Part shown: piece by piece, positions 1-64,000 of the stretch
Numbering within the stretch: position 1 is the first letter of the stretch
Layout of the letters: the number at the start of each line of letters is the position of its first letter
IMG/VR virus record: IMGVR_UViG_3300032103_000073
Reading direction: 5' to 3' (one strand)
Length of the DNA stretch: 64,000 bases
From: a virus
Taxonomy: Duplodnaviria > Heunggongvirae > Uroviricota > Caudoviricetes
Made by a program: the position numbers and the translations under genes
The notes under the pieces: generated by a model
Database searches by the model: none
Told to the model about the DNA's origin: nothing
What the model saw: only the letters and a program-made list of their open reading frames with translations

Positions 1-100
1 TTACTACATAACGCCTCCTACTATATTTTTACCAGAAGAAGGCATTAGGATTACTGTAATAGGTACCGATGAAGATTGGACAGAACAGTTAAGCGATGAT

Positions 101-406
101 TTGGAAAATACCTTCCCAACCGTACCAATGACTTTTTATCATTTGGATGACAGAACAAGCGACAATTGGCAATGGCTTTATCATATGGTTGACTCTAGTG
201 ATTTGATCATGGTAAATGTGGGACGTTGCACACCGTTGGAAGTAAACTTATCCTTGCTAACAGCAAACGGAAGTAAAGTTTGGTTTTATGTGGACAAAGA
301 GCTGGTTGACAAAGACCTTAGAATATTGTTAAATAGCATAAATGCAAATGTGTTTAACAACAGCGAACAACTTCACGCAATGCTTAGAAATTTTGTCGGC
401 GAATGA
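101..406 (+). CDS. hypothetical protein
   Basis: ORF whose stop overlaps the clpX start (ATGA). Confidence 0.4.
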   Translation: MENTFPTVPMTFYHLDDRTSDNWQWLYHMVDSSDLIMVNVGRCTPLEVNLSLLTANGSKVWFYVDKELVDKDLRILLNSINANVFNNSEQLHAMLRNFVGE

Positions 407-1641
407 CTGAAAAGACTAAACCTTTAATGTGTTGCAGTTTTTGCGACAAAAATCAAAACGAAGTTAAAAAATTAGTTGCAGGTAGCAAAGGTTATATCTG
501 CGATGAGTGTATTGTCTTATGCAACGAGGCAATTAAAGATGATATTGTAAAAACTTCTACTACCGGCGAACTGCCAAGTCCTCGAGAAATTTATCAACAT
601 TTAGATCAATATGTTATCAGCCAGGACATGCCTAAACTGTCACTAAGTGTTGCAGTTTACAATCATTACAAACGTTTACAAAATACCAGCGACATTGAAA
701 TTGAAAAAAGCAACGTGCTGTTTATTGGTCCCACTGGATCCGGCAAAACACTGCTGGCAAAAACAATTGCCAAGTTTCTTAATGTTCCTTTTGCTATCAC
801 CGATGCTACAAGTTTAACTGAAGCAGGCTATGTTGGCGAAGATGTTGAAAACGTTATACATAAACTTTATCAAGCAGCAGACAATAATATTGAACGTTGC
901 GAGCAGGGCATTATCTACATCGACGAAATAGACAAGAAGGGTCGCAAAAGCGAAGGTGCTAGCATTACACGCGATGTATCCGGTGAAGGTGTACAACAGG
1001 CCCTGCTAAAGATTATCGAAGGTACTGAATGTCGCGTTCCGCAAACAGGCGGACGAAAGCATCCAGGGCACGAGATGCTGACTATCAATACAAAAAATAT
1101 TTTGTTTATATTAGGCGGTGCATTTGTTGGTCTAGAAGAAGTTATCAATAAGAGAATCAACACTGGTTCTACTATTGGCTTTGGACCGGCAGACTCTAGA
1201 AAGAAACCTAACCTAAATCAAGTAATACACGAAGATGTGATCAAATGGGGAATTATTCCCGAGCTTGCTGGACGCATGCCAAAGATCGCAGTGTTAGAAG
1301 AACTAACAGAAGAACAATTGGTTCGCTCTATGAAGGAACCAAAAAACAGTATCATAAGTCAATATCAAGAGCTATTCCGCATGGACGGGGTTGAGTTGAT
1401 AATAGATGATAGTGCATGCCGCGCTATTGCTAGAAAATGCTTGACTATGAAATTAGGCGCCCGTGGCCTTAGAGCAGAATTGGAATCTGTACTCTTAAAA
1501 ACACAATTTGTCTTGCCTGATTTAGCCAACGAAAATGTTGCTAAAGTCACAATAACCGAGGAAACAGTCAACCAAGGCAAGGAACCACTACTAGTATATG
1601 GCAACAAACGTAAAAAGACAAGAGAACAGAGTTCTCAGTAA
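403..1641 (+). CDS. clpX: ClpX-like AAA+ unfoldase
   Basis: N-terminal C4 zinc finger (CxxC...CxxC), Walker A GPTGSGKT, overall ClpX-like architecture. Confidence 0.9.
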   Translation: MTEKTKPLMCCSFCDKNQNEVKKLVAGSKGYICDECIVLCNEAIKDDIVKTSTTGELPSPREIYQHLDQYVISQDMPKLSLSVAVYNHYKRLQNTSDIEIEKSNVLFIGPTGSGKTLLAKTIAKFLNVPFAITDATSLTEAGYVGEDVENVIHKLYQAADNNIERCEQGIIYIDEIDKKGRKSEGASITRDVSGEGVQQALLKIIEGTECRVPQTGGRKHPGHEMLTINTKNILFILGGAFVGLEEVINKRINTGSTIGFGPADSRKKPNLNQVIHEDVIKWGIIPELAGRMPKIAVLEELTEEQLVRSMKEPKNSIISQYQELFRMDGVELIIDDSACRAIARKCLTMKLGARGLRAELESVLLKTQFVLPDLANENVAKVTITEETVNQGKEPLLVYGNKRKKTREQSSQ

Positions 1642-2137
1642 TAGAGAAATTCGCGCTCGCGAAGTTCGCTTGATCGATGCCGATGGCAGCAACGTCGGAG
1701 TTGTTGCTTACTTTAAAGCATTAAACTCTGCACAGGACCAAGGGCTTGACCTTATCCTAATCAACGGTGCTACAAATCCACCTGTTTGCAAAATAGGTGA
1801 CGTGGGCAAGTACAAATACGAAATGCAAAAGCGCCAAAAAGAACAGGATCGTAAAAATAGAGAAAATCGAGTTGAACTAAAAGAAGTGCAACTACGACCT
1901 GGTATCGGCGAGCACGACCTTGAAGTTAAAATGAAACACATCAAGGAATGGCTAACCGAAGGCGACAAGGTTAAGATTGTTATTAAATTCCGTGGTCGCG
2001 AAATGGCTAATACCGGTCAAGGTACCACAATTATAAATAATATTTTAGAACAAGTGCCCGCAGCTAAACTAGAAGGAACTAGCGAACTGCAAGGCAATAG
2101 AATGATAGCAACATTATTTCAAGGTAAAACAAAATGA
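1598..2137 (+). CDS. infC: translation initiation factor IF-3
   Basis: REIRAREVRL...PPVCKI...KFRGRE motifs typical of IF3; start overlaps the clpX 3' end by 44 nt in another frame. Confidence 0.85.
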   Translation: MATNVKRQENRVLSNREIRAREVRLIDADGSNVGVVAYFKALNSAQDQGLDLILINGATNPPVCKIGDVGKYKYEMQKRQKEQDRKNRENRVELKEVQLRPGIGEHDLEVKMKHIKEWLTEGDKVKIVIKFRGREMANTGQGTTIINNILEQVPAAKLEGTSELQGNRMIATLFQGKTK

Positions 2138-2370
2138 GTAAAAAACAAGGACCATTGATGGGTAGTACAGTTATTGTACAAAATGATAACTGGGAAAAAG
2201 CTCTGCGCATCTTTAAAAAGAAGATTACAGAAAGCGGCAAACTGATTGAACTTAAAGAAAAAGAGTTCTACGAAAAGCCCAGCGTGACCAAGCGCAAGAC
2301 AAAAAATCAACAGGCACGTAGAGCACAGAAGAAGCGTGAAGCTGACGCACTACCAAAGAAACTTTACTAA
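2134..2370 (+). CDS. rpsU: ribosomal protein S21
   Basis: ALRIFKKK...GKL.ELKEKEFYEKPS..KRK...ARRRAQKK signature; ATGA overlap with the infC stop. Confidence 0.85.
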   Translation: MSKKQGPLMGSTVIVQNDNWEKALRIFKKKITESGKLIELKEKEFYEKPSVTKRKTKNQQARRAQKKREADALPKKLY

Positions 2371-2675
2371 TGAGTAATACCATAGACTTGTCTAGCATTG
2401 AACCTGTTGCATTTGAATGGGATGACACTGCTACTACAATTGGAGTTGTAGCACAGGATATTTCTACTATAGCAGGAGTAGGGTCTGCTATTACTGTTTC
2501 TGCTAACAATTGGAATTCTTCTATTAGCTACACTGATCCATACGAAGCAATTGAAAAGAGATTAGCAGCAGTTGAATCGGTTTTGGCAGAAGAAAAAGCC
2601 ATTAGAGATAACTGTCCAGCAGTCAAACAGGCCTATGATGAATACCGACTTTTGCTTGAATTGGCAAAAGGATAA
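2370..2675 (+). CDS. hypothetical protein
   Basis: ORF coupled to the rpsU stop. Confidence 0.4.
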   Translation: MSNTIDLSSIEPVAFEWDDTATTIGVVAQDISTIAGVGSAITVSANNWNSSISYTDPYEAIEKRLAAVESVLAEEKAIRDNCPAVKQAYDEYRLLLELAKG

Positions 2676-2704
2676 TTGACAGGCTTACGAAATCAGCGTA
2701 TAAA
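2676..2704 (+). promoter_or_regulatory. sigma70-like promoter (TTGACA-N17-TATAAA) upstream of hsp20
   Basis: ttgaca 2676-2681, 17-nt spacer, tataaa 2699-2704. Confidence 0.6.
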
Positions 2705-2709
2705 TATAC

Positions 2710-2736
2710 TTGTACAACGCCATTAGGGTTGTACAA
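2710..2736. promoter_or_regulatory. perfect inverted repeat TTGTACAAC-N9-GTTGTACAA (CIRCE-like operator architecture)
   Basis: 9-nt arms with a 9-nt spacer immediately downstream of the -10 box and upstream of hsp20. Confidence 0.55.
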
Positions 2737-2780
2737 TGGGCACATTGCCCAAAACGTTCTTGCTTATTAAAGGAGAAAAT

Positions 2781-3218
2781 ATGAACGCACTTACACGATT
2801 TGACACTACAGCTCTTAACCAATTAAACAGAGCACTGGTTGGATTTGATCGCATGTTTAATGAACGAATCAATTCTAACCAATCTTACCCTCCCTACAAC
2901 ATCATCAAGAAAGATGACAACAACTATGAAATTGAAATCGCAGTTGCTGGCTTTACACTTGGAGAAATTGATGTTGAAGTGAATCAAAACATGCTAACAA
3001 TTTCCGGACAGCGTGATAGAGAAGAAGAAGAAGCAGATGTAGAATATCTACACCGCGGTCTTGCTTATCGTAGCTTTGAAAAGACACTAACTCTTGCAGA
3101 GCATATGGAAGTTGGAACTGCAAGTATTAAAGATGGCGTTCTACGAATTGCTATTACTAGGATCGTTCCTGAAGCACTAAAGCCCCGCAAGGTTGAAGTT
3201 ATCAGCTACGACAAGTAA
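2781..3218 (+). CDS. small heat-shock protein (Hsp20/alpha-crystallin family)
   Basis: alpha-crystallin-like core (IAVAGF...L.I); SD AAAGGAG before ATG 2781 (track ORF begins at 2736). Confidence 0.75.
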   Translation: MNALTRFDTTALNQLNRALVGFDRMFNERINSNQSYPPYNIIKKDDNNYEIEIAVAGFTLGEIDVEVNQNMLTISGQRDREEEEADVEYLHRGLAYRSFEKTLTLAEHMEVGTASIKDGVLRIAITRIVPEALKPRKVEVISYDK

Positions 3219-3228
3219 GCACTAAAAC

Positions 3229-3245
3229 GGGGGCACTGTGCCCCC
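3229..3245 (+). terminator. GC hairpin gggggcactgtgccccc (weak terminator)
   Basis: perfect stem after the hsp20 stop; no strong T-run. Confidence 0.35.
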
Positions 3246-3273
3246 AATTGATAAATACTTTTGAAAGTTAAAA

Positions 3274-3579
3274 ATGAGCGTAATGGCAGAAACAAGTCAA
3301 TCAACTAAACAAGACGTTGTTATCAAGCAACCTAGCATGTATAAAGTCGTGTTTAATAACGACGATGCAACTCCGATGGATTTTGTTATTGATTTACTCA
3401 AGGCAGTTTTTCATCAAGACGAAGACCGTGCTACCCAAACTACAATGGAAATTCACGAAAAAGGTCGTGGCATTGCAGGTGTTTATACTTTTGAAGTAGC
3501 AGAACAAAAGCACAGCGAAGCAACGTATATCGCCCGAAATAATGGGCATCCACTTAACATTAACCTAGAGTCTGAATAA
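3274..3579 (+). CDS. clpS: ClpS-like adaptor
   Basis: PSMYKVVFNNDDATPMDFVIDLL...ATQ...H..G.....FEVAE matches the ClpS core. Confidence 0.8.
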   Translation: MSVMAETSQSTKQDVVIKQPSMYKVVFNNDDATPMDFVIDLLKAVFHQDEDRATQTTMEIHEKGRGIAGVYTFEVAEQKHSEATYIARNNGHPLNINLESE

Positions 3580-3857
3580 TGGACGCAAAAACAAAAGAAA
3601 TCCTGGACATCACCCAAGAGGAATGTGCAGAAGTAGTAGTAGCCGTGAGCAAAATTAGCCGCTTTGGCATAGACAACGTTAAACCCGGTAAGCCTAAAAC
3701 AAACAGGGAACACTTGGAAGAAGAAGTAGGTGACTTGTTAGCTATGGTGGACTTGATGATTGAACATAAAGTTATTGACGTTAATAGCGTTAATCTAGCT
3801 CGTGCCGCCAAAAAAGACAAGCTAAAGCTGTGGAGTAATATCTACTCCGAAAATTGA
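3579..3857 (+). CDS. MazG-like nucleotide pyrophosphohydrolase domain protein
   Basis: EEVGDLLAMV-type MazG motif, small all-alpha protein. Confidence 0.5.
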   Translation: MDAKTKEILDITQEECAEVVVAVSKISRFGIDNVKPGKPKTNREHLEEEVGDLLAMVDLMIEHKVIDVNSVNLARAAKKDKLKLWSNIYSEN

Positions 3858-4267
3858 TAATATCAGTAGAAACCATGATATAATGTTGCGGTGCCAGATA
3901 AATAAGTAGAAACACTGAGTTTTTATTTAAGAAAGGCACCACAACATGCTATCACTTATTGCATACTTAATCAAACCGCTGATTAACGAACAGCAAAATC
4001 AACAAAATGATTTAGATCGTTATATAACCAGCAAACAGCCTACTACAACAGCAGAAGTAGAATACTGGCAACGAGAATATGATAAAAAACAATCTGTAGG
4101 AGGTTGGTTATCATGAAACATATTAAACAAATCTTTTGGGAATTTATATTAGAATATGCAGAGTATCGCCGAGCTCAAATTGAGCGCCGCGGTTATGCAA
4201 ACTGGTATTAATGCGTAGTTAATATTCTGCTGATACTGCTAAATATTTTATATAGGGGGTATTTGCA

Positions 4268-4696
4268 GTGCCAAGAAAACCAAACGTAACCCAAACTAAA
4301 CTGTTCAAAATGGTGCAACAGTTCGACGAATTTGACTGCAAATTTAGACCTACTATACAGGATTGTCGTAGCGTATTTCGTCAGATAAACAAGCAGGTAT
4401 TTAATAATGAATTAAAAATGCCAGCATTTAGATTAGTTTATTCTAGTGCATTTTGGGGTGAATGCACAGGCGATCAATATGACCAAACTAAATGCACTAT
4501 TAAAATGAACAAAAGCTTCTTATCTAAGAGGCTTTTTGTTTATACATTAGCACATGAAATGGTGCATCAATGGGAATGGTTAACCTATGAGAATATGACA
4601 CATGGCCCGAGATTCTTTATATGGCGAGAAGAATTAAGTAAATTCGGTATTATATTAAGTAGAAAATATCGAATAAAGCATTATAAGCTAAAGTAA
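4268..4696 (+). CDS. HExxH zinc-metallopeptidase-like protein (SprT-like)
   Basis: TLAHEMVHQWEW motif. Confidence 0.5.
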   Translation: MPRKPNVTQTKLFKMVQQFDEFDCKFRPTIQDCRSVFRQINKQVFNNELKMPAFRLVYSSAFWGECTGDQYDQTKCTIKMNKSFLSKRLFVYTLAHEMVHQWEWLTYENMTHGPRFFIWREELSKFGIILSRKYRIKHYKLK

Positions 4697-4719
4697 TACT
4701 CGAGTATTATCTAAATAAA

Positions 4720-4748
4720 TTGGCACAAATTGGGCTCCATGTTATAAT
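4720..4748 (+). promoter_or_regulatory. conserved early promoter (TTGGCA-N17-TATAAT)
   Basis: member of the repeated promoter family. Confidence 0.7.
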
Positions 4749-4754
4749 ACATAC

Positions 4755-5069
4755 ATGATGAAGCGCAAAACACGTTCCGACCGCAAGCATGCAATCTACG
4801 TTATTACTAACGTAGTTACTAAAGACCAATACATTGGTGTTACAGTTTGCTCAGGCAACCTTCGCAAAGCACTAAAAGTTCGCATGCAAAAGCACATCCG
4901 CCGCGCACTTACAGAAAACAAAGACTGGGCACTGTGCCGCAACATCCGTGACTACGGTGTTGAAGCATTTGAGTATGGTGTTGTTGAAACTGTGCGCGGC
5001 AAAGCGGCAGCTCACGCACGTGAGCGCGAGCTTACTCGCGTACATGCTCCTGTTTTGAACACACTGTAA
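4755..5069 (+). CDS. small GIY-YIG-domain protein
   Basis: IYVITN...YIGVT...R..E motif spacing. Confidence 0.5.
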   Translation: MMKRKTRSDRKHAIYVITNVVTKDQYIGVTVCSGNLRKALKVRMQKHIRRALTENKDWALCRNIRDYGVEAFEYGVVETVRGKAAAHARERELTRVHAPVLNTL

Positions 5070-5083
5070 AAGAAAGTATTACA

Positions 5084-5269
5084 ATGAGCTATTTGCGTTT
5101 TATTTGGTTTGTTGTTGAACGTGACGGCGTTCGTGAAGCTATTCGCTGGGCTGAAAACGCTAGCCCTATGCCCGGACGCCAAACCCTGCCTGAATACTGT
5201 GCAGATCAGGGTTATGCTATCATGTCAGGTCCTTACAAAACTCGCAAAAAGGCTCTTGAAAACTTATAA
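5084..5269 (+). CDS. hypothetical protein
   Basis: ORF. Confidence 0.35.
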   Translation: MSYLRFIWFVVERDGVREAIRWAENASPMPGRQTLPEYCADQGYAIMSGPYKTRKKALENL

Positions 5270-5271
5270 AT

Positions 5272-5300
5272 TGGCACAAATTGGTTTTGGCGCTATAATA
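5272..5300 (+). promoter_or_regulatory. conserved early promoter plus UTR cassette
   Basis: TTGGCA-N17-TATAAT followed by ACATACATAGCGTAACAAAACAGGAG and ATG 5332. Confidence 0.75.
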
Positions 5301-5331
5301 CATACATAGCGTAACAAAACAGGAGTTAAAG

Positions 5332-5544
5332 ATGTCGGCAAATCCAGGAGCTTTTATGACTTATGCAGGCTTGAAGAAGATGTTGGAGCAGATGACACCT
5401 GAGCAGTTGCAACAGAATGTAGTAGTCTATGCAGGAGACATCGACGAAACTATGCCTGTCTTTGGTACTTGTACAAATACTGAAGAAGAAATGGGCGAGG
5501 TGTTGGACACTGATCCCGAAGGTGCGTTCTTCCTGTTGGTTTAA
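5332..5544 (+). CDS. hypothetical protein
   Basis: ORF downstream of the UTR cassette. Confidence 0.5.
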   Translation: MSANPGAFMTYAGLKKMLEQMTPEQLQQNVVVYAGDIDETMPVFGTCTNTEEEMGEVLDTDPEGAFFLLV

Positions 5545-5639
5545 GGAGTAGAAAATGACCGCTATTACTAATCTCATTATCGTACTCATGCCGGTTATCA
5601 TCATGGGCCTATCAATCATTGTCAAGGATGGATTCTAAA

Positions 5640-5849
5640 ATGAACGAACGAATTTTATCACCACAACTACTCAAGTTAGTTCAAGATGCTGGCCCCGGGT
5701 ATTCGTTAGCCGATCCTAAATGGGTTAAAAAGTTCGCCGAGTTGATTGTCAGAGAATGTGCTATAATTGCTAATCGTGCTGAGAATACTGAAACCGAGAT
5801 ACGGTGTATGTATGATGTGATTACTGAACATTTCGGAGTTGAAGAATGA
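5640..5849 (+). CDS. FAELIVREC-family small protein
   Basis: KFAELIVRECA...EHFGVEE; paralogs at 5846, 33366, 60368 and 63139. Confidence 0.6.
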   Translation: MNERILSPQLLKLVQDAGPGYSLADPKWVKKFAELIVRECAIIANRAENTETEIRCMYDVITEHFGVEE

Positions 5850-6037
5850 ACGAACGAATTCAAGAACTCGCTGAACAGGCCAGCGACACTAGCGATTACG
5901 GACTTGAGTGTGTGACTGACAAATTTCTAGAACACTTTGCTGAGTTGATTGTTCGGGAGTGTGCTGATTTTGCGGCAAGTCAAGGATCCGGTTGGGAAGC
6001 AAGAAAATCAATTGAAAAACATTTCGGAGTTGAATGA
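5846..6037 (+). CDS. FAELIVREC-family small protein
   Basis: HFAELIVRECADF...KHFGVE; ATGA overlap with the upstream paralog. Confidence 0.6.
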   Translation: MNERIQELAEQASDTSDYGLECVTDKFLEHFAELIVRECADFAASQGSGWEARKSIEKHFGVE

Positions 6038-6206
6038 TGAAAACAATGTATGAAGTGATTATGATTGACGGGCACTGCCCGAGCGAAACCTGCTCCCTGG
6101 GCTTGTACTCGACTCGAGAGTCTGCTGAAATAACCATTGAGAAAGAGGCTCCTCAATATTCTGATCATATGATTTTTGAAATCGAAGAAAAGTATGTTGG
6201 CGAGTG
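6036..6206 (+). CDS. hypothetical small protein (56 aa)
   Basis: ATGA-coupled ORF not present in the track. Confidence 0.35.
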
Positions 6207-6219
6207 AATAGCAAATAAA

Positions 6220-6248
6220 TTGACACAAATTGATGTCTGCGTTATAAT
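6220..6248 (+). promoter_or_regulatory. conserved early promoter plus UTR cassette
   Basis: TTGACA-N17-TATAAT and GATACATAGCGTAAACAAACAGGAGTTAAAG before ATG 6281. Confidence 0.75.
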
Positions 6249-6280
6249 TGATACATAGCGTAAACAAACAGGAGTTAAAG

Positions 6281-6733
6281 ATGGGTACACGTTCGATTAT
6301 TGGTGTTATGCATGGTGATGTTTGCAAAAGCGTTTATTGCCATTGGGATGGCTATTTGGCTCACAACGGCAAAATCTTGCTGGACAACTACGACAGTGCT
6401 AAAGCCAATCACTTGGTTGCTTTGGGCGACATCAGCTCGCTTGCCGCCAAAATCGAAGTGCCTGATTTAGTTGAGCACACCTTTGACAAGCCCGCAGAAG
6501 GTATCACAGTGTTCTACGGTCGTGACCGTGGCGCGACCGGCACCGAGTTTCGTGTGTCACACACCTTCCAAGACTTCCTGGAACGTGCTGATAGTTGCGG
6601 CGCAGAGTATTACTATATTATGAAAGACGGTGTTTGGTACTGCGGTACTACTTACGCCTCGGGCGTTCTGGCTAACAAGTTGACTAGTTTGGCAGAAGCA
6701 ATTGCCCAAGAAGAATCTATGGCTACTATCTAA
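6281..6733 (+). CDS. hypothetical protein
   Basis: ORF; the track N-terminus MIHSVNKQELK is the translated UTR. Confidence 0.55.
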   Translation: MGTRSIIGVMHGDVCKSVYCHWDGYLAHNGKILLDNYDSAKANHLVALGDISSLAAKIEVPDLVEHTFDKPAEGITVFYGRDRGATGTEFRVSHTFQDFLERADSCGAEYYYIMKDGVWYCGTTYASGVLANKLTSLAEAIAQEESMATI

Positions 6734-7050
6734 TGGACTACGAAAAGCGTTATAACGAACAAGGACAAGTTGCAGTTCTAATCAGCCCGGGCTTCGGGGC
6801 TGGTTGGAGCACTTGGTCTGGCGAGCATGCAGAAGCTATGATCTTCGACAGCCGGTTGGTTGACTATGTCTTGCTCAACGATACTATAGGTTTGGGCGAA
6901 TACGCACAATCATTAGGCTACGACAGCTACATGGGCGGCGCCGAAGATGTTGAAGTGATTTGGGTAGATGCAGGTACTAGATTTGTTATTGAAGAATATG
7001 ACGGAAGCGAAAGCATCCTAACGTTTGAAGATTTGTCTTATATTGCATAA
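6733..7050 (+). CDS. hypothetical protein
   Basis: coupled ORF. Confidence 0.5.
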   Translation: MDYEKRYNEQGQVAVLISPGFGAGWSTWSGEHAEAMIFDSRLVDYVLLNDTIGLGEYAQSLGYDSYMGGAEDVEVIWVDAGTRFVIEEYDGSESILTFEDLSYIA

Positions 7051-7059
7051 GGATTAAAC

Positions 7060-7422
7060 ATGGCAGGCTATCAAGCAGTTTTAGAACTTCGTCGCATTGA
7101 AGCAGATCTGGATGCTATGGGTCTTATGCTTTGCAACCCTAAGCACGGTAGCTGGAGCGAAGAAACATATGGCGACCGTGCTGGAGTAAAGCCTAAAGAT
7201 GCAGATGCACTGCCTATCTACAGTCGTGATGCAGAATTGTTTACTGGCACACTAGAACAGATTCGTACTTGGATGATTGGTGTTAAGTGGGCACGTGAAT
7301 ATGACATGATGCTACGACTCTCTGACGACAAGAAGCGAGTAAAGAAAGAAGATGATTATCGCCATCGCGAAATGTTGCGCCGTCTGGCACACGACCACAC
7401 TAAAGTAAAAGAGGACCAATAA
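7060..7422 (+). CDS. hypothetical protein
   Basis: ORF. Confidence 0.5.
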   Translation: MAGYQAVLELRRIEADLDAMGLMLCNPKHGSWSEETYGDRAGVKPKDADALPIYSRDAELFTGTLEQIRTWMIGVKWAREYDMMLRLSDDKKRVKKEDDYRHREMLRRLAHDHTKVKEDQ

Positions 7423-7715
7423 TGACTGATGACAACAACCCAACAAAACCCGAAGACCTTAAAATTGTTTTTGCTGAAGGTTGCTTTGACAACTTCGAAG
7501 GCACACAGGAAGAACTAGACGAGATGATTGCAGAAATCAACCGCATGGTCACTAGCGGCGAAATCTTCGAAAAGAGTCGTCCCGTTGACCTTGACAACAT
7601 GGACGAAGAAGAACTCGTTGCACTTGCACAGGCAATGGGTTTGAATTTTGAGGAACTAGGTATTCCTGAAGAGCTTGCAGACTCGATTGCTAAAAAGCCA
7701 CGGTCACTACAATGA
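7422..7715 (+). CDS. hypothetical acidic protein
   Basis: ORF with ATGA overlap. Confidence 0.5.
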   Translation: MTDDNNPTKPEDLKIVFAEGCFDNFEGTQEELDEMIAEINRMVTSGEIFEKSRPVDLDNMDEEELVALAQAMGLNFEELGIPEELADSIAKKPRSLQ

Positions 7716-8038
7716 GTAGGTTTCTTGCCATGTGGGACTGCCAGGGTCTAGAATGTATGTTTGACATTACAGATCTCGACCACGATGCTATGATTGCAGG
7801 CATAAAAGACGAGCCATTTAAGACTCCTTTTAACTTGACTGCAATGATGCTTCGTGCCCGTTATAATAGTCAACGCAGTTATGAAATCTACACATTTGAA
7901 ACTGAAGACCAAGTCGACCTGCATGAAATGAAAACTATGTTTAATAATAGTCCGCAAGGTTTTGCAGAGCTTATTAGAGAAAAGGGTAATAAGATTTACA
8001 GCGACTATACTCCTAGCAATAAAAAGGTGATTGCATAA
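7712..8038 (+). CDS. hypothetical protein
   Basis: ORF. Confidence 0.5.
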   Translation: MSRFLAMWDCQGLECMFDITDLDHDAMIAGIKDEPFKTPFNLTAMMLRARYNSQRSYEIYTFETEDQVDLHEMKTMFNNSPQGFAELIREKGNKIYSDYTPSNKKVIA

Positions 8039-8259
8039 TGCCGCGAATATATACAGAAGTTGAAGTAGATGTAGACTTGGATGAGTTTGACGAAGAAGAT
8101 CTAATCGAAGAACTTGAACGCCGAGGTAAAGGTTTTGAGATTGCTAGTCGCAACGGAACTGAGATTGTTAGGGCGATACACGAAAAGCGCAGACTTGGGC
8201 AAGATTACCAGCGTGAACTTGACGAACTGATTTATCTTGCTATTGGCAAAGTTATATAA
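8038..8259 (+). CDS. hypothetical acidic protein
   Basis: ORF. Confidence 0.45.
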   Translation: MPRIYTEVEVDVDLDEFDEEDLIEELERRGKGFEIASRNGTEIVRAIHEKRRLGQDYQRELDELIYLAIGKVI

Positions 8260-8477
8260 TGACTTATCAGATTTTCCATCGAATTAAAATCCCATGCGGC
8301 GCCATTGCATCTTATGATGAAGGCTCGGGCTATGGGTATCGTTGCGAAGATTGCATGGCTGTTGTAGGTAGTATAGGGCAACCGCGCGAGTGTAAAGATA
8401 AAGCACTGGAATACAAGCTAATAGAAAAGCTAGGCGGACCCGGCTGGAATTATGCAGAACACGTTGTCAAAGACTAA
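8259..8477 (+). CDS. hypothetical Cys-rich protein
   Basis: ORF. Confidence 0.45.
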   Translation: MTYQIFHRIKIPCGAIASYDEGSGYGYRCEDCMAVVGSIGQPRECKDKALEYKLIEKLGGPGWNYAEHVVKD

Positions 8478-8498
8478 TACTCAAGTATTACCGTTTAA

Positions 8499-8527
8499 TT
8501 GACACAAATTGGCTCCTGCGCTATAAT
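8499..8527 (+). promoter_or_regulatory. conserved early promoter plus UTR cassette
   Basis: TTGACA-N17-TATAAT and the UTR before ATG 8560. Confidence 0.75.
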
Positions 8528-8559
8528 TGATACATAGCGTAAACAAACAGGAGCAATAA

Positions 8560-8925
8560 ATGGCACGTGAAACTAAAACACAACGACAAGCCCGCGAGCA
8601 AGCAGAGCAGTTTGCTCAGTTGTCGGTTGCCAAGTCTACCTATACAGAGCGTATGATGTCTGTGCTGGCCCGTGCTACTAAGTCGAACTTCGAACTGGAA
8701 GTTAAAGAAGCCCTGTTTGTACTAGAGGACCGAGACGACCGCCGTGCTGGGACTTTTACAGTGAATCCCGTGTGGAGTGAAATGGCAGACGTTGATTTGT
8801 ACAGCCTGGAGCAAGAAGTTTCTTGGAAAGAAGAATCCGTAGCAGAACGTGAGCGTGTTGCTAACCTGCGTAAGACTGCACTGTCCAAGCTGACTGCCGA
8901 AGAGCGAGAAGCACTAAGCCTTTAA
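8560..8925 (+). CDS. hypothetical protein
   Basis: ORF. Confidence 0.5.
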   Translation: MARETKTQRQAREQAEQFAQLSVAKSTYTERMMSVLARATKSNFELEVKEALFVLEDRDDRRAGTFTVNPVWSEMADVDLYSLEQEVSWKEESVAERERVANLRKTALSKLTAEEREALSL

Positions 8926-8934
8926 GGAAATAAA

Positions 8935-9180
8935 ATGAAAAATCGTTATGGTGACGAATACAGTTTTGACGCAGTAGATGCAAATACCTACACCATTGTA
9001 GGTGAGCTTGAGTACTGGCGATATGGCGGACGTGAAGGTCAAGAGCGTATGGACTTTACCGACTTGGGCTTTGTTGACCCTAGCGGCGGACCGTTTATTG
9101 AATTGGGCATGAAGATCGAAGGTCGAAAGATTGTCAATATCAGTGCCGTTGAAGATAACATTTATTTTAAGGTAGAATAA
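8935..9180 (+). CDS. hypothetical protein
   Basis: ORF. Confidence 0.45.
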   Translation: MKNRYGDEYSFDAVDANTYTIVGELEYWRYGGREGQERMDFTDLGFVDPSGGPFIELGMKIEGRKIVNISAVEDNIYFKVE

Positions 9181-9181
9181 C

Positions 9182-9931
9182 ATGAGTCAAATTCTAGTTT
9201 GGAAATGTGATCAAACGGGTAAACTGTTTGAGGATAAAAACAAGTACAAGGGTCACCTAAGTAAGCTGGCTCGCGAACGTAATACCAAGCGTAAGCTCAT
9301 GGTCGCAGAAGCTGTTGCTGATCAAAAGTGGAATGAACTCTACGAGTGCGAACAAACCATTGAGCAGTGGCGCGACATGGTTATTGCCAATCAAAACATG
9401 TTCTGGGCAGAAGCCGCAAAGACAGATCCGCATGACTGGAAGTGTGTTGGTAAATTGTCTGGTCGCAAGAATGGTGTTGTTTGCCCTGTCCCTGAACTGC
9501 TAGAGTTTACCACTTTTGATGTTCGCTGGAACCCTCGAGTTAGCAATAGCCACAGTTGTCCACACAATGGTGTGACTAACTGGTCTCCAAGTTGGAACGA
9601 AGACAAAACTGCACCTACTAGCTACCCTGGTTGGAGTGGCCGTGTTGAATGGATTGTTAAGTGGCCTAAAGAATGGGATGGCTGGTATCTGGGCAGTGAT
9701 CTGTTCCGCGACGGCTACAACACTCGCACTCGTGCTTACACCGGCACAGGTGGCGGTGGAGGTATGCGTTATAGCGAAAAGCATGGTTGCCATGTTCAGA
9801 GCTTTGGCTATGACTTCCGCATGTTTGCCGCAGACTGGCCGGGTATGGCTCGCGTTGTTGCTCGGGACCAGCTTGCAGAAGTCCTTAAAGGAAATCGGAC
9901 CAGCATTGATTATGCTCCGGAGCCGGCATGA
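9182..9931 (+). CDS. hypothetical Trp-rich protein (249 aa)
   Basis: ORF. Confidence 0.5.
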   Translation: MSQILVWKCDQTGKLFEDKNKYKGHLSKLARERNTKRKLMVAEAVADQKWNELYECEQTIEQWRDMVIANQNMFWAEAAKTDPHDWKCVGKLSGRKNGVVCPVPELLEFTTFDVRWNPRVSNSHSCPHNGVTNWSPSWNEDKTAPTSYPGWSGRVEWIVKWPKEWDGWYLGSDLFRDGYNTRTRAYTGTGGGGGMRYSEKHGCHVQSFGYDFRMFAADWPGMARVVARDQLAEVLKGNRTSIDYAPEPA

Positions 9932-10158
9932 AAGACTTTCTCGGGCAAGAACTTAACGTAGGTGACTATGTTATGTATATGAAACAACATTATCGTGAAC
10001 TTGGTATGGGAAAGATTACTAAGTTCACGCCCAAGAAGGTTCATGTTAAATGGGGCACAAGCGAGTGGGCAAGCATCCTCCAAACACCTGACCAACTGGT
10101 AAAAGTATCAGGTGAGGAAGTATTTGCCTACGCACTTAAAAATGGAATTGATGTATGA
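9928..10158 (+). CDS. hypothetical small protein (KOW/SH3-like paralog group)
   Basis: similar to 33104, 56634 and 23537 (VGD.V...K..KV...WG). Confidence 0.45.
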   Translation: MKDFLGQELNVGDYVMYMKQHYRELGMGKITKFTPKKVHVKWGTSEWASILQTPDQLVKVSGEEVFAYALKNGIDV

Positions 10159-10520
10159 ACGACACACTACTGCTCATCTTGCTATTGTTTACAAAACATT
10201 TTATTGTAGACTTTCCCTTGCAACATCGCTACCAATGGAGCAATAAAGGCACATACGGACACCCAGGCGGCATCTTGCACTCTTTTTTGCATGGCCTGGG
10301 CACTTATTTTTGTGTTGTTTGGTTCGCTCCTGCGGCAGCGCCATATTTGGCTGCTATTGACTATTTTGCACACTACCACATTGACTGGGCCAAAATGAAT
10401 ATCAACAAGCGATTGGGCTGGACGCCTGCTACACATGAACAGTTTTGGTGGTTGTTGGGCTTGGACCAATTTCTCCATGTATTGACATATATTGGCCTAG
10501 TTGCTATAATTACACCATGA
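10155..10520 (+). CDS. hypothetical membrane protein
   Basis: hydrophobic segments, His-rich. Confidence 0.4.
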   Translation: MNDTLLLILLLFTKHFIVDFPLQHRYQWSNKGTYGHPGGILHSFLHGLGTYFCVVWFAPAAAPYLAAIDYFAHYHIDWAKMNINKRLGWTPATHEQFWWLLGLDQFLHVLTYIGLVAIITP

Positions 10521-10786
10521 GCTTAACTTATTACAAAATTCGCAGTAAAAAGAATCCTGAAATGTTCCGCAAGGCCGATGGCACATGGAACGGCTCTGGC
10601 AAAGTCTACGACACTCTGGGCAAACTTCGTAGCACAATTACTCTTAATATGAACAGCTACAACGATTATACTCGCAAGCAAGTTCAAGACTGGGAAATTG
10701 TAGAGTACGAAGTTCGCGTCAAAGAAGTCAAACATCTAGCAGATGTTATTGATCCAAAGAAACTTTTTGAATTGTTAGGCAAATGA
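10517..10786 (+). CDS. hypothetical protein
   Basis: ATG 10517 overlaps the previous stop. Confidence 0.45.
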   Translation: MSLTYYKIRSKKNPEMFRKADGTWNGSGKVYDTLGKLRSTITLNMNSYNDYTRKQVQDWEIVEYEVRVKEVKHLADVIDPKKLFELLGK

Positions 10787-11073
10787 TTTTTTTAAAACTT
10801 AATCTCACAAACCCCTTATGGAATAATCGCTGGGCAAATATTCGAAATTGGTCCGGCAAAACTCCATGGAAGCACAAGTATTTCGAGTTCCAAATTATGA
10901 AGGACTCCTGTCTTGTAAATATCGAGTTTAACTGCAACTTTAGAACAGATCACGCAGGTTTTGGTCTAGGCCTCGGTCTTCTTGGCTATAGTGCAGACTT
11001 TACGTTTTATGATAGCCGTCATTGGGATGACGATTCTAACACATGGACTGAATATGAAAAAGATTTTCTATGA
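10783..11073 (+). CDS. hypothetical protein
   Basis: ORF. Confidence 0.4.
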   Translation: MIFLKLNLTNPLWNNRWANIRNWSGKTPWKHKYFEFQIMKDSCLVNIEFNCNFRTDHAGFGLGLGLLGYSADFTFYDSRHWDDDSNTWTEYEKDFL

Positions 11074-11515
11074 GAAAAAAGGCCGCCGATATGTTCCTGT
11101 CGCTGAGTACGACAATGATTTTCTCGATAGTTTTACAAAGGGTAATCACCTCGTTATGTGTTATCCTGGGGGCACTAGTCGTAGGTTTAATATTGAACCT
11201 GCTCTTGCACCTATGATTGCCGCTGGGCGTCTTGCAGAAGATGCTATGTGTACAGCTATGAACAAGGCCAGCGAGCTAAAGCCCAGCAAGAAACCTATCA
11301 CCGAAGAACAGCGAGCAGCTTGGCAACATCTTGCACAAACATTTGGTGACGACATGTATACACTGCATGGTGTTAGTGTTCGCGACATTGTTGAAGCAGG
11401 CATCCAAGCACAAATAGCGGAAACTGAAAAGTTGATGAAGCATCCAGCAGTTAAAGAAGCCTACGACCATTTTATGTTTGTTGCAAAACTGGCCTATGAA
11501 GATCCGGCCAAATAA
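11054..11515 (+). CDS. hypothetical protein
   Basis: probable start at ATG 11054 (track ORF from 10982). Confidence 0.45.
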   Translation: MKKIFYEKKGRRYVPVAEYDNDFLDSFTKGNHLVMCYPGGTSRRFNIEPALAPMIAAGRLAEDAMCTAMNKASELKPSKKPITEEQRAAWQHLAQTFGDDMYTLHGVSVRDIVEAGIQAQIAETEKLMKHPAVKEAYDHFMFVAKLAYEDPAK

Positions 11516-11747
11516 GAATCCCAAACGAACTAGTGTAGTAGTTGAGTTCGATGAATTCTTTTTCTATACAACTAGCTCGGATGCACTAGCTGGAGATATC
11601 AATCAACTAGCAGAAAGTTTTTCAGCCCGGCGTTTGTCTTACAACATGTGGGAATTTGTCTCGCAAGAAGTTGCAGACAAGTTTGTTTTTATGTATAATT
11701 TAGCTGACTATGAAAATAAACGTAAAGCGAACAGATCGAAGACATAA
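11478..11747 (+). CDS. hypothetical protein
   Basis: ORF. Confidence 0.4.
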   Translation: MLQNWPMKIRPNKNPKRTSVVVEFDEFFFYTTSSDALAGDINQLAESFSARRLSYNMWEFVSQEVADKFVFMYNLADYENKRKANRSKT

Positions 11748-12027
11748 GTGCTCTGATAAGTTTAAGTATTACATTGATGTTGATTACGACACATTTGGAC
11801 AACGAATAAGTAGCCCTGAACTATTATCGGGAAAGTTTTTTGAACTTAGGGTATGGTGCTGGGCTACCTGGGGTCCTAGTAGAGAAGCAGACCAATACGA
11901 TACACGACCGCAGGCATTTGTCCTGGATCAAAACCCTCATTGGTCTTGGTTAAACGATGAGTATAGGCAACGGCTTTACCTTGCAGGCACCGATGAGGCA
12001 GCATTGTTTGCATTGAAGTGGTCATGA
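11710..12027 (+). CDS. MF-x-LRWS-motif family small protein
   Basis: C-terminus ...EAALFALKWS; first member of tandem array 1. Confidence 0.6.
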   Translation: MKINVKRTDRRHKCSDKFKYYIDVDYDTFGQRISSPELLSGKFFELRVWCWATWGPSREADQYDTRPQAFVLDQNPHWSWLNDEYRQRLYLAGTDEAALFALKWS

Positions 12028-12221
12028 CACGCATTGAATACTGGACTGTCTTGAGAAATTTAAAGACAGAATGGTCGCGTCAAAAGCCTGGCAATGATTT
12101 TGATGATTACGTTTTAGAAAAAACGGGTATTGTAATTTGTTATACAGAAGGCCATATTAGTAGCGAATATAAAGTTGCAAACAAAGAACAATATCTGATG
12201 TTTACATTAAAGCACACATGA
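12024..12221 (+). CDS. MF-x-LRWS-motif family small protein
   Basis: C-terminus ..YLMFTLKHT; TGGTCATGA stop-start overlap. Confidence 0.6.
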   Translation: MTRIEYWTVLRNLKTEWSRQKPGNDFDDYVLEKTGIVICYTEGHISSEYKVANKEQYLMFTLKHT

Positions 12222-12475
12222 CACGAGTTTACCATTGGTCGTTCCACAACGGCGTAGATTCTATCAATCCCGGTAGCAATTTTCCTATGGTGCCACCGCG
12301 CAGTTGGACCTGTTGGGTCTACCCTGAAGACGATCGAGAGTTTGAACAATGGATGGAAACCAACTGCCCAACAGCAGAATGTATCCATCGTTTTAATAGC
12401 GGTGATCCTATGTACACTGTGTCAATTACCAGTGATGAAGAATGTATGATGTTTAAACTTAGGTGGCAAGTATGA
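12218..12475 (+). CDS. MF-x-LRWS-motif family small protein
   Basis: C-terminus ..ECMMFKLRWQV. Confidence 0.6.
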   Translation: MTRVYHWSFHNGVDSINPGSNFPMVPPRSWTCWVYPEDDREFEQWMETNCPTAECIHRFNSGDPMYTVSITSDEECMMFKLRWQV

Positions 12476-12684
12476 GAGTTTTAAAGAAAGAGTTATGGCC
12501 GCATTGTGTGACATTAGACGGTGTAGACGATACTAGGCTGAAAATAGACGATGTCGAGATTTGGTTAGCAGATAGACTGGGTGCCTTTAAATCTAATTGG
12601 AATGCTGTCTATCATTACAATCGCACAGATTTTTATTTTAAGTCGGGCGACGACGCATTGATGTTTAAATTAAAGTGGTCATGA
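12463..12684 (+). CDS. MF-x-LRWS-motif family small protein
   Basis: C-terminus ..DALMFKLKWS. Confidence 0.6.
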   Translation: MASMRVLKKELWPHCVTLDGVDDTRLKIDDVEIWLADRLGAFKSNWNAVYHYNRTDFYFKSGDDALMFKLKWS

Positions 12685-13043
12685 GAACAAGTATTTGGTT
12701 TAGAACAGAAGAACGTCAGCCTGATAAGTCTGGGTCTTATCTCACTTATCGTGGATTCGGCATGGGCGGTATGGCTGATGGCGATCATCACAATGGCTAC
12801 TTGTATTACCACAAGAAAACCAATCAGTGGTATGAGTATGAAAGTGAAGTGAGGTCATCATTTCCTAGAACTTGTATTGTCTATTATTGGACTGATGCGG
12901 ATCCTGATGGCTGGACTGATCAAGATCCCCCTAGTATCCATATTAAGTCCTTAAAATCTATCAACCCTGCACTAGAGTCTGCTTGGCGAGATGTAGAAGA
13001 AGCTGTTAAGAAATATGAGTTTTTGAAAAAGTTAGTAGAATGA
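12681..13043 (+). CDS. hypothetical protein inside the array (no C-terminal motif)
   Basis: ATGA-coupled. Confidence 0.5.
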   Translation: MRTSIWFRTEERQPDKSGSYLTYRGFGMGGMADGDHHNGYLYYHKKTNQWYEYESEVRSSFPRTCIVYYWTDADPDGWTDQDPPSIHIKSLKSINPALESAWRDVEEAVKKYEFLKKLVE

Positions 13044-13324
13044 AAAAACGTCTAATACCAAATGATATTAGTATCTACGAACAATTCAGAATCAGAGAAG
13101 ATTTTCTAAAGCAAGTAGACACTTGGTCTAAACAAAAAAGATTTAGTCAGTATGTTGGTTATACTCCTGATCAATATCGATATATTGATCTAAACGATCT
13201 AGAACAAGCAAGCGGCGTTAGGTGTTTTTGGAGAAAATATATTGGCGAAAATCAACAGATGCTGGCAGGTTTTGAGTTAGTCAATATTGAAGCATATACC
13301 ATGTTTGTGTTAAAATACAGCTAA
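13040..13324 (+). CDS. MF-x-LRWS-motif family small protein
   Basis: C-terminus ..AYTMFVLKYS. Confidence 0.6.
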   Translation: MKKRLIPNDISIYEQFRIREDFLKQVDTWSKQKRFSQYVGYTPDQYRYIDLNDLEQASGVRCFWRKYIGENQQMLAGFELVNIEAYTMFVLKYS

Positions 13325-13554
13325 TGCCCTACGAAGTTAAAACAAATGGATTTCACGACGAAGTTGTAGAATGGCTACAGGAAAATGTAGGCGACTTACT
13401 TTGGAGTAGACCTATCGTTGAATGGAAGGGACAAGGCTGGACAATGAATCATTTTGGATCATTAGTCAATGAATCAAACCCTGGCAGATATAGGTATCTT
13501 ATTAGGATAAACGATGCTGAGTTAGCAACTATGTGTGCATTAAGGTGGTCATGA
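13324..13554 (+). CDS. MF-x-LRWS-motif family small protein
   Basis: C-terminus ..LATMCALRWS. Confidence 0.6.
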   Translation: MPYEVKTNGFHDEVVEWLQENVGDLLWSRPIVEWKGQGWTMNHFGSLVNESNPGRYRYLIRINDAELATMCALRWS

Positions 13555-13802
13555 AAACATACGACGGACATTTATACGAAACTTGCGAAGATTGGCATCC
13601 GGTTGTTATACGCAACACCGGCGTCTTTATGCAGGATCAAATTCTCCGCGGCCAGTGGTTAAGTGAAAACTGTCCTGACGGGAATTATGATTATGACGCT
13701 TGGTGCTATCCCGGCGACAATCTAACAGATCCTGATCATCGCACAATTTACTTTTTTAGAGACCAAGAAGTTGCTTTTAGATTCTCATTGAGGTGGTCAT
13801 GA
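13533..13802 (+). CDS. MF-x-LRWS-motif family small protein
   Basis: C-terminus ..VAFRFSLRWS. Confidence 0.6.
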   Translation: MCIKVVMKTYDGHLYETCEDWHPVVIRNTGVFMQDQILRGQWLSENCPDGNYDYDAWCYPGDNLTDPDHRTIYFFRDQEVAFRFSLRWS

Positions 13803-13963
13803 GAAACCCGTTGTACTGGCAGTATAATGGTGTAGCACCAATAACAGAACTCGTAGCCTGGTGCGAGCAACAGATCCCTGATGAGTATGTCTATCACGGC
13901 TGGGAGAGTATTTTATTTCTAACTAAAGGTGCAAAGATGTTATTTTTGTTGAGGTGGTCGTGA
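13799..13963 (+). CDS. MF-x-LRWS-motif family small protein (54 aa, not in the track)
   Basis: C-terminus ..AKMLFLLRWS. Confidence 0.5.
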   Translation: MRNPLYWQYNGVAPITELVAWCEQQIPDEYVYHGWESILFLTKGAKMLFLLRWS

Positions 13964-14160
13964 AGTTCTGGAACAAAAATAAAGAGCACAGATCCTGGAC
14001 TAAGGTTAGCGTGGCCGGCACCGACCTCAAGAAAGAGAAATTTTTGTGGTGTAAAAGGCAACCCAGCACAGGTAGATTTTATCGGTTTTACGGTGCTCCA
14101 TCTTGGTGGTTTGAATACCCCGAAGACGCTGTTATGTTTAGTTTAAGGTGGGGGCAATGA
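13960..14160 (+). CDS. MF-x-LRWS-motif family small protein
   Basis: C-terminus ..DAVMFSLRWGQ; GTGA start overlap. Confidence 0.55.
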   Translation: MKFWNKNKEHRSWTKVSVAGTDLKKEKFLWCKRQPSTGRFYRFYGAPSWWFEYPEDAVMFSLRWGQ

Positions 14161-14429
14161 GACCAGAATATAAAGTAGATGTCCCTCACACATACGAAGA
14201 AGATGCATTAGACGCTATGACTGAATGGTTGCAGTCTAATGTCGGTAAGCCCTATCCTTGGGACGATGAAGAAACAAGTTATAAACGATTTGACTGGGAA
14301 GCTGATGGTAAATGGTGTTGTGTTGCCGGATCAAACAAGTATAATAGACAGCCCGGCGACACTCTTTTGGATACATGGTGGTTCGCCGCCAAGGACGATG
14401 CTATGATGTTTTCGCTGAGGTTTGCATGA
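14148..14429 (+). CDS. MF-x-LRWS-motif family small protein
   Basis: C-terminus ..DAMMFSLRFA. Confidence 0.6.
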   Translation: MGAMRPEYKVDVPHTYEEDALDAMTEWLQSNVGKPYPWDDEETSYKRFDWEADGKWCCVAGSNKYNRQPGDTLLDTWWFAAKDDAMMFSLRFA

Positions 14430-14647
14430 TAGACAATAAACTAATCAAAGTCCCTGTTAAAGTAAGAAACTGGTGGGACTTGGAAAATCGTTTAATTGAA
14501 ATCAACCAACTGAGAGCATGGCTTGACGAAATTACAGATTGGCAACCGGATATGTATGAGCTGCGGTTTCACGGCATGGGACGCTATTGTAATGCATGGT
14601 TTGCAAACGAAGAACATGCCATGCTTTGTGCGTTAAAGTATTCATAA
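14375..14647 (+). CDS. MF-x-LRWS-motif family small protein
   Basis: C-terminus ..HAMLCALKYS. Confidence 0.55.
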   Translation: MVVRRQGRCYDVFAEVCMIDNKLIKVPVKVRNWWDLENRLIEINQLRAWLDEITDWQPDMYELRFHGMGRYCNAWFANEEHAMLCALKYS

Positions 14648-14895
14648 TGTTTATTCATACATATACACAAAAGAACTACGATGCACAAGAGCCGGAAATA
14701 GCAAGATGGTATGTGGCAGCATTTACTACTCCGAAAAACTATTATGATATTGCCAAGTGGTGCTACAATACATTCGGAGAACCTGGATTTATTCACAATA
14801 CGCAAAGAACTAGGTGGGCCGATGATATTCATTATGGTGAAATATATTTTAGTAATGAAGAAGACCTTTTGATGTTTATATTGAGGTGGTCGTGA
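14646..14895 (+). CDS. MF-x-LRWS-motif family small protein
   Basis: C-terminus ..DLLMFILRWS; WCYNTFGEPG motif. Confidence 0.6.
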
Positions 14896-15272
14896 AGTTT
14901 TATCAGGCACCTTGGATAACAGAAAAAACACAAAGACAAATGGCACGTTGGGAAATACACAAACGATTTGGTATAAAGCAAGCCTTATGGTGGCAGTTTA
15001 TGCCCGGCACTATCATAGAAGTAAAATGGCCTAGAGGTTGGGCTGTGCTGGATGAAGACCCAGACGGCGGCCAGACTGCCGTGGAATCCTCAGACCCAAA
15101 CGACCATTATAGACCTTGGCTGGAACAGAATGTCGGCAAGCAGGGCTGGGATTGGGATTGGCGTGTTGGGCAAGTCACATTATATGATGATCACCAAAGT
15201 GATACTTTGCTAATTAAAATTAGACACAAATATCGAAATACTGCTATAATAGCTAAACTAAAATGGTCATAG
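14892..15272 (+). CDS. MF-x-LRWS-motif family small protein
   Basis: C-terminus ..AIIAKLKWS. Confidence 0.55.
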   Translation: MKFYQAPWITEKTQRQMARWEIHKRFGIKQALWWQFMPGTIIEVKWPRGWAVLDEDPDGGQTAVESSDPNDHYRPWLEQNVGKQGWDWDWRVGQVTLYDDHQSDTLLIKIRHKYRNTAIIAKLKWS

Positions 15273-15274
15273 CT

Positions 15275-15574
15275 ATGAATATACGTGAGTTTATCAATAA
15301 AACACAAGAAGAACACGATCGTAGGTATCGAAATCAGTCTGCTGCTGAAGTTTTAATGGGCTGGGTTCACCGAGAGATTAAAGACTGGGGATCGGTGTTC
15401 GCAGAGGGAGGATATTATAGTGTCGTCCCTGCAAGCATTTCGCAATGGCAAGAACTGCACGAATGGTGTAATCAAACTTTTGGTCGAGAACACTATGCAT
15501 GGTCGGGCAATAACTTTTGGTTCGAAACTCCCGAAGACGCTACTATGTTTGCCTTACGTTGGGGGTCGCTATGA
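15275..15574 (+). CDS. MF-x-LRWS-motif family small protein
   Basis: C-terminus ..DATMFALRWGSL; WCNQTFG motif. Confidence 0.6.
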   Translation: MNIREFINKTQEEHDRRYRNQSAAEVLMGWVHREIKDWGSVFAEGGYYSVVPASISQWQELHEWCNQTFGREHYAWSGNNFWFETPEDATMFALRWGSL

Positions 15575-15810
15575 AACCAGAATATGATGAATACTGGTAC
15601 GAGCACAATGTCTTTTATTTTAAGATAGCAACGTGGAGTCGCCGATTTTGTTTTATCCCTCGCAAGTGTTGGTTATCTCAGTCGTGGATGTGGCTGCGCC
15701 CTGCTATGCGAGGCGTTAGGATTATTAAAGGCCCAGGATCCGATGTTGTTGAAATATACTGGGTCAATGAAAACGAGTATTTATTTCATAAGTTAAGGTA
15801 CGGATACTAA
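15573..15810 (+). CDS. MF-x-LRWS-motif family small protein
   Basis: C-terminus ..EYLFHKLRYGY. Confidence 0.5.
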
Positions 15811-16049
15811 TGGAATACTTTTGGAGTGATGGCGGCAATAATAGACCTTACTTTAGATATAGGGTTAAGGTAGCCAAATGCACTGAAGAAATGTATAAAT
15901 GGTGCGAAGCATTTGACGACGAAGGAGCGTACTTTCGTCGTTTTCATGTTGAGTGGAAAACCGTACATGCTGGTAAAGAATACGAAGTTGTTCAGTTTGA
16001 ATGGGATAAGGCTGCGCTAATGTTTAAGCTAACTTGGGGCGGCGAATGA
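15810..16049 (+). CDS. MF-x-LRWS-motif family small protein
   Basis: C-terminus ..AALMFKLTWGGE. Confidence 0.55.
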   Translation: MEYFWSDGGNNRPYFRYRVKVAKCTEEMYKWCEAFDDEGAYFRRFHVEWKTVHAGKEYEVVQFEWDKAALMFKLTWGGE

Positions 16050-16456
16050 TGCAGTTTATCAAAGTCATTAAAGAACGATATCAAGCGTGGCAAGATCAAC
16101 GTTTCCTAAAGAAACACTGCTGTAATAATTGGGAACAATATCTCCGTCAAACAGATCCTGACGTATTTTATCCTGCTACAAGAATCCGAGATTTTTATCA
16201 CGGCTACCCGTATGTTTATTGTTTTGAAAATCGCAGTCATCAAATATATCAGTGGGACTTGGGATTTGACGGTTCTGCCGAAATAGTTGATTGGGCAAAA
16301 TTCTACTGCGAAAGTAAAGTTAGGTTTGATGGTTTTCGCTGTGTCAAAGACAGCCAAGGAGATTGGTGTACAAACGAATTGGGCGGCGGCGACTATTATT
16401 TTGCCGCTTTTAAAAATGAACTCGATATGTTTAATTTTATATTGAGGTGGGCCTAA
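16034..16456 (+). CDS. MF-x-LRWS-motif family small protein
   Basis: C-terminus ..LDMFNFILRWA. Confidence 0.55.
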   Translation: MGRRMMQFIKVIKERYQAWQDQRFLKKHCCNNWEQYLRQTDPDVFYPATRIRDFYHGYPYVYCFENRSHQIYQWDLGFDGSAEIVDWAKFYCESKVRFDGFRCVKDSQGDWCTNELGGGDYYFAAFKNELDMFNFILRWA

Positions 16457-16701
16457 TGGCTCAAAAAACATTCATCGAAACTAACGGCTTAAAACTTATA
16501 AGCGATGAGCGCGACATTATGGTTCCTTCTCGACTCTTTGACGATGTAGTTGCATGGTGCAATATAAATCATATTGATGTCACTGTGCCGCAAGGTACTT
16601 ATAGTCATAGCACTGCTGCTAGCATATTTAAGGTACATCTTTGGCGTGTAAAAGATCAAGAACAGCGAATGTTGTTTGCACTACGTTGGGATTTGTTTTG
16701 A
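16447..16701 (+). CDS. MF-x-LRWS-motif family small protein
   Basis: C-terminus ..QRMLFALRWDLF. Confidence 0.55.
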   Translation: MGLMAQKTFIETNGLKLISDERDIMVPSRLFDDVVAWCNINHIDVTVPQGTYSHSTAASIFKVHLWRVKDQEQRMLFALRWDLF

Positions 16702-16985
16702 GTTATAACGGCATAGCAAAATTTAGACCAACAGGATTAAAGCTAGTGAAAATTTCACAAGTAATAGAAAACGGTGCAGACTGCTATCCTTGGCGTGAAG
16801 TATTTGTTTGGTTTCCCTGGGTCACTACTGTTTCGGGAAAGCGTATTTGGTGGGAGCGAGTATTTAAACGTAGAGTTTGGGTAGTATGGGGAACGGGATT
16901 TCATACGGAGCCCGAAGTGCAGTACGCAACTTTATTTGAACTGTTAGCTTACAAAGACGAAGATTATTTTAATATGGAAAAATAA
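16641..16985 (+). CDS. array member (divergent C-terminus)
   Basis: ..ATLFELLAYKDEDYFNMEK. Confidence 0.45.
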   Translation: MACKRSRTANVVCTTLGFVLSYNGIAKFRPTGLKLVKISQVIENGADCYPWREVFVWFPWVTTVSGKRIWWERVFKRRVWVVWGTGFHTEPEVQYATLFELLAYKDEDYFNMEK

Positions 16986-17290
16986 TGGCAGCACTAGTAA
17001 ACGAAGATTGGATAAGAGCACGTAGCTTACTTGATAAGGGCTGGGTGCATCATTTTATACCACTTAGTAGTTTGATTAGCACACGAGTAGGATGGTTAGT
17101 AGACACGTATGGACCGCCTGCTAACGTTAACCGTCCTATGTACATGGGCTTGGATTTTGACAACTGCTCCTGGATGTTTGTTAAAATGGAAGATGCTTTT
17201 AAAAAAACTTTAGACTTTAAACACGATTGGATGTTATTGTTTGAATCGGAAGAAATGCTGATGATGTATAAATTGAGATTTGGGGAATAA
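16985..17290 (+). CDS. MF-x-LRWS-motif family small protein
   Basis: C-terminus ..EMLMMYKLRFGE. Confidence 0.55.
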   Translation: MAALVNEDWIRARSLLDKGWVHHFIPLSSLISTRVGWLVDTYGPPANVNRPMYMGLDFDNCSWMFVKMEDAFKKTLDFKHDWMLLFESEEMLMMYKLRFGE

Positions 17291-17587
17291 ATGGATATTG
17301 TAATGGCAGGTCGCCGTGTGGGCAAAAGCATTATGTCTCAAATGTGGCGAGAAATAAATGAAATGACAGACAAATTATACAGCGAACTGACCAGTGCAGA
17401 AGTTGATGGCTGCATGTGGTATACTATTAAATGCACCGAGCCTGTTGCAGCATGGATTAGGCAACAGCCAGGTGAACACACTCAATGGGATAATCTTATC
17501 GATAACAAATGGTATGTGCATTTTGATCAATTTGATGTGCATGAGGAATTTTACTTGATGTTAAAATTGCGGTGGGGTGCGCAATGA
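17291..17587 (+). CDS. MF-x-LRWS-motif family small protein
   Basis: C-terminus ..FYLMLKLRWGAQ. Confidence 0.55.
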   Translation: MDIVMAGRRVGKSIMSQMWREINEMTDKLYSELTSAEVDGCMWYTIKCTEPVAAWIRQQPGEHTQWDNLIDNKWYVHFDQFDVHEEFYLMLKLRWGAQ

Positions 17588-17853
17588 ATAAAGCGTTAAA
17601 AGAATACGAAGATATACTTGCAGAAGAGATTCGCAAGGAAATTGATGCTGAAATATTGTTTAGTATGTATAAGACGTTTGGCTGGCATCCCGTTGTGGAT
17701 TGTCGAAATCTCAGTTTTAATCATGCCTTACTAAAACAAGTAGAAGAATGGCTTACTACAATGCCTCGTGGCAAGTATCATATTAAAAGTCATACCGACT
17801 ATATCTTCCAATTACAGGAAGATGCTATGATGTTTAAGCTAAAGTGGTCATAA
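17572..17853 (+). CDS. MF-x-LRWS-motif family small protein
   Basis: C-terminus ..DAMMFKLKWS. Confidence 0.6.
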   Translation: MGCAMNKALKEYEDILAEEIRKEIDAEILFSMYKTFGWHPVVDCRNLSFNHALLKQVEEWLTTMPRGKYHIKSHTDYIFQLQEDAMMFKLKWS

Positions 17854-17854
17854 T

Positions 17855-18028
17855 ATGACAGTAGTAGGTCGTAAAAAAGTCAGTGATGTGTTAAACTGGC
17901 TCAATGAGAAAAAGTTTAAATATACTATCAATACCTTGTTATCAAATTCACTTCACGGCGTTTATTATTTAGAAATGAAAAACAGCGAAGAAGAACTTCT
18001 AACACGACTTACTTGGGGAATCACATGA
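17855..18028 (+). CDS. MF-x-LRWS-motif family small protein (57 aa, not in the track)
   Basis: C-terminus ..EELLTRLTWGIT. Confidence 0.45.
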   Translation: MTVVGRKKVSDVLNWLNEKKFKYTINTLLSNSLHGVYYLEMKNSEEELLTRLTWGIT

Positions 18029-18783
18029 AAAAACTTTTAATAGCTCTTTTGCTCTTGCCTGCACTATCATGGGCTACTGCCAGCTATGGGGTATTTGATT
18101 TTGCCTCAGTAGAATACCAACACAGCAAGAACACAGACGAAGTTCGTAGCATTGCTAGCATTACAAAACTATTCACCGCGCAAACAGTATTAGACAGCGG
18201 CGTTGATTTAAGAGAATTGGTTCAAGTTAGGGGTAAAGCTACAGGCAGATTTGCCCGGGGCACTTTAATATCTCGTTATGAACTACTTCGCGCCATGTTG
18301 ATGAGCAGCGACAACTTGGCGGCAGAAACGCTAGCTCATGCCCATCCTGGTGGTTTTGAACGGTTTATACAAGACGTCAATACACGAGTCGGCGATATGG
18401 CACTTAAGAATACTGTAATTGTAGACAGCACTGGTTTACTACCTGGCAATAAAAGTACAGTTGACGACCTTCGTGATTTCTTGTTCACTTTACGTAAATA
18501 TATGTTGATACAGGCGTTAAGCGTAGAGAAAACTTATAGCACAGAATACCGCAGAGGTGCAAAGATAGTTAAAGTAAATTTAAAAAACACCAACCCGCAG
18601 ATGTGGTCATATGATAATATTGTTCTCACTAAAACGGGATTTACTAATCCAGCAGGTCGGTGTTTGGCTATGCTAGTTGAAAAAGATGGCGGTTTGTTTG
18701 CTGTGGTTAGTCTAGGGAATTTATCGGTGCAAGAACGATCGAAGAATATCGCCAACTTAATGAATGAAATAGGTAGTAAGTAA
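18025..18783 (+). CDS. secreted D-alanyl-D-alanine endopeptidase/PBP-like serine hydrolase
   Basis: signal peptide MKKLLIALLLLPALSWA; SxxK (SITK), SxN (SSDN) and KTG motifs. Confidence 0.65.
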   Translation: MKKLLIALLLLPALSWATASYGVFDFASVEYQHSKNTDEVRSIASITKLFTAQTVLDSGVDLRELVQVRGKATGRFARGTLISRYELLRAMLMSSDNLAAETLAHAHPGGFERFIQDVNTRVGDMALKNTVIVDSTGLLPGNKSTVDDLRDFLFTLRKYMLIQALSVEKTYSTEYRRGAKIVKVNLKNTNPQMWSYDNIVLTKTGFTNPAGRCLAMLVEKDGGLFAVVSLGNLSVQERSKNIANLMNEIGSK

Positions 18784-19301
18784 TGCAATATTATAAAGCA
18801 GTAGAATTTGATAATTTAGAAATTATACAGAAAAAGGTATTTGATCTTTTTCCGAAAGATGACTTTGAAAAGAATAAGTTATTTTATATAGATGATAATT
18901 TAAACAGTTTTCTTTCTATTCCCGAGTTAAAGGATAACTTAATTAGATTAGGATTATTAGACCATGTTATGGGTTTTGGCTTTTATGTGACAACAAAGCC
19001 CAATCCAATTCATACAGATAATACTGCTTATGATTATAGTTTGAATATTCCTATAGTTGGCTGCGAAAATACGTTTGTGGAGTTTTATGAATCTACTAGC
19101 GAGCCGATTAAGCTGCAATTATATACTGGTGTAATTTATTATCATTATAAACAACAATCCTGCACACTAAAAGATAAACTTGAACTAACAAGTCCGCATA
19201 TTATAAAAGTAAATGTGCCGCATGCAGTTATAAACAATAACAGTTCGCAACGAATCACCCTGTTGATCAGACTGAAAAAAACAGTCGGCGAAATATTTTG
19301 A
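18783..19301 (+). CDS. Fe(II)/2OG dioxygenase-like paralog
   Basis: IHTDN...YSLNIPIVGCENTFVEF...VPHAVIN (HxD...H); paralog of the 53041(-) ORF. Confidence 0.45.
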   Translation: MQYYKAVEFDNLEIIQKKVFDLFPKDDFEKNKLFYIDDNLNSFLSIPELKDNLIRLGLLDHVMGFGFYVTTKPNPIHTDNTAYDYSLNIPIVGCENTFVEFYESTSEPIKLQLYTGVIYYHYKQQSCTLKDKLELTSPHIIKVNVPHAVINNNSSQRITLLIRLKKTVGEIF

Positions 19302-19327
19302 CACAAATTGACGTCTACGTTATAATA
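19299..19327 (+). promoter_or_regulatory. conserved early promoter plus UTR cassette
   Basis: TTGACA-N17-TATAAT and the UTR before ATG 19359. Confidence 0.75.
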
Positions 19328-19358
19328 GATACATAGCGTAAACAAACAGGAGCAGACG

Positions 19359-19538
19359 ATGACTGTAGCAGAATTGATTGCTAAACTTCAGCAGTGTGAT
19401 CCTAACTTGCCTGTCAGCGTCAATGACGAAGCCAATGGCAATTTTATCGAAGACATTGATGCCGTATTTTTCTGTCCCGAAGATAAAGAATATGGCGATC
19501 GAGCTTGTGTCACACTAGTAGTCAATGAGGTAAACTAA
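19359..19538 (+). CDS. hypothetical small protein (59 aa)
   Basis: ORF after the UTR cassette, not in the track. Confidence 0.4.
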   Translation: MTVAELIAKLQQCDPNLPVSVNDEANGNFIEDIDAVFFCPEDKEYGDRACVTLVVNEVN

Positions 19539-19539
19539 A

Positions 19540-19737
19540 ATGGGTTATCGTGTTATGAATTCTGTTGACAATATGCGTGAGCGTTTTGGGGCACGGGCAG
19601 GACTCGAAGGTCCTTTTAACTACGATGGTCGCGTTCTTTACTACGATCCAAAAGAAGGTCAGTACTACGATCCTACTACAGACTTCTACATCGAAAACGA
19701 TGAGCTGGCTGTAATTATGAAGATGTCCGATGTCTAA
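19540..19737 (+). CDS. hypothetical protein
   Basis: ORF. Confidence 0.4.
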   Translation: MGYRVMNSVDNMRERFGARAGLEGPFNYDGRVLYYDPKEGQYYDPTTDFYIENDELAVIMKMSDV

Positions 19738-19978
19738 AGAAAACCGCAGTTGGCAATTTAACCTTGCCTTTTGGACTATTACCTTGCCAGTTGTGCCGTT
19801 TGCGGTGCTACTGGTGATTATGGTCATGATCAATCCGTTTTGGTTCAGGGAAGATTTTGCCGGCTGGGCAGAAACAACTGTAAACCGTTTTAGTGAATGG
19901 CGTTTTAAAATCTTAAAACCTTTGTATTACCGAGACAACTTCTTTGACATTCTTAAAAACCCCGAGGATCTAAAATGA
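19730..19978 (+). CDS. hypothetical membrane protein
   Basis: hydrophobic TM segment. Confidence 0.4.
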   Translation: MSKENRSWQFNLAFWTITLPVVPFAVLLVIMVMINPFWFREDFAGWAETTVNRFSEWRFKILKPLYYRDNFFDILKNPEDLK

Positions 19979-20145
19979 GCGTTATGAGTGAACTGCACAT
20001 GGATATCGTTGACATGTTGGCCGCAGGCGACCGGCCGATTAAGATTGCAACCCTGCTGGACATTCCTGTTAGCATTGTTTACGATGTCTTGGAAGATATG
20101 GAAGCTACAGAAGAATACAGCCCGTTTGAAACAGTCAATTCTTAA
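19975..20145 (+). CDS. hypothetical small protein with HTH-like segment
   Basis: 56-aa ORF, ATGA-coupled. Confidence 0.3.
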   Translation: MSVMSELHMDIVDMLAAGDRPIKIATLLDIPVSIVYDVLEDMEATEEYSPFETVNS

Positions 20146-20146
20146 A

Positions 20147-20175
20147 TTGGCACAAATTGGTTTTGGTGCTATAAT
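20147..20175 (+). promoter_or_regulatory. conserved early promoter plus UTR cassette
   Basis: TTGGCA-N17-TATAAT and the UTR before ATG 20208. Confidence 0.75.
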
Positions 20176-20207
20176 TGATACATAGCGTAAACAAACAGGA
20201 GTTAAAG

Positions 20208-20546
20208 ATGACTGCAAAACTGCTCAAGCGTTTCCAAAACCAAGCGGAATCTTGCCAAGCCAGCTTGGATAAGTTTGCCGCAGAATTTGCCAAGGATCCT
20301 GCTTATGCATTGAGTTGGGGCACTGGCGCATTTGAAAAGGCTGCTCGTCTGCGAGTGCTCAAGCAAATTGTCGCCGCCCTAGAAGACGGCACTGCTACAG
20401 TAGACAACATTCGTTCTACTATGATGGACCGTGTTCTGCACAAGAGCAAGTATCCTGCACAAAGCACTAGCCCTACGAGCAACCTGATTGAACAGTACGA
20501 ACTGGCAGCTTGCGCCGATATTTTGTCTGATTTGCAATACGTTTAA
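20208..20546 (+). CDS. hypothetical protein
   Basis: ORF. Confidence 0.5.
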   Translation: MTAKLLKRFQNQAESCQASLDKFAAEFAKDPAYALSWGTGAFEKAARLRVLKQIVAALEDGTATVDNIRSTMMDRVLHKSKYPAQSTSPTSNLIEQYELAACADILSDLQYV

Positions 20547-20556
20547 GGAGTCAAGA

Positions 20557-20883
20557 ATGAGCTATTCTAATCTGCCCGCCAGTGTTGTTATCCGTGCCTG
20601 TGAAGGTTACCTGCAAGCTCGCGAGGCTCGCATCCAGCGCGAATGTGAACAGGAAATCGTCCGATGGACAGGCGCTAAACTTTGGCGATGGAGTCGTCCC
20701 ATGACCCGTGAGCAGGCCCAAGACTTCTGTTCAGAAGAATTGAGCATAATCCGGATCGCCGGCGGGCGATGGGCTCGTGATATTGCAGACCTGTTGAGCT
20801 TGGCAAGGTTGTCACAAAAACGCAACGCCTTGGTCGCAGTTAAGGCAGACCTTGCCCCCTTGTTGGAACCGCACTTTAACTGA
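20557..20883 (+). CDS. hypothetical protein
   Basis: SD GGAG before ATG 20557. Confidence 0.5.
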   Translation: MSYSNLPASVVIRACEGYLQAREARIQRECEQEIVRWTGAKLWRWSRPMTREQAQDFCSEELSIIRIAGGRWARDIADLLSLARLSQKRNALVAVKADLAPLLEPHFN

Positions 20884-20905
20884 TTATTAACTAACTGGTA
20901 TTAAA

Positions 20906-21115
20906 ATGAAACAAGCATTAACAAAAGAACAAATCATTGCTTTATTTTGCAAGGATATGGAACAGCCAATTATCCAAATGGCATTGTATCGATCTTTTAA
21001 AAGATATGCCGAATTGAGAGACAAATTAGCATCGGACTACGAGTCTATTACAAAAATTCCTGCCAATGAATTTACAAGTGCCTATGCATTGTATTCCTTT
21101 AATAAGGTTAATTGA
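20906..21115 (+). CDS. hypothetical protein
   Basis: ORF. Confidence 0.4.
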   Translation: MKQALTKEQIIALFCKDMEQPIIQMALYRSFKRYAELRDKLASDYESITKIPANEFTSAYALYSFNKVN

Positions 21116-21140
21116 CACAAATTGGTTTTGGTAATATAAT
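21112..21140 (+). promoter_or_regulatory. conserved early promoter
   Basis: TTGACA-N17-TATAAT and a UTR variant before ATG 21171. Confidence 0.7.
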
Positions 21141-21170
21141 ACTTGTATCGTAAACAAAACGGAGCAGAAA

Positions 21171-21446
21171 ATGGCTACTATTCAAGAAATCAATTCCTTG
21201 ATTATGTTTGGTGATTTTAATAACGAACAGTTGACGTCGATTATTGATGCAATCAAATTTCGTCGCGCACAGATGACCCGGGATGCTAAACGTTCGTTTA
21301 CAGTTGGTAGTGATGTTAAGTTTTTTAGTACCAAACGCGGTATCACAGTGTCGGGTCGAGTGACAAAGGTAGCTATTAAATATATTACTGTTAGCACCGC
21401 ACAGGGCCTGTGGCGAGTTCCTGCTAACATGCTCGAAGCCGCTTAA
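21171..21446 (+). CDS. hypothetical protein
   Basis: ORF. Confidence 0.5.
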   Translation: MATIQEINSLIMFGDFNNEQLTSIIDAIKFRRAQMTRDAKRSFTVGSDVKFFSTKRGITVSGRVTKVAIKYITVSTAQGLWRVPANMLEAA

Positions 21447-21475
21447 TTGACACGAATTGGTTTTGGCGTTATAAT
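21447..21475 (+). promoter_or_regulatory. conserved early promoter plus UTR cassette
   Basis: TTGACA-N17-TATAAT and the UTR before ATG 21508. Confidence 0.75.
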
Positions 21476-21507
21476 TGATACATAGCGTAAACAAACAGGA
21501 GTTAGAA

Positions 21508-21795
21508 ATGAGCAAGAAAGATTGGACCGTTGCAGTTTACAAAGCTGACAAGCGTTGCAAAGCTGGCGAGCGTTTTGTTGCTAAGTATCCTTTTAACGGT
21601 ATGGACCGTGAGGCTGTTGAGCGCGAACTGCGCGAACTCACTGCTCAACTGTATCCTAAAAAGGACGGCTGGCGATTTGATGTGCAAGAGCGTTATATGA
21701 CGGTCAAGAACCTGATGATTGGCAAGGATGTGCAGATTGAAGCCGACACTCCTTGGTGTTGCAATCCTGCTAGCGAAACCTACTGGTCAATGTGA
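21508..21795 (+). CDS. hypothetical protein
   Basis: ORF. Confidence 0.5.
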   Translation: MSKKDWTVAVYKADKRCKAGERFVAKYPFNGMDREAVERELRELTAQLYPKKDGWRFDVQERYMTVKNLMIGKDVQIEADTPWCCNPASETYWSM

Positions 21796-22011
21796 TGCAT
21801 ACGTTTGTTTTTACCTATAAACAAGTAGTGCAAATCACAGTGCAAGCAGATGATGAACCGTCTGCACGCCAGGAATTACAAAACAAAATAGATGCTGCCG
21901 AAACCTGGGGCATCCAAGTCCCGCGCAGTCATATCATATACGAACTGTTTACGTCCTATTGAATTGACTTGTTATTTTTAATCTGTTAAACTAATTTTTT
22001 AAGGAGACCTT

Positions 22012-23046
22012 ATGAAGGCATCTAAATTTATTTCTGCTGTTGTAGTTGCATCCGCATTGGTTGCCGCAGTAGCTGAAGCTGGTAGTATCGGACGAAGCGG
22101 CAGCGGGTCTAGTTCAAGCTCAAGCTCAAGCCGTTCTAGTTCTAGTGTAAGCAAACCGTCTTACTCTGCTCCATCAAAGCAGGCAGTGGCTCCTGCTCCG
22201 AGCCATCCTGGCGGTATCGGTGGCACAACATCTAGCGTAGGTGTTCGTAAAAGCGAAGTGACTAACGGCGTCCGAAACGATGTAGCTGTTAGCAAAGGTG
22301 CAACTACTGGCACCTCAGGCACACATTCTACGCCTAGCACTAGTCCGCAGTATGCACCTGCACCGCAATACGGTTATCAACAGCCGCCAGCGCCTACAGT
22401 AGGCGGTGGATGGGCTGCTCCGTTCCTAGGCGCTATGGGCGGCACACTAGTAGGTAATGCACTGTTTGGCAATCACGGACACAGTGGCGGTACTACAGTA
22501 ATCAATAACGGCACTCCTGGAAGTTCGTCCGGTGGTGTTGTGGCAAGTGGTCCTGGTGCAGTTGCCGGTGATGCACAATTTAACCCGGGCGGCGTAGCTG
22601 CTCAACCTAAAAAGGAGTATACCGTGTGGAGTTTTATCGCTGATGTATTTGGTTTCGTAATTGTAGTTGCCCTGCTTCTTGGTGTTGCTTGGCTGTTCTA
22701 CAAAGGCTTTCAACTGGTTCGCAATTTTATCAACAAGGAGCGCGGCGTGAGTTCACAACCTTTTAACCCTACCCAACAATTTTGGCGTATTCAACGAGCA
22801 TTTGCAGAAGCAGATGTGACTGAACTTAAGGTACTGCTGGGTCCGGATGTTGTATATGAACTGACTAATGGCTTGACTCCTAGCACCATTACATTGTCTA
22901 ATGTAAGTCACGAAGTGCGGCTTGCTAACAACACTGAGTTCAGTATTTGGTACAAGTTCGAAGACAACGAATCTGAGATCAACCAAGTGTGGCATTTCGA
23001 GAAGTTCGGCAAAGATTGGAAGCTGAACGGTATCGAAAACGTGTAA
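22012..23046 (+). CDS. secreted/membrane protein with Ser/Gly-rich low-complexity region and a C-terminal globular domain
   Basis: signal peptide, poly-S tract, one TM helix (FVIVVALLLGVAWLF). Confidence 0.6.
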   Translation: MKASKFISAVVVASALVAAVAEAGSIGRSGSGSSSSSSSSRSSSSVSKPSYSAPSKQAVAPAPSHPGGIGGTTSSVGVRKSEVTNGVRNDVAVSKGATTGTSGTHSTPSTSPQYAPAPQYGYQQPPAPTVGGGWAAPFLGAMGGTLVGNALFGNHGHSGGTTVINNGTPGSSSGGVVASGPGAVAGDAQFNPGGVAAQPKKEYTVWSFIADVFGFVIVVALLLGVAWLFYKGFQLVRNFINKERGVSSQPFNPTQQFWRIQRAFAEADVTELKVLLGPDVVYELTNGLTPSTITLSNVSHEVRLANNTEFSIWYKFEDNESEINQVWHFEKFGKDWKLNGIENV

Positions 23047-23062
23047 TACACTAGTATTAAAA

Positions 23063-23086
23063 CCCGCCCAGGCGGGTTTTTTGTTT
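23063..23086 (+). terminator. rho-independent terminator
   Basis: cccgcccaggcggg stem followed by a T6 run. Confidence 0.8.
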
Positions 23087-23088
23087 AG

Positions 23089-23117
23089 TTGACACAAATT
23101 GGTGCTTGCGTTATAAT
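23089..23117 (+). promoter_or_regulatory. conserved early promoter plus UTR cassette
   Basis: TTGACA-N17-TATAAT and the UTR before ATG 23149. Confidence 0.75.
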
Positions 23118-23148
23118 ACATACATAGCGTAAACAAACAGGAGTTGAT

Positions 23149-23475
23149 ATGCGTACAGTAAATCTGGATACTAAAGAAGCTACTAACAAGTGGTGGGCAG
23201 TGCAGGATCGCCGTATGCGCAATATTGCAAACCAAAGTTTGTATACGCAGGCTCAACAAGTGCGAATGGACCGTATTAAACTAGCACTCGAGTTAGTTGT
23301 TTCAGGCCAAGTATTTGAAGTAAATTATGGCAAACGCGGTGCTAGCGTTAAGATTGCAGTAGGGTTTAACATTAAGGATCGTAAAGGTCTACGCCAACTG
23401 GAAAATGATTGGGCACAAGAAGGCATTTTTCGTAAAGAAACAGCACAAGGCACCCTTTACTTCATGCCCCGATAA
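23149..23475 (+). CDS. hypothetical protein
   Basis: ORF. Confidence 0.5.
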   Translation: MRTVNLDTKEATNKWWAVQDRRMRNIANQSLYTQAQQVRMDRIKLALELVVSGQVFEVNYGKRGASVKIAVGFNIKDRKGLRQLENDWAQEGIFRKETAQGTLYFMPR

Positions 23476-23504
23476 TTGACACAAAATCCAATCTGCGTTA
23501 TAAT
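23476..23504 (+). promoter_or_regulatory. conserved early promoter plus UTR cassette
   Basis: TTGACA-N17-TATAAT and the UTR before ATG 23537. Confidence 0.75.
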
Positions 23505-23536
23505 ACATACATAGCGTAAACAAACAGGAGTTAGAG

Positions 23537-23782
23537 ATGACTACACTTAAAGTTGGCGATTTCGTTAAATCCCTGGATTTCAATGGCATTGACGATTGCT
23601 ATATGGAAGGCCAAGTTGTTAGCATTTCCCAGCAGTTTGGTGACTTCCGAGCTCGTTTTACTCGCCGTGTTTGGCAAGGTAAAGTCGACAAGAAGTTCAA
23701 GACAGATTTCTTCACTGCTCCTATGCAAGGCAACATGTTTATGGATCGCGCTGATTCTCCTCGTGTTATTGTTGTCGCTTAA
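23537..23782 (+). CDS. hypothetical small protein (KOW/SH3-like paralog group)
   Basis: ORF. Confidence 0.45.
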   Translation: MTTLKVGDFVKSLDFNGIDDCYMEGQVVSISQQFGDFRARFTRRVWQGKVDKKFKTDFFTAPMQGNMFMDRADSPRVIVVA

Positions 23783-23791
23783 GGACTCGAT

Positions 23792-24284
23792 CATGCAAAA
23801 TAATGTTATCGTGACAGCTGAAGAATTTAAGAGCATTCACAATGCTGTCTGTGATATTGACAACGTTGTCTGTCGCTTGGAAGGTGTCTTAAACCCAGAA
23901 TTGTTTTCTACTCTGTCTAAAGCTCGTGACAGTATTCGACTTGGCTTGCAAGGTGCGTATAAACAAGAAGACAATGATTTGGAAGCAAAAAGCGAACACT
24001 ACAGCCAAGTGCAATACGATTTGTTGCTGGCTGCCATCTGGAGTATCTACGAAGTAAAGAACCTCAGTGCTCGTCATCCTTTCCTTGGTGCCACTAAAGT
24101 GCATTACAAAGATCACTGGGGCAAGCCTGTCACTAAAGACATTGTTGGTGCAACCTGGGCCGCTTTGTATGTTGCAGGCGATGCATGCATTAGAGCTAGC
24201 GGTGACAATCATCACGTTTTTATCGAGCAGTTTGAACCTAGTAAAGAAGACGCTAGTGTGTTGATCATGCAAACAGGAAGTTGA
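23792..24284 (+). CDS. hypothetical protein
   Basis: probable start at ATG 23792 (track frame begins at 23553 and overlaps the previous gene). Confidence 0.45.
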
Positions 24285-24285
24285 T

Positions 24286-24990
24286 ATGGATAGTAATGAC
24301 AAAGGCTTTTTCGGAACAGTGTTGGCTATGTTGGCATTGTTTATGGGCTACCCTGTAGCGGCATTTTTTATTTTTCTAGTTGCAGTCTATTAAGGAGACA
24401 TTATGTTTGAAGTTTGGGATGGAGATTTGTTTCTGTTTACGTGTGAAGCATGTGAAGCAGACCTTTATGAAGAACAAGGCTTTACTGTTCGGATGCAGGA
24501 GGCAGCATAATGTCTACACTGCGAGAATTGATGATCGAGTATATTCTGTTTGCCTTTAGCGACGAAGAACTCATGGAAAAGTTTATGATTGCAGAACACG
24601 AGCTGAAAGAGATTTCGGACGAAGATTTGCTAGAAGTTTATGATCAAACCCTACTCACTCCCATAAAGGAATAATCATGGAAAGTAAATGGTTGGCTATT
24701 ATGATGATTGGCACTATGGCTGCGGGCATGACAGCCGTTGCAGTTGAATCGTATAACGAGAGTCAATGTAAATTGGCCTATGTGCAGTCTACAAAGACTG
24801 CTGAAGAAATCAACAAAATTTGTAAGTGAGAAATAATATGGACAAGTACGAACAAATCACCAAGCTGGCGGAAGCCGCCGCATTGATTCAAGAAGTTATC
24901 AATTCAGGCGACTGCCCGCTTACTTTTGAGCTTGAAGAAGTCAACGTAACAATTGCCGATTTGGCAGACGAAATTGAAGGAGTAGAATAA
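24286..24990 (+). other. cluster of five micro-ORFs (about 35-54 aa each), ATGA-coupled
   Basis: ATG ORFs at 24286, 24403, 24510, 24677 and 24838, all below the track cutoff. Confidence 0.35.
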
Positions 24991-25427
24991 TGGGACTGGA
25001 TATGTATCTGAATGCCAAGCGTCACCTTTGGTATAATGAAACGGACTTGGCAGAAAAAATTGGCAAAGAGTTCCCCGAGATCGGTGCCGCCAAAATTAAG
25101 TCAATTACCGCAGAAGCCATCTACTGGCGCAAGTCAAACGCAATCCATAAATGGTTCGTAGACAATGTACAAGGTGGTAACGACGACTGTGGTTATTACG
25201 ATGTTAGCCGGGAAGATCTAGAAAAGCTTCTGGCTGTAATCGAAGAAGTGTTGGAGGATCATACAAAAGCTGCAACATTGCTTTGTCCACAAGCAGGCTT
25301 CTTCTTTGGTAGCAAAGACATCGACGAATGGTATTGGCAAGATCTCGAGAATACTCGAGATCGGCTCACTAAACTGCTAGCACAAGAAATGCCTAATTGG
25401 TGGTTTGAATATCATTCTAGCTGGTAA
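24990..25427 (+). CDS. hypothetical protein
   Basis: ORF. Confidence 0.5.
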   Translation: MGLDMYLNAKRHLWYNETDLAEKIGKEFPEIGAAKIKSITAEAIYWRKSNAIHKWFVDNVQGGNDDCGYYDVSREDLEKLLAVIEEVLEDHTKAATLLCPQAGFFFGSKDIDEWYWQDLENTRDRLTKLLAQEMPNWWFEYHSSW

Positions 25428-25623
25428 CCAAATTATGACAACCAAAATTAAATACAGCTATCATGCTCAAATTCTTTTTTCCAAAACAACCGGTCCAAGC
25501 CGATACACCTCATACTGAATATCAGGACCCTTATCTTGAGCAAGTTGCTGATCAACTTCGCTTGCTCGTAGAACAAAACACTGTTAAAATTACACAATCA
25601 CAACAAACTGAAAAGGAAGTAGA

Positions 25624-26241
25624 ATGAGTTTAGTCCCAATGGTGCTCGAGCGTACAGGCAACAGCGAACGAGCAATGGATTTGTATAGCCGATTGATGCG
25701 TGACCGCATTATCTTGCTAGAAGGCGAAGTAGAAGATCGCATGGCTAACCTAATCGTAGCCCAGCTACTGTTTTTGGAAAGCGAAGATCCTGACCGCGAT
25801 ATCACTATGTTTATCAACAGCCCAGGTGGCAGTGTAAGTGCAGGACTTGCAATCTACGACACTATGAACTTTATCCGCCCCGATGTTGCAACTTATGTAG
25901 TTGGGCAAGCATGTAGCATGGGTTCGTTCCTTGCGCAAGCAGGAGCCAAAGGCAAGCGTTTTGTTCTACCCGAAGCTCGTACAATGATTCACCGGGTTAG
26001 TTCGGGCACTCGTGGTACCAGCGGAAGTGTGCATGTCCAGGACTTGCAGTTTGAAGATGCTCGTCGAAGCTTCGAGGAAAGTAAACGCATCAATGAACGT
26101 CTAACTCAACTTTACGTTAAACATAACACTGCTGGAAAAGGCTACGATGAATTGTTTAACGACATGAAGTTTGACACCTTCTTGAGCAGTCGAGAAGCAG
26201 TGGCATATGGTTTGGCTGATCAAGTTATTGAAAAACGATGA
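25624..26241 (+). CDS. clpP: ClpP-like serine protease subunit
   Basis: [15 protein letters not shown]......[10 protein letters not shown]...[10 protein letters not shown] matches the ClpP core with a Ser/His/Asp triad. Confidence 0.85.
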
Positions 26242-26567
26242 ACGAACTACTTAGCCTTCTTTGGGGTTTTATTGTTGGTGCAGCTATTGCATGGCTGATC
26301 CTAAAACTGGTTGCTGGATACCTTCGTGCAAAAAACGAAGTACTAAAAAAGGAACTTGAAGTTCTAAACAAGAACCTCAAAGAAAAGTTTATCTCCTGCG
26401 ACATTGAAAAGCACGGTGAAGTATTTTACCTTTTTGAAAAAGAAACCGACAGGTTTATTGCACAAGGTCGTAATATGGATGAACTAAAACAACACTGCGA
26501 TTCTCGTTTTAAAACACAGATCATTGTTGCAGATAACGAGCAATTGGAAAAGTTTGGTTTGAAGTAA
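26238..26567 (+). CDS. hypothetical membrane/coiled-coil protein
   Basis: N-terminal TM helix. Confidence 0.4.
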
Positions 26568-26575
26568 TTTGAGTG

Positions 26576-26605
26576 TTGACAGCCCACTTGAATCTTTGTT
26601 ATAAT
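26576..26605 (+). promoter_or_regulatory. sigma70-like promoter (TTGACA-N18-TATAAT)
   Basis: consensus hexamers. Confidence 0.55.
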
Positions 26606-26639
26606 AGGCTGTTGTTTTTAACTTTTAAGGTAAATTAAA

Positions 26640-26816
26640 ATGAGTGGTATGACTTGGACTGTGACTTGCGGCAAATTCCGTAAAACTTTTGTAGATTTCC
26701 AAAGCGCAAAAGCTGAAGCGGAAAAGGAAAGCTGGCTGCAAGATCGAGCTGCTGAGATTAAAACTAATCAAGGCAACGTTAAACGAGTTCGTGTTCGCCA
26801 GCCCTTTAACGTATAA
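26640..26816 (+). CDS. hypothetical small protein (58 aa)
   Basis: ORF not in the track. Confidence 0.35.
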   Translation: MSGMTWTVTCGKFRKTFVDFQSAKAEAEKESWLQDRAAEIKTNQGNVKRVRVRQPFNV

Positions 26817-27037
26817 TGGGCTTTAACAAGCGATGGGACTCGGGCGAAGTTATTCGCCAATTGCGAGCCATGGCATATGAGTGTAGCCATCCAGGAACAG
26901 ATGGCTACACTGGATTTTACATCAAGCAGGATCTATTAAAAATAAAATTCCTGCTTGATGATTTGCTTGAACAGTGCCCGAAGTTTGAGGGCGAAGAAGA
27001 AATTTATCATGCCCGTTTAGTAGACAAATTAAAATGA
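26816..27037 (+). CDS. hypothetical protein
   Basis: ORF. Confidence 0.45.
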   Translation: MGFNKRWDSGEVIRQLRAMAYECSHPGTDGYTGFYIKQDLLKIKFLLDDLLEQCPKFEGEEEIYHARLVDKLK

Positions 27038-27501
27038 CCTATACTGAAAAAGATTACGATGCATTTGTTAAGGATATCGAAACACAGTATCCTGCAATGT
27101 TTTCGCAACGATATGGCGGCATTGCAGTGGGTGCCGGCTGGTGGCCTATTGTTAAGTTGCTATGTGCAAACATCCAAGGCCATATTGATTGGATGAATGA
27201 ACGTCGGGCACTACTACAAAAAGAAAACCCGCATAATCTTGTAATTCCTGAACAAGTGGAGCAGGTAGTAGTTTCGCAAATTAAAGAAAAGTTTGGTGGA
27301 CTGCGTTTCTATTACGATGGCGGCGACACTTATATTCGCGGGTTGGTAACTATGGCGGAAGCCTGGGCTAGCATCGCTTGCGAAGAATGTGGCGCACCTG
27401 GACGAACTCGTGGTGATGGTTGGGTAAAAGTTCTATGCGACGAACATGAAGCTGAACGCACAGCCCGAAGAAACATTGACATAAAATACAATCCTGTATA
27501 A
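27034..27501 (+). CDS. hypothetical protein
   Basis: ORF. Confidence 0.5.
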   Translation: MTYTEKDYDAFVKDIETQYPAMFSQRYGGIAVGAGWWPIVKLLCANIQGHIDWMNERRALLQKENPHNLVIPEQVEQVVVSQIKEKFGGLRFYYDGGDTYIRGLVTMAEAWASIACEECGAPGRTRGDGWVKVLCDEHEAERTARRNIDIKYNPV

Positions 27502-27510
27502 AATAGTAAA

Positions 27511-28362
27511 ATGAAAATTAAAGTTGTATCAGATCTACATTTGGAATTTGGTGACGTCAACATCAAGAATGATGAAAATTGTGACGTGCTGATTCTCTCG
27601 GGTGACATTCTTGTTGCTGAGGATCTCTACGACTATCCCAGTCCTGATCCTTACACACCTGGCGGTATGGCTAACTATGGTCGCCGTATGCAAGCCAGTG
27701 GTCGCTACAATGATTTCTTCAAGCGTGTAAGTTTCCAATTCCCTCACGTGATCTACGTAGCAGGCAATCACGAACTGTATCACGGCAAGTGGGTCAAAAG
27801 CATCAACTATCTGCGTGAGTTTTTTGCACAGCGATTTAGTAATGTTTACTTTCTAGAACGGGACATTAAGACTATCGGTGATGTGACTTTTATTGGCAGT
27901 ACCTTGTGGACTGACATGAACAAGCATGATCCTATTACCTTGCATGCAGTTCGAGACATGATGAACGACTATAGACTTATTCGCAACGACGACAAAGGCT
28001 ACACTGCTCTTAAACCGGCAGACACTGTTATTCGTCATCGCGAAAGTCTTGGCTACATCAAATCAATTGTAGAAGGCATGCACGACGAAAAGTTTGTGGT
28101 TGTAGGACATCACAGCCCAAGTTTCCAAAGTGTACATGAACAGTACAAGAGCCAATACTTGATGAACGGCGCTTATCACAGTAGCTTGGAAGACTTTATC
28201 ATGGATCATCCGCAGATCAAACTGTGGACACATGGACATACCCATCATGTATTTGACTACATGATTGGCGGCACTCGTGTTGTTTGCAACCCTCGTGGTT
28301 ATTGCAACGCAGACTACGTGGAAGAAACCGGTTTCGACCCTAACATGTTTATTGAAATTTAA
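27511..28362 (+). CDS. calcineurin-like metallophosphoesterase
   Basis: DLHLE, GDIL, GNHE and GHTH metal-ligand motifs. Confidence 0.65.
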   Translation: MKIKVVSDLHLEFGDVNIKNDENCDVLILSGDILVAEDLYDYPSPDPYTPGGMANYGRRMQASGRYNDFFKRVSFQFPHVIYVAGNHELYHGKWVKSINYLREFFAQRFSNVYFLERDIKTIGDVTFIGSTLWTDMNKHDPITLHAVRDMMNDYRLIRNDDKGYTALKPADTVIRHRESLGYIKSIVEGMHDEKFVVVGHHSPSFQSVHEQYKSQYLMNGAYHSSLEDFIMDHPQIKLWTHGHTHHVFDYMIGGTRVVCNPRGYCNADYVEETGFDPNMFIEI

Positions 28363-28371
28363 GGAAACAAA

Positions 28372-28935
28372 ATGATCAGTCTAAAAGATTTTTTGGAAGT
28401 TATCGACTACAGTATTACCGAAGGCTGGACCTACTGCTGGCAGTGTTTTGGTGATAATGCCTATGCACTGGATCATCACGATCCTGATCGTAGCAAGAAC
28501 AGCTTTACTATTGTTTTTGATAAAAAAGACCGAACCGTATATTGTGTAGAAGCACACGACTACGAAAACAATCGTAGCTATCGTTTGCTACATCCTGCGC
28601 ATGCCCAGGCCTACCAAGATGAATGCACAGCTAAAGGTATTAAGGACATGGCCTGGGACGATGTTGCCTACACTGATTTGGAAACAGATGAGGATTGGCT
28701 TGAGAAAGCTCGTGCAATCTTTGCTGGTGAACCTTACGATACTCGTGTTAGTGTTCCTGTAAATTTTACAGATGAAGAACTGCTCAAGTATATGGTTGCT
28801 GCTCATGAACGTGACATGACCTTTAATCAGTTTGTTGAAGCTGCTTTGCGAGAAGCTATCAATGAACATCAACGTGACCCCGAAGCTTTTAAGGCAAGAG
28901 CAGACCAGTGGAAAGCTGAACATGCTGGCGATTGA
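28372..28935 (+). CDS. hypothetical protein
   Basis: ORF. Confidence 0.5.
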   Translation: MISLKDFLEVIDYSITEGWTYCWQCFGDNAYALDHHDPDRSKNSFTIVFDKKDRTVYCVEAHDYENNRSYRLLHPAHAQAYQDECTAKGIKDMAWDDVAYTDLETDEDWLEKARAIFAGEPYDTRVSVPVNFTDEELLKYMVAAHERDMTFNQFVEAALREAINEHQRDPEAFKARADQWKAEHAGD

Positions 28936-29488
28936 AACAATCACAAGAGATCAGCTTGAGCAGCACCTGCTTGAGCTTGATCAGGACAGTTGTGTTTGCC
29001 GTTTTGGCTATGCTGCTAACCCTACTACAATTAAAATGTATGTGGACAGTATTCCAGAAGGAGACATGCTATTTGGTATTCGTCCCAGCTTGATCAATGA
29101 CCGTGTAGCTGCCGCAGTGCATCTTGCTATAAGTCCCGATGGCTCAACCGCAGAGCTTGGTATTAGCACCTTGCCTGAATTTAAGCGTAGAGGCATGGGC
29201 GAACGTGTCCTACGTTATGCAGTTGATATTTTACGCAACAGAGGTATTAAGCAGATCTACAGTGTTTGTATGCCTGATAATAGTCCCTTGATGAATCTTA
29301 TTCGCAAGCTAAACATTACTTCTATTACCAGCAGTCCGGGACAGCGCGAAGCAACTATCAACATTCCTATGGCGGGGATTGACAGTGTTTTGGCAGAGTT
29401 GCGAAATGATCGTATGATTATTGTTGACAGTGCTATGAAGCCTTGGGCAGAGCTTTGGGGCAAAATGCTCAATATTGACACAAAATAA
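28922..29488 (+). CDS. GNAT-family acetyltransferase-like protein
   Basis: R-R-G-M-G acetyl-CoA-binding motif; probable start at 28922 (track from 28832). Confidence 0.5.
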   Translation: MLAIETITRDQLEQHLLELDQDSCVCRFGYAANPTTIKMYVDSIPEGDMLFGIRPSLINDRVAAAVHLAISPDGSTAELGISTLPEFKRRGMGERVLRYAVDILRNRGIKQIYSVCMPDNSPLMNLIRKLNITSITSSPGQREATINIPMAGIDSVLAELRNDRMIIVDSAMKPWAELWGKMLNIDTK

Positions 29489-29509
29489 CTTTGGCAGTAT
29501 ACTGCTAAT

Positions 29510-29872
29510 ATGAAGATTCGAGTTAAAAATCCAGAGTTTAATCGCCCGGGCGTTTGGTATTTTGAGCAGCCCGAGTATTTTGAATACGAGGGTGATGAAG
29601 TCCAAGTTAAATGGCTCAAGCCCGACGAAATAGCCTTGTCTACAGGAAACCCAGAGTTTCCTTTTCGTGTGATCAAACGAGCAAAGATTTTGCTCATTGA
29701 CGATAAGCCTGTAGAGCAAGAAAAAGACAATACTGTTAAGACCTTTACGGTTAAAGGCAGCAAAGGTGATTCTTATACAGTGACCGTTGCACCGGGTAAA
29801 TATCACTGTACCTGTAGCGGCTTTCAGTTTAGGCGTTCATGTAAACATATCACGGAGTTTGCCCATGCGTAA
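29510..29872 (+). CDS. SWIM zinc-finger-like small protein
   Basis: CTCSGFQFRRSCKH (CxC...CxH). Confidence 0.4.
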   Translation: MKIRVKNPEFNRPGVWYFEQPEYFEYEGDEVQVKWLKPDEIALSTGNPEFPFRVIKRAKILLIDDKPVEQEKDNTVKTFTVKGSKGDSYTVTVAPGKYHCTCSGFQFRRSCKHITEFAHA

Positions 29873-30227
29873 AGTTTTATCAGTAGTTCTATTAAGTACA
29901 GTTTTAATGGGCTGTGCTACACATCATCAAGCTAACCAAACTACCGGAGCGGTGATCGGTGGAGTTGTTGGCAAACAAATAGGTGGAACTCCTGGAGCAA
30001 TTCTTGGCGCTGGCATGGGCGCAGTTATAGGCGGACAGCAGCCTGTAGAACAACCCCGATATTATCCTCCTGTTTATCAGCAAGAATATAGATACTACGA
30101 CAGGTCTGCTCAGTGCGAAATTTATCGCCGTAGAGAGCACGCCTGCTATCAATATCATTATCGCGATACTCGTGCCATGTGTTTAGAAGATGCACGTAGC
30201 AGGCATTTTTATTGTATGACTCGATAA
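29865..30227 (+). CDS. glycine-zipper lipoprotein
   Basis: lipobox LMGC; GxxxG repeats GAVIGGVVGKQIGG... Confidence 0.5.
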   Translation: MRKVLSVVLLSTVLMGCATHHQANQTTGAVIGGVVGKQIGGTPGAILGAGMGAVIGGQQPVEQPRYYPPVYQQEYRYYDRSAQCEIYRRREHACYQYHYRDTRAMCLEDARSRHFYCMTR

Positions 30228-30254
30228 ATAACTATAACAAACTTAGGAGTTATT

Positions 30255-30557
30255 ATGATTAGAATTACATTTTCTATGATCAGACCAAATACTAATGTCG
30301 ATTGGTGGTTCAATACCCCCGATGGCGCAGTATATAGCAATTACAGAGCAAGCAATTATAGCGATAAAATTAGCAACCCAGAGGTAATTTTAAGCGATGA
30401 TGGTCTTGCTTGGACTTACAGTGTCACTTGGGCAACTAGAGAAGACTACGAAGCAAGATTAGCCGACGACAAATATAGTCTAGCACTAGAAGCAAGAGCC
30501 GCGTACAATCTCGAAAACGGCATTACTGAAACTAAACACCAAATTGTCAATCTTTAA
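30255..30557 (+). CDS. hypothetical protein
   Basis: ORF. Confidence 0.45.
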   Translation: MIRITFSMIRPNTNVDWWFNTPDGAVYSNYRASNYSDKISNPEVILSDDGLAWTYSVTWATREDYEARLADDKYSLALEARAAYNLENGITETKHQIVNL

Positions 30558-30567
30558 TCTAGTTTAA

Positions 30568-30596
30568 TTGACACAAAATCCTCGTTATGCTATAAT
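30568..30596 (+). promoter_or_regulatory. conserved early promoter
   Basis: TTGACA-N17-TATAAT. Confidence 0.7.
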
Positions 30597-30626
30597 ACAT
30601 TTATAGTTAGATAACGGGGATTTTTT

Positions 30627-31355
30627 ATGTTTAATCAACCGCGCAGAAAACCTAAATCTCAACCAAAAAAGCCCTACACCATTCCCGACGCATGGGTAGC
30701 AGTTGCCTACGCAGATCGTATCAATCAAGGTCAGTATGTAAACGACCGTACTGTCTTTGGTCCAGAAGATACCAAAAAGAACACCAATCGGGCGTTAGCT
30801 ATTGCAGTGCTAGATAATATTGTCACTGCCGATCAAATTCAACTAGTTGATCGCGAATTTGCTTCTACCCTTGCTGCCCACTTTTCGGGCTTGATGTTTC
30901 ACACTCTCAAGCAGGCGAGCGAAACTCAACTGCATCCATCGCGCGGAACTTTTACGGATACCATTGCTTCTATTATTGGCATGAGCGAAGTAGGTGTTTA
31001 TGAAGTTGCTTGCATGGTTTGCTTGCCTTCCACTTACCGTAAAGACTTGAAAAAAGAAGCAAGGGCAGAAACAATGTTTGCCCTGAACGCTACAAGCGAA
31101 TATGTTGGTATGCCGGGCAGTAAGCACGAATTGCCTGTTGATGTTATCAGTACTGTCTACAGTCAAAAATACGAAGCATTGATTGTCACTGCAAAAAGCG
31201 GAGGTAATATTGTAAAATTTTTTACAAGTAAGGATCGTGGAGAATTTCCCGATAACACTACGGTTAAAATTAAAGGAACCGTAAAGCACGCTAGTGTAAA
31301 CGAGCGCACCGGCGGCAAAGAAACTTGGTTGACTCGTGTAAAGGTTATTGTATGA
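30627..31355 (+). CDS. hypothetical protein (242 aa)
   Basis: ORF. Confidence 0.5.
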   Translation: MFNQPRRKPKSQPKKPYTIPDAWVAVAYADRINQGQYVNDRTVFGPEDTKKNTNRALAIAVLDNIVTADQIQLVDREFASTLAAHFSGLMFHTLKQASETQLHPSRGTFTDTIASIIGMSEVGVYEVACMVCLPSTYRKDLKKEARAETMFALNATSEYVGMPGSKHELPVDVISTVYSQKYEALIVTAKSGGNIVKFFTSKDRGEFPDNTTVKIKGTVKHASVNERTGGKETWLTRVKVIV

Positions 31356-31528
31356 TTAGAGTGGTTTTTCTGTTTTTGGTTTTAAGTGTGCTGGCCTATT
31401 TGGCAATCAAGGCTACAGAAATGATGACAGGTCAGCAGTTGATTAAATTGACAAAAATTGCAGGCTATGTTATAATCAGTTCTATGTTAGCAATCATGCT
31501 AATGTTTGGACTAGTAATGTTCTTTTAA
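31352..31528 (+). CDS. small membrane protein
   Basis: two TM helices; ATGA overlap. Confidence 0.4.
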   Translation: MIRVVFLFLVLSVLAYLAIKATEMMTGQQLIKLTKIAGYVIISSMLAIMLMFGLVMFF

Positions 31529-31621
31529 GGATTTTATGATTAGTAATATTTGGGTTCGCCCTTTGTATTTTGTTTTGGGTTTTAGTGTTTCTTTCTTTCT
31601 TTTTTCTACAGGAGTTCTTTA

Positions 31622-32419
31622 ATGAAAAGCGTTTTTAAATTTGGTTTTGTTGTTGCCGCAGTTGCTCTGGCTACTGGTTGTACTCGTATCGAGACTGGTG
31701 AAGTTGGCGTACGGGTTGGGTTTGATAAACAGGTTAAACCGGGTGAACTCGAGCCAGGTAGTTTCAATCAGGTATTGATTGGTGATGTGCTGACTTTCCC
31801 TTACAAGGATGTTAACGTGGTTCTAGAGAATATGACCCCAGTGGCTAAAGACAACAGCACTATGAAAGATTTAGATGCTGTAGTTGTTTATAACCTCAAT
31901 AAGAATCAAGCAGCAGAACTGTATAGTTCTAAGAACCGCAGCTTCCACGCAGAGTTTAAAGGCGATACTTACTTAATGTATAACTACATCGTCCAAAATG
32001 CTCGTAATGCTATCTACAAAGCGGCACGAAAGCATGAAGCCTTGGACATGGCAGACAATCGTGATGCTATGGAAAACTTTATCAAGGAAGAAATCACTCG
32101 GAATCTTGCTGAGGAAAAACTGGATGGTGCTATCACTATTAGCCAGGTCATGATTCGTAACGTAACTCCTGCTGACAGTGTTGTTCAGAGTGCTAACGAA
32201 TTGGTTCGTAGTAAGAACGAACTCAAGCAAAAAGAAATTGAAGTTAAGACTGCCGAAGCAGAAGCACGTCGAATGGCTGCTCTAGCTAACAACAGCTCTA
32301 GCTCGATTGCTTTTATGAATGCCCAAGCTGCTCTTAATATCTCTGAAGGTATCAAGAACGGCAAGGTGCAGACTATTGTTGTTCCTAGCAACATGACCAG
32401 CTTGATGCTGCCTAAGTAA
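31622..32419 (+). CDS. SPFH/Band-7-like lipoprotein
   Basis: lipobox ATGC; TGEVGVRVGFDK prohibitin-like start; coiled-coil C-terminus. Confidence 0.5.
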   Translation: MKSVFKFGFVVAAVALATGCTRIETGEVGVRVGFDKQVKPGELEPGSFNQVLIGDVLTFPYKDVNVVLENMTPVAKDNSTMKDLDAVVVYNLNKNQAAELYSSKNRSFHAEFKGDTYLMYNYIVQNARNAIYKAARKHEALDMADNRDAMENFIKEEITRNLAEEKLDGAITISQVMIRNVTPADSVVQSANELVRSKNELKQKEIEVKTAEAEARRMAALANNSSSSIAFMNAQAALNISEGIKNGKVQTIVVPSNMTSLMLPK

Positions 32420-32420
32420 T

Positions 32421-32618
32421 ATGAAACTACCGATGAGTCCCGGCGAGTACATGTTCTGGACGGGACTCGTCTATTTTGTTGTAGGAATGTATGCGATCTT
32501 TGTTGATAGGTTTGTAGAACCCGAATACATTCAAATGGTGTGGATACTAGTGCTACTGATTCCCGTACTATTCCCCGTCCGTTGGTTAGTTCGTGGCACA
32601 CCTTTTTGGAAAAGCTAA
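32421..32618 (+). CDS. small membrane protein
   Basis: TM helices. Confidence 0.4.
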   Translation: MKLPMSPGEYMFWTGLVYFVVGMYAIFVDRFVEPEYIQMVWILVLLIPVLFPVRWLVRGTPFWKS

Positions 32619-32956
32619 TGAAAAACTTTGTTTACTTTATCGGTTGGTTGCTTAAACGAATGTTTGGGGGCGTAATCGACATATACTACAAATATGATAA
32701 ACTTGTAGTTAAAGAGCCCTGGCTCGGCCTGCTGCCTACACTAATGATTAGTGTAGTCGTATTGTTTGTCGCTATGCTAGTATTCGTTTCAATAGACTTT
32801 ATTAGCCACGCTTCACTAAAGCTGTCTTTTGGTATTGCTGGCTTAGTATATGTAAACTACTTTCGTATTTTACTTCGCGAGCAATATGGCAAGTATATGC
32901 AAGAGCGAGACAAGTTTGTTGACACGCTAAAAGGTTCAAATGATTCCCCACACTAA
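32618..32956 (+). CDS. membrane protein
   Basis: TM helices; probable start at 32618. Confidence 0.4.
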   Translation: MKNFVYFIGWLLKRMFGGVIDIYYKYDKLVVKEPWLGLLPTLMISVVVLFVAMLVFVSIDFISHASLKLSFGIAGLVYVNYFRILLREQYGKYMQERDKFVDTLKGSNDSPH

Positions 32957-33103
32957 ATGGGAGCGACTAATCCTGCTTGAAGAAATTGAGCGCGGTGAGA
33001 AAATTGTAATTCCTACCAGCATCGAGCATGCCGAGAACATGATACGTGTAGCACAATTTTATATCAATCAACATCACGAAGAAATGGTCGAGGTATTATC
33101 AAA

Positions 33104-33364
33104 GTGACCGAAGAACTTAATCCGCACCTAGACATTCTAGGACGTGAACTTAAAGTAGGTATGCCTGTGGCAGTGAGTGCAGGGCAAACAGGTCTAAAGA
33201 TCTGCACAGTTAAAGCACTTACACCTAAAATGGTGCGTGTGGAACCCGTTAAAAAGCAAACAAGTTGGGGAGGTAAAGTAAAGACATATCTCGAGTACGG
33301 TAATCAAATGGTTATTATTGGTGGGGAAGATGTTCTCATGTATGTATTAAAACACGGTGGTTAA
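33104..33364 (+). CDS. hypothetical small protein (KOW/SH3-like paralog group)
   Basis: paralog of 9928. Confidence 0.45.
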   Translation: MTEELNPHLDILGRELKVGMPVAVSAGQTGLKICTVKALTPKMVRVEPVKKQTSWGGKVKTYLEYGNQMVIIGGEDVLMYVLKHGG

Positions 33365-33365
33365 A

Positions 33366-33581
33366 ATGAATGAACTAATTGCACAACTAGCAGAACAAGC
33401 GGCACAGGCTACAGCCGCAGAACCTAACGAAGTAAACTTGGAAGTAGAAGTCGATGACACCAAGTTCCAAATCCCTGGCAACTTTATTGAGAAGTTTGCA
33501 GAGTTGATTGTTCGGGAATGTTCTACACTAGCGTATGACGGTCCCGGAGGTATCTTGGAACATTTTGGAGTTGAAGAATGA
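33366..33581 (+). CDS. FAELIVREC-family small protein
   Basis: KFAELIVRECSTL...EHFGVEE. Confidence 0.6.
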   Translation: MNELIAQLAEQAAQATAAEPNEVNLEVEVDDTKFQIPGNFIEKFAELIVRECSTLAYDGPGGILEHFGVEE

Positions 33582-33702
33582 AAACAATACTAGCAGTCGT
33601 CGGCGGCTTTGTTCTTGCACTAGCTATTTTAGGTACGTTTAATATCGGCAATTTTGTTTTAATGTATAGCCCTGATAAAATCTCTTGCGTTAAGGAACAA
33701 CA

Positions 33703-34089
33703 ATGAAAATCGGAACAAGTCTCGGGAAGTGTGTTAAGAGTCTGCTTGACGGTGATGTTGCCTACGAGGATGTGTTGTTCGTTGTAAGCAACACTTTGGG
33801 TCCTGATGAGGAAAAGCTCAAGGACATCATGCAACAATATTATTACGGATACGCAGATAACCCTGCATATGATCTTTCTGAGCATACTCTTGAAGAAGCC
33901 CAGGATATGGCAGTACGATTGTTTAGAAACGGCAAGTTGTTCCAACCCCGTATCCATATTAAAGACCTATGGGGTAATGCCCATGGCCTAAAGGACACTT
34001 GGTATGATATCGTCCCCAGCCTTGGTAGTAGCGAAAGCGCCAAGAATGCATGGGATGCTTATGTTATGATGAGCAAGTTGAGCCAATGA
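33703..34089 (+). CDS. hypothetical protein
   Basis: ORF. Confidence 0.5.
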   Translation: MKIGTSLGKCVKSLLDGDVAYEDVLFVVSNTLGPDEEKLKDIMQQYYYGYADNPAYDLSEHTLEEAQDMAVRLFRNGKLFQPRIHIKDLWGNAHGLKDTWYDIVPSLGSSESAKNAWDAYVMMSKLSQ

Positions 34090-34090
34090 T

Positions 34091-34288
34091 ATGCCGCAGT
34101 ATAGAAACATTGTTGTCCGGGTCCCGCGTGGCAATGCAGGCTGGCAATGGGGTCGCAATCAATGGCAAGAGTGGTGTGCATTAAATTGCCGGGGCGATTA
34201 TCAAGTGGTTGCATATAACAATCGTGAAATTACAGGCGGCTTCGATTTAGAGTCGGATGCAATGATGTTTATGTTGAGATGGTCATGA
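34091..34288 (+). CDS. MF-x-LRWS-motif family small protein
   Basis: C-terminus ..DAMMFMLRWS; start of array 2. Confidence 0.6.
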   Translation: MPQYRNIVVRVPRGNAGWQWGRNQWQEWCALNCRGDYQVVAYNNREITGGFDLESDAMMFMLRWS

Positions 34289-34740
34289 ATTATAATTCTC
34301 TATCGGATAAAGAACTATTAAACTATTTAGATCTATACAACGATGATCCTTTGGTTCGTCGCTTGTTAAAGATATTAGAAGAAGGAAGTATTGTACAAGA
34401 GCTGGTCGATGCAGGCATGGATCCTACTGACAGGACCTTTGAACATGATTGGCAGAATTTGAGTCCTGGTGATTACATCGAGCAACTTCGTAGAGACATG
34501 GAATACCATATCGAAGAACGTGACGAGATTGAACAAGAAAAAGAACACCTTGAGCGTGAAGTGACCCGTTTGTCTACTATGAGTCTTGTTAAATTTATCG
34601 CTGATGTTAGCGAGAAATTGGATGTTGCAAAATCAGAGATGCATCGTGCTCAACGTATTGCAGACAACGAAAAGAAGCTACGACAAGAATCTGAACAGAA
34701 ATTTGAGTTCTGGGAAAAACTAAATCACGGCATTAAATGA
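34285..34740 (+). CDS. hypothetical coiled-coil protein
   Basis: ATGA-coupled. Confidence 0.5.
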   Translation: MNYNSLSDKELLNYLDLYNDDPLVRRLLKILEEGSIVQELVDAGMDPTDRTFEHDWQNLSPGDYIEQLRRDMEYHIEERDEIEQEKEHLEREVTRLSTMSLVKFIADVSEKLDVAKSEMHRAQRIADNEKKLRQESEQKFEFWEKLNHGIK

Positions 34741-34940
34741 CAATCACAGACCTGCACGTACACAATGACGATAGGTATCCTTACAAGTATCGTTTAGATG
34801 TTCACATAGGTAACTTGAATCGTTATGAAGATGTACGGGACTGGATCGACCAACAAGGGATACCGGCCGTTATCGGACCGGGGTTTGGTTATTTTCGAAC
34901 CAAAGAAGATGCCTTGTTAGTAGCTTTACGATGGTCCTAA
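34737..34940 (+). CDS. MF-x-LRWS-motif family small protein
   Basis: C-terminus ..DALLVALRWS. Confidence 0.6.
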   Translation: MTITDLHVHNDDRYPYKYRLDVHIGNLNRYEDVRDWIDQQGIPAVIGPGFGYFRTKEDALLVALRWS

Positions 34941-34947
34941 CCAAATA

Positions 34948-34976
34948 TTGACACAAAATAATCATAGTGCTATAAT
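34948..34976 (+). promoter_or_regulatory. conserved early promoter
   Basis: TTGACA-N17-TATAAT. Confidence 0.7.
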
Positions 34977-34981
34977 AAGCT

Positions 34982-35230
34982 ATGATGAAGCTGGAAACTA
35001 CAACGTCAACATGGCACGGTGCAAAGTATACGTGCATCCGTCCTCGTCTTTCCAGCTGGAGTGTTAGTGCCAATCAAGCTACATGGACTGCTATTTCACA
35101 GTGGTGCTATGACTCGTTTGGCGAGCCTGGAGACCTGTTTGATTCTACTTGTGCTCGATGGTATATTAGCAATGGCTATTTGTTCCGACAGCCCGAAGAT
35201 GCAATGATGTTTATGTTGAGGTGGTCATGA
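34982..35230 (+). CDS. MF-x-LRWS-motif family small protein
   Basis: C-terminus ..DAMMFMLRWS; WCYDSFGEPG motif. Confidence 0.6.
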   Translation: MMKLETTTSTWHGAKYTCIRPRLSSWSVSANQATWTAISQWCYDSFGEPGDLFDSTCARWYISNGYLFRQPEDAMMFMLRWS

Positions 35231-35496
35231 GTATTACTAAACCCGAATGCTATTTAGAGCCCGAGTTTTTAAACAAACTTTGGTGCAATTATGTTGAGAT
35301 TAATCACCTTGGCAAAGGCAAGTTTTATTACCTGGAGACGGAGTATTGTAGGGTAAGCCGCCGTGGGTATCTATCACAACAATTTGAATTGTGGTTGTGG
35401 AAAGAAGGTGCAAGTGTTCGACAAATCAACGGCAAGTGTTATTTAGAATTTATCGATGCAGAAGATGCAATGATGTTCAGATTGAGGTTTAGTTGA
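35227..35496 (+). CDS. MF-x-LRWS-motif family small protein
   Basis: C-terminus ..DAMMFRLRFS. Confidence 0.6.
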   Translation: MSITKPECYLEPEFLNKLWCNYVEINHLGKGKFYYLETEYCRVSRRGYLSQQFELWLWKEGASVRQINGKCYLEFIDAEDAMMFRLRFS

Positions 35497-35497
35497 T

Positions 35498-35761
35498 ATG
35501 TTTGAGTTTGCATCAATGACTACAAAGTACGAAAATTTCACTGGAAAGAAGTGGAATTACAGTGGCAACAATGACACTAACTACCTAAGGAAGAACTTTC
35601 CGATGGTAAGTCTCGAAGGCAATAAACAACTGCTAGACGAAATGCATTTAGTACGAGACTGGTGTCAAGAACAGTTTGGAGACTATTGGATCTACGATTG
35701 GAATGACTTTTACTTTAAGAATAAAGATGATGCAGTTTTGTTTGCGTTGAGGTGGCTATGA
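35498..35761 (+). CDS. MF-x-LRWS-motif family small protein
   Basis: C-terminus ..DAVLFALRWL. Confidence 0.6.
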   Translation: MFEFASMTTKYENFTGKKWNYSGNNDTNYLRKNFPMVSLEGNKQLLDEMHLVRDWCQEQFGDYWIYDWNDFYFKNKDDAVLFALRWL

Positions 35762-36033
35762 ACTTTGAGTTGCAAGAAGGATATAACAAGCGAGTTGAGT
35801 TTAGTCCGGCTGTTGTATACCGCATTATGTCCACTTGGACTGAAGTTAAAGTCACTAGAGCAATGGCCGAACAACTGGTATCAGTACCTGTAAAATATCC
35901 AGCATCAAAGGGATACCCTCGTATCAGAAAATGGGTCGACGATAACATCGAAGGCCGCTGGGCAAGTCATATTCATTTGTTTTATTTTGAAGAACCAACA
36001 GATGCGTTCCTTTTTAGATTGAGGTTTGGTTGA
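35752..36033 (+). CDS. MF-x-LRWS-motif family small protein
   Basis: C-terminus ..DAFLFRLRFG. Confidence 0.6.
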   Translation: MAMNFELQEGYNKRVEFSPAVVYRIMSTWTEVKVTRAMAEQLVSVPVKYPASKGYPRIRKWVDDNIEGRWASHIHLFYFEEPTDAFLFRLRFG

Positions 36034-36293
36034 TGGCAATAACTTATACAATGTCCGAAAAATGGCCTACTATAAAGTTCCCGAAATTACATAAGGTTGT
36101 TTATGATCAGCGATCAGATGAACAAGTATTAGCCGGATATCAACGAAGCTATAAGGATCATTTAGTAGATACATGGCTCGAAACAAACTGTAAGCATCCT
36201 TACTATCACAGTCCTGGGTATCAACGCGAAAAGTATATTCAATTTGAATGCGACGAAGAAGCATTTATGTTTGCACTACAGTGGAGCAACTAA
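36030..36293 (+). CDS. MF-x-LRWS-motif family small protein
   Basis: C-terminus ..EAFMFALQWSN. Confidence 0.6.
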   Translation: MMAITYTMSEKWPTIKFPKLHKVVYDQRSDEQVLAGYQRSYKDHLVDTWLETNCKHPYYHSPGYQREKYIQFECDEEAFMFALQWSN

Positions 36294-36517
36294 TGTTTTT
36301 CCATTGGTTTAAGTATAAAGTTCCAGTTGAAAGACATTCGAGTGAGATAATCATTAAAATGACATCAGAAGGCATCGTACCTTTAGCGAGAACAAATTTC
36401 TGGGACTATCTTAAACGAGAGTTTGGTGTCAAGCAATACTTTAACTGGCGCAACTGTACTAACTATATGGTGTTCAACAATGAAGAACACTACCTAATGT
36501 TTTTGTTAAAATTATGA
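36293..36517 (+). CDS. MF-x-LRWS-motif family small protein
   Basis: C-terminus ..HYLMFLLKL. Confidence 0.5.
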   Translation: MFFHWFKYKVPVERHSSEIIIKMTSEGIVPLARTNFWDYLKREFGVKQYFNWRNCTNYMVFNNEEHYLMFLLKL

Positions 36518-36819
36518 AACGAGATGATCTAATTAATATGATTGATAGCCTGTCACGAGGCATAGCAATACATCGACATCACGAAAAACGAGCCACCATG
36601 GCAAAAGATTCATTCAAGTTCAGCCGTAAATGGTATCAAGCACATTTCGATGTCGAGCAATATTTTGAAGTAGATGCATGGTGCGAAGAACAGTTCGGTC
36701 CACATCCTCGTCAACCCGATGCATGGAGCCGTTGGTGGCACAAGTTCGAGGACAGCATCTTGTTCCGTGACCAAGATGATTACATGATGTTTGTTTTACG
36801 ATGGGGCAAGCATGATTAA
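36514..36819 (+). CDS. MF-x-LRWS-motif family small protein
   Basis: C-terminus ..DYMMFVLRWGKHD; WCEEQFGPHP motif. Confidence 0.6.
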   Translation: MKRDDLINMIDSLSRGIAIHRHHEKRATMAKDSFKFSRKWYQAHFDVEQYFEVDAWCEEQFGPHPRQPDAWSRWWHKFEDSILFRDQDDYMMFVLRWGKHD

Positions 36820-37003
36820 AGTAAGTAAGAACCCGTTAGAAAGAAACAGCTATATTATTAGCAAAGGTCTCGATTATAAAACCGAAGACTGGTTAGAACT
36901 AAAAGAATGGCTCGAGCAACAAGACCACTTTTATCTCAACGGCGGAGTGCTGCATTTTAAAAGCGACGAAGTCAGTATGATGTTTGCATTAAAATACCTA
37001 TGA
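36812..37003 (+). CDS. MF-x-LRWS-motif family small protein
   Basis: C-terminus ..VSMMFALKYL. Confidence 0.55.
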   Translation: MIKVSKNPLERNSYIISKGLDYKTEDWLELKEWLEQQDHFYLNGGVLHFKSDEVSMMFALKYL

Positions 37004-37617
37004 TTAAACTACTTGGAAAACTCCCTTTAAATCCTGTTATCGCTCTTAGTGGCGGTGTGGATAGTATGGCTGTGGCTGATTTTGTTAGTCGTAGCAGAAG
37101 TGTGCAATGTGCATTTTTCCATCATGGCACCGGGGTTAGTGATATTGCAGCCCAAGTTGTCAAGGACTATTGCCTCAAACGAGGTTGGCATTTGTTTATG
37201 GGTCATATCGTCAATGAACGACCTGAGGACATTAGCCCCGAAGAACACTGGCGTAATGAACGTTATGCGTTCTTAGATAACCTACAGCGTGATGTGATTA
37301 CAGGTCATCATCTTGACGACAGTGTAGAAACTTACCTATGGAGCACCTTGCACGGCACTGCTAAGGTTATCCCGTATCAACGCAATCGTGTAATTCGCCC
37401 GTTCTCTTTGGCAAAGAAAGAGGACCTAGAAGCATGGGCTGAACGAAACAACGTGCCTTGGGTTGAAGATTACACTAACGGTGATACTAAGTATATGCGA
37501 AACTATGTGCGACACAATATTGTTCCGCATGCTCTAGCAGTGAATCCTGGCTTGCACAAAGTGGTAGCACGTAAAGTTGAAGAACAATATCACAAAACAC
37601 TTGACACAAATTATTAA
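37000..37617 (+). CDS. tilS: tRNA(Ile)-lysidine synthetase-like PP-loop domain (TilS N-terminal catalytic domain)
   Basis: SGGVDS PP-loop; TGHHLDDSVETYLW and VIRPF...WVEDYTNGD..Y.RN motifs match the TilS core; 205 aa, catalytic domain only. Confidence 0.75.
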   Translation: MIKLLGKLPLNPVIALSGGVDSMAVADFVSRSRSVQCAFFHHGTGVSDIAAQVVKDYCLKRGWHLFMGHIVNERPEDISPEEHWRNERYAFLDNLQRDVITGHHLDDSVETYLWSTLHGTAKVIPYQRNRVIRPFSLAKKEDLEAWAERNNVPWVEDYTNGDTKYMRNYVRHNIVPHALAVNPGLHKVVARKVEEQYHKTLDTNY

Positions 37618-37630
37618 ATACTGCTATAAT
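37601..37630 (+). promoter_or_regulatory. conserved promoter driving the tRNA pair
   Basis: TTGACA-N18-TATAAT overlapping the tilS stop. Confidence 0.65.
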
Positions 37631-37650
37631 AGATACAATAAATAAAACAC

Positions 37651-37728
37651 TGCTCCTATAGCACAATTGGTTAGTGCAATCGACTCATAATCGATAGGTT
37701 ACTGGTTCGAGTCCAGTTGGGAGCACCA
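37651..37728 (+). tRNA. tRNA-Ile2 (anticodon CAT, lysidine type) or Met
   Basis: cloverleaf; anticodon arm ..TCGACTCATAATCGAT.. as in E. coli tRNA-Ile2; encoded CCA; adjacent to tilS. Confidence 0.8.
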
Positions 37729-37733
37729 AGATT

Positions 37734-37809
37734 TCTGGCGTTCGTTCAATGGATAGGACAAGATTCTTCTAAAGTCTTTATGGGGGTTCGATTCCCTCAC
37801 GCCGGACCA
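37734..37809 (+). tRNA. tRNA-Arg (TCT)
   Basis: cloverleaf; anticodon loop CTTCTAA. Confidence 0.75.
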
Positions 37810-37810
37810 A

Positions 37811-37850
37811 ACAAAAACAAAAACCCGCATAATGCGGGTTTTTGTTTTAT
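37811..37850. terminator. bidirectional rho-independent terminator
   Basis: A-run, cccgcataatgcggg stem, T-run. Confidence 0.8.
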
Positions 37851-38725
37851 CCATTATAGTTAAACGTCGAACGAACTAAAACACGCTCTCTTAATATATT
37901 AGGGTCGTCTTGATCTCGTTTGTGTATGGTCAAGATTTGATCCATCAGAATAATATCACCGGGCTCCCATGGGTGCGAATAGATAAACTTATCCTGAAGA
38001 CAGTGTTCTTTTAAATCTTCTAACAAGCATGGATCTTGCGGAAATGAGCACTTGTTATGAAAGTGAAAATATAATCCTTTTTTTCCTCTAAAGCTATCGT
38101 TGATCAACGGCATTTGATAAGGAACTTTATTTTTTGCCATAGCGTTATATTGATCTGCTGGTAATCCTTCTGCCCATATTTCGGGAGCATACTCAAAATT
38201 GCCCACTATGCCCTGGCAACGCTCTTTGAGGTCTGCAGGCATAGCTTCGTAAGCTAGTGTAGTATCCATGAAACTAGTGCTGGTCCCCTTAATGCCTTCG
38301 CTTACACCCTGCAAGGCAACACCGTTAGCCCTACCCGGTCCGTTGTAGTTGCTATGCCAGTCTAGTGTGCCGGTTCCGAATATACCACTGCGTTTGCCAT
38401 TTTTTATTTGTCCGGTTACTCGCTGCACAGGATACAGATCATCTATGCCTTCATAATTAAATGGATCGATAACTTCTTTGGCTTTGTTAAACAAGACATT
38501 ACCGTGAATGTCCCACGTGCATTGGTCCCAGTTAGCAACATTGCCTTGACCCATGCGATAAATTAGTTTCATATAAGGAACGGTTAGCCTGGGTTGATTT
38601 TTAAATACAACAACTAAATCGCGCAGCAGTGACTCTTTAATATCTACATAATCTTGTTCTGTTAGTTCTCGTATGTCGCAGTCGGAAATTTCTACGGCAC
38701 AATTGTTTAATGGTGTAATCTTCAT
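37847..38725 (-). CDS. TauD/TfdA-like Fe(II)/alpha-ketoglutarate dioxygenase (putative)
   Basis: WEPGDIILMDQILTIHKR C-terminal motif; 292 aa. Confidence 0.45.
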   Translation of the reverse strand: MKITPLNNCAVEISDCDIRELTEQDYVDIKESLLRDLVVVFKNQPRLTVPYMKLIYRMGQGNVANWDQCTWDIHGNVLFNKAKEVIDPFNYEGIDDLYPVQRVTGQIKNGKRSGIFGTGTLDWHSNYNGPGRANGVALQGVSEGIKGTSTSFMDTTLAYEAMPADLKERCQGIVGNFEYAPEIWAEGLPADQYNAMAKNKVPYQMPLINDSFRGKKGLYFHFHNKCSFPQDPCLLEDLKEHCLQDKFIYSHPWEPGDIILMDQILTIHKRDQDDPNILRERVLVRSTFNYNG

Positions 38726-38779
38726 ATGTTTATTTAATCAATAGAGCCTGTAAGCTAGAAAAGTCTAATAAATATTTGC

Positions 38780-39568
38780 ATGTCATATTCTAAAATCATA
38801 ACAAACAAACTAGCTTCTAATACAGAATTTTTACCTTACATTCAATTGGCAGCAACTGCACTGGTTGCAGCATTTGTTATATTTTATCCCCAGTCTCATG
38901 CAGGATGGCTAACAGCAGTTCTTATGTATGCGGCGATTGGCTGTTTTGGCATTAGCATTGGTTATCATAGACTACTAACGCATAAGAGTTTTAAGACTAC
39001 AAAATTTTGGGAATATTTTTGTGCCTTGTGGGGAACATTGGCATTTACTGGCAGTGCGATAGGTTGGGTAGGCATGCACAGAGACCATCACAAATACAGC
39101 GACAAGCCGGGTGACCCGCATAGTCCAGTAGTTCGCAGCTGGCGCATGCTAGTAGCAGCTTACGATTATGCCCCGGATAAATGGAAGATTCGCCATTTAA
39201 TCTTTGATAAATTTCACGTCTTTATTCACACTTGGTATTTTGGTTTATTGTTAGCATGGACAGCTTTTTGGTTTTCACTTGGTGGAATAGCATTAGCTAT
39301 GTATGTGGTTATTATCCCTGCGGTAATTAGCGTTTGGGTTAGCACTACTAGCAACTATATGAACCACAAATGGGGATATAGGAATTTTGAAACAACAGAT
39401 AACAGCCGCAACCTTTGGTTTAATGCAGTCTTTACATTTGGAGAAGGATGGCATAACAACCATCACGCTCGCCCGGGTAATTATGACTTTGGATCTGGTA
39501 CTAGTGGCAAGTGGTGGGAATTTGATCCCGGTGCTAGAATTATAGAATTGATACGATCTTGCAAATAA
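38780..39568 (+). CDS. membrane fatty-acid desaturase/hydroxylase family protein
   Basis: three His boxes HRLLTH, HRDHH and HNNHH; four TM helices. Confidence 0.7.
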   Translation: MSYSKIITNKLASNTEFLPYIQLAATALVAAFVIFYPQSHAGWLTAVLMYAAIGCFGISIGYHRLLTHKSFKTTKFWEYFCALWGTLAFTGSAIGWVGMHRDHHKYSDKPGDPHSPVVRSWRMLVAAYDYAPDKWKIRHLIFDKFHVFIHTWYFGLLLAWTAFWFSLGGIALAMYVVIIPAVISVWVSTTSNYMNHKWGYRNFETTDNSRNLWFNAVFTFGEGWHNNHHARPGNYDFGSGTSGKWWEFDPGARIIELIRSCK

Positions 39569-40077
39569 TTATAAGTTGCACTTGAATCTAGTAAAATTTG
39601 CAAAAAAGAAAAATCGCTGTCGCTATTATTTACAAACATCCCTTTTAATGAGCGGTCTATAATAAAAGGTAGTGGCTGAAGATTATGTTTCTCTGCTTTA
39701 CTTTTATCGTTATTGGCACTAAAATAATTAACGTCAATAGTTCCCGGCGTTAGTGGGATATATAACTCAACTGAAGTTTTGACATCATTGACATACAAAT
39801 CGATAAATCCTTTGCGCTTTTTCGGGTGCATATTATAAAGCATTATTCTTGAAATATTTAAATTGCAATTACTTATGAAATTAAAAATCTCGTAAGTGTG
39901 TAATCGATCATATTGGATGAATTTATTTTTAATATTTTTTGAATGGGACCCCCAGTCGAATTGACAAGAAGATCGGTCTTTTATGACCTCTATATCCGAT
40001 TGCAGCAATTGATAAAAATCAACCGAAGCTTTATGGTCTTGAAAAAAAGTTATTGACATTATTCTAAAAAATAACAA
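39481..40077 (-). CDS. hypothetical protein
   Basis: minus-strand ORF in the island. Confidence 0.4.
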   Translation of the reverse strand: MLFFRIMSITFFQDHKASVDFYQLLQSDIEVIKDRSSCQFDWGSHSKNIKNKFIQYDRLHTYEIFNFISNCNLNISRIMLYNMHPKKRKGFIDLYVNDVKTSVELYIPLTPGTIDVNYFSANNDKSKAEKHNLQPLPFIIDRSLKGMFVNNSDSDFSFLQILLDSSATYNYLQDRINSIILAPGSNSHHLPLVPDPKS

Positions 40078-41240
40078 TGGCTAGTAGATCGAACTAGGCC
40101 GTATTTTATACCCTTCATGCTTGTCCATTCGGGTCCTGCAATTTGTTGCAATTTTTTAATCCCGTTTGTATATATTCTCCTCTGCTCGCTATGTTCGTCT
40201 TTTAAAAACCAAGCGTCACGAGGACTCCACATTAACAAAAAATCATCTTTACCGCTACTATAAGTGTCAGTATTCCAATCTGGATATACAATACGATGTA
40301 ATCCGTTGTTTGTTAGATAAATGAATGTATTGTTATATTTGGCTTTTCCTAACACATTATATTCCGGCGTTAGCCAACCAGCCTTGACATCGTATTCTGG
40401 CACATTTTTTAAATAGTTCATGACTAAATGGCCCTGCTTACATAGTATGTCACATGCATCTGGACTCCAGTAAAAAAACTCATCATTTTCCCAACTTCTG
40501 TTTAGTTCCTGAGTTAAAGGGTTAACGGCATTATCTACAATGTCTATGAAGTTAATTGCATATTTGTTGTTTATTAAATTAACACGCGGTTTATCAATAC
40601 CCCAAACAAAGCAAACAGATTTTCCTTTCGAGTACAAGTCTAAATAATCTTTTTCTTGTTCCCTGATATATCGTCTTGCTTGTTGATTTGGACTAAAAAC
40701 AGCATTTGATTTATACAAGAAATCAAATTTATTGTTATCTTTTGAAAACAAGTCTTTTTGATAGTCTAAATGATCTACTAACCGGAATTTGGTCAATGGG
40801 CTATGTTCTAGCAATTGTTTTGCTACCGGCATTGCAACTCTACTAACTTCACTATTTAAATAAGTGTCCCAACTTCCATCACCGCCGAAATTATGAAAGG
40901 TTGCAATTTCATCTACAAACAGACCTTGATCAACAAATGCTCGTAGCATTGTATAACTGTCTGCTCCACCGGACCACCAAAGCACTATGTAATCATAACG
41001 TTCTCTAATTTGCCTTGCTCGTTTTTGATAAAGAGTTCTTAAGTCCTCGGTTGGTTCGATTTTCCAATTATATGATGCAAATTCATAGTCATTGAAATTC
41101 CAATGTATCTTGTCTACATTATTTTTTTTAGCTGCTTCTATAGCAGATACTTTGCTATAGAATTTCAAATCATTGACTTGATAAAAGCCAAATTTATCTT
41201 TAGACAAATAAGGCTTTGAAATAAGCGAATCGTAGGTCAT
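40059..41240 (-). CDS. PP-loop (SGGxDS) ATP-pyrophosphatase-like protein
   Basis: IVLWWSGGADSYTML motif; 393 aa. Confidence 0.5.
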   Translation of the reverse strand: MTYDSLISKPYLSKDKFGFYQVNDLKFYSKVSAIEAAKKNNVDKIHWNFNDYEFASYNWKIEPTEDLRTLYQKRARQIRERYDYIVLWWSGGADSYTMLRAFVDQGLFVDEIATFHNFGGDGSWDTYLNSEVSRVAMPVAKQLLEHSPLTKFRLVDHLDYQKDLFSKDNNKFDFLYKSNAVFSPNQQARRYIREQEKDYLDLYSKGKSVCFVWGIDKPRVNLINNKYAINFIDIVDNAVNPLTQELNRSWENDEFFYWSPDACDILCKQGHLVMNYLKNVPEYDVKAGWLTPEYNVLGKAKYNNTFIYLTNNGLHRIVYPDWNTDTYSSGKDDFLLMWSPRDAWFLKDEHSEQRRIYTNGIKKLQQIAGPEWTSMKGIKYGLVRSTSHCYFLE

Positions 41241-41269
41241 AAGTAAGTGTATAATTAACTTTATTTATT

Positions 41270-42196
41270 ATGAACAAAACATTTTTAACACTACTGGGAT
41301 CTCTAATGATTTCCACTTCTCTTTTTGCAAAAGAAAAGATTTCGATTTATTTTCCATATGCAGCCAGCGCAAGTCCGACACCTAGCGTCATACGTATGGT
41401 AGATGAAGCAAATAACTTGCAAGAAAAATATAATTTCCAACTGGTATTTAAACCAGGTGGCAATCAGGGTATTGCAGTGAATTCGATGGATCGAGAACCT
41501 AACAACTCGTTGTCTGTTATTGCGCCTGCTTATGTAGAAAATTACAAAACTAACATGTTTGACAAAAACAATCACGTACCGATATGGTCGATGGGTAATG
41601 CTTGTTGGTTGGTTATTTCTAATTTAGGAGACGAAAAAACAGGATTATCAAGTTTAAAACACGAAAAAGAAATAAATGTCGGCGGGGTCGGCTTTGGTAA
41701 TGCTACACACCTGACTGCACTTGCGTTGGGAGAGAAATATAACATAAAAATAAATTATATTGTTTTCAAATCAAACACAGATGCTCTGATGAATATGGTC
41801 GGAAAAAACGGTATTAACATGGTTATAGATAAAGCAGATAACTATATTAATTTTAAAGAAAAAGGTAATCTTCGTGCATTAGCAGTGAGCTGCAATAAAA
41901 AAATAGGGAAATTGAATTTCGTTAAAACATTAGAAGAACAAAAAATAACAGCGCCTTCAGTTTTTAATATTATTATTGCAAACAAAAATATGCCGATAGA
42001 CTTGCAGCAAGACATCAAGTCTATTTTACAAAAAAGTGCAGAAAACATTGGACAAGATTTTTTCTTAGAACATAGTGGTTTTAGACCTAGTCAATTTGAT
42101 AAAATATCAGAAGACATGTTTTACAACAAATCGTTGCTTTTGTTAGAAGAATTGCTTGCAAAGCATAAATATGCTATAGAACTAAGTAAAAAATAA
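41270..42196 (+). CDS. secreted periplasmic solute-binding-like protein
   Basis: signal peptide plus about 290-aa mature domain. Confidence 0.35.
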   Translation: MNKTFLTLLGSLMISTSLFAKEKISIYFPYAASASPTPSVIRMVDEANNLQEKYNFQLVFKPGGNQGIAVNSMDREPNNSLSVIAPAYVENYKTNMFDKNNHVPIWSMGNACWLVISNLGDEKTGLSSLKHEKEINVGGVGFGNATHLTALALGEKYNIKINYIVFKSNTDALMNMVGKNGINMVIDKADNYINFKEKGNLRALAVSCNKKIGKLNFVKTLEEQKITAPSVFNIIIANKNMPIDLQQDIKSILQKSAENIGQDFFLEHSGFRPSQFDKISEDMFYNKSLLLLEELLAKHKYAIELSKK

Positions 42197-42205
42197 GGAG
42201 ATACT

Positions 42206-42565
42206 ATGTTTACTTTAACGATTACAACAACAAGACCTGATACTTCTGCACCGTTTTTTCCGCATTCGCCGGCTGGGCGTTTATACGAAGAAACTTCGCA
42301 AGAACTAATGTTAGAAAGAAATAGTAGCATGCACAATAAACTCGTAGAGTTTACAAGGGTAGAATCGACTGACCATTTAACATTAATAACGACTCTTGTG
42401 TTTGAAAACGTCGAAGGTAGGAAAATATACGGAGATACGCTACTAAGTAGATTATTAGAAAAAAATCTATTAGCAATAGCATCCGCCAGGGAATTATACA
42501 ATCAAACAGTAAATCACGTCAGTACTGTAGAGGTTAAAAACGAAGGTTCTAATACACCGAATTGA
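42206..42565 (+). CDS. hypothetical protein
   Basis: ORF. Confidence 0.4.
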   Translation: MFTLTITTTRPDTSAPFFPHSPAGRLYEETSQELMLERNSSMHNKLVEFTRVESTDHLTLITTLVFENVEGRKIYGDTLLSRLLEKNLLAIASARELYNQTVNHVSTVEVKNEGSNTPN

Positions 42566-42645
42566 CCCTTATTTGTAAAATAGAGTAAACGACTAAGTCG
42601 TTTACTCAGTAGGCAAGCATAAAATAAAAGATTGCAATGTAGACT

Positions 42646-43389
42646 ATGAGCACACGCTTACCTGTATACGCCCCTTTAAATAATAGATTTACGTTTGATG
42701 CTGCTCGTTTAATTGCAGAAATTAACAGTCTAATTGCAAATCAAGCAGAAGAAAGAACATTACCTTTTGAAAACGGTCGTAGCGTATATGACCCTGCTGG
42801 CCGGCTGCAAATCGCAAGCGATGCCGACTTAAACAACACTACGAAATATGAAATAAACGAACACAGACAACGAGTTAAAATCCCTGGCAAGATTAAAACT
42901 TACCATGTTTTTAACTTAACCTATTTGCCTGAAGAACAAGACAGTCTAATAGATATATATCGAAATAACGATCCTGAGAAAAAGATTTTTTGGCATACTT
43001 ATAAAAAGCCCTTTACGTGGCGTAAAGAATTAGAAAATACTTACATTAAACAGTGCGTGGAACAATTTCCGTGGGAGTATATACAAGGTGTTAGACTAAT
43101 ACATATGTCACCGCCTAGTATTGGACAAATTCATAGAGATAGTCACCCCAGAGATAATCTACGCTATTTTAGAGAAGGTTTTGCCAGTATCAGTTTTAAC
43201 ATAGACTCGGGCAATGGAGTTCTTAAGTATTTAGACGCAGGCGAAGAAAAGCAAGTTAATAATAATGTTAAAATATTTCACTTTGATGACAGTGTTGCCC
43301 ATGGTGTCACTGCAATTTCATCTCCACGCTACCAACTGAGAATGTGGGGGAAATTATCTGTTCCGTATTTGGATTTATTAAATGTTTAA
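42646..43389 (+). CDS. Fe(II)/2OG dioxygenase-like paralog
   Basis: QIHRDSHP ... VAHGVTA (HxD...H). Confidence 0.4.
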   Translation: MSTRLPVYAPLNNRFTFDAARLIAEINSLIANQAEERTLPFENGRSVYDPAGRLQIASDADLNNTTKYEINEHRQRVKIPGKIKTYHVFNLTYLPEEQDSLIDIYRNNDPEKKIFWHTYKKPFTWRKELENTYIKQCVEQFPWEYIQGVRLIHMSPPSIGQIHRDSHPRDNLRYFREGFASISFNIDSGNGVLKYLDAGEEKQVNNNVKIFHFDDSVAHGVTAISSPRYQLRMWGKLSVPYLDLLNV

Positions 43390-43933
43390 AAAACTTGATA
43401 ATTCTTTTTTAAATTTAGAACTAGATTGGAAGTCGTTTATAACAGATGATATATTTACAGAATATTATTCTAAAAAACGCGGCGGCGGTAGCTTCTTTTA
43501 TACCCTGCCTTGTAGTAAGAAAGACTTCTTAAATCTGCAAAAAAAGAATATTTTTACTATCGAACCAACTTTTATCCAGTACTGCGAATTTACCGGTCCC
43601 GGTTTGGTTACTCCGCATATTGACCGAGGGTCAACTGTTGCATTGAACTTTTACCTGGAACCGCAAGGTGATCGCACAATTTTTTATGAAACTACTTTAG
43701 ACTGTGACAGTGGTACCGGGTACCACGGGGATAAATCAAAGTTGTCATATGTAACAGACTTGAGCACCTTAAAAGAAATAGGATCTTTTGTTGCTGCACC
43801 ACTTGACGTTTATTTGCTAGACGTTAACAAATTGCACGGGATAGAAAAAGTAAACGACCTGCCGCGAACAATGATTACCTTCAGGTGGTTTAAACATTCG
43901 TATGAAGAAGTGTTATCAAGCCTGTCCTTATAA
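43382..43933 (+). CDS. Fe(II)/2OG dioxygenase-like paralog
   Basis: TPHIDRGSTVALNFYL ... KLHGIEK (HxD...H). Confidence 0.4.
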   Translation: MFKKLDNSFLNLELDWKSFITDDIFTEYYSKKRGGGSFFYTLPCSKKDFLNLQKKNIFTIEPTFIQYCEFTGPGLVTPHIDRGSTVALNFYLEPQGDRTIFYETTLDCDSGTGYHGDKSKLSYVTDLSTLKEIGSFVAAPLDVYLLDVNKLHGIEKVNDLPRTMITFRWFKHSYEEVLSSLSL

Positions 43934-43938
43934 AATAA

Positions 43939-43967
43939 TTGACACAAAGGCTAAATAGAAGTACAAT
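43939..43967 (+). promoter_or_regulatory. promoter (TTGACA-N17-TACAAT)
   Basis: upstream of tRNA-Thr. Confidence 0.6.
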
Positions 43968-43975
43968 AACAACAT

Positions 43976-44052
43976 TGCTGGATTAGCTCAGTTGGTAGAG
44001 CACTCGCCTTGTAAGCGAAAGGTCGTCAGTTCGAACCCGACATCCAGCACCA
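43976..44052 (+). tRNA. tRNA-Thr (TGT)
   Basis: cloverleaf; loop CTTGTAA; CCA encoded. Confidence 0.8.
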
Positions 44053-44086
44053 AAGTTAAATTTTTTATCTATTTTGCCAAAAGATA

Positions 44087-44115
44087 TTGACACAAGAGAT
44101 AAATAAACTTATAAT
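44087..44115 (+). promoter_or_regulatory. promoter (TTGACA-N17-TATAAT)
   Basis: consensus hexamers. Confidence 0.6.
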
Positions 44116-44164
44116 AGAAGCTTACGTTAACAAAGTTAGCGTAGAAATTTTTAGGAATAACCAA

Positions 44165-44314
44165 ATGCAAACGATTGCGAAACATTTTAGTCAGTTTAGT
44201 TCACAAGCCAAACAGGTGGCAATGCCCACCTATTGGTGTGCTCTAGGCTCTGGCTCTAATGATCGCACACCGGAGATTAGGTCAGGGTTCCATGAAGGAT
44301 CAGGTTACGCATAA
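44165..44314 (+). CDS. hypothetical small protein
   Basis: ATG 44165 after the promoter (track ORF begins at 44087). Confidence 0.35.
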   Translation: MQTIAKHFSQFSSQAKQVAMPTYWCALGSGSNDRTPEIRSGFHEGSGYA

Positions 44315-44337
44315 GTAATCAAAGAATTCAAAAGGAA

Positions 44338-44370
44338 CCCTGGAACTAAAAACTCCAGGGTTTTTGTTTG
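44338..44370 (+). terminator. rho-independent terminator
   Basis: ccctggaactaaaaactccaggg stem plus T-run. Confidence 0.8.
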
Positions 44371-44379
44371 CTGAAAAGG

Positions 44380-44760
44380 AAAAATGATAGACACCGAGAC
44401 AAGAATTAAACAGCAAGCAGAATGGTTGAAGTTGCATACTTTAACTCAGGAGCAAACGAAAGTTTTGATCCAGAACAAGTTAAGGCGTGCAACAGAGATG
44501 CATACTGCTTTAAACAAGCGAGAGGTGCTTTGTAAGCTCCGTTAAAATCGCAAACGTGGGATAGGGAACGCGACCCTGCAGACACGCAAAACACTGCTAG
44601 TAATGTGGGCGGCCTACCCGATGGTAAGTCTATGGTGAGAACGTAGATGTGTAAAACGGTAGAGTATTAAAGTGTATTAGGTCCCACACCAGGCAATTGG
44701 AGCCGAAATGTCGTCTAGTATACTTTAATACACACATTCGAAAGAGTGTGTTAACAAATA
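44380..44760. other. ORF-free structured region (candidate ncRNA)
   Basis: no ORF of 60 aa or more; multiple inverted repeats (e.g. acacacattcgaaagagtgtgt). Confidence 0.35.
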
Positions 44761-44761
44761 T

Positions 44762-44839
44762 GTACGGGTGGCAGAGAGGCCCAATGCAACGGTCTGCAAA
44801 ATCGTAAAACCGTCGGTTCAAATCCGACCCCGTACTCCA
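44762..44839 (+). tRNA. tRNA-Cys (GCA)
   Basis: cloverleaf; loop CTGCAAA. Confidence 0.65.
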
Positions 44840-44845
44840 AATTTA

Positions 44846-44923
44846 GCGTGGTTAGTGTTTAACGGCCTAGCACGACTGGCTTCCACCCAGTAAGAAAGAG
44901 TTCGAATCTCTTACCCCGCACCA
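44846..44923 (+). tRNA. tRNA-Gly (TCC)
   Basis: loop CTTCCAC; one acceptor mismatch. Confidence 0.6.
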
Positions 44924-44928
44924 AATTT

Positions 44929-45004
44929 ATCCTGTTAGTTTATCGGTTTAGAACAGTGGCCTTTCAAGTCGCAGAGACGGGTTCGATTCCCGTACAGGAT
45001 GCCA
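44929..45004 (+). tRNA. tRNA-Glu (TTC)
   Basis: loop CTTTCAA. Confidence 0.7.
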
Positions 45005-45011
45005 AGTTAGT

Positions 45012-45085
45012 AGGGGTATAGTGTAATGGTAGCACAACACACTTTGACTGTGTCGGTCTAGGTTCAAATCCTGGTACCCCCGCCA
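45012..45085 (+). tRNA. tRNA-Gln (TTG)
   Basis: strong similarity to the E. coli tRNA-Gln scaffold; loop CTTTGAC. Confidence 0.75.
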
Positions 45086-45092
45086 ATTTTAT

Positions 45093-45170
45093 CTCTGCGT
45101 AATGTCAATCTGGTAGACGGCCTGATCTGGAGTCAGGAGGCTGTAGGTTCGAATCCTACCGTGGAGACCA
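45093..45170 (+). tRNA. tRNA-Pro (TGG)-like, atypical (C33)
   Basis: anticodon arm CCTGA-TCTGGAG-TCAGG with C at position 33. Confidence 0.5.
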
Positions 45171-45177
45171 ATTTTAT

Positions 45178-45216
45178 ATCTCCGTAGCTCAATCAGGCAG
45201 AACACCGGTTTTGTAT
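45178..45216 (+). pseudogene. truncated tRNA 5' fragment (acceptor, D-arm and anticodon 5' half)
   Basis: ATCTCCGTAGCTCAATCAGGCAGAACACCGGTTTTGTA; no matching 3' half; resembles the 5' half of the tRNA at 49363. Confidence 0.55.
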
Positions 45217-45225
45217 AAATAAGCT

Positions 45226-45855
45226 ATGAACTATATAATTTACAAGACTACAAATCTGCTAAACGGTATGTACTACATTGGTTCTCATCAAACCAATGAC
45301 TTAAATGACGGATACTTAGGTTCGGGTAAACATTTAAAAAGAGCCATTACTAAGTACGGCAGAGAAAATTTTAAATTTGAAATTCTTTACTTTCTTCCCT
45401 CAAAAGAGGAAATGTTTAAAGTAGAACGAGAAATCGTAAATGAATCTTTTGTGCAAGATCCGCTAACGTATAATTTAAAAATCGGTGGTAGCGGAGGGAA
45501 TCCTGGTATTATCGGAGCTTTTTCTGGAAGAAGGCATACCGAAGAAACTAGAGAAAAAATGAGAGTTTCGAGGTCGAAACAAGCGCCCATGTCAGAAACA
45601 AGTAGACAAAAACTTTCAGAAAATAACTGGTCTAAAAGAGATCCCGGCGCGCATAGAGAACACATGCGTAAGATAGCATCTATGCCACGGTCGGAAGAAC
45701 ATAACAAAAAAGTCGCCGAAGCAAACATAGGCAAAACAATAGTTAATAATGGTATTATTGCTAAAAGAATAGATAAGAAAGATTTGAGCTACTATGAAGA
45801 TAGTGTTGGAAAAGAGGCGCAATGCCTCGTAAGAAATAATATGCCCTTAAGATAA
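45226..45855 (+). CDS. GIY-YIG homing endonuclease (Seg-like)
   Basis: IIYKTTNLLNGMYYIGSH...KRAITKYG GIY-YIG module plus basic C-terminal DNA-binding region. Confidence 0.75.
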   Translation: MNYIIYKTTNLLNGMYYIGSHQTNDLNDGYLGSGKHLKRAITKYGRENFKFEILYFLPSKEEMFKVEREIVNESFVQDPLTYNLKIGGSGGNPGIIGAFSGRRHTEETREKMRVSRSKQAPMSETSRQKLSENNWSKRDPGAHREHMRKIASMPRSEEHNKKVAEANIGKTIVNNGIIAKRIDKKDLSYYEDSVGKEAQCLVRNNMPLR

Positions 45856-45915
45856 CGGCAGTCGTCAGGTCTCCAAAACCTTGAAGTCGCGGTTCGAATC
45901 CGTGAGGGTATGCCA
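45841..45915 (+). tRNA. tRNA-Trp (CCA)
   Basis: acceptor ATGCCCT/AGGGTAT; loop CTCCAAA; overlaps the last 15 nt of the endonuclease ORF. Confidence 0.65.
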
Positions 45916-45922
45916 ATTTAAT

Positions 45923-46014
45923 GGAAAGTAATGCAGCGGGGATGGTCCTGCGACTGGCCTTGAAAACCAGGTTCTCAGAAATGGGATGGGGTTCGACTCC
46001 TCTGCTTTCCGCCA
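45923..46014 (+). tRNA. tRNA-Ser (TGA)
   Basis: type II; loop CTTGAAA; resembles E. coli tRNA-Ser. Confidence 0.75.
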
Positions 46015-46184
46015 ATTTTGAGACTGCTCTACGGGCACTGCAATGAACGTAGACAGGTTGTGTGGTGTGTTGGCAGCACAGCGGAAGCGAGTACCTAACA
46101 GAAAAGTTTGCAGACCGAGTAAGTTAGCGAAAGGGGAGCAGGGTTAGGTTCGAATCCTATCACATTTACTCAAATCTAATATAT
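46015..46184 (+). other. unassigned tRNA-like/structured RNA with a T-arm (GGTTCGAATCC)
   Basis: no ORF; T-arm motif at 46143-46159; no consistent acceptor pairing found. Confidence 0.3.
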
Positions 46185-46278
46185 AGTGAGTTGACAGAGT
46201 CTGGCTAATTGTGCCTCCCTGCTAAGGAGTGCGTCCTTGAAAGAGGGCACAAGGGTTCGAATCCCTTGCTCACTGCCA
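46185..46278 (+). tRNA. tRNA-Ser (GCT)
   Basis: type II; loop CTGCTAA; long variable arm. Confidence 0.75.
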
Positions 46279-46310
46279 AGTTGTCGAATGTTAAGATAAA
46301 TAAATTCATG

Positions 46311-46335
46311 CGGCTGTAGCTCAGTTGGTAGATTT
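46311..46335 (+). pseudogene. truncated tRNA 5' fragment (acceptor plus D-arm)
   Basis: GCGGCTGTAGCTCAGTTGGTAGA followed by unrelated sequence and the HNH gene. Confidence 0.5.
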
Positions 46336-46376
46336 ATGCGATAGAGTATAAATACAGTATAGGAGATACTCTACCA

Positions 46377-46763
46377 ATGAAAGCAATTTGCTTACAATGT
46401 AATAAAGATTTTGAATACGGGCATAGTTCCACTGGGAAGTTTTGTAGCAACCAGTGTAGCGGCTTATATAAGAAAACAGAACATAAACAAAAGTTCTTTT
46501 CAGGTTTGTTAAAACGAATTGAACGACCTACAGCAAGGAAATATCTTGCTGAGGAAAGAGGATATAAATGTGAAGTATGTAGCGTAAGTGATTGGCAAGG
46601 CAAGCCAATCACTTTACATGTAGATCATATAAATGGCGATCCGTCAAACGATCACCCAGGTAACTTAAGGTTAATTTGCCCTAACTGCCATAGTCAAACA
46701 GAGTTTTTGGGTGCGGCAAATAAAGGTAGAGGACGCGGTTCATTAGGAATCGCAAAGTATTAA
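46377..46763 (+). CDS. HNH homing endonuclease
   Basis: CxxC ... HVDHINGDPSNDHPGNLRLICPNCH (HNH with zinc ligands). Confidence 0.75.
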   Translation: MKAICLQCNKDFEYGHSSTGKFCSNQCSGLYKKTEHKQKFFSGLLKRIERPTARKYLAEERGYKCEVCSVSDWQGKPITLHVDHINGDPSNDHPGNLRLICPNCHSQTEFLGAANKGRGRGSLGIAKY

Positions 46764-46838
46764 GCAGGATTAATTCAGTGGTAGAATGTCTCGTTGCCAA
46801 CGAGAATGTCGTCGGTTCGAACCCGACATCCTGCTCCA
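46764..46838 (+). tRNA. tRNA-Gly (GCC)
   Basis: loop TTGCCAA; begins one nt after the HNH stop. Confidence 0.8.
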
Positions 46839-47061
46839 AATAACACGGCTCCTATCATTTGCTCATTGAGGAATGCTTGGGAGTTCTTTTATAAACTTCT
46901 AATGAACGCTCTTGCAGATGCCATGCTGGTAAAAAACTTCATGTCAAACTTTAGCGTATACAAATCGAGAACAAAGATATAGCAAACATCATTAGTCTCT
47001 GTCATAGACAAGTGGATTAATAACCCGCCTTTAGTTATAGAGTCGTATGTTTGCATTAAAA

Positions 47062-47138
47062 TATTTATCATGGGTCTTTAACTCAGTTGGATAGAGTGCC
47101 AGTCTTCGAAACTGGAAGTCGTGGGTTCGAATCCTGCA
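47062..47138 (+). tRNA. tRNA-Arg (TCG)
   Basis: loop CTTCGAA. Confidence 0.7.
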
Positions 47139-47163
47139 AGACCCGCCAATTATAAATATTAAC

Positions 47164-47760
47164 ATGATACTAAAGTACAGAGATCCAAGATTTTATTCTG
47201 TAGATTCGTTGAAGTGCTGGAAAAATGTCAACGTTCCTTTAAATGTTGTTCATCCCGATGCAACTATAGACATTAGATCAAATAGTTTGAAAGAAATATT
47301 GCTTCCATTATCTGCAATAGATCCCAATTTTAAATTATGGTTAGCAGAACTAGGATTAGAAATTTCCCTAGTAAGATTGTTTATTGCTAGTGCAAATTAC
47401 GAGTATACAAAACATGTAGATCGTCAAACATTTAACGACCAGTCAGTGGCGTTAAATTTTGCCTTCGATGACACTGGCACTGTTTTTTCATGGCATAATT
47501 TAAATAAAGATGGCAGGATCGAAGTTACAAAAAATAAAAACAATATCCCGATTTGGAATTTTTCCAACTGTGCTACTGTTTTGGCAGAAGAAATTAAACA
47601 TCGAGAAAATCAGCCGTTTTTAGTCAACACTGGATATATTCATTCTTTAAAAGTTGGCAATCAGGACAGACATTGTTATAGTTATTTCCTGCGGAAAGCC
47701 GGTACAGCCGTTCCGTTGCAATGGGATGATGCAATAATAGCATTTGACAGATTTATATAA
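47164..47760 (+). CDS. Fe(II)/2OG dioxygenase-like paralog
   Basis: KHVDRQ...LNFAFDD...NTGYIHSL; paralog of 52449. Confidence 0.45.
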   Translation: MILKYRDPRFYSVDSLKCWKNVNVPLNVVHPDATIDIRSNSLKEILLPLSAIDPNFKLWLAELGLEISLVRLFIASANYEYTKHVDRQTFNDQSVALNFAFDDTGTVFSWHNLNKDGRIEVTKNKNNIPIWNFSNCATVLAEEIKHRENQPFLVNTGYIHSLKVGNQDRHCYSYFLRKAGTAVPLQWDDAIIAFDRFI

Positions 47761-47764
47761 TTAA

Positions 47765-47839
47765 CTCGCTGTAGTTCAATGGATAGAACAGTTCTCTCCT
47801 AAAGAATAGATCCAAGAATCGAACTTGGTGGCGAGACCA
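47765..47839 (+). tRNA. tRNA-Arg (CCT)
   Basis: loop CTCCTAA; unusual T-loop AATCGAA. Confidence 0.6.
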
Positions 47840-47853
47840 TAAAGGAGATCGTA

Positions 47854-48027
47854 TGAAAACACTTTACTTTGAAAATATTCGCAACCGCGAACGCTTTTAT
47901 TGTAAAAACGCTCGAGACATACATATGATCGACGGCATTGAATACATGAAAGTTTTTAGACTGGGAACGCAACGCGAAGTTCTTGTTAAACGAGAATCTC
48001 TCAAGAAAGTTGCAGAGCCCAAGTAAG
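47854..48027 (+). CDS. hypothetical small protein (57 aa)
   Basis: SD AAAGGAG plus ATG. Confidence 0.35.
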
Positions 48028-48101
48028 GCTGCTATAGTATAATGGTATTACATACCCTTGGTAAGGGTAAAACACAAGTTCAATTCTTGTTAGCAGCACC
48101 A
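48028..48101 (+). tRNA. tRNA-Thr (GGT)
   Basis: loop TTGGTAA. Confidence 0.8.
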
Positions 48102-48105
48102 TTAA

Positions 48106-48134
48106 TTGACACAAAATAGAGAACATGCTACAAT
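48106..48134 (+). promoter_or_regulatory. promoter (TTGACA-N17-TACAAT)
   Basis: drives leader A and the tRNA-like at 48347. Confidence 0.6.
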
Positions 48135-48139
48135 AGATA

Positions 48140-48346
48140 CAAGTTAAGAAATTAACTGTTTTGATAGATGTTGTTGGGAGCGATCCCCCACAACAGAGAT
48201 GTAAGGTCCTCAACTGCGAGGCGTTAGCAACATTTATCATCTTGTTCTTTAAAAATTTGCAGTGTTGTTTAGGCTGATTGACGGCAATCGAAAAGCAGTC
48301 TGAGTCTTGTCCCCGGCGCACCGCTTTGCCGAGCGTACCGCAGGGA
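48140..48346 (+). other. structured leader A (candidate small RNA), homologous to leader B
   Basis: shared 5' box AGAT(A/G)(C/T)AAGTTAAG(A/C)AATTAACT and a GGGA(A)GCGATC hairpin. Confidence 0.4.
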
Positions 48347-48420
48347 GTCTCTATAGTGTAAGGGTAGCACGCCAGCTTGTAAGAGTTGGAGGATTGGGTT
48401 CGAATCCCAATAGAGTTTAA
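48347..48420 (+). tRNA. tRNA-Gln-scaffold paralog with an 8-nt anticodon loop (TTGTAAGA); no CCA
   Basis: D-arm and T-arm nearly identical to the tRNA-Gln at 45012; stem CCAGC/GTTGG encloses 8 nt. Confidence 0.4.
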
Positions 48421-48453
48421 CAAGACATCAGCCTAAACAACATTGCAAATAAG

Positions 48454-48482
48454 TAGACACAAATTCTTGTGTTTGCTATAAT
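48454..48482 (+). promoter_or_regulatory. promoter (TAGACA-N17-TATAAT)
   Basis: drives leader B and tRNA-Glu. Confidence 0.5.
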
Positions 48483-48489
48483 AGATGTA

Positions 48490-48641
48490 AGTTAAGCAAT
48501 TAACTTACTTGCTCTTTAAAAAGTTCATCCAACATATAAGTCGCTGGGAAGCGATCATTATATGCAAACACATTAGATCAGCTACCGGCGAAGGGAGTAA
48601 CCGGCGATTGTTAAAGTGAGTGTGTTTACATATAATGTTTT
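48490..48641 (+). other. structured leader B (candidate small RNA)
   Basis: homologous to leader A. Confidence 0.4.
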
Positions 48642-48716
48642 ACTCGGTTCGTCTATCGGTTAGGACGACAGCCTTTCAAGTTGTAAAGACGGGTTCGATT
48701 CCCGTACCGAGTACCA
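48642..48716 (+). tRNA. tRNA-Glu (TTC), second copy
   Basis: loop CTTTCAA; T-arm identical to the copy at 44929. Confidence 0.7.
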
Positions 48717-49362
48717 AAAATAATCGTAGCGGTTGATGAGACTGATTAAACAAGTCAACTGAATAATCTCCCACAGATCAGTTGTAAAGGAGAACGTCTA
48801 AACACTAAGGCAATGCTTAGTACTATAGTAGATGGAAACCGACCCCTGTCAGAGCGCGGGGGCTTTTACAGTGTTTATAGTAGAGTAGGAAGTATCCGAA
48901 GCGACTTAGTTAGGATGCAGCCAACAGACCAACATTGACCGCGTAGATAGTCCGGACTATCGCTTGAAACGGAAGATGCGTCCACCCCCTGCCCTGCTTT
49001 ACTATAAACACTGTGAACGATGCGAAAGTAAGTCGGTCCAGTAGGGTAAGGAAAAGTATTGCTAGCGGAAAGAGCTGCCGAAGGACAGAAGTTAGTCCCG
49101 CATGGCAATGACTAATGCGGATAGGCTAACGCCGTGTAATCCTTCAAGAATTTGCTAACACAGGGTGGATTTACATGCCGATGTGTTTAATGTTGTTTAA
49201 AACCGAGCAGTGTGCCTTATCAGCGCAATAGTTAGACTCTACCTGGCAACAGCAAACCAAATGTAAGATAGTTGCTATCGCGTCCTGCAGGTAAGTTAGC
49301 AACCGTAACATCACGGACGGGCGTATTTTATGCCGTGTAATCAAATGCGACTCAGTAATTTA
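48717..49362 (+). other. about 640-nt ORF-free structured region (candidate ribozyme or ncRNA; group-I-intron-like P7 elements)
   Basis: AGATAGTCCGGACTA (48947-48961) and GTTAGTCCCGCATGG / GACTAATGCGGATA about 140 nt downstream; G/C-rich helices. Confidence 0.35.
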
Positions 49363-49437
49363 GCTCTGTTATTTCATGTGGTAGAATACCGGTTTTGTAG
49401 TCCGGAGAGGGCAGTTCAAGTCTGTCACGGAGCACCA
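49363..49437 (+). tRNA. tRNA with anticodon arm CCGGT-TTTGTAG-TCCGG (TGT, Thr-like; U:U closing pair)
   Basis: cloverleaf with CCA; anticodon assignment uncertain. Confidence 0.5.
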
Positions 49438-49503
49438 TATTAAAACACATTACTAAGAGTCCAGGTTCATAGCGTGGCCTAGTGTGTTTTAATATGTTTA
49501 TGT

Positions 49504-49581
49504 CCGGGTGTAGCGCAGTCTGGTTAGCGCATCTGCTTTGGGAGCAGAGGGTCGTGAGTTCGAATCCCACCACCCGGACCA
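49504..49581 (+). tRNA. tRNA-Pro (TGG)
   Basis: loop TTTGGGA. Confidence 0.75.
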
Positions 49582-49590
49582 AGTTTATGT

Positions 49591-49668
49591 TGGGGTATAG
49601 CTTAGTTTGGCCTAAAGCAACGGTCTTTGAAATCGTGATCACTGGTTCGAATCCAGTTACCTCTGCCA
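49591..49668 (+). tRNA. tRNA-Gln (TTG), second copy
   Basis: loop CTTTGAA; U1:U72. Confidence 0.6.
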
Positions 49669-49724
49669 AGTTTTAGGAGAATCGCGTAAGCGTATTCTTA
49701 ATCGACCCAGTATCAGGGCGTCCT

Positions 49725-49752
49725 GACATTAGTATTTTTTGGGGGCAGCAGC
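49725..49752 (+). terminator. hairpin plus T-run (weak terminator)
   Basis: tcagggcgtcctga ... tttttt. Confidence 0.35.
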
Positions 49753-49827
49753 GGGCTGCGGTGATCCCTTGCAAGGATCATGACTAGAAGGGTTCAACTC
49801 CCTCGGCCTCCACCAAACAATGCCCGG
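49753..49827 (+). tRNA. tRNA-Ala (TGC)-like
   Basis: G3:U70; loop CTTGCAA; atypical D region and 8-nt variable loop; T-loop TTCAACT. Confidence 0.5.
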
Positions 49828-49833
49828 TTAATT

Positions 49834-49907
49834 AAATGGTATAATACACCCCTGATAAGGGTGAATCACTGGATCGTAACCAGTACTGGGTACCAATGTT
49901 AGTTAGA
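49834..49907 (+). tRNA. tRNA-Ile (GAT)
   Basis: loop CTGATAA. Confidence 0.7.
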
Positions 49908-49948
49908 GCATTCTGTTGATCTATGATAAATAATATTATGGAGACAAT

Positions 49949-50542
49949 ATGTTTTGTAAATTTTGCAACAAAGAATGTAAGAATAAGAATAGTCTAGTAA
50001 ACCATGAGCGTTTATGTCCAGCGAACCCTGACAGAAAATATGTGTCACACACGCTAGGTAAAAACGGTCATGTCGCTTGGAATAAAGGACTGTCCAAAGA
50101 AACTTCTAGATCTTTGGCACAGTTAAGTGAAACACATAAGCGAAACGGTCACGGTGGCTGGTCTAAGAAAGCTAGTTCCAACGGAGGCAAAGCAGGTGGC
50201 GGATATCGTGAAAATGCAGGAAGAAGTAAGAAATTCAAAGTAGTCGATTCTTTCGACAAAACGGTGTGCTTGCAAAGCACATACGAACTTAGATGCAGTC
50301 GACTATTGAATGAGTTGGGCATTAAGTGGATAAGACCATCAGCATTAAAGTATGATAGTAAAAATTATTTTGCTGATTTTTATTTACCGGAGTATGATTT
50401 GTATCTAGATCCAAAGAATAATTATAAAGCAAAATTGGATACTGACAAAATCAATAAAGTAAAAGAACAAAATAATGTAAGAGTTGTGATTCTCACTGAG
50501 GATCAGTTGACTCAAGATTATATAAAAAGCCTTTGTAGTTAA
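49949..50542 (+). CDS. zinc-finger protein, possible homing-endonuclease-like
   Basis: N-terminal CKFC...HERLC zinc finger; basic middle region; inserted between tRNAs. Confidence 0.35.
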   Translation: MFCKFCNKECKNKNSLVNHERLCPANPDRKYVSHTLGKNGHVAWNKGLSKETSRSLAQLSETHKRNGHGGWSKKASSNGGKAGGGYRENAGRSKKFKVVDSFDKTVCLQSTYELRCSRLLNELGIKWIRPSALKYDSKNYFADFYLPEYDLYLDPKNNYKAKLDTDKINKVKEQNNVRVVILTEDQLTQDYIKSLCS

Positions 50543-50602
50543 ATGGTATAACGGTCGCTTGATAAGCGATTATTACAAGTTCAATTCTTGTCGAAGGCAC
50601 CA
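50529..50602 (+). tRNA. tRNA-Ile (GAT)-like, second copy
   Basis: loop TTGATAA; overlaps the preceding ORF's 3' end. Confidence 0.55.
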
Positions 50603-50841
50603 AGTTTTGTAGCGTTAGCAAGAGAAAAGTACCAATTCGTGTAGCTGGCCAGCGAAAGAGGAGGTAAAACAGGAGGGGGTTCAACTCCCCACCGCGGGTA
50701 GCCATGCGGTAGCTGGAATGGAGCATCTGACCAAGTATCCCAAGTAACAAGTCCTGGAAGAACTCGACGTAAGGAAGTCCGGCTCTGTACGTCTAAACAC
50801 TAGTGATAAACCTGAGGACGCTAGGCTACAAATTAATTTAT
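50603..50841 (+). other. ORF-free structured region with a tmRNA-type T-arm motif (GGGGGTTCAACTCCCC)
   Basis: motif at 50667-50682; no CCA end. Confidence 0.3.
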
Positions 50842-50917
50842 TCCCCAGTAGCACAGCGGTAGTTGCGCCTGACTGTTAATCAGGATGTCCGTGGTTCGAT
50901 CCCACGCTGGGGAGCCA
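50842..50917 (+). tRNA. tRNA-Asn (GTT)
   Basis: loop CTGTTAA. Confidence 0.75.
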
Positions 50918-50971
50918 ATTAATAAACACATTGCCGAGCGACGAAGGAAATGAGTAGTGTGTTTTTTAATT

Positions 50972-51061
50972 GGAGAGTGTTCCCGTCAGCGGCCTGTAAA
51001 GTCGTTGTCCTTAATTTGGCGGGTGGCTGGACAGATGGTTCGATTCCTTCACTCTTCACCA
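50972..51061 (+). tRNA. tRNA-Tyr (GTA)-like, atypical (reduced D-arm, about 28-nt variable arm)
   Basis: acceptor GGAGAGT/ACTCTTC; anticodon arm GCGGC-CTGTAAA-GTCGT as in E. coli tRNA-Tyr. Confidence 0.45.
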
Positions 51062-51066
51062 ATTTT

Positions 51067-51141
51067 GGCCTTGTCATATAGTGGTTATTATACCGGTCTG
51101 TCTAATCGGATATCGGGGTTCGATTCCCCGCAAGGTCGCCA
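51067..51141 (+). tRNA. tRNA-Asp (GTC)
   Basis: loop CTGTCTA (U37). Confidence 0.6.
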
Positions 51142-51148
51142 GTTTAAT

Positions 51149-51225
51149 GCGTCTGTAGCTCAGTTGGATAGAGTACTTGGCTACGAACCAAGGGGTCGTG
51201 GGTTCGAATCCTGCCAGACGCGCCA
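51149..51225 (+). tRNA. tRNA-Arg (ACG)
   Basis: loop CTACGAA. Confidence 0.8.
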
Positions 51226-51230
51226 AATAT

Positions 51231-51307
51231 GCCAATGTAGCTCAGACGGTAGTAGCAGCGGATTGAAAATCCGCGTGTCGGTGGTTCGATTCCACTCGTT
51301 GGCACCA
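51231..51307 (+). tRNA. tRNA-Phe (GAA)
   Basis: loop TTGAAAA. Confidence 0.8.
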
Positions 51308-51453
51308 GTTAAGGGATAGACGGTACGATGAGTCCCACACAACCTAGCATTGGGTCTAGCAATGCGAAACGGCAGATCGGTTGAAGTGGTTGTATAAACT
51401 CTTGTATGCGAGACAATCCGGTAAGGTCTGCGGGAACAGACGAGCTGGGCTCC
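51308..51453 (+). other. ORF-free structured spacer (candidate ncRNA)
   Basis: no ORF; G/C-rich hairpins. Confidence 0.3.
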
Positions 51454-51530
51454 CAATCTATATGCCTTGGTGACGGAATTGGTATACGTGCTTGACTCAA
51501 AATCAAGATTCTGTGGGTTCGAGTCCCACC
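51454..51530 (+). tRNA. class-I (short variable arm) tRNA with Leu anticodon CAA
   Basis: arm CTTGA-CTCAAAA-TCAAG; 4-nt variable loop. Confidence 0.55.
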
Positions 51531-51531
51531 C

Positions 51532-51560
51532 AAGGTACCAGTTGACACAAAATAGCAGAT
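51532..51560 (+). promoter_or_regulatory. promoter (TTGACA-N17-TATAAT) plus SD and 7-codon mini-ORF (MKRSGKR)
   Basis: AACAGGAG then ATG 51585 and stop 51606. Confidence 0.55.
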
Positions 51561-51681
51561 GCTATATAATTTAATTTTAAACAGGAGTATGATATGAAAC
51601 GTTCAGGTAAACGATAGTGTCATCCTAGACCCCGTAATTGGTCTGGGTTGGCACGTAAAAGAAAATGTAATTTACGACTAA

Positions 51682-51755
51682 CCCTTCGAGATGTTATGGT
51701 TGCATAGCGGACTCTTAATCCGACAAGTGACGGTTCAAATCCGTCCGGAGGGACC
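51682..51755 (+). tRNA. tRNA-Lys (CTT)
   Basis: loop CTCTTAA; 4-bp anticodon stem. Confidence 0.6.
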
Positions 51756-51761
51756 AATTAT

Positions 51762-51835
51762 GGGATTGAAGCTTTAAGGTGAAGCAACGGACTTTTAATC
51801 CGTAGATCTGGGATCGTTGGCCCAGCAGTCCTACC
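51762..51835 (+). tRNA. tRNA-Lys (TTT)
   Basis: loop CTTTTAA; atypical T-loop. Confidence 0.65.
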
Positions 51836-51956
51836 ATATAAAAACACATTATTAGTTCAGTAGAGAACGATAACAGGCCATCTTTTGGTAGATCAGTATG
51901 TTATAGGACAACAGATGAAATTTCTGTTATAGTGTGTTTCTATATGGTATTTTTAT
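51836..51956 (+). other. spacer with hairpin and T-runs (terminator-like)
   Basis: aacagatgaaatttctgtt hairpin. Confidence 0.3.
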
Positions 51957-52032
51957 GCAGCGTTTAGTGGAGTGGTTACCATACTTGTCTGTGAAACAAG
52001 TGAGAACGGTTCGAATCCGTAACGTCTGCCCA
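51957..52032 (+). tRNA. tRNA-His (GTG) with G-1 and a bulged U in the acceptor 3' strand
   Basis: loop CTGTGAA; G-1:C73. Confidence 0.55.
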
Positions 52033-52227
52033 AACAATATTTTTTGTTAAGCTGTAGTTTAAATGAAAGCCTGAGTGTTTCCCGACGGGGATTAGCAAGG
52101 GACGCGGTAAGTTAGTAGACAAAAACGACAATGGGCCCTGCGTTGTTGGCGGCTACTGATGATGACAATAGAATAACGTCCGCGGAGGACGAGGTGCTCA
52201 GAGTTGAGCCAGCTTTACAAAGAATAT
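52033..52227 (+). other. ORF-free structured region (candidate ncRNA)
   Basis: 195 nt, no ORF. Confidence 0.3.
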
Positions 52228-52303
52228 GGTGATGTAGCTCAGTTGGTAGAGTACCTCCTTCATACGGAGAGTGTCGGCGGTTCAAGTCCGTCCATCACCA
52301 CCA
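52228..52303 (+). tRNA. tRNA-Met (CAT), elongator-like
   Basis: loop TTCATAC. Confidence 0.7.
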
Positions 52304-52310
52304 AATATAA

Positions 52311-52437
52311 TCTGTAGGTGCTGAAACGGTAGACAGCAGACGGCAGTCTGTGTAAAGGGTTCGAATCCCTTGGAAGTCCGCAAGACTTTTAGTATGGTAC
52401 TATTGGTGGTTCGAGTCCATCCCTGCAGACCAAATAA
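52311..52437 (+). ncRNA. about 125-nt tRNA-like element (acceptor CTGTAGG/CCTGCAG, CCA, two T-arm-like hairpins)
   Basis: 7-bp terminal pairing, D-arm-like helix, internal AAGGGTTCGAATCCCTT and GGTGGTTCGAGTCCATC. Confidence 0.4.
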
Positions 52438-52448
52438 ATAAATAGTCA

Positions 52449-53051
52449 ATGGAACAAAAATTTTTATTTGCAGAAAAGTCAAAATGTTTTAGACACATCA
52501 CTATGCCGTTTACCTTTATTCAACCGCATGTTCCTATCGATCTGACTAGCATTACTTCTCCTAAGGAAATACACATTAATATCAATTCAGTAGACGCCTG
52601 TTTTATAACATGGTTGCATAATCTAGGTTTGTATTCACTCCATCCTAGGTTATTTGTTACTCCGCCTGGGACAAAATACAATATCCATGTTGATATTTTG
52701 TTCCCGCGAGAAAATACTGCTACTTATTTAAATTTTCCGTTTAATGACGCTGGTTCATTTATGAGGTGGTTTAATTTAAAAAACGAAAAAAATGCTTATA
52801 TAACAACTACTAGTGTAGAAGACAAAAAATTTCAAGTTATTAATGCAAACGAAGATGATTGCTCTGTTATCGAAATTATGCACGCGCCCGGCAATTCTCC
52901 TATATTAGTTAATGCCGGTTACTTACATGATTTAACGAATCCGAGTAATTTCAGACATTGTTGGAGTTTCCCTTTGCTAAAATTAATCGACAACACACGA
53001 ATAAATTGGGACGAAGCAGTGGAGATTTTTTCCTCTTACATTAAAAATTAA
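52449..53051 (+). CDS. Fe(II)/2OG dioxygenase-like paralog
   Basis: IHVDIL...LNFPFNDAG...NAGYLHDL. Confidence 0.45.
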   Translation: MEQKFLFAEKSKCFRHITMPFTFIQPHVPIDLTSITSPKEIHININSVDACFITWLHNLGLYSLHPRLFVTPPGTKYNIHVDILFPRENTATYLNFPFNDAGSFMRWFNLKNEKNAYITTTSVEDKKFQVINANEDDCSVIEIMHAPGNSPILVNAGYLHDLTNPSNFRHCWSFPLLKLIDNTRINWDEAVEIFSSYIKN

Positions 53052-53574
53052 CAGGTAAGTCAAATATTCGAATCAGTAGCATCACTCGCATATTTGGAGA
53101 TTTGTTTTCTACTCTATGCGGAACTTTAACCGATAGCAAATAAGGCACAGAAGTTTCGTGAGATTCTATTAACTTACAATCATCCGGGTAGTACCTGAAA
53201 AAATGATGAGTTTTTCCTTTATTTTCTACTGTTACTACGTGCGGGTTTGCTAGCGTGTTATAAAAATTTATCCAAGTATTTTCGCACCCAGAAATGGGAA
53301 TGTTTAAACTATATCGGTAAGGACCGCTGTCCATATGATAATTTCCGTTGTCATATCCCATTGTTACATTTATTGCAACCTGGCCTACGCAATGGTTGGG
53401 TAATTTTAGATCATTAATTACTTTTTTGATAGACGGAAGTGTTAAAAAAACATCTTTGTTATTTTCTATATAAGTTAAATTAGTAGAAAGCAAAAGGTGT
53501 TTGGGTATAGACATCAATACTTCGTTTTGTATGTCTGTGAGATTTTCTATATGTATTTCTCTAAAAGGAGCCAT
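53041..53574 (-). CDS. Fe(II)/2OG dioxygenase-like paralog
   Basis: YHMDSGPYRYSLNIPISGCENTWINF...VPHRVEN; paralog of 18783. Confidence 0.45.
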   Translation of the reverse strand: MAPFREIHIENLTDIQNEVLMSIPKHLLLSTNLTYIENNKDVFLTLPSIKKVINDLKLPNHCVGQVAINVTMGYDNGNYHMDSGPYRYSLNIPISGCENTWINFYNTLANPHVVTVENKGKTHHFFRYYPDDCKLIESHETSVPYLLSVKVPHRVENKSPNMRVMLLIRIFDLPVNF

Positions 53575-54195
53575 ACTAGTATTTATAAAATATCTCGCAG
53601 ATCAAGTTTATGTGGCGTGTATAGGTCATACACGATTTCTGGCAGTTGAAGTGACAGGAGTAATTATCCTGAGAACGATACTGGTGCTGGGAGGTAACGT
53701 TGCCCGGCGAGAAATCCGAGATTGTTTGCGTTCGAGTCGCAAACGCTACACACAAAGTTTCTTGCAAGAAGAACAGAGGTACGGTGGTCCTACTTGAGTG
53801 GGGACTATAAAAGCCGACAAACGCCTGGGGTACAACTCCATACGCTCAGCCAAATAAGGCGGATTCTGTTTCTCCGTAACAGCCCTAGCAGGCACCTGAA
53901 AAGGACTTGGGACAGCGTATTGCTACATCGACGACGAAATGTCGAGCTGGAGAATGTAACCAGCATCCATAGTCAATAACATTCATCATTGGTAGATAGC
54001 CTTAAGCGGTTGGCAAACCGGGACTACACTACGAAGCAGCTTAGCCAGCGCGATGAAAAGACCCTTTACGTCGAGAGTGTTATTGACTATGGTCCACAAG
54101 GGTGGTATGTAGGCAACGTGGATTTGCCGAGGACCGGGATTCCTTAACTAGCCAACAACTAGTGCCATATAGTATATTGGTATTACATTTATAAT
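53575..54195 (+). other. about 620-nt ORF-free structured region (candidate ncRNA or ribozyme)
   Basis: no ORF of 100 aa or more; AGGTAACGTTGCCCGG; AACCGGGACTAC / CATAGTC elements. Confidence 0.35.
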
Positions 54196-54270
54196 GTCCG
54201 GTTATTTCAGCGGTAGAATACTTCCATGACACGGAAGAGGTCACTGGTTCGATCCCAGTACCGGACACCA
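54196..54270 (+). tRNA. tRNA-Val (GAC)
   Basis: loop ATGACAC. Confidence 0.7.
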
Positions 54271-54271
54271 A

Positions 54272-54300
54272 TTGACACAAAATCACAGAACAACTATAAT
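54272..54300 (+). promoter_or_regulatory. promoter (TTGACA-N17-TATAAT)
   Basis: upstream of the tRNA at 54304. Confidence 0.6.
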
Positions 54301-54303
54301 AAC

Positions 54304-54380
54304 AACTAATAATGCCCCGGTGGTGGAATTGGTAGACACGCTACGTTGAGGTCGTAGCATTTGCAGGTTCGAGTCCTGTC
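54304..54380 (+). tRNA. class-I tRNA with Leu anticodon GAG (G37)
   Basis: 5' half resembles E. coli tRNA-Leu (TGGTGGAATTGGTAGACAC) but the variable loop is only 4-5 nt. Confidence 0.55.
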
Positions 54381-54432
54381 CAGGGTACCATTGAATGTAA
54401 AGTTAAATACATATGTAAACAAAGGAGTAATC

Positions 54433-54993
54433 ATGTCTGTACTAGCACTCGACATTTCTGGAATCCCACGTCAGTGGATTTCCTTTGATGACGCTATCAC
54501 TTACCACGCCAAAGATGCAGTAGCATGGAGCATGGGAGAAGTAGTAGCGAAGTATCGCGGTGGCTTACAAAATGATGGATCTGAAAGTTACTTGGAAACC
54601 ACTAGCATTATTGCTATTAAGGGTCACGGATTTAATCCCCATAAGCACGGAACTGTGGCGTTGAGCAACCGAACATTGTTTGGTCGTGACCGCAACACTT
54701 GTGCCTACTGCGGGGGTCATTTCCCTAACTATCACCTGTTGAGTAGGGATCATATTGTTCCTAAATATCACGGCGGTGAAAATACTTGGATGAACTGTGT
54801 TACGGCTTGCAAGGAATGTAACAGCAAAAAAGGACATAAGACTTTGAAAGAAGCTCGTATGGAATTGCTCTACGTGCCATATGCACCTAACCACTTTGAA
54901 AATATGATTTTGCAAAACCGAAGCATCATGGCGGATCAGATGGAATATTTGATCCAAGGTGTGCCTAAGCACAGCAGGATCCTGCTTTCATAG
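54433..54993 (+). CDS. HNH endonuclease
   Basis: CAYCGGHF...DHIVPKYHGGENTWMNCVTACKECNSKK; SD GGAG before ATG 54433. Confidence 0.75.
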   Translation: MSVLALDISGIPRQWISFDDAITYHAKDAVAWSMGEVVAKYRGGLQNDGSESYLETTSIIAIKGHGFNPHKHGTVALSNRTLFGRDRNTCAYCGGHFPNYHLLSRDHIVPKYHGGENTWMNCVTACKECNSKKGHKTLKEARMELLYVPYAPNHFENMILQNRSIMADQMEYLIQGVPKHSRILLS

Positions 54994-55005
54994 ATTGAGG
55001 GTGAT

Positions 55006-55218
55006 TTATTTCCCCCGAAGTTTAGCCCTGGCGTTGACGACTCTTTTAATACGGTTTCTCAAGTTGTTTTCGAGAATCCAATCATTTCTAAGCTCGTCAG
55101 CTAACATACCAAGTAAGAATCCTAACTCCCATATTAGGCGTTCTTGCTTGGTTTTCTCGCCGTGATCAACTAGGGCCAGTTGCTCTTGTATAAGTTTAAC
55201 TGCTTGTTCTAGTTTCAT
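55006..55218 (-). CDS. hypothetical small protein
   Basis: minus-strand 70-aa ORF. Confidence 0.35.
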   Translation of the reverse strand: MKLEQAVKLIQEQLALVDHGEKTKQERLIWELGFLLGMLADELRNDWILENNLRNRIKRVVNARAKLRGK

Positions 55219-55280
55219 ATTAAATATTTACCAAAATTTAGTAGGTAAGCGTCAATAAATATCAACACAAGGAGAATACC

Positions 55281-55952
55281 ATGAAACGTATCATCGAAAT
55301 CAGAGCCGCCGAGGGCGGAGAAGATAGTAAACTATTTGTTAAAGATTTGGCACAAGCATATATTAAGTTCGCACAAAGCAAGGGCTGAGCTACCCGCCTG
55401 ATAGGTGAGTATCAAGGCGAACTTCATATTGAAGTCCAGGGTACTGATTTATCCGGCTTGTATAACGAAAGCGGAGGACATCGCATACAGCGAATTCCGC
55501 CCACAGAACGAAAAGGCCGAGTGCATACCAGCACAGTCACAGTTGCCATCGTAGATCCCGCAGAAGTTGCTTTAGAATTAAAGGACTCTGATTTACGAAT
55601 AGAATGGTACAGTGGTACAGGCGCCGGCGGGCAGCACAGGAACAAGCACCAAAACTCGTGCCGCATTACACACATTCCTTCTGGCATAGTTGCAACAGCA
55701 CAATGTCGCTCAAGGGAAAACAGTTTAGCGGAAGCACGAAGCGCGATTGTTGCCCGTGTAAACGAACAAGTTAAAAAACAGTTTACAGATGGGCTAGCAC
55801 AAAATAGGCGTGAGCAAGTGGGCTCTGGCATGCGAGGAGACAAAATTCGCACTTACAGATTCCAAGACGACAGGGTGCAGGACCATGTAACAAGCAAAAC
55901 AGCCAGTACTAAAAAAGTATTACAAGGCAACTTTGACTTGCTGTGGGCTTAA
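55281..55952 (+). CDS. RF1-like peptide chain release factor (domains 2-4) interrupted by an in-frame TGA at 55386-55388
   Basis: strong SD; GGQ motif SGTGAGGQHRNK; PxT-type tripeptide (PPT); ESGGHRIQRIP; a single reading frame across the TGA. Confidence 0.65.
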
Positions 55953-55953
55953 A

Positions 55954-55982
55954 TTGGCACAAATTGGCTTTGGTGCTATAAT
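55954..55982 (+). promoter_or_regulatory. conserved early promoter plus UTR cassette
   Basis: before ATG 56015. Confidence 0.75.
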
Positions 55983-56014
55983 ACATACATAGCAAAACAA
56001 AACAGGAGTTAGAG

Positions 56015-56245
56015 ATGGACCGCACACTGTACCGCATTTATGCTCGCAATGAGGATTCTGATCGTGTTGTTATGTACGAAACAGATATGAACGGTATGTA
56101 TATGGACCGCTTTTACGACTTCGGTGCTATGAGCGTGTTTGATGTTAAGCGAGTCCTTAACACCTACGATGGCATCGACCCCAAAATTGAAAGTGTTTCT
56201 AAAACTGAATTCACTAAAAAGTTCGGTAAAGCATTCGCACTGTAA
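56015..56245 (+). CDS. hypothetical protein
   Basis: ORF. Confidence 0.5.
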   Translation: MDRTLYRIYARNEDSDRVVMYETDMNGMYMDRFYDFGAMSVFDVKRVLNTYDGIDPKIESVSKTEFTKKFGKAFAL

Positions 56246-56256
56246 GGAACTGACAA

Positions 56257-56627
56257 TGGCAAGCCTGTTCGTTATCCGCGAAAAGAACACTAACACCTAC
56301 TGCACTGGTAGCAATCGTTGCACTTTTAATGCCGACCTGCAAAGTGCGGCTATGTTTAACAAGCGTGAAAACGCAGAGAAAGCGGCTCGTACGATGTTTG
56401 CCAAGGCTGACAAAGGTGAGGTAAACCGCTACGGTGGATGGACTTGGGAAGTCTACAACGAAGATGGCACTGTTCAACACTTCCATCACGCACACCTAAA
56501 GGCCTACATCGAACTCCTGCGGAACAGCACAAACGATCACACTGACCGTATCAAATGGATCGAAGAAGAAGTTAAAGAACAACGATGCGAAATGGAAGTC
56601 CTGGAAGTAAAGTTATCTTTGATTTAA
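56257..56627 (+). CDS. hypothetical protein
   Basis: ATG 56257 after SD AAGGAA. Confidence 0.5.
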
Positions 56628-56633
56628 TAATAT

Positions 56634-56885
56634 ATGAAAGACATTGTTAAGCAAGAACTGGCGGTTGGGAATATGGTTGTTTTTAACCCGCCAAAATACA
56701 AAGGCTTGGTCACAGGCACGGTTGTCGGCTTCACTCCCAAAATGATTAAAGTGAAATACTCAGCCGCTTGGGTTAGCAATTGGGTCGATGGTCAACGAGT
56801 CAATTGGGATATTACTAATGTTTACCCTACAGATGTTATGAAAGTTGACGAACAATTGGCATTTATTCATACATTGAGTGTTTAA
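56634..56885 (+). CDS. hypothetical small protein (KOW/SH3-like paralog group)
   Basis: paralog of 9928. Confidence 0.45.
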   Translation: MKDIVKQELAVGNMVVFNPPKYKGLVTGTVVGFTPKMIKVKYSAAWVSNWVDGQRVNWDITNVYPTDVMKVDEQLAFIHTLSV

Positions 56886-56914
56886 TTGGCACAAATTGGT
56901 TTTGGTGCTATAAT
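56886..56914 (+). promoter_or_regulatory. conserved early promoter
   Basis: before ATG 56946. Confidence 0.7.
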
Positions 56915-56945
56915 ACTTGTATAGTAAGAAGCAAAGGATAACACA

Positions 56946-57152
56946 ATGGGTTTTGAAACAGTGGTTCTGGACAAGGTTGCACGAGTTCTTAAAAACGACA
57001 ACTCTGCAAGTTTCTTCTGCGGTACGCTGAGTGTTATTTGTACACGAGCAGAAGCCCGCACAGTCCTGCATCAGCTGAACAAGGACTACAACAACAAGGT
57101 AGAGATGAGCAAAGATGGCTCGTATGGCTACCTATTTGATTTTACTGCATAA
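56946..57152 (+). CDS. hypothetical protein
   Basis: ORF. Confidence 0.45.
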   Translation: MGFETVVLDKVARVLKNDNSASFFCGTLSVICTRAEARTVLHQLNKDYNNKVEMSKDGSYGYLFDFTA

Positions 57153-57161
57153 GGAATAAAA

Positions 57162-57725
57162 ATGCCCTGGATACAAAATGTCAGCATGAGCGATGTCAAG
57201 CGCGGCTTGCATTTCGAGGCCGGCGAAAATAGCATGCTGATTCAGATTGTTGACCCAGCATATGAGTTTCCTGCACCGTTGAAGCAGTTTAAAGAAGTTC
57301 ATCAGTTTGAATTTCTCGATGTAGAAGCAACTGACTTGGAGTTTGCAGAGTTTGCCTGCACACAAGAGCAAGCAGACCGCTTGGTGGAACTGCTAACTCA
57401 TGCTATGGACAAACGCATGAACGTTCTCGTGCATTGCCATGCAGGTGTTTGCCGCAGTGGTGCAGTCTGCGAAGTAGGTGTTATGATGGGATTTAGCGAC
57501 ACAGAAGTGTTTCGCAGTCCTAACCTGCTGGTCAAGCACTTAATGATGAAGCGACTTGGATGGACCTATGATGCCGATGAAAAGCATAGCACAAACGGCT
57601 ATACTACTCCCAGCGGCATTATTGTTCCCAAGCAAGAATTAGATTGGACAAACGATAACGAAAAGGTGTTTACACTGGCTGATGCCCGGCGCAAGTATCG
57701 TTTTAACACCGGAGAAGATGTATGA
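57162..57725 (+). CDS. protein tyrosine/dual-specificity phosphatase
   Basis: CX5R P-loop VHCHAGVCRSG. Confidence 0.65.
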   Translation: MPWIQNVSMSDVKRGLHFEAGENSMLIQIVDPAYEFPAPLKQFKEVHQFEFLDVEATDLEFAEFACTQEQADRLVELLTHAMDKRMNVLVHCHAGVCRSGAVCEVGVMMGFSDTEVFRSPNLLVKHLMMKRLGWTYDADEKHSTNGYTTPSGIIVPKQELDWTNDNEKVFTLADARRKYRFNTGEDV

Positions 57726-58057
57726 GCAAGCGACTGATTTTAGATTGCAAAGCAAAGTATTACGTTGACTTTGATGATTTTGACGGCAAGACTCCCGAGG
57801 AGATCATCGAGACTATGCAAGCACTCCGTGCAGAAGTAGGCACCGATGATGTGTACTACTCCATCGAAAGCTATGGATACGATGGCGGCAAGGAACTGAC
57901 TTTGCGCGAACGCCGCGAGGAAACTGACAAGGAATACAACAAGCGCATCGCAGAAGAAAAGAAAGTTAAGGCCAAAGCAAAAGAAGCCAAGGCTACAAAG
58001 GAAGCTAAAGAGCTAGCTGAGTTTTTGCGTTTGAAGAAGAAGTTCGAAAAGGCTTAA
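57722..58057 (+). CDS. hypothetical Lys/Glu-rich protein
   Basis: ORF. Confidence 0.45.
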   Translation: MSKRLILDCKAKYYVDFDDFDGKTPEEIIETMQALRAEVGTDDVYYSIESYGYDGGKELTLRERREETDKEYNKRIAEEKKVKAKAKEAKATKEAKELAEFLRLKKKFEKA

Positions 58058-58058
58058 T

Positions 58059-58289
58059 ATGGATAAACTAGAAAAAATTCTCAGCAAGTCACCTGAAGAA
58101 AAGAAAATTCATCGGCTGGAGCGAGAAATCGAAAAGTATAAAGATCAAATTAAAGATTTGGAAAAAGAAAACGCTCTGTTAGAAAAAAGTGTTGCTTCGG
58201 AACGAGAATGGCGCAGGGATTTCCAACGCCTAATGAAGGCAGCAGTGCATGAAGATAATTTAACAGACTATGAACGGAGATATTGGTAA
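58059..58289 (+). CDS. hypothetical coiled-coil protein
   Basis: ORF. Confidence 0.4.
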   Translation: MDKLEKILSKSPEEKKIHRLEREIEKYKDQIKDLEKENALLEKSVASEREWRRDFQRLMKAAVHEDNLTDYERRYW

Positions 58290-58520
58290 TTGTTTAAGGT
58301 AATTTACAATAACGTCGAGCAAGAGTTCGACACATTAGATTTGGCAATGAGGCATGCAAAACTGCTCAATGCCTTTGTCACAATTAAAAGCGACACGTTT
58401 GAAATTGTAGGCAAGTTTGGAGTAGATAGTGTCCGAGACGGACGATGTCCCGACGGCGTTGTCTACGACTGGAATAAAGCAAGTCGTATCGGTCGTGTTA
58501 AGAAAGAACGGGTAGTATAA
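58290..58520 (+). CDS. hypothetical protein
   Basis: ORF. Confidence 0.4.
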   Translation: MFKVIYNNVEQEFDTLDLAMRHAKLLNAFVTIKSDTFEIVGKFGVDSVRDGRCPDGVVYDWNKASRIGRVKKERVV

Positions 58521-58536
58521 AGTACTACCTTTTTAT

Positions 58537-58565
58537 TTGACACTAATTGGTTTTGGACATATAAT
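58537..58565 (+). promoter_or_regulatory. conserved early promoter
   Basis: before ATG 58594. Confidence 0.7.
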
Positions 58566-58593
58566 AACTGTATTAAACAGAAAGGAGCACGAT

Positions 58594-58806
58594 ATGACTA
58601 GATTCTTCTGGCAAGATGCCAAAGGTCTCAAAGCCGATGTTGAACGTCATCGTGCTAAAGAGGCTGAACTGGATGCTCGTATCGCAGAACTCGAAGGCAA
58701 AGATGATCCTATGAGCATCGCAGCCATGCGAGTGTATCGCAGATTTCGTGCGCAACTGCAACAAAGCAAGGCTGATGTTGTAAGCAAGATTGGAAAAAGA
58801 AAATGA
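58594..58806 (+). CDS. hypothetical protein
   Basis: ORF. Confidence 0.45.
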   Translation: MTRFFWQDAKGLKADVERHRAKEAELDARIAELEGKDDPMSIAAMRVYRRFRAQLQQSKADVVSKIGKRK

Positions 58807-59345
58807 AAAAATGGATCACCTCGGATTTACATTTCGGGCATGCCAATATTATGAAGTTCTGCCCGGTGACCCGTGTGGGATTCACCGATGTGACAGACAT
58901 GCGAGAACAGATGATCGCAGAATGGAATGCAAGTGTTGCACCAGAAGATGAAACATTTATCTTGGGCGACTTTGCATTTTTGCCTGCGAAAGATGCGGTT
59001 GCTATTCTGCGTAGACTAAATGGCACAAAGATTTTGATTGAAGGCAATCACGACCGCAAACTGTTGAACGACCCGAGCTTCCGCGGGGAGTTTAAAGAAG
59101 TACATCAGTACTTGCGTTATAATCATGAAGGTACTACTGTGATTATGTTGCACTACCCTATCTGGGAGTGGGATCAAATGCATCGCGGTAGTGTGCATTT
59201 TTATGGGCATGTGCATGGCGCAAAGACTGGCATGGAAAAGTATCGTGCCCGTGATGTAGCGTTTGACGCTACGGGACGAGTCGTTAGTAACTTGGATGCT
59301 ATGATTGCAGATGCATTAAAGGGCGAAATTCGCAGTCATCACTAA
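58803..59345 (+). CDS. metallophosphoesterase (Ser/Thr phosphatase-like)
   Basis: SDLHFGH, GDFAF, GNHDRK and GHVHG motifs. Confidence 0.65.
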   Translation: MKKWITSDLHFGHANIMKFCPVTRVGFTDVTDMREQMIAEWNASVAPEDETFILGDFAFLPAKDAVAILRRLNGTKILIEGNHDRKLLNDPSFRGEFKEVHQYLRYNHEGTTVIMLHYPIWEWDQMHRGSVHFYGHVHGAKTGMEKYRARDVAFDATGRVVSNLDAMIADALKGEIRSHH

Positions 59346-59362
59346 ACAATTTCGGAGCATAC

Positions 59363-59770
59363 ATGGTGCTTTCTAAAAACAGCTTAAACAAACTAAAGTC
59401 CAGTATGATGTCATCGGATTCGAGTGCAGATTATGCTGGACCTGTTTATAACTATTTGGTCTACGGTTTCCATCCGGGTAGCTTTTTTCGAGCACTGTTA
59501 GCTAACGATTTTATGAGTGCAATTGCTCACAGTCATCCTGCTAACAGCGTATATGAGCTTAAAAAGCTAGTAGGATGGCTATGTCAAACTTTCCCACCCG
59601 ATGTTGTTTATGGTAATTATGAAGTAGTAGAAGGTTGGTGCAAGAAAACTGACGAAGAACGGTATCAAGTATTACTAGATGCTAAACTTGTATACGATAA
59701 AGAAACTGAAATGATGCTAATCCTACAGGGAAAACTGCAAGCAGATGTACGGGAAATCGAATTTGTTTAA
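59363..59770 (+). CDS. hypothetical protein
   Basis: ORF. Confidence 0.45.
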   Translation: MVLSKNSLNKLKSSMMSSDSSADYAGPVYNYLVYGFHPGSFFRALLANDFMSAIAHSHPANSVYELKKLVGWLCQTFPPDVVYGNYEVVEGWCKKTDEERYQVLLDAKLVYDKETEMMLILQGKLQADVREIEFV

Positions 59771-59799
59771 TTGACACAAATTCGGTTTGGCGTTATAAT
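59771..59799 (+). promoter_or_regulatory. conserved early promoter
   Basis: before ATG 59830. Confidence 0.7.
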
Positions 59800-59829
59800 A
59801 CTTGTATAGTAAGAAACAAGGAGTCAGTC

Positions 59830-60366
59830 ATGGAAGATTTTACCATGGATCAAAGCGGTATGGATATCGTGCGTAAGGCACAAGTCTATGCCATGGCTGC
59901 TCATGCGGCTGTTGGACAAAAGCGTAAGTACACCAACGAACCCTACATTGTTCACCCTGCAGAAGTTGCCAGCATCGTTGCCAGTGTTCCCGGTAGTACT
60001 CCTGACATGGTTGCGGCCGCGTGGCTTCATGACGTTATCGAGGATACTGGTTGCACATTTACTGATGTGCATATGGCTTTTGGTATCGACATTGCTACTC
60101 TCGTTGGCTGGTTGACTGATGTGAGCCGGCCCGAAGATGGCAATCGTGCCCACCGCAAGGCTATGGACCGTGAGCATACTGCACAAGCACCTGCTGAGGC
60201 ACAGACCATCAAGTTGGCTGACCTTATCAGCAACAGCCGTAGCATCATGCAACATGACCCGGAGTTTGCAAAGACTTACCTCGAAGAAAAGCGTCAGCTT
60301 CTTGCAGTTATGACCAAGGGTGACCGCAGTCTTCATGCAGAAGCTAGCAAGTTTGTTGGAGTTTGA
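59830..60366 (+). CDS. HD-domain phosphohydrolase
   Basis: H..H...HPAEV and WLHDVIEDT (H-HD-D metal ligands). Confidence 0.6.
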   Translation: MEDFTMDQSGMDIVRKAQVYAMAAHAAVGQKRKYTNEPYIVHPAEVASIVASVPGSTPDMVAAAWLHDVIEDTGCTFTDVHMAFGIDIATLVGWLTDVSRPEDGNRAHRKAMDREHTAQAPAEAQTIKLADLISNSRSIMQHDPEFAKTYLEEKRQLLAVMTKGDRSLHAEASKFVGV

Positions 60367-60367
60367 A

Positions 60368-60634
60368 ATGAACGAACAAATGCTGGAACTTTATAGACGG
60401 GCTCAAGTGCCGTATACTGCTATTGACCCGTCTAATAATATGCCTTATGAGACAACTACTTTTAGTGCGGAAAAGTTCGCCGAGTTGATTGTTCGGGAAT
60501 GTTTGAACCAATTACAAGAATTAACGCCACTGAAAATTTCCAATGAAGAACACCAGAAATTAGTTGATGCTACACATATAGCGGCAGTGAGTATCGGTGT
60601 TGCTAAGATTAAACATCATTTCGGAGTTGAATAA
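60368..60634 (+). CDS. FAELIVREC-family small protein
   Basis: KFAELIVRECLNQ...HHFGVE. Confidence 0.55.
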   Translation: MNEQMLELYRRAQVPYTAIDPSNNMPYETTTFSAEKFAELIVRECLNQLQELTPLKISNEEHQKLVDATHIAAVSIGVAKIKHHFGVE

Positions 60635-61179
60635 TGAAGTTAGTTTTAATTCGAGGATTGCCCGGTTCGGGTAAAAGCACAATGGCACAAACTTTGTGCT
60701 ATAGCCCAGACTGGGTACATCAAGAAGCAGATCAGTTTTGGATGCATAACGGAGAGTACCGTTTTGATGCCGCTCGGTTGCGCGAAGCTCACGAATGGTG
60801 TCAATCTAAGACTCGCGAAGCATTGGCCGCAGGCTGTGATGTTGTGGTCTCTAACACCTTTACTACCATCAAAGAACTGCGTCCTTACTTTGACATTGCA
60901 AAAGAATTTAACATTGTGCCCAATGTATTTGTAGCACAAAACGACTTTGGTAGTGTTCACAATGTTCCTGCTGAGACTTTGGCTAAGATGCGTGAGCGTT
61001 TTCAGTTCAATATTGACAGCCTGTTTGCAGAGTACCGGCCTGCAAAGGTTATCCCTATTGCTGTAGACGGGGAAGATGGATGGCACACTTGTCCCTACAA
61101 GATGGAAATCCACGACGACTTCGAGTCGCTGTGTCAATGTTCAGATGAACAAGAGCACGAATGTGCTATGGATGTTTAA
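60634..61179 (+). CDS. P-loop polynucleotide-kinase-like protein
   Basis: Walker A GLPGSGKST; PNK/zeta-toxin-type kinase fold size. Confidence 0.55.
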   Translation: MKLVLIRGLPGSGKSTMAQTLCYSPDWVHQEADQFWMHNGEYRFDAARLREAHEWCQSKTREALAAGCDVVVSNTFTTIKELRPYFDIAKEFNIVPNVFVAQNDFGSVHNVPAETLAKMRERFQFNIDSLFAEYRPAKVIPIAVDGEDGWHTCPYKMEIHDDFESLCQCSDEQEHECAMDV

Positions 61180-61180
61180 T

Positions 61181-61429
61181 ATGGGCTGGGTAGTTTATGC
61201 TAAAGGCGATGGAGAAATTCTTCGCTATTACAAGTCGGAGAAGGCAGCACAGAGCCAAGTCACAGGACACAATAAAAAACTGTTTCTGGACATCCTGCAT
61301 AACGGCCATAGTCGTTATGAAAGTCGCAAGGAGTGGGCATACTGCAACTGGCACGACTTTGAAGAAGTTTATAAAAAGTATTATGAACATAACAAGCACC
61401 ATATGCTGGTTATGAGCTCATTTCGCTAG
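61181..61429 (+). CDS. hypothetical protein
   Basis: probable ATG 61181 (track from 61076). Confidence 0.4.
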   Translation: MGWVVYAKGDGEILRYYKSEKAAQSQVTGHNKKLFLDILHNGHSRYESRKEWAYCNWHDFEEVYKKYYEHNKHHMLVMSSFR

Positions 61430-61439
61430 AGTCGAAAAA

Positions 61440-61468
61440 TAGACATAAATCGGTTTGAGTGTTATAAT
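61440..61468 (+). promoter_or_regulatory. promoter (TAGACA-N17-TATAAT)
   Basis: before ATG 61497. Confidence 0.55.
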
Positions 61469-61496
61469 ACTTTTTTGCATAAAATAGAGTTATATA

Positions 61497-62396
61497 ATGT
61501 TTAAAGACGAATTGAAAAAGTATGTAGAGACTTCGGGCTTAGTGAACATGAAGCCCGCTGGGGACGGAATCTTTGTTCTCAAGTATCGCAAAAAAGTTTT
61601 TTATGACAATCTTTGGGACGAGTATCTGGAACACTGCCGCGGGTCAGTGATTGATAAAGACTTTAATCTAATCTCTTATCCGTTTCAGAAAATCTACAAC
61701 TATGGTATCGAAAAGGAAGCACCTGTGCTAGCGGACGACACTGAAGTTTTAGCATATCGCAAAGTCAATGGCTTTATGGTAGCCATGACTTGGTACAATG
61801 GCGACATCTTAGTTTCAACTACAGGTTCTACAGACAGTCCTTATGTTACTATGGCAAAAGAAATGATGTTGACTCATCAATCTTGGGCAGACTGGCAGTT
61901 GGCACTTAACCGTTCAGACATGGATGGCATGACCGTTATGTTTGAGTGTGTTCATCATAACGACCCGCACATCATTCCAGAAAAGCCAGGTATGTATGTA
62001 TTAGGCTATCGTAACAACCAGTTTGGTTCTAAAGTGGGGCACGATCCTTGCGTATTGCAAGACTTGGCGATTGCATTTAACTGCCACAAGCCAGAAAGCG
62101 TAACAGCGTCCATGACGGCAATAAAGAACTTGGCCAAGGAATGCAAGCACGAAGGGTTTGTATTCTATACCGCTGATGGTGTAAGTGCTAAGATCAAGTC
62201 GCCATACTACTTGACTTCAAAGTGGGTTGCTCGCAATCCACGTACAGATAAGTTAGTAGACTTGAACAAGGACATCAAGCACAATATCGACGAGGAGTAT
62301 TATGGGCTCATCGACGCAATCCGATTAAACATCGCGGCTTACACCGCGATGAATGAACAGGAAAGATTAGAGTGGGTTCGTAAGTTCCTCGGATAA
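61497..62396 (+). CDS. ATP-dependent RNA ligase-like nucleotidyltransferase
   Basis: motif I KVNGF; EGFVFY (motif IV); K-x-K (motif V). Confidence 0.6.
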   Translation: MFKDELKKYVETSGLVNMKPAGDGIFVLKYRKKVFYDNLWDEYLEHCRGSVIDKDFNLISYPFQKIYNYGIEKEAPVLADDTEVLAYRKVNGFMVAMTWYNGDILVSTTGSTDSPYVTMAKEMMLTHQSWADWQLALNRSDMDGMTVMFECVHHNDPHIIPEKPGMYVLGYRNNQFGSKVGHDPCVLQDLAIAFNCHKPESVTASMTAIKNLAKECKHEGFVFYTADGVSAKIKSPYYLTSKWVARNPRTDKLVDLNKDIKHNIDEEYYGLIDAIRLNIAAYTAMNEQERLEWVRKFLG

Positions 62397-63083
62397 CTTA
62401 CAGTTATCACCGTGCCATCGTTTAAGATTGCTCGCACTTACTTCTTTAGAACAGTGAGGGCATCTTAACCTTGGACGGTTTGCGTGATAGGGATTTTCTT
62501 TAATCTTGTTGATATGTTCTGTTGATTTGGGCTTGCTCTGCTTTGCCTTTATTTCTGCCGCATACTCAACACCAAATCGTTCCTCGTAAGTTTTTCCAGC
62601 ATAGTGTTCTCGCATAGTTTGCTTGAACTCATCTGTTTTGGGCTGCGAATGTTTGCCCTTGCCGTTGGCACTCATTTTCTTTCTTGTGCTCTCTTTGTGA
62701 GTTTTGCTATACATAGGATTAAGTTCGCCTCTACGAGATTTACCATACCAAGGATTTTTCTTTCCGCGAATGTCTGCGTGAAAAGTCCCAGCACCGGTTG
62801 CTTGGTTTATGTATAACGGATTCTTGTGTACCTGGTGCTTTTTATGAAAGTATTCTTCTTGTTCTGCCGCTTCTTTTTTAGTAGCATGAACAGTAAGTAT
62901 TTTGGTTTCGAAAAGGTGTGGATTTTGTTCAAGTTCCTCTAACCAAATCTGTTTGTAAAGTTTGCTGGAAACGGAACCGTGATATCCGTTTTGAACATTT
63001 TTTACATTGGAACGCCCAATGTAAAACATAGGCATTTTGGTCCCTTTGTAAATGGTTAGATAGGTACAGTATTCCATTGACAT
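62367..63083 (-). CDS. GIY-YIG homing endonuclease (Seg-like)
   Basis: YLTIYKGTKMPMFYIGRS GIY-YIG; basic C-terminal region; only large minus-strand gene in this block. Confidence 0.7.
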   Translation of the reverse strand: MSMEYCTYLTIYKGTKMPMFYIGRSNVKNVQNGYHGSVSSKLYKQIWLEELEQNPHLFETKILTVHATKKEAAEQEEYFHKKHQVHKNPLYINQATGAGTFHADIRGKKNPWYGKSRRGELNPMYSKTHKESTRKKMSANGKGKHSQPKTDEFKQTMREHYAGKTYEERFGVEYAAEIKAKQSKPKSTEHINKIKENPYHANRPRLRCPHCSKEVSASNLKRWHGDNCKLSEELTNPL

Positions 63084-63138
63084 TTTTCCTTTTCGGTGCT
63101 ATACTTATTTATATGAATACTATCCTTTTGTTGATAAA

Positions 63139-63351
63139 ATGAATAAACTAATCAAAGAACTTAAACACCAAGCAACAGACTATGTTGATAGTATTGATGA
63201 TGGGCTTGGTATAGAACATTATAGAGAATTTGTGGATCTAAAGTTCGCTGAGTTGATTGTAGGGGAATGTGCTAAAGTTGCTTTGTGGGAGCAAGGCAAG
63301 GGATATGATGTTGGTGAAATTATCCTAAAACATTTTGGAGTAAAAGAATGA
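63139..63351 (+). CDS. FAELIVREC-family small protein
   Basis: KFAELIVGECAKV...KHFGVKE. Confidence 0.55.
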   Translation: MNKLIKELKHQATDYVDSIDDGLGIEHYREFVDLKFAELIVGECAKVALWEQGKGYDVGEIILKHFGVKE

Positions 63352-63449
63352 CGCTAGTAGATGCTATTCGTGCTAACATTGTAGAATACACTGCCATGGA
63401 CGAGCAAGCTCGTCTTGCATGGGTACGCAACTATATGGAGGCGGCCTAA
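63348..63449 (+). CDS. duplicated C-terminal fragment of the RNA ligase (33 aa)
   Basis: MTLVDAIRANIVEYTAMDEQARLAWVRNYM versus ligase C-terminus LIDAIRLNIAAYTAMNEQERLEWVRKFL. Confidence 0.5.
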   Translation: MTLVDAIRANIVEYTAMDEQARLAWVRNYMEAA

Positions 63450-63672
63450 GGATGAAATGTTTAATGGAACATGGGGTACAACCTATGTTCCAAGAAAGCG
63501 AACAGTAAGTCCTTGGGTTAAATGGTTTGCTTGGCGGCCTGTTACAACAGTAGGAGGCCATCGTATGTGGCTTAAATCTGTATATCGACGATGCATAAAC
63601 ACTTATGTTGATATGGACAACTGGCGCAGGTATGAATATGCTACTTTATTTGATGTGCTGAAAGGTAACTGA
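63415..63672 (+). CDS. hypothetical protein
   Basis: ORF. Confidence 0.45.
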   Translation: MHGYATIWRRPKDEMFNGTWGTTYVPRKRTVSPWVKWFAWRPVTTVGGHRMWLKSVYRRCINTYVDMDNWRRYEYATLFDVLKGN

Positions 63673-64000
63673 TGAGACTAATGTTAGGTACTAAAGAACG
63701 ACCAAGTTTGTTAGTTGACGTTGAGCAGGAATACAGTCCTACTCACTTTGAGTTTTGGGTAGTCAACGGGGCATGGGAAGGTACTTACACTAACGGGCAT
63801 GTCACTGTTTGGCATCCCTGTGAGCCGTGGTCTGAACTAGGCAAAACTGAAATCTTGTGCGATAATCAAGACAGGTTGCGTAGTTTGCCTAGTTATGATT
63901 ATCAGACCGTGTTTGACAACTTTCACGATCCTGATTATGTTGCACCCAAGCCCGAGAAGGTTGTACTGCCTGCTGACTGGGACGATGATATACCATTTTA
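63672..64000 (+). CDS. hypothetical protein (3' partial at the window edge)
   Basis: ATGA-coupled ORF running off the end. Confidence 0.4.
   Translation, partial: MRLMLGTKERPSLLVDVEQEYSPTHFEFWVVNGAWEGTYTNGHVTVWHPCEPWSELGKTEILCDNQDRLRSLPSYDYQTVFDNFHDPDYVAPKPEKVVLPADWDDDIPF

What the first reader, a model, noticed from the sequence alone, without database searches (positions are those of the whole stretch)
55281..55952. Phage RF1-like release factor gene carries an in-frame TGA at a conserved Trp position
An ORF with a strong SD at 55281 encodes an RF1/RF2-type domain 2-4 protein. It carries the GGQ motif, the tripeptide PPT (PxT, RF1-like) and the segment ESGGHRIQRIP.

The same reading frame continues without interruption across a single TGA at 55386-55388 (...AQSKG-TGA-ATRLIGEYQGEL...).

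By alignment to bacterial RF1 (..AERRGW-RVEI..) the TGA sits exactly where a conserved Trp is found. Three explanations fit:
- (a) UGA is read as Trp in this gene through programmed readthrough, perhaps assisted by the phage tRNA-Trp(CCA) at 45841.
- (b) The phage partly recodes TGA in some genes, and a UAA/UAG-specific RF1 that is blind to UGA would be consistent with that.
- (c) A fresh nonsense mutation has made this a pseudogene.

Most other genes in the window end with TAA or TGA in the normal way, so any recoding would be gene- or stage-specific.
Basis: partly seen in the sequence, partly recalled or inferred. Interest (0 to 1): 0.85.

Follow-up and report, generated by a model that had tools for sequence, protein, structure and literature searches.

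The report
Release-factor gene gated by conserved UGA
A jumbo-phage gene for a shortened RF1-type translation-termination factor carries a stop codon (UGA) in its own reading frame that is fixed in every relative examined and is followed by a conserved RNA hairpin, so it looks like a deliberate read-through switch rather than a broken gene.

Summary
ORF 55281-55952 is one 223-codon frame for an RF1-type release factor that lacks domain 1, broken only by TGA at 55386-55388. That codon aligns with the conserved Trp of bacterial RF1.

It is not a fresh mutation:
- TGA sits at this codon in 80/80 related IMG/VR loci (67-86% aa identity) and in chromosomal copies in cultured Alphaproteobacteria (46-53% identity).
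- The exact 21-nt context with TGA occurs 52 + 108 times in viral and metagenome collections. The same context with TGG occurs 0 + 0 times.
- The two other invariant Trp codons are always TGG.

Synonymous variation collapses just after the TGA. A 7-nt spacer and a long hairpin (55396-55457) follow it, with compensatory changes and unusually stable folding.

TGA is an ordinary stop elsewhere in the window, and no UCA tRNA was found. The phage tRNA-Trp(CCA) has a 4-bp anticodon stem, a feature reported to raise UGA reading.

Sister phage lineages carry a prfB-type +1 frameshift cassette at the homologous codon.

Best reading: programmed UGA-to-Trp readthrough that ties output of the phage RF1-like factor to host RF2 activity. 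No product has been detected, and I found no prior description.

The parts
55269..55274 (+). Shine-Dalgarno-like AAGGAG, 6 nt before the ATG
   Evidence: Read directly in the sequence.
55281..55385 (+). Codons 1-35 of the RF1-like gene: strand, then helix. They include the EIRAAEGGEDSKLF segment of the codon-recognition domain.
   Evidence: The amino acids are conserved while synonymous sites vary normally (normalised entropy 0.61-0.78). In the AF2 model these residues form strand 2-11 and helix 14-33 of domain 2.
55386..55388 (+). In-frame UGA at codon 36, at the position of the conserved Trp of RF1: the recoding site
   Evidence: TGA in 80/80 loci and 71/71 distinct genes. Exact-context scans gave TGA 52 + 108 against TGG 0 + 0.
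55389..55395 (+). 7-nt spacer (GCUACCC) between the UGA and the hairpin; almost invariant at synonymous sites
   Evidence: codons 37-45 have the lowest synonymous entropy in the gene (0.28 against a mean of 0.73; permutation p = 0.0014).
55396..55457 (+). Predicted long hairpin. The conserved lower helix pairs 55396-55413 with 55440-55457. The apical part, 55414-55439, is variable.
   Evidence: MFE fold. On 66 distinct sequences the helix is 88% paired, with compensatory changes at seven pairs; 0/500 shuffles reach the observed score, and slid controls are 26-45% paired. Mean folding z is -3.1 for this window against -0.3 to -1.4 elsewhere in the gene. Hairpins of different sequence sit at the same place in several bacterial copies. 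RNAalifold did not recover it unaided.
55389..55952 (+). Codons 37-223 and TAA: the rest of domain 2/4 with PPT (55497-55505), and domain 3 with GGQ (55626-55634)
   Evidence: The AF2 model of a homologue matches ribosome-bound RF1 (TM 0.72-0.76).
45841..45915 (+). Phage tRNA-Trp(CCA) with a C27-U43 mismatch (4-bp anticodon stem): a candidate decoder of the UGA. This role is inferred, not shown.
   Evidence: A 27:43 mismatch occurs in 8/22 distinct tRNA-Trp of related phages against 91/700 other tRNAs. The functional precedent is PMC13092985.

Best explanation
55281-55952 is a single gene for a 223-residue RF1-type class-I release factor without domain 1. Making the full protein requires the ribosome to read UGA-36 as a sense codon in the 0 frame.

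Proposed mechanism:
- The UGA is most likely read as Trp by near-cognate tRNA-Trp(CCA), host or phage, in competition with host RF2.
- The fixed 7-nt spacer puts the base of a long hairpin at about the mRNA entrance of the ribosome when UGA is in the A site. That is the geometry of known recoding stimulators.
- An RF1-type factor (PxT motif) should not read UGA. The stop is therefore an RF2-specific gate. More phage factor is made when RF2 is limiting relative to Trp-tRNA, and less when RF2 is plentiful.
- This is the logic of the prfB (RF2) autoregulatory frameshift, but cross-wired to an RF1-like product and carried out by readthrough.

Shown: the fixed UGA, the constrained spacer and hairpin, gene-specificity within the window, the absence of a UCA tRNA, and homologous-site frameshift cassettes in sister lineages.

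Inferred: that readthrough occurs, that Trp is inserted, that RF2 gates it, and that the phage tRNA-Trp contributes.
For: Conservation of the UGA:
- TGA at codon 36 in 80/80 IMG/VR relatives.
- TGA in the DNA behind database proteins that show W at this position.
- TGA in chromosomal copies in Thalassospira, Gemmobacter, Jiella, Pararhizobium, Rhodovibrio and others.
- Exact-context scans: TGA 52 + 108, TGG 0 + 0.
- The other invariant Trp codons are always TGG.

Both sides of the UGA are protein-coding:
- Both sides evolve as protein.
- They belong to one fold.
- No start codon is conserved after the UGA.

RNA element downstream:
- Synonymous constraint at codons 37-46 and 54-60 (Mann-Whitney p = 3e-9).
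- Hairpin covariation.
- Local excess of folding stability.

The recoding is gene-specific:
-.
- No UCA tRNA in the window or among the tRNA genes that ARAGORN called in 55 related loci (914 calls across the window and all 80 loci when re-run), and no tRNA-Sec in the window.

RF1-type determinants (Q70, P73-P74-T75, H82-T83) are present.

The phage tRNA-Trp has a 4-bp anticodon stem. A tRNA of this kind raised UGA readthrough 2.5-fold in E. coli (PMC13092985).

Sister lineages:
- They carry CGG AGG GGU CUU UGA, a prfB-type cassette, with the CUU aligned to W36.
- Another lineage has one or two UGAs in a UGA-C context within a standard-code genome region.
Against: - No protein or ribosome data exist; everything is comparative.
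- RNAalifold alone did not predict the hairpin.
- The most divergent phage copies pair in a different register.
- High-GC bacterial copies show no significant folding excess.
- The base after the UGA is A or G. From memory, this is not the leakiest context known in E. coli.
- Only 8 of 22 distinct phage tRNA-Trp have the 27:43 mismatch, and some jumbo relatives have only 5-bp versions.
- Lineage-B genes with two in-frame UGAs would be made very poorly by low-level readthrough. This hints that UGA decoding may be more efficient, or different, than simple near-cognate leakage.
- Only 64 kb of a probably much larger genome was available.
Confidence: 0.6

Rival explanations
1. Stage-specific code change. 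Late in infection the phage turns UGA into a Trp codon genome-wide (a code-4-like state), by its unusual tRNA-Trp or an undetected suppressor, or by disabling RF2. The RF1-like gene is just one of many late genes with in-frame TGA, made to keep UAA/UAG termination going.
For: TGA-recoded Jade phages encode RF1 (bioRxiv 10.1101/2021.08.26.457843). Lineage-B genes with two in-frame UGAs imply efficient decoding. The phage tRNA-Trp has a 4-bp anticodon stem. The window appears to hold no structural or late genes: the 20 ORFs scanned against Pfam were accessory-type.
Against: There is no other TGA-split gene in 64 kb. In 905 kb of related flanks the non-RF hits I read by eye looked like adjacent same-frame genes; this was not filtered systematically. 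49/135 window ORFs end in TGA, many as ATGA overlaps. No UCA tRNA was found among the tRNA genes called in the related loci. In Jade phages the RF1 gene itself is in standard code. The same TGA occurs in chromosomal bacterial copies. The huge-phage region around a lineage-B gene has 95% coding coverage under code 11.
Confidence: 0.12
2. The UGA is only a throttle. Readthrough happens, but its sole role is to keep the factor at about 1% of what the ribosome-binding site would give, with no sensing of RF2.
For: All the evidence for readthrough applies equally. A domain-1-less release factor could be harmful in excess (inference).
Against: A weak ribosome-binding site or promoter would give the same result without a fixed stop codon and RNA element. 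Sister lineages use the prfB cassette at the same codon, and the known property of that cassette is RF2-dependent tuning. The stop is always UGA in this family, never UAA, although UAA would throttle equally.
Confidence: 0.15
3. Split gene, or termination followed by reinitiation: a 35-residue peptide and a separately started C-terminal fragment are the real products.
For: Gene callers annotate C-terminal fragments of 141-186 residues.
Against: The called starts differ from contig to contig (codons 40, 41, 48, 51, 60), and there is no conserved start codon or SD after the UGA. The first in-frame start in the window is TTG at codon 60. The N-terminal 35 residues form a strand and helix of the same domain and carry the GGxE segment.
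Confidence: 0.05
4. Selenocysteine insertion: the hairpin is a SECIS element.
For: A UGA followed closely by a hairpin.
Against: Homologues have Trp, not Cys, at this site. The apical part of the hairpin, which binds SelB in known SECIS elements, is the variable part. No tRNA-Sec was found in the window. Other lineages place UGAs at different, non-conserved positions, sometimes twice.
Confidence: 0.03
5. Inactive pseudogene or sequencing artefact.
For: A single TGG-to-TGA change is the commonest way to kill a gene.
Against: The TGA is fixed in 80/80 viral loci, in 160 exact-context matches and in bacterial copies, with purifying selection on both sides.
Confidence: 0.01

Closest known systems
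prfB (RF2) autoregulatory +1 frameshift at CUU UGA C
   Same: A release-factor gene is interrupted early by an RF2-specific UGA, and making the full product depends on losing the competition with RF2. Sister phage lineages carry the complete cassette (SD-like GGAGGGG, CUU UGA) at the codon homologous to W36.
   Different: The window gene stays in the 0 frame. It has no CUU or SD-like element. It uses a downstream hairpin. It encodes an RF1-type (PPT) factor that should not read UGA, so any feedback would be indirect.
Phage Qbeta A1 protein: UGA readthrough by tRNA-Trp (from my own knowledge)
   Same: A UGA decoded at low frequency as Trp in a phage gene, giving a C-terminally extended functional product.
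   Different: In Qbeta both the short and the long products are functional. Here the short product is a 35-residue fragment, the UGA lies inside a domain, and the site carries a conserved RNA hairpin.
RF1 genes of TGA-recoded (code 4) Jade phages (Borges et al., bioRxiv 10.1101/2021.08.26.457843)
   Same: A phage-encoded RF1 linked to UGA being read as Trp.
   Different: In Jade phages the RF1 gene is written in standard code, next to a UCA suppressor tRNA and a TrpRS, and other genes carry in-frame TGA. Here only the RF gene carries the TGA and no suppressor tRNA was found.
PrfH / RF-H (domain-1-less release-factor homologue paired with RtcB)
   Same: Lacks domain 1 and keeps a codon-recognition-like domain and GGQ (PMC6514570).
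   Different: TIGR03072 scores only 48.6 bits against a cutoff of 166.65, and only over the GGQ domain. The window protein keeps the RF1 PxT, Q and HT determinants. No RtcB was found among the large ORFs scanned.
[quoted passage not shown]
   Same: The phage tRNA-Trp has the unpaired 27:43 position.
   Different: That work concerns cellular genomes and genome-wide reassignment or tolerance. A link to one recoded gene, or to phages, is not described there: the word 'phage' does not occur in the text.
Retroviral gag-pol readthrough (MuLV pseudoknot about 8 nt after UAG; from my own knowledge)
   Same: A stop codon, a spacer of about 7-8 nt and a stable structure acting as stimulator.
   Different: A eukaryotic ribosome, a UAG and a pseudoknot. 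No pseudoknot was tested here.

Membership tests
Class-I release factor RF1 (prfA; TIGR00019 / NF001859) | PCRF and RF-1 domains with a GGQ motif | tested here: met
   Pfam PCRF 85.7 bits and RF-1 72.1 bits. GGQ at residues 116-118. The AF2 model matches ribosome-bound RF1 with TM 0.72-0.76.
Class-I release factor RF1 (prfA; TIGR00019 / NF001859) | RF1-type codon-recognition determinants (PxT, with the Q and H-T residues aligned to those of RF1) | tested here: met
   RIQRIPPTE..GRVHTS aligns with RVQRVPATE..GRIHTS of E. coli RF1. prfA models score 205 bits against 122 bits for prfB. Actual codon specificity was not tested.
Class-I release factor RF1 (prfA; TIGR00019 / NF001859) | N-terminal domain 1 (about 105 residues) and a score above the equivalog cutoff | tested here: not met
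   The match covers model positions 107-333 of 347; 205 bits against a cutoff of 400. A stop lies 12 codons upstream of the ATG. No domain-1-like ORF exists elsewhere in the window.
RF2 (prfB) with programmed +1 frameshift | SPF motif; CUU UGA C with an upstream SD-like element; the product continues in the +1 frame | tested here: not met
   The motif is PPT, not SPF. The context is GGC UGA GCU. The frame continues in 0. The cassette is met in sister lineage C.
PrfH / RF-H | TIGR03072 above cutoff; an operon with RtcB | tested here: not met
   48.6 bits against 166.65. None of the ten largest window ORFs is RtcB.
Alternative-code (code 4) phage | In-frame TGA in many genes; a tRNA(UCA); few TGA stops | tested here: not met
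   This holds only for this 64-kb window and the +/-10-kb flanks of relatives; late genes were not seen.
Programmed stop-codon readthrough | An in-frame stop fixed among diverged relatives, with coding constraint on both sides | tested here: met
Programmed stop-codon readthrough | A conserved cis-acting RNA signal next to the stop | tested here: met
   Synonymous constraint, helix covariation and a folding z-score excess. Caveat: RNAalifold did not recover the helix.
Programmed stop-codon readthrough | A full-length readthrough product is detected | not testable with these tools
   Needs mass spectrometry, ribosome profiling or a reporter assay.
Bacterial selenoprotein gene (SECIS) | A conserved apical loop that binds SelB; Cys homologues; tRNA-Sec | tested here: not met
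   The apical part is variable. Homologues have Trp. No tRNA-Sec in the window.

The most novel reading that the evidence does not exclude
The phage creates a transient 'UGA = Trp' state using only a CCA-anticodon tRNA-Trp with a 4-bp anticodon stem, with no UCA suppressor. The RF1-like gene, and possibly late genes outside this window, are translated only in that state. The truncated RF1 then takes over UAA/UAG termination while RF2 is out-competed. This would be a phage-driven code switch that current suppressor-tRNA screens cannot see.
Probability: 0.12. Interest if true: 0.95.

Novelty: new variant of a known kind. Interest (0 to 1): 0.82.

Why it matters
- Confirmed programmed stop-codon readthrough is, to my knowledge, rare in bacteria and their DNA phages. 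This would be a large natural family: hundreds of phage contigs plus chromosomal copies in Alphaproteobacteria, with a defined RNA stimulator.
- It would extend the principle of prfB autoregulation to RF1-like factors. An RF2-specific stop would control an RF1-type protein. Related lineages carry out the same gate by readthrough, by +1 frameshift at the homologous codon, or with UAG instead of UGA.
- It gives a concrete candidate biological use for tRNA-Trp with a 4-bp anticodon stem.
- There is a practical consequence. In the cases checked, the gene was mis-annotated in two ways: code-4 calls on short contigs and a truncated 'release factor-like protein' in RefSeq. The code-4 calls could bias genetic-code inference on metagenomic contigs.

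Tried and rejected
- DNA search of the locus against 50,697 phage records found nothing. tblastn gave at best 41% identity, so no cultured relative is available.
- ClpX-based placement was uninformative, giving about 55% identity to Sinorhizobium and Agrobacterium jumbo phages.
- Rfam found only tRNAs in the window: no known cis-regulatory RNA and no tRNA-Sec. The extra Rfam-only tRNA is Arg(CCU), not a suppressor.
- RNAalifold on the 66-sequence alignment returned only a trivial 3-pair helix. I then tested the single-sequence MFE hairpin explicitly.
I modelled an 84%-identical database homologue instead.
- Neighbourhoods of the bacterial copies gave no consistent partner. Thalassospira has an island of hypothetical genes with AbiEii. 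Gemmobacter has a Thg1-like gene downstream.
- Lineage-B UGAs show no downstream folding excess, so the hairpin is not universal to all phage release-factor recoding sites.
- A-to-I editing of UGA to UGI was considered and set aside. The site lacks the UACG loop context of TadA targets (from my own knowledge), and no phage precedent is known to me.
- Literature searches and readings found no description of an in-frame UGA in phage RF1-like genes.

Full report
**1. The observation**

- AAGGAG lies at 55269-55274 and the ATG at 55281.
- TGA at 55386-55388 is codon 36.
- The same frame then runs to TAA at 55950-55952.
- A TAG at 55242-55244 closes the frame upstream.

With codon 36 read as Trp, the 223-residue product matches:
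- Pfam PCRF (only profile positions 103-194 of 194) and RF-1;
- NCBIfam prfA at 205 bits, prfB at 122 bits and prfH at 49 bits. All are below their cutoffs, because the first ~105 residues (domain 1) are missing.

No domain-1-like sequence exists elsewhere in the window.

phmmer against PDB aligns codon 36 with the Trp of T. maritima RF1 (KGWNLEV) and E. coli RF1 (RRWRVEI). It also aligns Q70, P73-P74-T75 and H82-T83 with the RF1 stop-codon-reading residues.

An AlphaFold model of an 84%-identical homologue has pLDDT 82. Residues 1-35 form a strand and a helix of the same domain. The best structural matches are ribosome-bound RF1 (TM 0.72-0.76).

**2. The TGA is not a lesion**

A pattern scan of IMG/VR, using motifs far from the TGA, returned 376 relatives. 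The best 80 were kept (67-86% aa identity). All 80 have TGA at codon 36 and an otherwise intact frame.

Database proteins that show W at this position come from short contigs. For the two I checked, the DNA has TGA, which points to code-4 gene calls. Longer contigs carry truncated calls of 164-186 residues instead.

In 71 distinct genes, codon 36 is TGA 71 times. The two other invariant Trp codons are TGG 71 times each.

Exact 21-nt context scans gave:

| Context | IMG/VR | Metagenome contigs |
|---|---|---|
| GGYTGARCTACCCGCCTGATA | 52 | 108 |
| Same context with TGG | 0 | 0 |

A scan of one genome per bacterial species found domain-1-less copies at 46-53% identity with TGA at the same codon. 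They lie on large chromosomal contigs of cultured Alphaproteobacteria: Thalassospira xianhensis, Gemmobacter caeni, Jiella, Pararhizobium and Rhodovibrio sodomensis. Copies also occur in several MAGs. RefSeq annotates the Thalassospira gene as a 141-residue 'release factor-like protein'.

**3. The recoding is gene-specific here**

- The window is a run of small + strand genes around an array of 33 tRNA genes.
- 49 of 135 greedy ORFs end in TGA, often as ATGA stop/start overlaps.
- A codon-usage test for two coding-like segments joined by TGA finds only the release-factor gene in the window.
- In 905 kb of flanks of related loci, the release-factor gene is the recurrent hit. The other hits I read by eye looked like adjacent same-frame genes with an ATG a few codons after the TGA; this was not filtered systematically.
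- ARAGORN and Rfam find no tRNA with anticodon UCA and no tRNA-Sec in the window.
- ARAGORN finds no UCA tRNA in 55 related loci. A local re-run over the window and all 80 loci made 914 tRNA calls.

**4. An RNA element follows the UGA**

Normalised synonymous entropy averages 0.73 over the gene. It falls to 0.28 at codons 37-45 (permutation p = 0.0014). Codons 37-46 plus 54-60 differ from the rest with Mann-Whitney p = 3e-9.

The single-sequence fold places a 62-nt hairpin at 55396-55457, 7 nt after the UGA. On 66 distinct sequences:
- the lower helix is 88% paired;
- there are both-side changes at seven pairs;
- 0/500 shuffles reach the observed covariation;
- slid controls are 26-45% paired.

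RNAalifold did not find the helix unaided. Three divergent copies pair in another register.

The 85 nt starting at the TGA fold with mean z = -3.1 (86% of genes below -2). Six other windows of the same genes give -0.3 to -1.4.

Several bacterial copies with unrelated sequence also have a strong hairpin starting 8-12 nt after the UGA (z from -2.9 to -4.0). High-GC copies are not significant.

With UGA in the A site, a 7-nt spacer puts the helix at roughly the mRNA entrance. This follows from established knowledge of frameshift and readthrough stimulators.

**5. A candidate decoder**

The phage tRNA-Trp(CCA) at 45841-45915 has a C27-U43 mismatch, which gives a 4-bp anticodon stem.
- Among related phages, 8 of 22 distinct tRNA-Trp have a 27:43 mismatch, against 91 of 700 other tRNAs (Fisher p = 0.006).
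- Fakih et al. (NAR 2026, PMC13092985) report that only about 6.5% of standard-code bacterial genomes encode only such a tRNA-Trp. They also report that a C27A 4-bp-stem E. coli tRNA-Trp raises UGA readthrough about 2.5-fold.
- The feature is not universal. Some jumbo relatives have only 5-bp versions.

**6. Sister lineages**

Huge-phage records and further IMG/VR contigs hold other domain-1-less, PPT-type factors.

- *Lineage B* (relatives of LR756502) has a conserved in-frame UGA at codon ~51 in a UGA-C context. Three members have a second UGA, at positions that are not Trp in relatives. There is no downstream folding excess. The surrounding 49 kb has 95% coding coverage under code 11.
- *Lineage C* (relatives of LR745208) has CGG AGG GGU CUU UGA followed by the rest of the protein in the +1 frame. 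This is the prfB cassette, and its CUU aligns with W36 of the window family.
- Two lineage-C members and a Hahella MAG copy have CUU UAG instead. A survey of 8160 bacterial prfB motifs found no TAG (bioRxiv 10.1101/2024.09.24.614795).

Recoding at or near this codon therefore recurs in phage RF1-like genes and takes several mechanistic forms.

**7. Interpretation**

The best-supported reading is programmed UGA readthrough, most likely inserting Trp.
- One TGG-to-TGA change creates a gate whose readthrough product equals the ancestral protein.
- The product carries RF1-type determinants, so it should not read UGA. The gate therefore reports host RF2 activity relative to Trp-tRNA.
- Indirect feedback is conceivable: the phage factor would take over UAA, freeing RF2 for UGA. 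This is inference.
- The rivals (a stage-specific code switch, a plain throttle, a split gene, Sec insertion, a pseudogene) are weighed in their own sections.
- The strongest caveats are the absence of any product data, the two-UGA genes of lineage B, and the fact that late genes of this phage were not available.

**8. Comparison with what is known**

The gene works like prfB in logic and like Qbeta A1 or retroviral gag-pol in mechanism. It is a member of none of these.
- It fails the RF1 equivalog test (no domain 1).
- It fails the prfB frameshift test.
- It fails the PrfH test.
- Within the window it fails the code-4 test.

Papers on phage stop-codon recoding, huge phages, jumbo phages, release-factor evolution and prfB frameshifting do not mention an in-frame UGA in phage RF1-like genes. 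Six full-text searches found nothing closer. I rate it a new variant of a known kind (regulatory recoding in release-factor genes), with high interest.

Noticed in passing
window 48346-48419 (+): A tRNA-like gene (Rfam tRNA, 46 bits) with an 8-nt anticodon loop UUGUAAGA. ARAGORN calls the anticodon 'gtaa'. It has no long variable arm, although GUA would be Tyr. Similar odd-loop tRNAs occur in related loci (L020, L022, L029, L041). It could be a quadruplet or frameshift decoder.
   Followed up: partly
window 5271-5299, 20147-20175, 55954-55982, 56886-56914 (+): A 29-nt repeat, TTGGCACAAATTGG(C/T)TTTGG(T/C)GCTATAAT, occurs four times where none is expected by chance. It matches 11/12 of the sigma-70 consensus and has a TG before the -10 hexamer, so it is probably a phage promoter. 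One copy begins 2 nt after the release-factor gene's TAA.
   Followed up: partly
window 47765-47836 (+): A tRNA-Arg(CCU) found by Rfam but missed by ARAGORN. This brings the array to 33 tRNA genes between 37.6 and 54.4 kb.
   Followed up: yes
L087 1570-1612; L096, L100, L103 near 3103; L101, L102 near 3109: Domain-1-less, PPT-type release-factor genes of GC-rich huge phages carry a complete prfB-type +1 frameshift cassette (GGAGGGG UCUU UGA). In L101 and L102 the stop is UAG. A survey of 8160 bacterial prfB genes found no case of UAG.
   Followed up: partly
L130 3100-3130 (Hahella MAG): A relative with TGG at codon 36 but a CUU UAG C site five codons later, after which the protein continues in the +1 frame. 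This is either a UAG-based frameshift or an assembly error.
   Followed up: no
L086 (LR756502), L091-L095, L098, L099: Another phage RF1-like lineage has a conserved in-frame UGA at codon ~51 in a UGA-C context. In three members a second UGA lies at codon 39-44, at positions that are not Trp in relatives. The surrounding genome region uses standard code.
   Followed up: partly
L124/L151 (Thalassospira xianhensis), L125 (Gemmobacter caeni), L126, L127, L136: Chromosomal copies of the same UGA-interrupted gene occur in cultured Alphaproteobacteria. RefSeq annotates only a 141-residue C-terminal ORF in Thalassospira. The Gemmobacter copy lies just upstream of a Thg1-like (tRNA 5'-end repair) gene. 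The Thalassospira copy lies in an island with AbiEii genes.
   Followed up: partly
P0001, P0024 and similar database proteins; L081, L083: Public gene calls translate the TGA as W on short contigs, evidently with code 4. On long contigs they give truncated proteins. This gene alone may push short metagenomic contigs towards a wrong genetic-code assignment.
   Followed up: yes
L209 1042-1062 and 3013-3033: A 3.9-kb metagenome contig holds two copies of the TGA context 2 kb apart, which suggests a tandem duplication of the gene.
   Followed up: no
window 403-1641, 18013-18783, 31622-32419, 37847-38725 (-), 38780-39568, 41270-42196, 57162-57725: Accessory genes of cellular type: ClpX-like ATPase, S11 D-Ala-D-Ala carboxypeptidase, SPFH/Band 7, TauD-family dioxygenase, fatty-acid desaturase, TctC-like receptor and a dual-specificity phosphatase. 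The ClpX is closest (about 55%) to those of Sinorhizobium and Agrobacterium jumbo phages, a weak hint of an alphaproteobacterial host.
   Followed up: partly

What the first reader, a model, noticed from the sequence alone, without database searches (positions are those of the whole stretch)
58803..62396. Candidate RNA end-healing and sealing module: metallophosphoesterase, HD phosphohydrolase, PNK-like kinase and RNA ligase
A calcineurin-type phosphoesterase (58803), an HD-domain hydrolase (59830), a P-loop PNK-like kinase (60634, GLPGSGKST) and a nucleotidyltransferase with ligase motifs I (KVNGF), IV (EGFVFY) and V (61497) are clustered.

Together they supply the 3'-phosphatase or cyclic phosphodiesterase, 5'-kinase and ligase activities needed to repair tRNAs cleaved by host anticodon nucleases, as T4 Pnkp and Rnl1 do. 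This fits the very large phage tRNA complement.
Basis: partly seen in the sequence, partly recalled or inferred. Interest (0 to 1): 0.6.

Follow-up and report, generated by a model that had tools for sequence, protein, structure and literature searches.

The report
Split phage RNA break-repair gene module
An uncultured giant phage carries separate genes for an RNA ligase, an RNA 5'-kinase and a metal-dependent phosphoesterase, a kit conserved in many phages and predicted to mend host-cut RNAs such as tRNAs; a neighbouring fourth enzyme is an alarmone-type hydrolase, not a classic repair enzyme.

Summary
All four ORFs exist at the stated coordinates with the stated motifs.

The ligase (61497-62396) is an Rnl1-family enzyme. 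A profile hits T4 Rnl1 at E=8e-17, nearly all residues I recall as essential in T4 Rnl1 align to invariant residues, and the AF2 model's best fold matches are T4 Rnl1 and fungal Trl1. It lacks T4's large C-terminal tRNA-specificity domain.

The kinase (60634-61179) falls in the polynucleotide-kinase clade by fold and profile. It has no fused phosphatase.

The phosphoesterase (58803-59345) has all five binuclear-metal motifs. It belongs to an uncharacterised Aquifex aq_1665-like family.

Ligase, kinase and phosphoesterase lie within 4 kb, in shuffled orders, in eight cultured phage lineages. In 470 of 659 matching phage records the ligase is directly followed by the kinase.

The HD protein (59830-60366) is a SpoT/Mesh1-type small alarmone hydrolase with a different distribution. 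It is probably an accessory, not the cyclic phosphodiesterase.

The RNA heal-and-seal reading is well supported computationally for the trio. It has already been predicted or annotated for homologues, and it is untested biochemically. I rate it a new member of a known kind, of moderate interest.

A conserved in-frame TGA in a nearby RF1-like gene is the most surprising thing in the neighbourhood.

The parts
58537..58565 (+). Promoter-like site P1 (TTGACA-17-TATAAT, 12 of 12), just after a terminator-like hairpin at 58510-58530. It would drive the small ORF, the phosphoesterase and the 135-aa ORF.
58594..58806 (+). Small ORF of 70 aa, unknown function. Its stop overlaps the phosphoesterase start codon (ATGA).
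   Evidence: Homologues lie upstream of the ligase in some related loci (labelled 'o89').
58803..59345 (+). Binuclear metallophosphoesterase of 180 aa, aq_1665-like family. Predicted healer of the 2',3'-cyclic-phosphate (3') end.
   Evidence: PHROG 547 at 5.5e-48. All five motifs invariant. Nearest solved structure is Aquifex aq_1665, 1XM7, E=1.4e-22. Within 3 kb of the ligase in 75 of 81 related loci and in eight other phage lineages.
59363..59770 (+). ORF of 135 aa, unknown function. Poorly conserved filler gene.
   Evidence: No Pfam, PHROG or NCBIfam hit. Weak homologues in only two related loci.
59771..59799 (+). Promoter-like site P2 (12 of 12), 31 nt upstream of the HD gene.
59830..60366 (+). 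HD-domain hydrolase of 178 aa, RelA/SpoT-homologue type (small alarmone hydrolase). Probable accessory: a 3'-pyrophosphate or 3'-phosphate hydrolase acting on alarmones and/or tRNA 3' ends.
   Evidence: HD_4 at 3.5e-15. TIGR00691 at 1.6e-20. phmmer hits to Rel hydrolase domains, Mesh1 and bacterial small alarmone hydrolases, with the His, HD, ED and D...N residues aligned.
60368..60634 (+). ORF of 88 aa, unknown function. Weak paralogue of 63139-63351.
60634..61179 (+). Stand-alone P-loop polynucleotide 5'-kinase-like protein of 181 aa. Kinase core is residues 1-133, followed by a clade-specific Cys/His-rich C-terminal extension.
   Evidence: AAA_33 at 5.4e-12. PHROG 2071 and PHROG 505. Profile hits to PSTK, Pnkp1 and T4 Pnk. 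The AF2 model's top ~35 PDB matches are polynucleotide kinases and PSTK. Invariant Walker A, D33 and R122.
61181..61429 (+). ORF of 82 aa, unknown function.
   Evidence: Called as a gene on an identical contig. No family hit.
61440..61468 (+). Promoter-like site P3 (TAGACA-17-TATAAT, 11 of 12), 29 nt upstream of the ligase gene.
61497..62396 (+). Rnl1-family ATP-dependent RNA ligase of 299 aa, short form. Predicted adenylylated lysine is K89.
   Evidence: PHROG 562 at 3.9e-50. TIGR02308 at 3.3e-9. Profile against T4 Rnl1 (2C5U) at E=8.1e-17. AF2 model with pLDDT 91, best fold matches T4 Rnl1 and Trl1 ligase domains.
57162..57725 (+). Cysteine phosphatase of the dual-specificity/PTP type (HCHAGVCRSG), 187 aa.
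   Evidence: DSPc at 1.8e-7 and PTP-SAK at 1.9e-5, both just under the Pfam cut-offs. Within 3 kb of the ligase in 64 of 81 related loci. Not found near the module in other phage lineages.

Best explanation
This is a split, multi-gene RNA break-repair (heal-and-seal) pathway of a giant phage. It is expressed as three short early-type transcription units from strong sigma-70-like promoters.

Proposed sequence of events:
1. A host ribonuclease, for example an anticodon nuclease, cuts a tRNA or another RNA. This leaves a 2',3'-cyclic phosphate and a 5'-OH.
2. The metallophosphoesterase opens or removes the cyclic phosphate at the 3' end.
3. The stand-alone polynucleotide-kinase-like protein phosphorylates the 5'-OH.
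4. The Rnl1-family ligase, through a Lys89-AMP intermediate, seals the 3'-OH and 5'-phosphate ends.

The SpoT/Mesh1-type HD hydrolase is an accessory, not a core component. It most likely hydrolyses 3'-pyrophosphorylated nucleotides ((p)ppGpp or (p)ppApp) and/or 3'-(pyro)phosphorylated tRNA ends. That would protect translation from a second kind of host attack.

Shown here: family membership, conservation of catalytic residues, and conserved gene linkage. Inferred: every enzymatic step, the order of steps, and tRNA as the substrate.
For: Ligase:
- The profile matches T4 Rnl1 residues 48-255 at E=8e-17. T4 residues R54, K75, K99, G102, E159, E227, G228, K240 and K242 align to R48, K65, K89, G92, E150, E219, G220, K232 and K234. 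Their being the mutationally essential T4 residues is my recollection.
- All nine of these residues are invariant in 56 diverse homologues.
- The AF2 model (pLDDT 91) is closest to T4 Rnl1 and then to Trl1 ligase domains, ahead of the archaeal (Pyrococcus/Palaeococcus), Naegleria and T4 Rnl2 ligases.

Kinase:
- The best fold matches are Trl1-type, CthPnkp, mammalian PNKP, T4 Pnk and Pnkp1 kinases.
- Profile hits to PSTK, Pnkp1 and T4 Pnk.
- Walker A and Asp33 are invariant; Asp33 aligns with the DD of Pnkp1.

Phosphoesterase:
- All metal-ligand motifs are invariant, including the GNH histidine. The equivalent histidine matters for cyclic phosphodiesterase activity in CthPnkp (PMC2190708).

Linkage:
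- Ligase, kinase and phosphoesterase lie within 4 kb in ACP17, RSP15, rV5, Pakpunavirus K5, Thalassavirus Gary, Saclayvirus TAC1, Otagovirus phiPsa267 and Vibrio phage SRILMA. Gene order and orientation differ among them.
- Genus-level distributions of ligase (661 records) and kinase (628 records) are nearly identical.
- 470 of 659 records have the ligase directly followed by the kinase, and 134 more have both at separate places.
- In 81 loci of this phage's own clade the phosphoesterase is within 3 kb of the ligase in 75, often with overlapping stop and start codons.
- In that clade the kinase slot is filled either by this kinase type (3 loci plus the window) or by a second AAA_33 kinase that looks more T4-Pnk-like by eye (51 loci), never by both. 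This non-orthologous replacement argues that a kinase is needed there.

Context:
- 32 tRNA genes lie upstream.
- A release-factor-like gene is nearby in the window. Relatives also carry a peptidyl-tRNA hydrolase gene nearby.

Precedent:
- T4 Pnkp/Rnl1, CthPnkp (kinase, metallophosphoesterase and ligase in one protein) and Pnkp1-Rnl-Hen1 (papers listed).
- Jumbo-phage surveys already pair Rnl1/Rnl2 ligases with kinases and, in a few cases, calcineurin-like or HD phosphatases (PMC7824862).
Against: - No biochemical data exist for this ligase subfamily, this kinase subfamily or the aq_1665-like phosphoesterase family.
- The phosphoesterase is not in the lambda-phosphatase/CthPnkp branch. Motif II is GDFAF, without the Arg that CthPnkp needs for monoesterase activity. 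It may not produce a clean 3'-OH on its own.
- The phosphoesterase has a weak resemblance to the DNA endonuclease PdeM (TIGR04123, E=0.001).
- The phosphoesterase family is about 2.4 times more widespread than the ligase. It occurs in Staphylococcus, Listeria, Enterococcus and Bacillus phages, genera that are not among the ten listed for the ligase.
- The ligase lacks T4 Rnl1's C-terminal tRNA-specificity domain.
- The kinase lacks the lid arginines in the T4 position.
- 13 of 42 clade loci with at least 3 kb of flank on both sides show no kinase nearby.
- The HD protein's family and distribution point to alarmone metabolism.
Confidence: 0.7

Rival explanations
1. One reading: all four enzymes form one obligatory pathway, with the HD protein supplying the 2',3'-cyclic phosphodiesterase or 3'-phosphatase step.
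For: - The HD gene sits between or beside the phosphoesterase and the ligase in 48 of 81 clade loci. It is also next to the phosphoesterase in ACP17, Pakpunavirus K5 and Otagovirus phiPsa267.
- A phage polynucleotide kinase with an HD-domain 3'-phosphatase is known: RM378 (PMC1997131).
- The Kurata et al. preprint notes that small alarmone hydrolases may act as RNA 3'-phosphatases 'similar to T4 Pnk'.
- The phosphoesterase lacks the monoesterase arginine, which leaves room for a second phosphatase.
Against: - The HD protein is a RelA/SpoT-homologue hydrolase by every test. That family acts on 3'-pyrophosphates, not on cyclic phosphates.
- Five of nine lineages carrying the trio have no HD homologue nearby.
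- Among the 251 phage records with an HD homologue are phiKZ-like, Erwinia jumbo and Rhizobium phages, groups that are not prominent among the ligase hits.
Confidence: 0.2
2. The neighbours are functionally independent counter-defence or metabolic genes that merely share an accessory early-gene island. The phosphoesterase would degrade signalling nucleotides or act as a nuclease or protein phosphatase. The kinase would be a nucleotide kinase. The HD protein would hydrolyse alarmones. The ligase would work alone.
For: - Each gene or gene pair has its own strong promoter. Unrelated small ORFs are interspersed.
- The phosphoesterase family is broader than the ligase family.
- The phosphoesterase's nearest solved relative has no known function.
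- Jumbo-phage surveys assign calcineurin-like and HD enzymes to counter-nucleotide defence as well (PMC7824862).
Against: - Ligase and kinase co-occur almost one to one and are directly adjacent in 470 of 659 records.
- The trio stays together through repeated rearrangement in eight lineages.
- The kinase type is swapped while its position is kept.
- The kinase fold matches polynucleotide kinases first. Sugar and nucleotide kinases appear only from about rank 36.
Confidence: 0.1
3. The module heals and seals DNA nicks (3'-phosphate/5'-OH ends) instead of RNA.
For: - Polynucleotide kinases of this clade, such as T4 Pnk and mammalian PNKP, act on DNA too (fold matches).
- The phosphoesterase weakly resembles the ligase-associated DNA endonuclease PdeM.
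- Dedicated DNA ligase genes lie within about 10 kb in relatives.
Against: - The ligase is in the Rnl1 family (T4 Rnl1 and fungal Trl1 are the best fold matches). As far as I know, the characterised members are RNA ligases.
- These phages encode a separate ATP-dependent DNA ligase, so a second DNA sealing enzyme is not needed.
- The surrounding genes concern tRNA and translation.
Confidence: 0.05

Closest known systems
Phage T4 Pnkp + Rnl1 tRNA restriction-repair pathway
   Same: The predicted chemistry is the same: 3' healing, 5' phosphorylation and ATP-dependent sealing. The ligase is in the same family, with nearly all the recalled essential catalytic residues conserved. The kinase is in the same P-loop clade. 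Both are phage counter-measures next to phage tRNA genes.
   Different: The kinase is a stand-alone protein with no HAD (DxDxT) phosphatase domain. 3' healing is assigned to a separate binuclear metallophosphoesterase. The ligase is 299 aa against 374 aa and lacks T4's C-terminal domain. It scores 36 bits against the 242-bit TIGR02308 cut-off.
Bacterial Pnkp/Hen1 and Pnkp1-Rnl-Hen1 RNA repair systems (Clostridium thermocellum, Capnocytophaga)
   Same: The combination is the same: polynucleotide kinase, calcineurin-type metallophosphoesterase and ATP-dependent ligase. In Pnkp1-Rnl-Hen1 the ligase is also a separate polypeptide (PMC4411300 and PMC2190708). The Pnkp1 and CthPnkp kinases are among the best profile and fold matches.
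   Different: Here all three activities are separate genes. The phosphoesterase is not of the lambda-phosphatase/CthPnkp branch: it has no GDxxDRG arginine and no profile match to those chains. The ligase is Rnl1-type. No Hen1 methyltransferase was seen in the module.
Homologous annotated gene sets in cultured phages: rV5 gp076-078, Pakpunavirus (K5 gp025/026/030/032; phage Adele 025/026/032), Thalassavirus Gary gp176-178, Otagovirus phiPsa267 034-038, ACP17, RSP15
   Same: These are true homologues of ligase (31-47% identity), kinase (36-42%) and phosphoesterase (32-44%) in the same tight neighbourhood. In phage Adele the kinase and ligase were already proposed to restore cleaved tRNA, and the HD protein was called a small alarmone hydrolase (PMC12846349).
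   Different: This copy is from an uncultured phage on a 267-kb contig, with no close DNA relative in the phage collection. Gene order differs. The kinase carries an extra Cys/His-rich tail. Most of its own clade uses a different kinase type. The phosphoesterase was not discussed as part of tRNA repair in the passages of the Adele paper that I read.
Small alarmone hydrolases (Mesh1, bacterial SAHs, the antitoxin ATfaRel)
   Same: The HD protein matches Rel hydrolase domains, Mesh1 and bacterial small alarmone hydrolases at E values from 1e-15 to 1e-8. The catalytic His, HD, ED and D...N residues align, and there is no synthetase domain. Some members restore tRNA whose CCA end was pyrophosphorylated by toxSAS toxins.
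   Different: It is phage-encoded and embedded in a ligase/kinase/phosphoesterase cluster. Its substrate is unknown.
Phage RM378 polynucleotide kinase with an HD-domain 3'-phosphatase
   Same: It is a precedent for an HD-superfamily enzyme acting as the 3'-phosphatase partner of a phage polynucleotide kinase (PMC1997131).
   Different: In RM378 the HD domain is fused to the kinase. Whether it belongs to the SpoT-type HD subfamily was not tested here.

Membership tests
Rnl1-family ATP-dependent RNA ligase (T4 RnlA type) | Nucleotidyltransferase motif I KxxG with the adenylylated lysine | tested here: met
   K89-V-N-G92 aligns with T4 K99-E-D-G102. It is invariant in 56 homologues.
Rnl1-family ATP-dependent RNA ligase (T4 RnlA type) | Motifs III, IV and V (T4 E159; E227-G228; K240, K242) | tested here: met
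   E150, E219-G220, K232 and K234 align and are invariant.
Rnl1-family ATP-dependent RNA ligase (T4 RnlA type) | Rnl1-specific N-terminal essential residues (T4 R54, K75, F77) | tested here: met
   ECRG aligns with CRG (R48). PMEKFFN aligns with PFQKIYN (K65; Y67 in place of F77). R48 and K65 are invariant. The list of essential T4 residues is from my own knowledge of the mutational literature.
Rnl1-family ATP-dependent RNA ligase (T4 RnlA type) | Overall fold closest to Rnl1 members | tested here: met
   Foldseek against PDB: ranks 1-3 are T4 Rnl1 (E 6.5e-13 to 2.5e-12). Ranks 4-10 are fungal Trl1 ligase domains (TM 0.68-0.72). The archaeal (Pyrococcus/Palaeococcus), Naegleria and T4 Rnl2 ligases rank lower. 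The model has pLDDT 91.
Rnl1-family ATP-dependent RNA ligase (T4 RnlA type) | T4-type C-terminal domain (residues ~255-374) that confers tRNA specificity | tested here: not met
   Profile and HMM alignments stop at T4 residue about 255. About 60 residues of helices remain. The role of the T4 domain is from my own knowledge.
Rnl1-family ATP-dependent RNA ligase (T4 RnlA type) | Curated HMM thresholds (TIGR02308 equivalog; Pfam PF09511) | tested here: not met
   TIGR02308 scores 36.3 bits against a cut-off of 242. There is no Pfam hit on this sequence, although relatives at about 80% identity carry precomputed PF09511. It is a family member, not a T4 RnlA equivalog.
Rnl1-family ATP-dependent RNA ligase (T4 RnlA type) | RNA sealing activity via ligase-AMP and AppRNA intermediates | not testable with these tools
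   Needs biochemistry.
Polynucleotide 5'-kinase clade of P-loop kinases (T4 Pnk, CthPnkp, PNKP, Trl1 kinase) | Walker A GxxGxGK(S/T) | tested here: met
   G8-L-P-G-S-G-K14-S-T. It is invariant.
Polynucleotide 5'-kinase clade of P-loop kinases (T4 Pnk, CthPnkp, PNKP, Trl1 kinase) | Catalytic aspartate after strand 2 (T4 Asp35) that activates the 5'-OH | tested here: met
   D33 is invariant in 32 clade sequences and 5 distant ones. It aligns with the DD of Pnkp1. The role of T4 Asp35 is from my own knowledge.
Polynucleotide 5'-kinase clade of P-loop kinases (T4 Pnk, CthPnkp, PNKP, Trl1 kinase) | Fold closest to polynucleotide kinases and not to nucleotide or sugar kinases | tested here: met
   The top ~35 Foldseek PDB matches are Trl1-type, CthPnkp, mammalian PNKP, T4 Pnk and Pnkp1 kinases plus PSTK. 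Gluconate and adenylate kinases appear only from about rank 36. The core has pLDDT above 90.
Polynucleotide 5'-kinase clade of P-loop kinases (T4 Pnk, CthPnkp, PNKP, Trl1 kinase) | Lid arginines contacting the NTP phosphates (T4 R122/R126, upstream of the VP motif) | tested here: inconclusive
   The window protein has QNDFGSVHNVP, with no basic residue there. Distant relatives have NRHG. An invariant R122 lies after the VP motif.
T4-type bifunctional Pnkp | Fused DxDxT (HAD) 3'-phosphatase domain | tested here: not met
   The protein is 181 aa. The C-terminal 48 residues are a Cys/His-rich tail with low model confidence and no HAD match.
Binuclear (calcineurin-like) metallophosphoesterase superfamily | Five metal-ligand motifs: DxH, GD, GNH(D/E), H, GHxH | tested here: met
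   D8/H10, G55-D56, G81-N82-H83, H117 and G135-H136-x-H138 are invariant in 7 homologues. PHROG 547 at 5.5e-48. 1XM7 at E=1.4e-22. Pfam Metallophos gave no hit on this sequence. A 59%-identical homologue is marked 'weak' for Metallophos.
Lambda-phosphatase / CthPnkp branch (RNA 2',3'-phosphoesterase with monoesterase activity) | Motif II GDxxDRG with the arginine essential for phosphomonoesterase activity (CthPnkp R237) | tested here: not met
   Motif II is LGDFAFL. The position four residues after the Asp is L, G, T or A across the family. The role of R237 is from PMC2190708. No CthPnkp or lambda-phosphatase chain was found by the profile at E<=1.
Lambda-phosphatase / CthPnkp branch (RNA 2',3'-phosphoesterase with monoesterase activity) | 2',3'-cyclic phosphodiesterase activity on RNA ends | not testable with these tools
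   H83 is present. It is the counterpart of CthPnkp H264, which is important for the cyclic diesterase reaction (PMC2190708). Activity itself needs an assay.
RelA/SpoT-homologue hydrolases (small alarmone hydrolases) | HD_4 / SpoT hydrolase domain above the curated threshold, with no synthetase domain | tested here: met
   HD_4 at 56.5 bits against 27.2. TIGR00691 at 1.6e-20, covering only the N-terminal hydrolase part of that model. The protein is 178 aa.
RelA/SpoT-homologue hydrolases (small alarmone hydrolases) | Catalytic residues: His (EPYxxHP), HD, ED, and D...N (KLADxxxN) | tested here: met
   EPYIVHP, LHDVIEDT and KLADLISN align with Rel from B. subtilis and S. equisimilis.
RelA/SpoT-homologue hydrolases (small alarmone hydrolases) | Hydrolysis of (p)ppGpp, (p)ppApp or tRNA 3'-pyrophosphate | not testable with these tools
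   Needs biochemistry.
Bacterial Pnkp-Hen1 system | Associated Hen1 2'-O-methyltransferase | tested here: not met
   None of the module's ORFs or the neighbouring ORFs submitted to Pfam, PHROG or NCBIfam hit a methyltransferase. The rest of the genome lies outside the window.

The most novel reading that the evidence does not exclude
3' end healing may be split between two or three enzymes.

- The aq_1665-like metallophosphoesterase lacks the monoesterase arginine but keeps the cyclic-diesterase histidine. It would only open the 2',3'-cyclic phosphate.
- The SpoT/Mesh1-type HD hydrolase, and/or the conserved upstream cysteine phosphatase, would then remove the remaining 3'- or 2'-phosphate.
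- The same HD enzyme would also strip pyrophosphate from tRNA CCA ends modified by toxSAS/CapRel-type defences.

The island would then be a dual tRNA repair kit, covering anticodon-loop breaks and blocked 3' ends. A RelA/SpoT-family hydrolase would be a bona fide RNA repair phosphatase.
Probability: 0.2. Interest if true: 0.6.

Novelty: new member of a known kind. Interest (0 to 1): 0.35.

Why it matters
tRNA-cleaving and tRNA-modifying defences are now recognised as widespread: PrrC, RloC, PARIS, retron/PtuAB, Cas13, Cas12a3 and CapRel. So far the known phage answers are phage-encoded tRNAs and the T4 Pnkp/Rnl1 pair.

This split ligase, kinase and phosphoesterase set is present in roughly 600 sequenced phages, including therapy-relevant Pakpunavirus and Vequintavirus phages. 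I found no report that it has been tested.

Showing that it repairs tRNA would have three consequences:
- It would define a second, much more common phage RNA-repair system.
- It would give a function to the uncharacterised aq_1665-like phosphoesterase family.
- It would show whether SpoT-type hydrolases take part in RNA repair.

For this window alone, the finding is a solid annotation and not a surprise.

Tried and rejected
- Megablast of the module against 50,697 phage records found no match. The phage has no close sequenced relative in that collection.
- Single-sequence phmmer of the ligase against PDB found nothing useful. T4 Rnl1 appeared only with a profile.
- Pfam gave no hit for the phosphoesterase or the ligase, even at E<=10.
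- I first took the ACP17 ORF upstream of its ligase to be the kinase. The alignment showed it is unrelated and looks hydrophobic. The real kinase lies downstream.
- A locus search with a diverse ligase alignment returned only this phage's own clade. Cross-lineage evidence therefore had to come from annotated phage records.
- In 13 clade loci with no kinase nearby, I looked for any P-loop ORF in six of them and found none.
- Burroughs & Aravind 2016, the main comparative paper on RNA repair systems, is not held. What I say about it rests on how PMC7824862 cites it and on my own memory.
- A ClpX-based attempt to place the phage taxonomically was uninformative.
- An Rfam scan of the tRNA-Trp region returned nothing at gathering threshold, although ARAGORN calls the tRNA.
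- I considered and rejected genome-wide TGA reassignment. 37 of 101 long ORFs in the window end in TGA.
- I rejected the T4 'tail-fibre attachment' role as an explanation for the ligase. To my knowledge it is a T4-specific side activity, and it does not explain the kinase and phosphoesterase linkage.

Full report
**What is there**

The window is an accessory, early-type region of an uncultured giant phage.
- The ligase protein is found, identical, on a 267-kb metagenomic contig. Relatives at 70-85% identity lie on contigs of 214-364 kb.
- Nothing in a collection of 50,697 phage records matches the DNA.
- Almost all genes are on the + strand.
- 32 tRNA genes occupy 37.6-54.4 kb.

The gene order is:
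- 58803-59345, metallophosphoesterase
- 59363-59770, unknown
- 59830-60366, HD hydrolase
- 60368-60634, unknown
- 60634-61179, P-loop kinase
- 61181-61429, unknown
- 61497-62396, ligase

A GIY-YIG/NUMOD3 homing endonuclease gene follows, convergent on the minus strand (62367-63083).

Three near-perfect sigma-70-type promoters cut the cluster into three short transcription units. They lie at 58537, 59771 and 61440 (TTGACA or TAGACA, 17 nt, TATAAT). They belong to a set of 32 such sites on the + strand of the window. The minus strand has 1, and about 1.3 per strand are expected by chance.

**Ligase**

- Pfam is silent on this sequence.
- PHROG 562 (the T4 gp63/Rnl1 family) matches at 3.9e-50. 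NCBIfam TIGR02308 (T4 RnlA family) matches at 3.3e-9 over residues 55-240.
- A nine-sequence profile hits T4 Rnl1 structures (2C5U, 5TT6, 9DO4) at E=8e-17, over T4 residues 48-255.
- In that alignment T4 R54, K75, K99, G102, E159, E227, G228, K240 and K242 pair with R48, K65, K89, G92, E150, E219, G220, K232 and K234. All nine are invariant in a 56-sequence alignment that reaches down to 31% identity. That these are the essential T4 residues is my recollection of the mutational literature.
- An AlphaFold model built on that alignment has mean pLDDT 91. Its best PDB matches are T4 Rnl1, then the fungal Trl1 ligase domains. The archaeal (Pyrococcus/Palaeococcus), Naegleria and T4 Rnl2 ligases follow.

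It is therefore an Rnl1-family ligase. It is not a T4 RnlA equivalog: it scores 36 bits against a 242-bit cut-off. The roughly 120-residue C-terminal domain of T4 Rnl1, which I recall as the tRNA-specificity determinant, is replaced by about 60 residues of short helices.

**Kinase**

- Pfam AAA_33 matches above threshold. PHROGs 2071 ('ATPase') and 505 ('polynucleotide kinase') also match.
- A five-sequence profile finds PSTK, Pnkp1, T4 Pnk and the CthPnkp kinase in PDB.
- The AlphaFold model has a core pLDDT above 90. Polynucleotide kinases are its best structural matches: Mucorales Trl1-type kinases, CthPnkp, mammalian PNKP, T4 Pnk and Pnkp1. PSTK ranks among them. Sugar and nucleotide kinases come only after them.
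- The Walker A motif and Asp33 are invariant. Asp33 is the counterpart of the catalytic aspartate.
- The lid arginines are not in the T4 position.
- The protein has no phosphatase domain.
- The window's copy, and four close relatives, carry a 48-residue C-terminal tail with a conserved H..CPY...LC.CS...H.C pattern. It may bind a metal, but it was modelled with low confidence.

**Phosphoesterase**

- All five binuclear metallophosphoesterase motifs are invariant across seven homologues.
- PHROG 547 matches at 5.5e-48.
- The only solved relative detectable by sequence is Aquifex aq_1665 (1XM7, E=1.4e-22), a structural-genomics protein of unknown function.
- It is not in the lambda-phosphatase/CthPnkp branch.
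- Motif II reads GDFAF and lacks the arginine that CthPnkp needs for phosphomonoesterase activity. The GNH histidine, which matters for the 2',3'-cyclic phosphodiesterase reaction, is present (PMC2190708).
- By that logic the enzyme may open cyclic phosphates without removing the resulting monoester. This is inference.

**HD protein**

- It is a RelA/SpoT-homologue hydrolase by every test: HD_4, TIGR00691 at 1.6e-20, and phmmer hits to the hydrolase domains of Rel, to Mesh1 and to bacterial small alarmone hydrolases, with the catalytic residues aligned.
- Known substrates of this family are (p)ppGpp and (p)ppApp. For some members they include tRNA whose CCA end has been pyrophosphorylated by toxSAS toxins.

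**Is the clustering meaningful?**

Yes, for three of the four genes.

Across cultured phages:
- tblastn finds the ligase in 661 phage records and the kinase in 628. The genus breakdowns are almost identical: Escherichia 199 and 198, Pseudomonas 175 and 173, Klebsiella 36 and 36, Acinetobacter 24 and 24, Campylobacter 23 and 23.
- A fused ligase+kinase query finds both genes colinear and adjacent in 470 of 659 matching records. Another 134 records have both at two separate places, as in rV5, where the genes are divergent.
- Ligase, kinase and phosphoesterase homologues lie within 4 kb in eight lineages from different genera or families, in six different orders and orientations. The lineages are ACP17, RSP15, rV5, Pakpunavirus K5, Thalassavirus Gary, Saclayvirus TAC1, Otagovirus phiPsa267 and Vibrio phage SRILMA.

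Within this phage's own clade (81 loci):
- The phosphoesterase is within 3 kb of the ligase in 75 loci, often with overlapping stop and start codons.
- The HD gene is there in 48 loci.
- A cysteine (dual-specificity type) phosphatase is there in 64 loci.
- The kinase found in the window occurs in only three other loci. Fifty-one loci carry instead a second AAA_33 kinase that looks more T4-Pnk-like by eye, inside the same cluster. No locus carries both.
- Replacement of one kinase type by another at a conserved position is good evidence that the cluster needs a kinase.

The weaker points of the linkage:
- The phosphoesterase family is broader, at 1,533 records, including Staphylococcus, Listeria, Enterococcus and Bacillus phages.
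- The HD family has a different spread. Its 251 records include phiKZ-like, Erwinia jumbo and Rhizobium phages, groups not prominent among the ligase hits.
- Where the HD gene does co-occur with the trio, it sits next to the phosphoesterase (window clade, ACP17, K5, phiPsa267).
- In three ligase-lacking phages I looked at, the HD homologue is a few kb from RtcB (RHEph10), near a Thg1-like gene (201phi2-1), or next to HicAB (phiKM1). This is anecdotal.

**Mechanism**

The best-supported reading is a split heal-and-seal RNA repair pathway:
1. The phosphoesterase processes the 2',3'-cyclic phosphate.
2. The kinase phosphorylates the 5'-OH.
3. The Rnl1-type ligase seals the break through Lys89-AMP.

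Every step is inferred from family membership, catalytic-residue conservation and gene linkage. None is shown.

tRNA as the target is suggested by the adjacent tRNA array and by translation-related neighbours: an RF1-like gene in the window, and a peptidyl-tRNA hydrolase and an eIF-1A-like gene in a relative. The ligase lacks the T4 tRNA-specificity domain, so the substrate is open.

The HD enzyme is best treated as an accessory that removes 3'-pyrophosphate from alarmones or tRNA ends. A less likely but more interesting possibility is that it, or the cysteine phosphatase, supplies a 3'-monoesterase step that the phosphoesterase cannot perform. Phage RM378 gives a precedent for an HD-domain 3'-phosphatase partnered with a polynucleotide kinase (PMC1997131).

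**Comparison with what is known**

- Functionally the module parallels T4 Pnkp/Rnl1 and, in domain content, the bacterial Pnkp/Hen1 and Pnkp1-Rnl-Hen1 systems (papers listed).
- It is not a member of either system: there is no HAD phosphatase, no lambda-type phosphoesterase, no Hen1, and no T4-type C-terminal ligase domain.
- The same gene set is already annotated in cultured phages. In the Pakpunavirus Adele the kinase and ligase homologues were proposed to restore cleaved tRNA, and the HD homologue was called a small alarmone hydrolase (PMC12846349).
- A survey of jumbo phages states that Rnl1/Rnl2 ligases go together with polynucleotide kinases and phosphoesterases, 'in a small number' of cases calcineurin-like or HD enzymes. 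It lists 'HD-alarmone' phosphodiesterases separately (PMC7824862).
- I found no biochemical study of this split system.

**Verdict**

It is right about the ligase, the kinase and a phosphoesterase forming an RNA repair set. It is probably wrong about the HD protein's role. It is unproven as to tRNA.
- This is a new member of a known, computationally predicted kind. Interest is moderate to low for this window alone, and higher as a pointer to an untested system present in about 600 sequenced phages.

**Side observation**

The RF1-like gene at 55281-55952 has an in-frame TGA at codon 36.
- The TGA is conserved in all 26 related loci that cover the gene.
- It aligns with a conserved tryptophan of bacterial RF1.
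- The phage's own tRNA-Trp(CCA) has a mismatched 27:43 pair, giving a four-base-pair anticodon stem. This feature was recently shown to promote UGA readthrough as Trp (PMC13092985).
- By my reading of the sequences printed, the mismatch recurs, with different nucleotides, in about 8 of 11 distinct tRNA-Trp sequences from related loci.
- TGA is otherwise a normal stop codon in the window.

This looks like programmed readthrough in a phage release-factor homologue. It deserves its own follow-up.

Noticed in passing
window 55281-55952 (+); TGA at 55386-55388; tRNA-Trp at 45841-45915: An RF1-like gene has a PPT motif and GGQ and lacks domain 1. It carries an in-frame TGA at codon 36 that is conserved in all 26 related loci covering the gene. 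The TGA aligns with a conserved Trp of bacterial RF1. The phage tRNA-Trp(CCA) has a C27.U43 mismatch, giving a 4-bp anticodon stem, a feature reported to promote UGA-to-Trp readthrough. By my reading, the mismatch recurs in about 8 of 11 distinct tRNA-Trp sequences from related loci. TGA is an ordinary stop elsewhere: 37 of 101 ORFs. This is possibly programmed readthrough controlling a phage release factor.
   Followed up: partly
whole window, + strand (e.g. 6220, 8499, 19298, 21112, 23089, 54272, 58537, 59771): There are 32 sites matching TTGACA-N16-18-TATAAT at 11 or more of 12 positions on the + strand. The minus strand has 1, and about 1.3 per strand are expected. Most share a conserved spacer (CAAATTGGTTTTGGYGY). 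This is a dense, stereotyped early-promoter set recognised by host RNA polymerase.
   Followed up: partly
L003:12200-12661 and 50 other related loci (e.g. L008:9538-10005): Most relatives of this phage carry a different AAA_33 kinase in the ligase cluster, one that looks more T4-Pnk-like by eye. It is never found together with the window's kinase type.
   Followed up: yes
window 57162-57725 (+): A cysteine phosphatase of the dual-specificity/PTP type (HCHAGVCRSG) gives Pfam DSPc and 'Swiss Army Knife' PTP hits just under threshold. It lies within 3 kb of the ligase in 64 of 81 related loci but is not found near the module in other phage lineages.
   Followed up: partly
window 61036-61179 (kinase residues ~135-181): The kinase has a clade-specific C-terminal tail with a conserved His/Cys pattern (H..CPY...LC.CS...H.C). 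Only four close relatives share it; most homologues end at about 133 aa. It may be a small metal-binding module, but it was modelled with low confidence.
   Followed up: partly
window 62367-63083 (-): A GIY-YIG/NUMOD3 homing-endonuclease gene lies convergent with the ligase gene, overlapping its 3' end by 30 nt. It is present on an identical contig and, at 53% identity, downstream of the ligase in one related locus. An HNH endonuclease (54361-54993) and another GIY-YIG gene (45226-45855) lie within or beside the tRNA array.
   Followed up: partly
window 48346-48419 (+): A tRNA-like gene has an 8-nt anticodon loop (TTGTAAGA; ARAGORN reports 'Tyr|Leu, gtaa') and a mismatch in the acceptor stem. 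It could be a decayed tRNA or a four-base decoder.
   Followed up: partly
window 37000-37617 (+), next to the tRNA with anticodon CAT at 37652-37728: A PP-loop ATPase gene (Pfam ATP_bind_3, 1.5e-28), which I recall as the family that includes TilS, lies immediately upstream of a CAT-anticodon tRNA. That tRNA may therefore be a lysidine-modified tRNA-Ile.
   Followed up: no
window 60368-60634 and 63139-63351 (+): Two small ORFs are weak paralogues: 38% identity over 45 aa, with a shared KFAELIV.EC motif. Their function is unknown.
   Followed up: partly
L094 (Rhizobium phage RHEph10), L093 (Pseudomonas phage 201phi2-1), L092 (Komagataeibacter phage phiKM1): In phages without the Rnl1-type ligase, homologues of the SpoT-type HD hydrolase lie 2.6 kb from an RtcB ligase gene, 2.4 kb from a Thg1-like gene, and directly after a HicAB toxin-antitoxin pair, respectively. 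This hints at a wider link with RNA-directed conflict. The sample is only three loci.
   Followed up: partly
window 403-1641, 18013-18783, 27511-28362, 37847-39568: Other accessory genes are present: a ClpX-like ATPase, a D-Ala-D-Ala carboxypeptidase, a second and larger metallophosphoesterase, a TauD-family dioxygenase and a fatty-acid desaturase.
   Followed up: no
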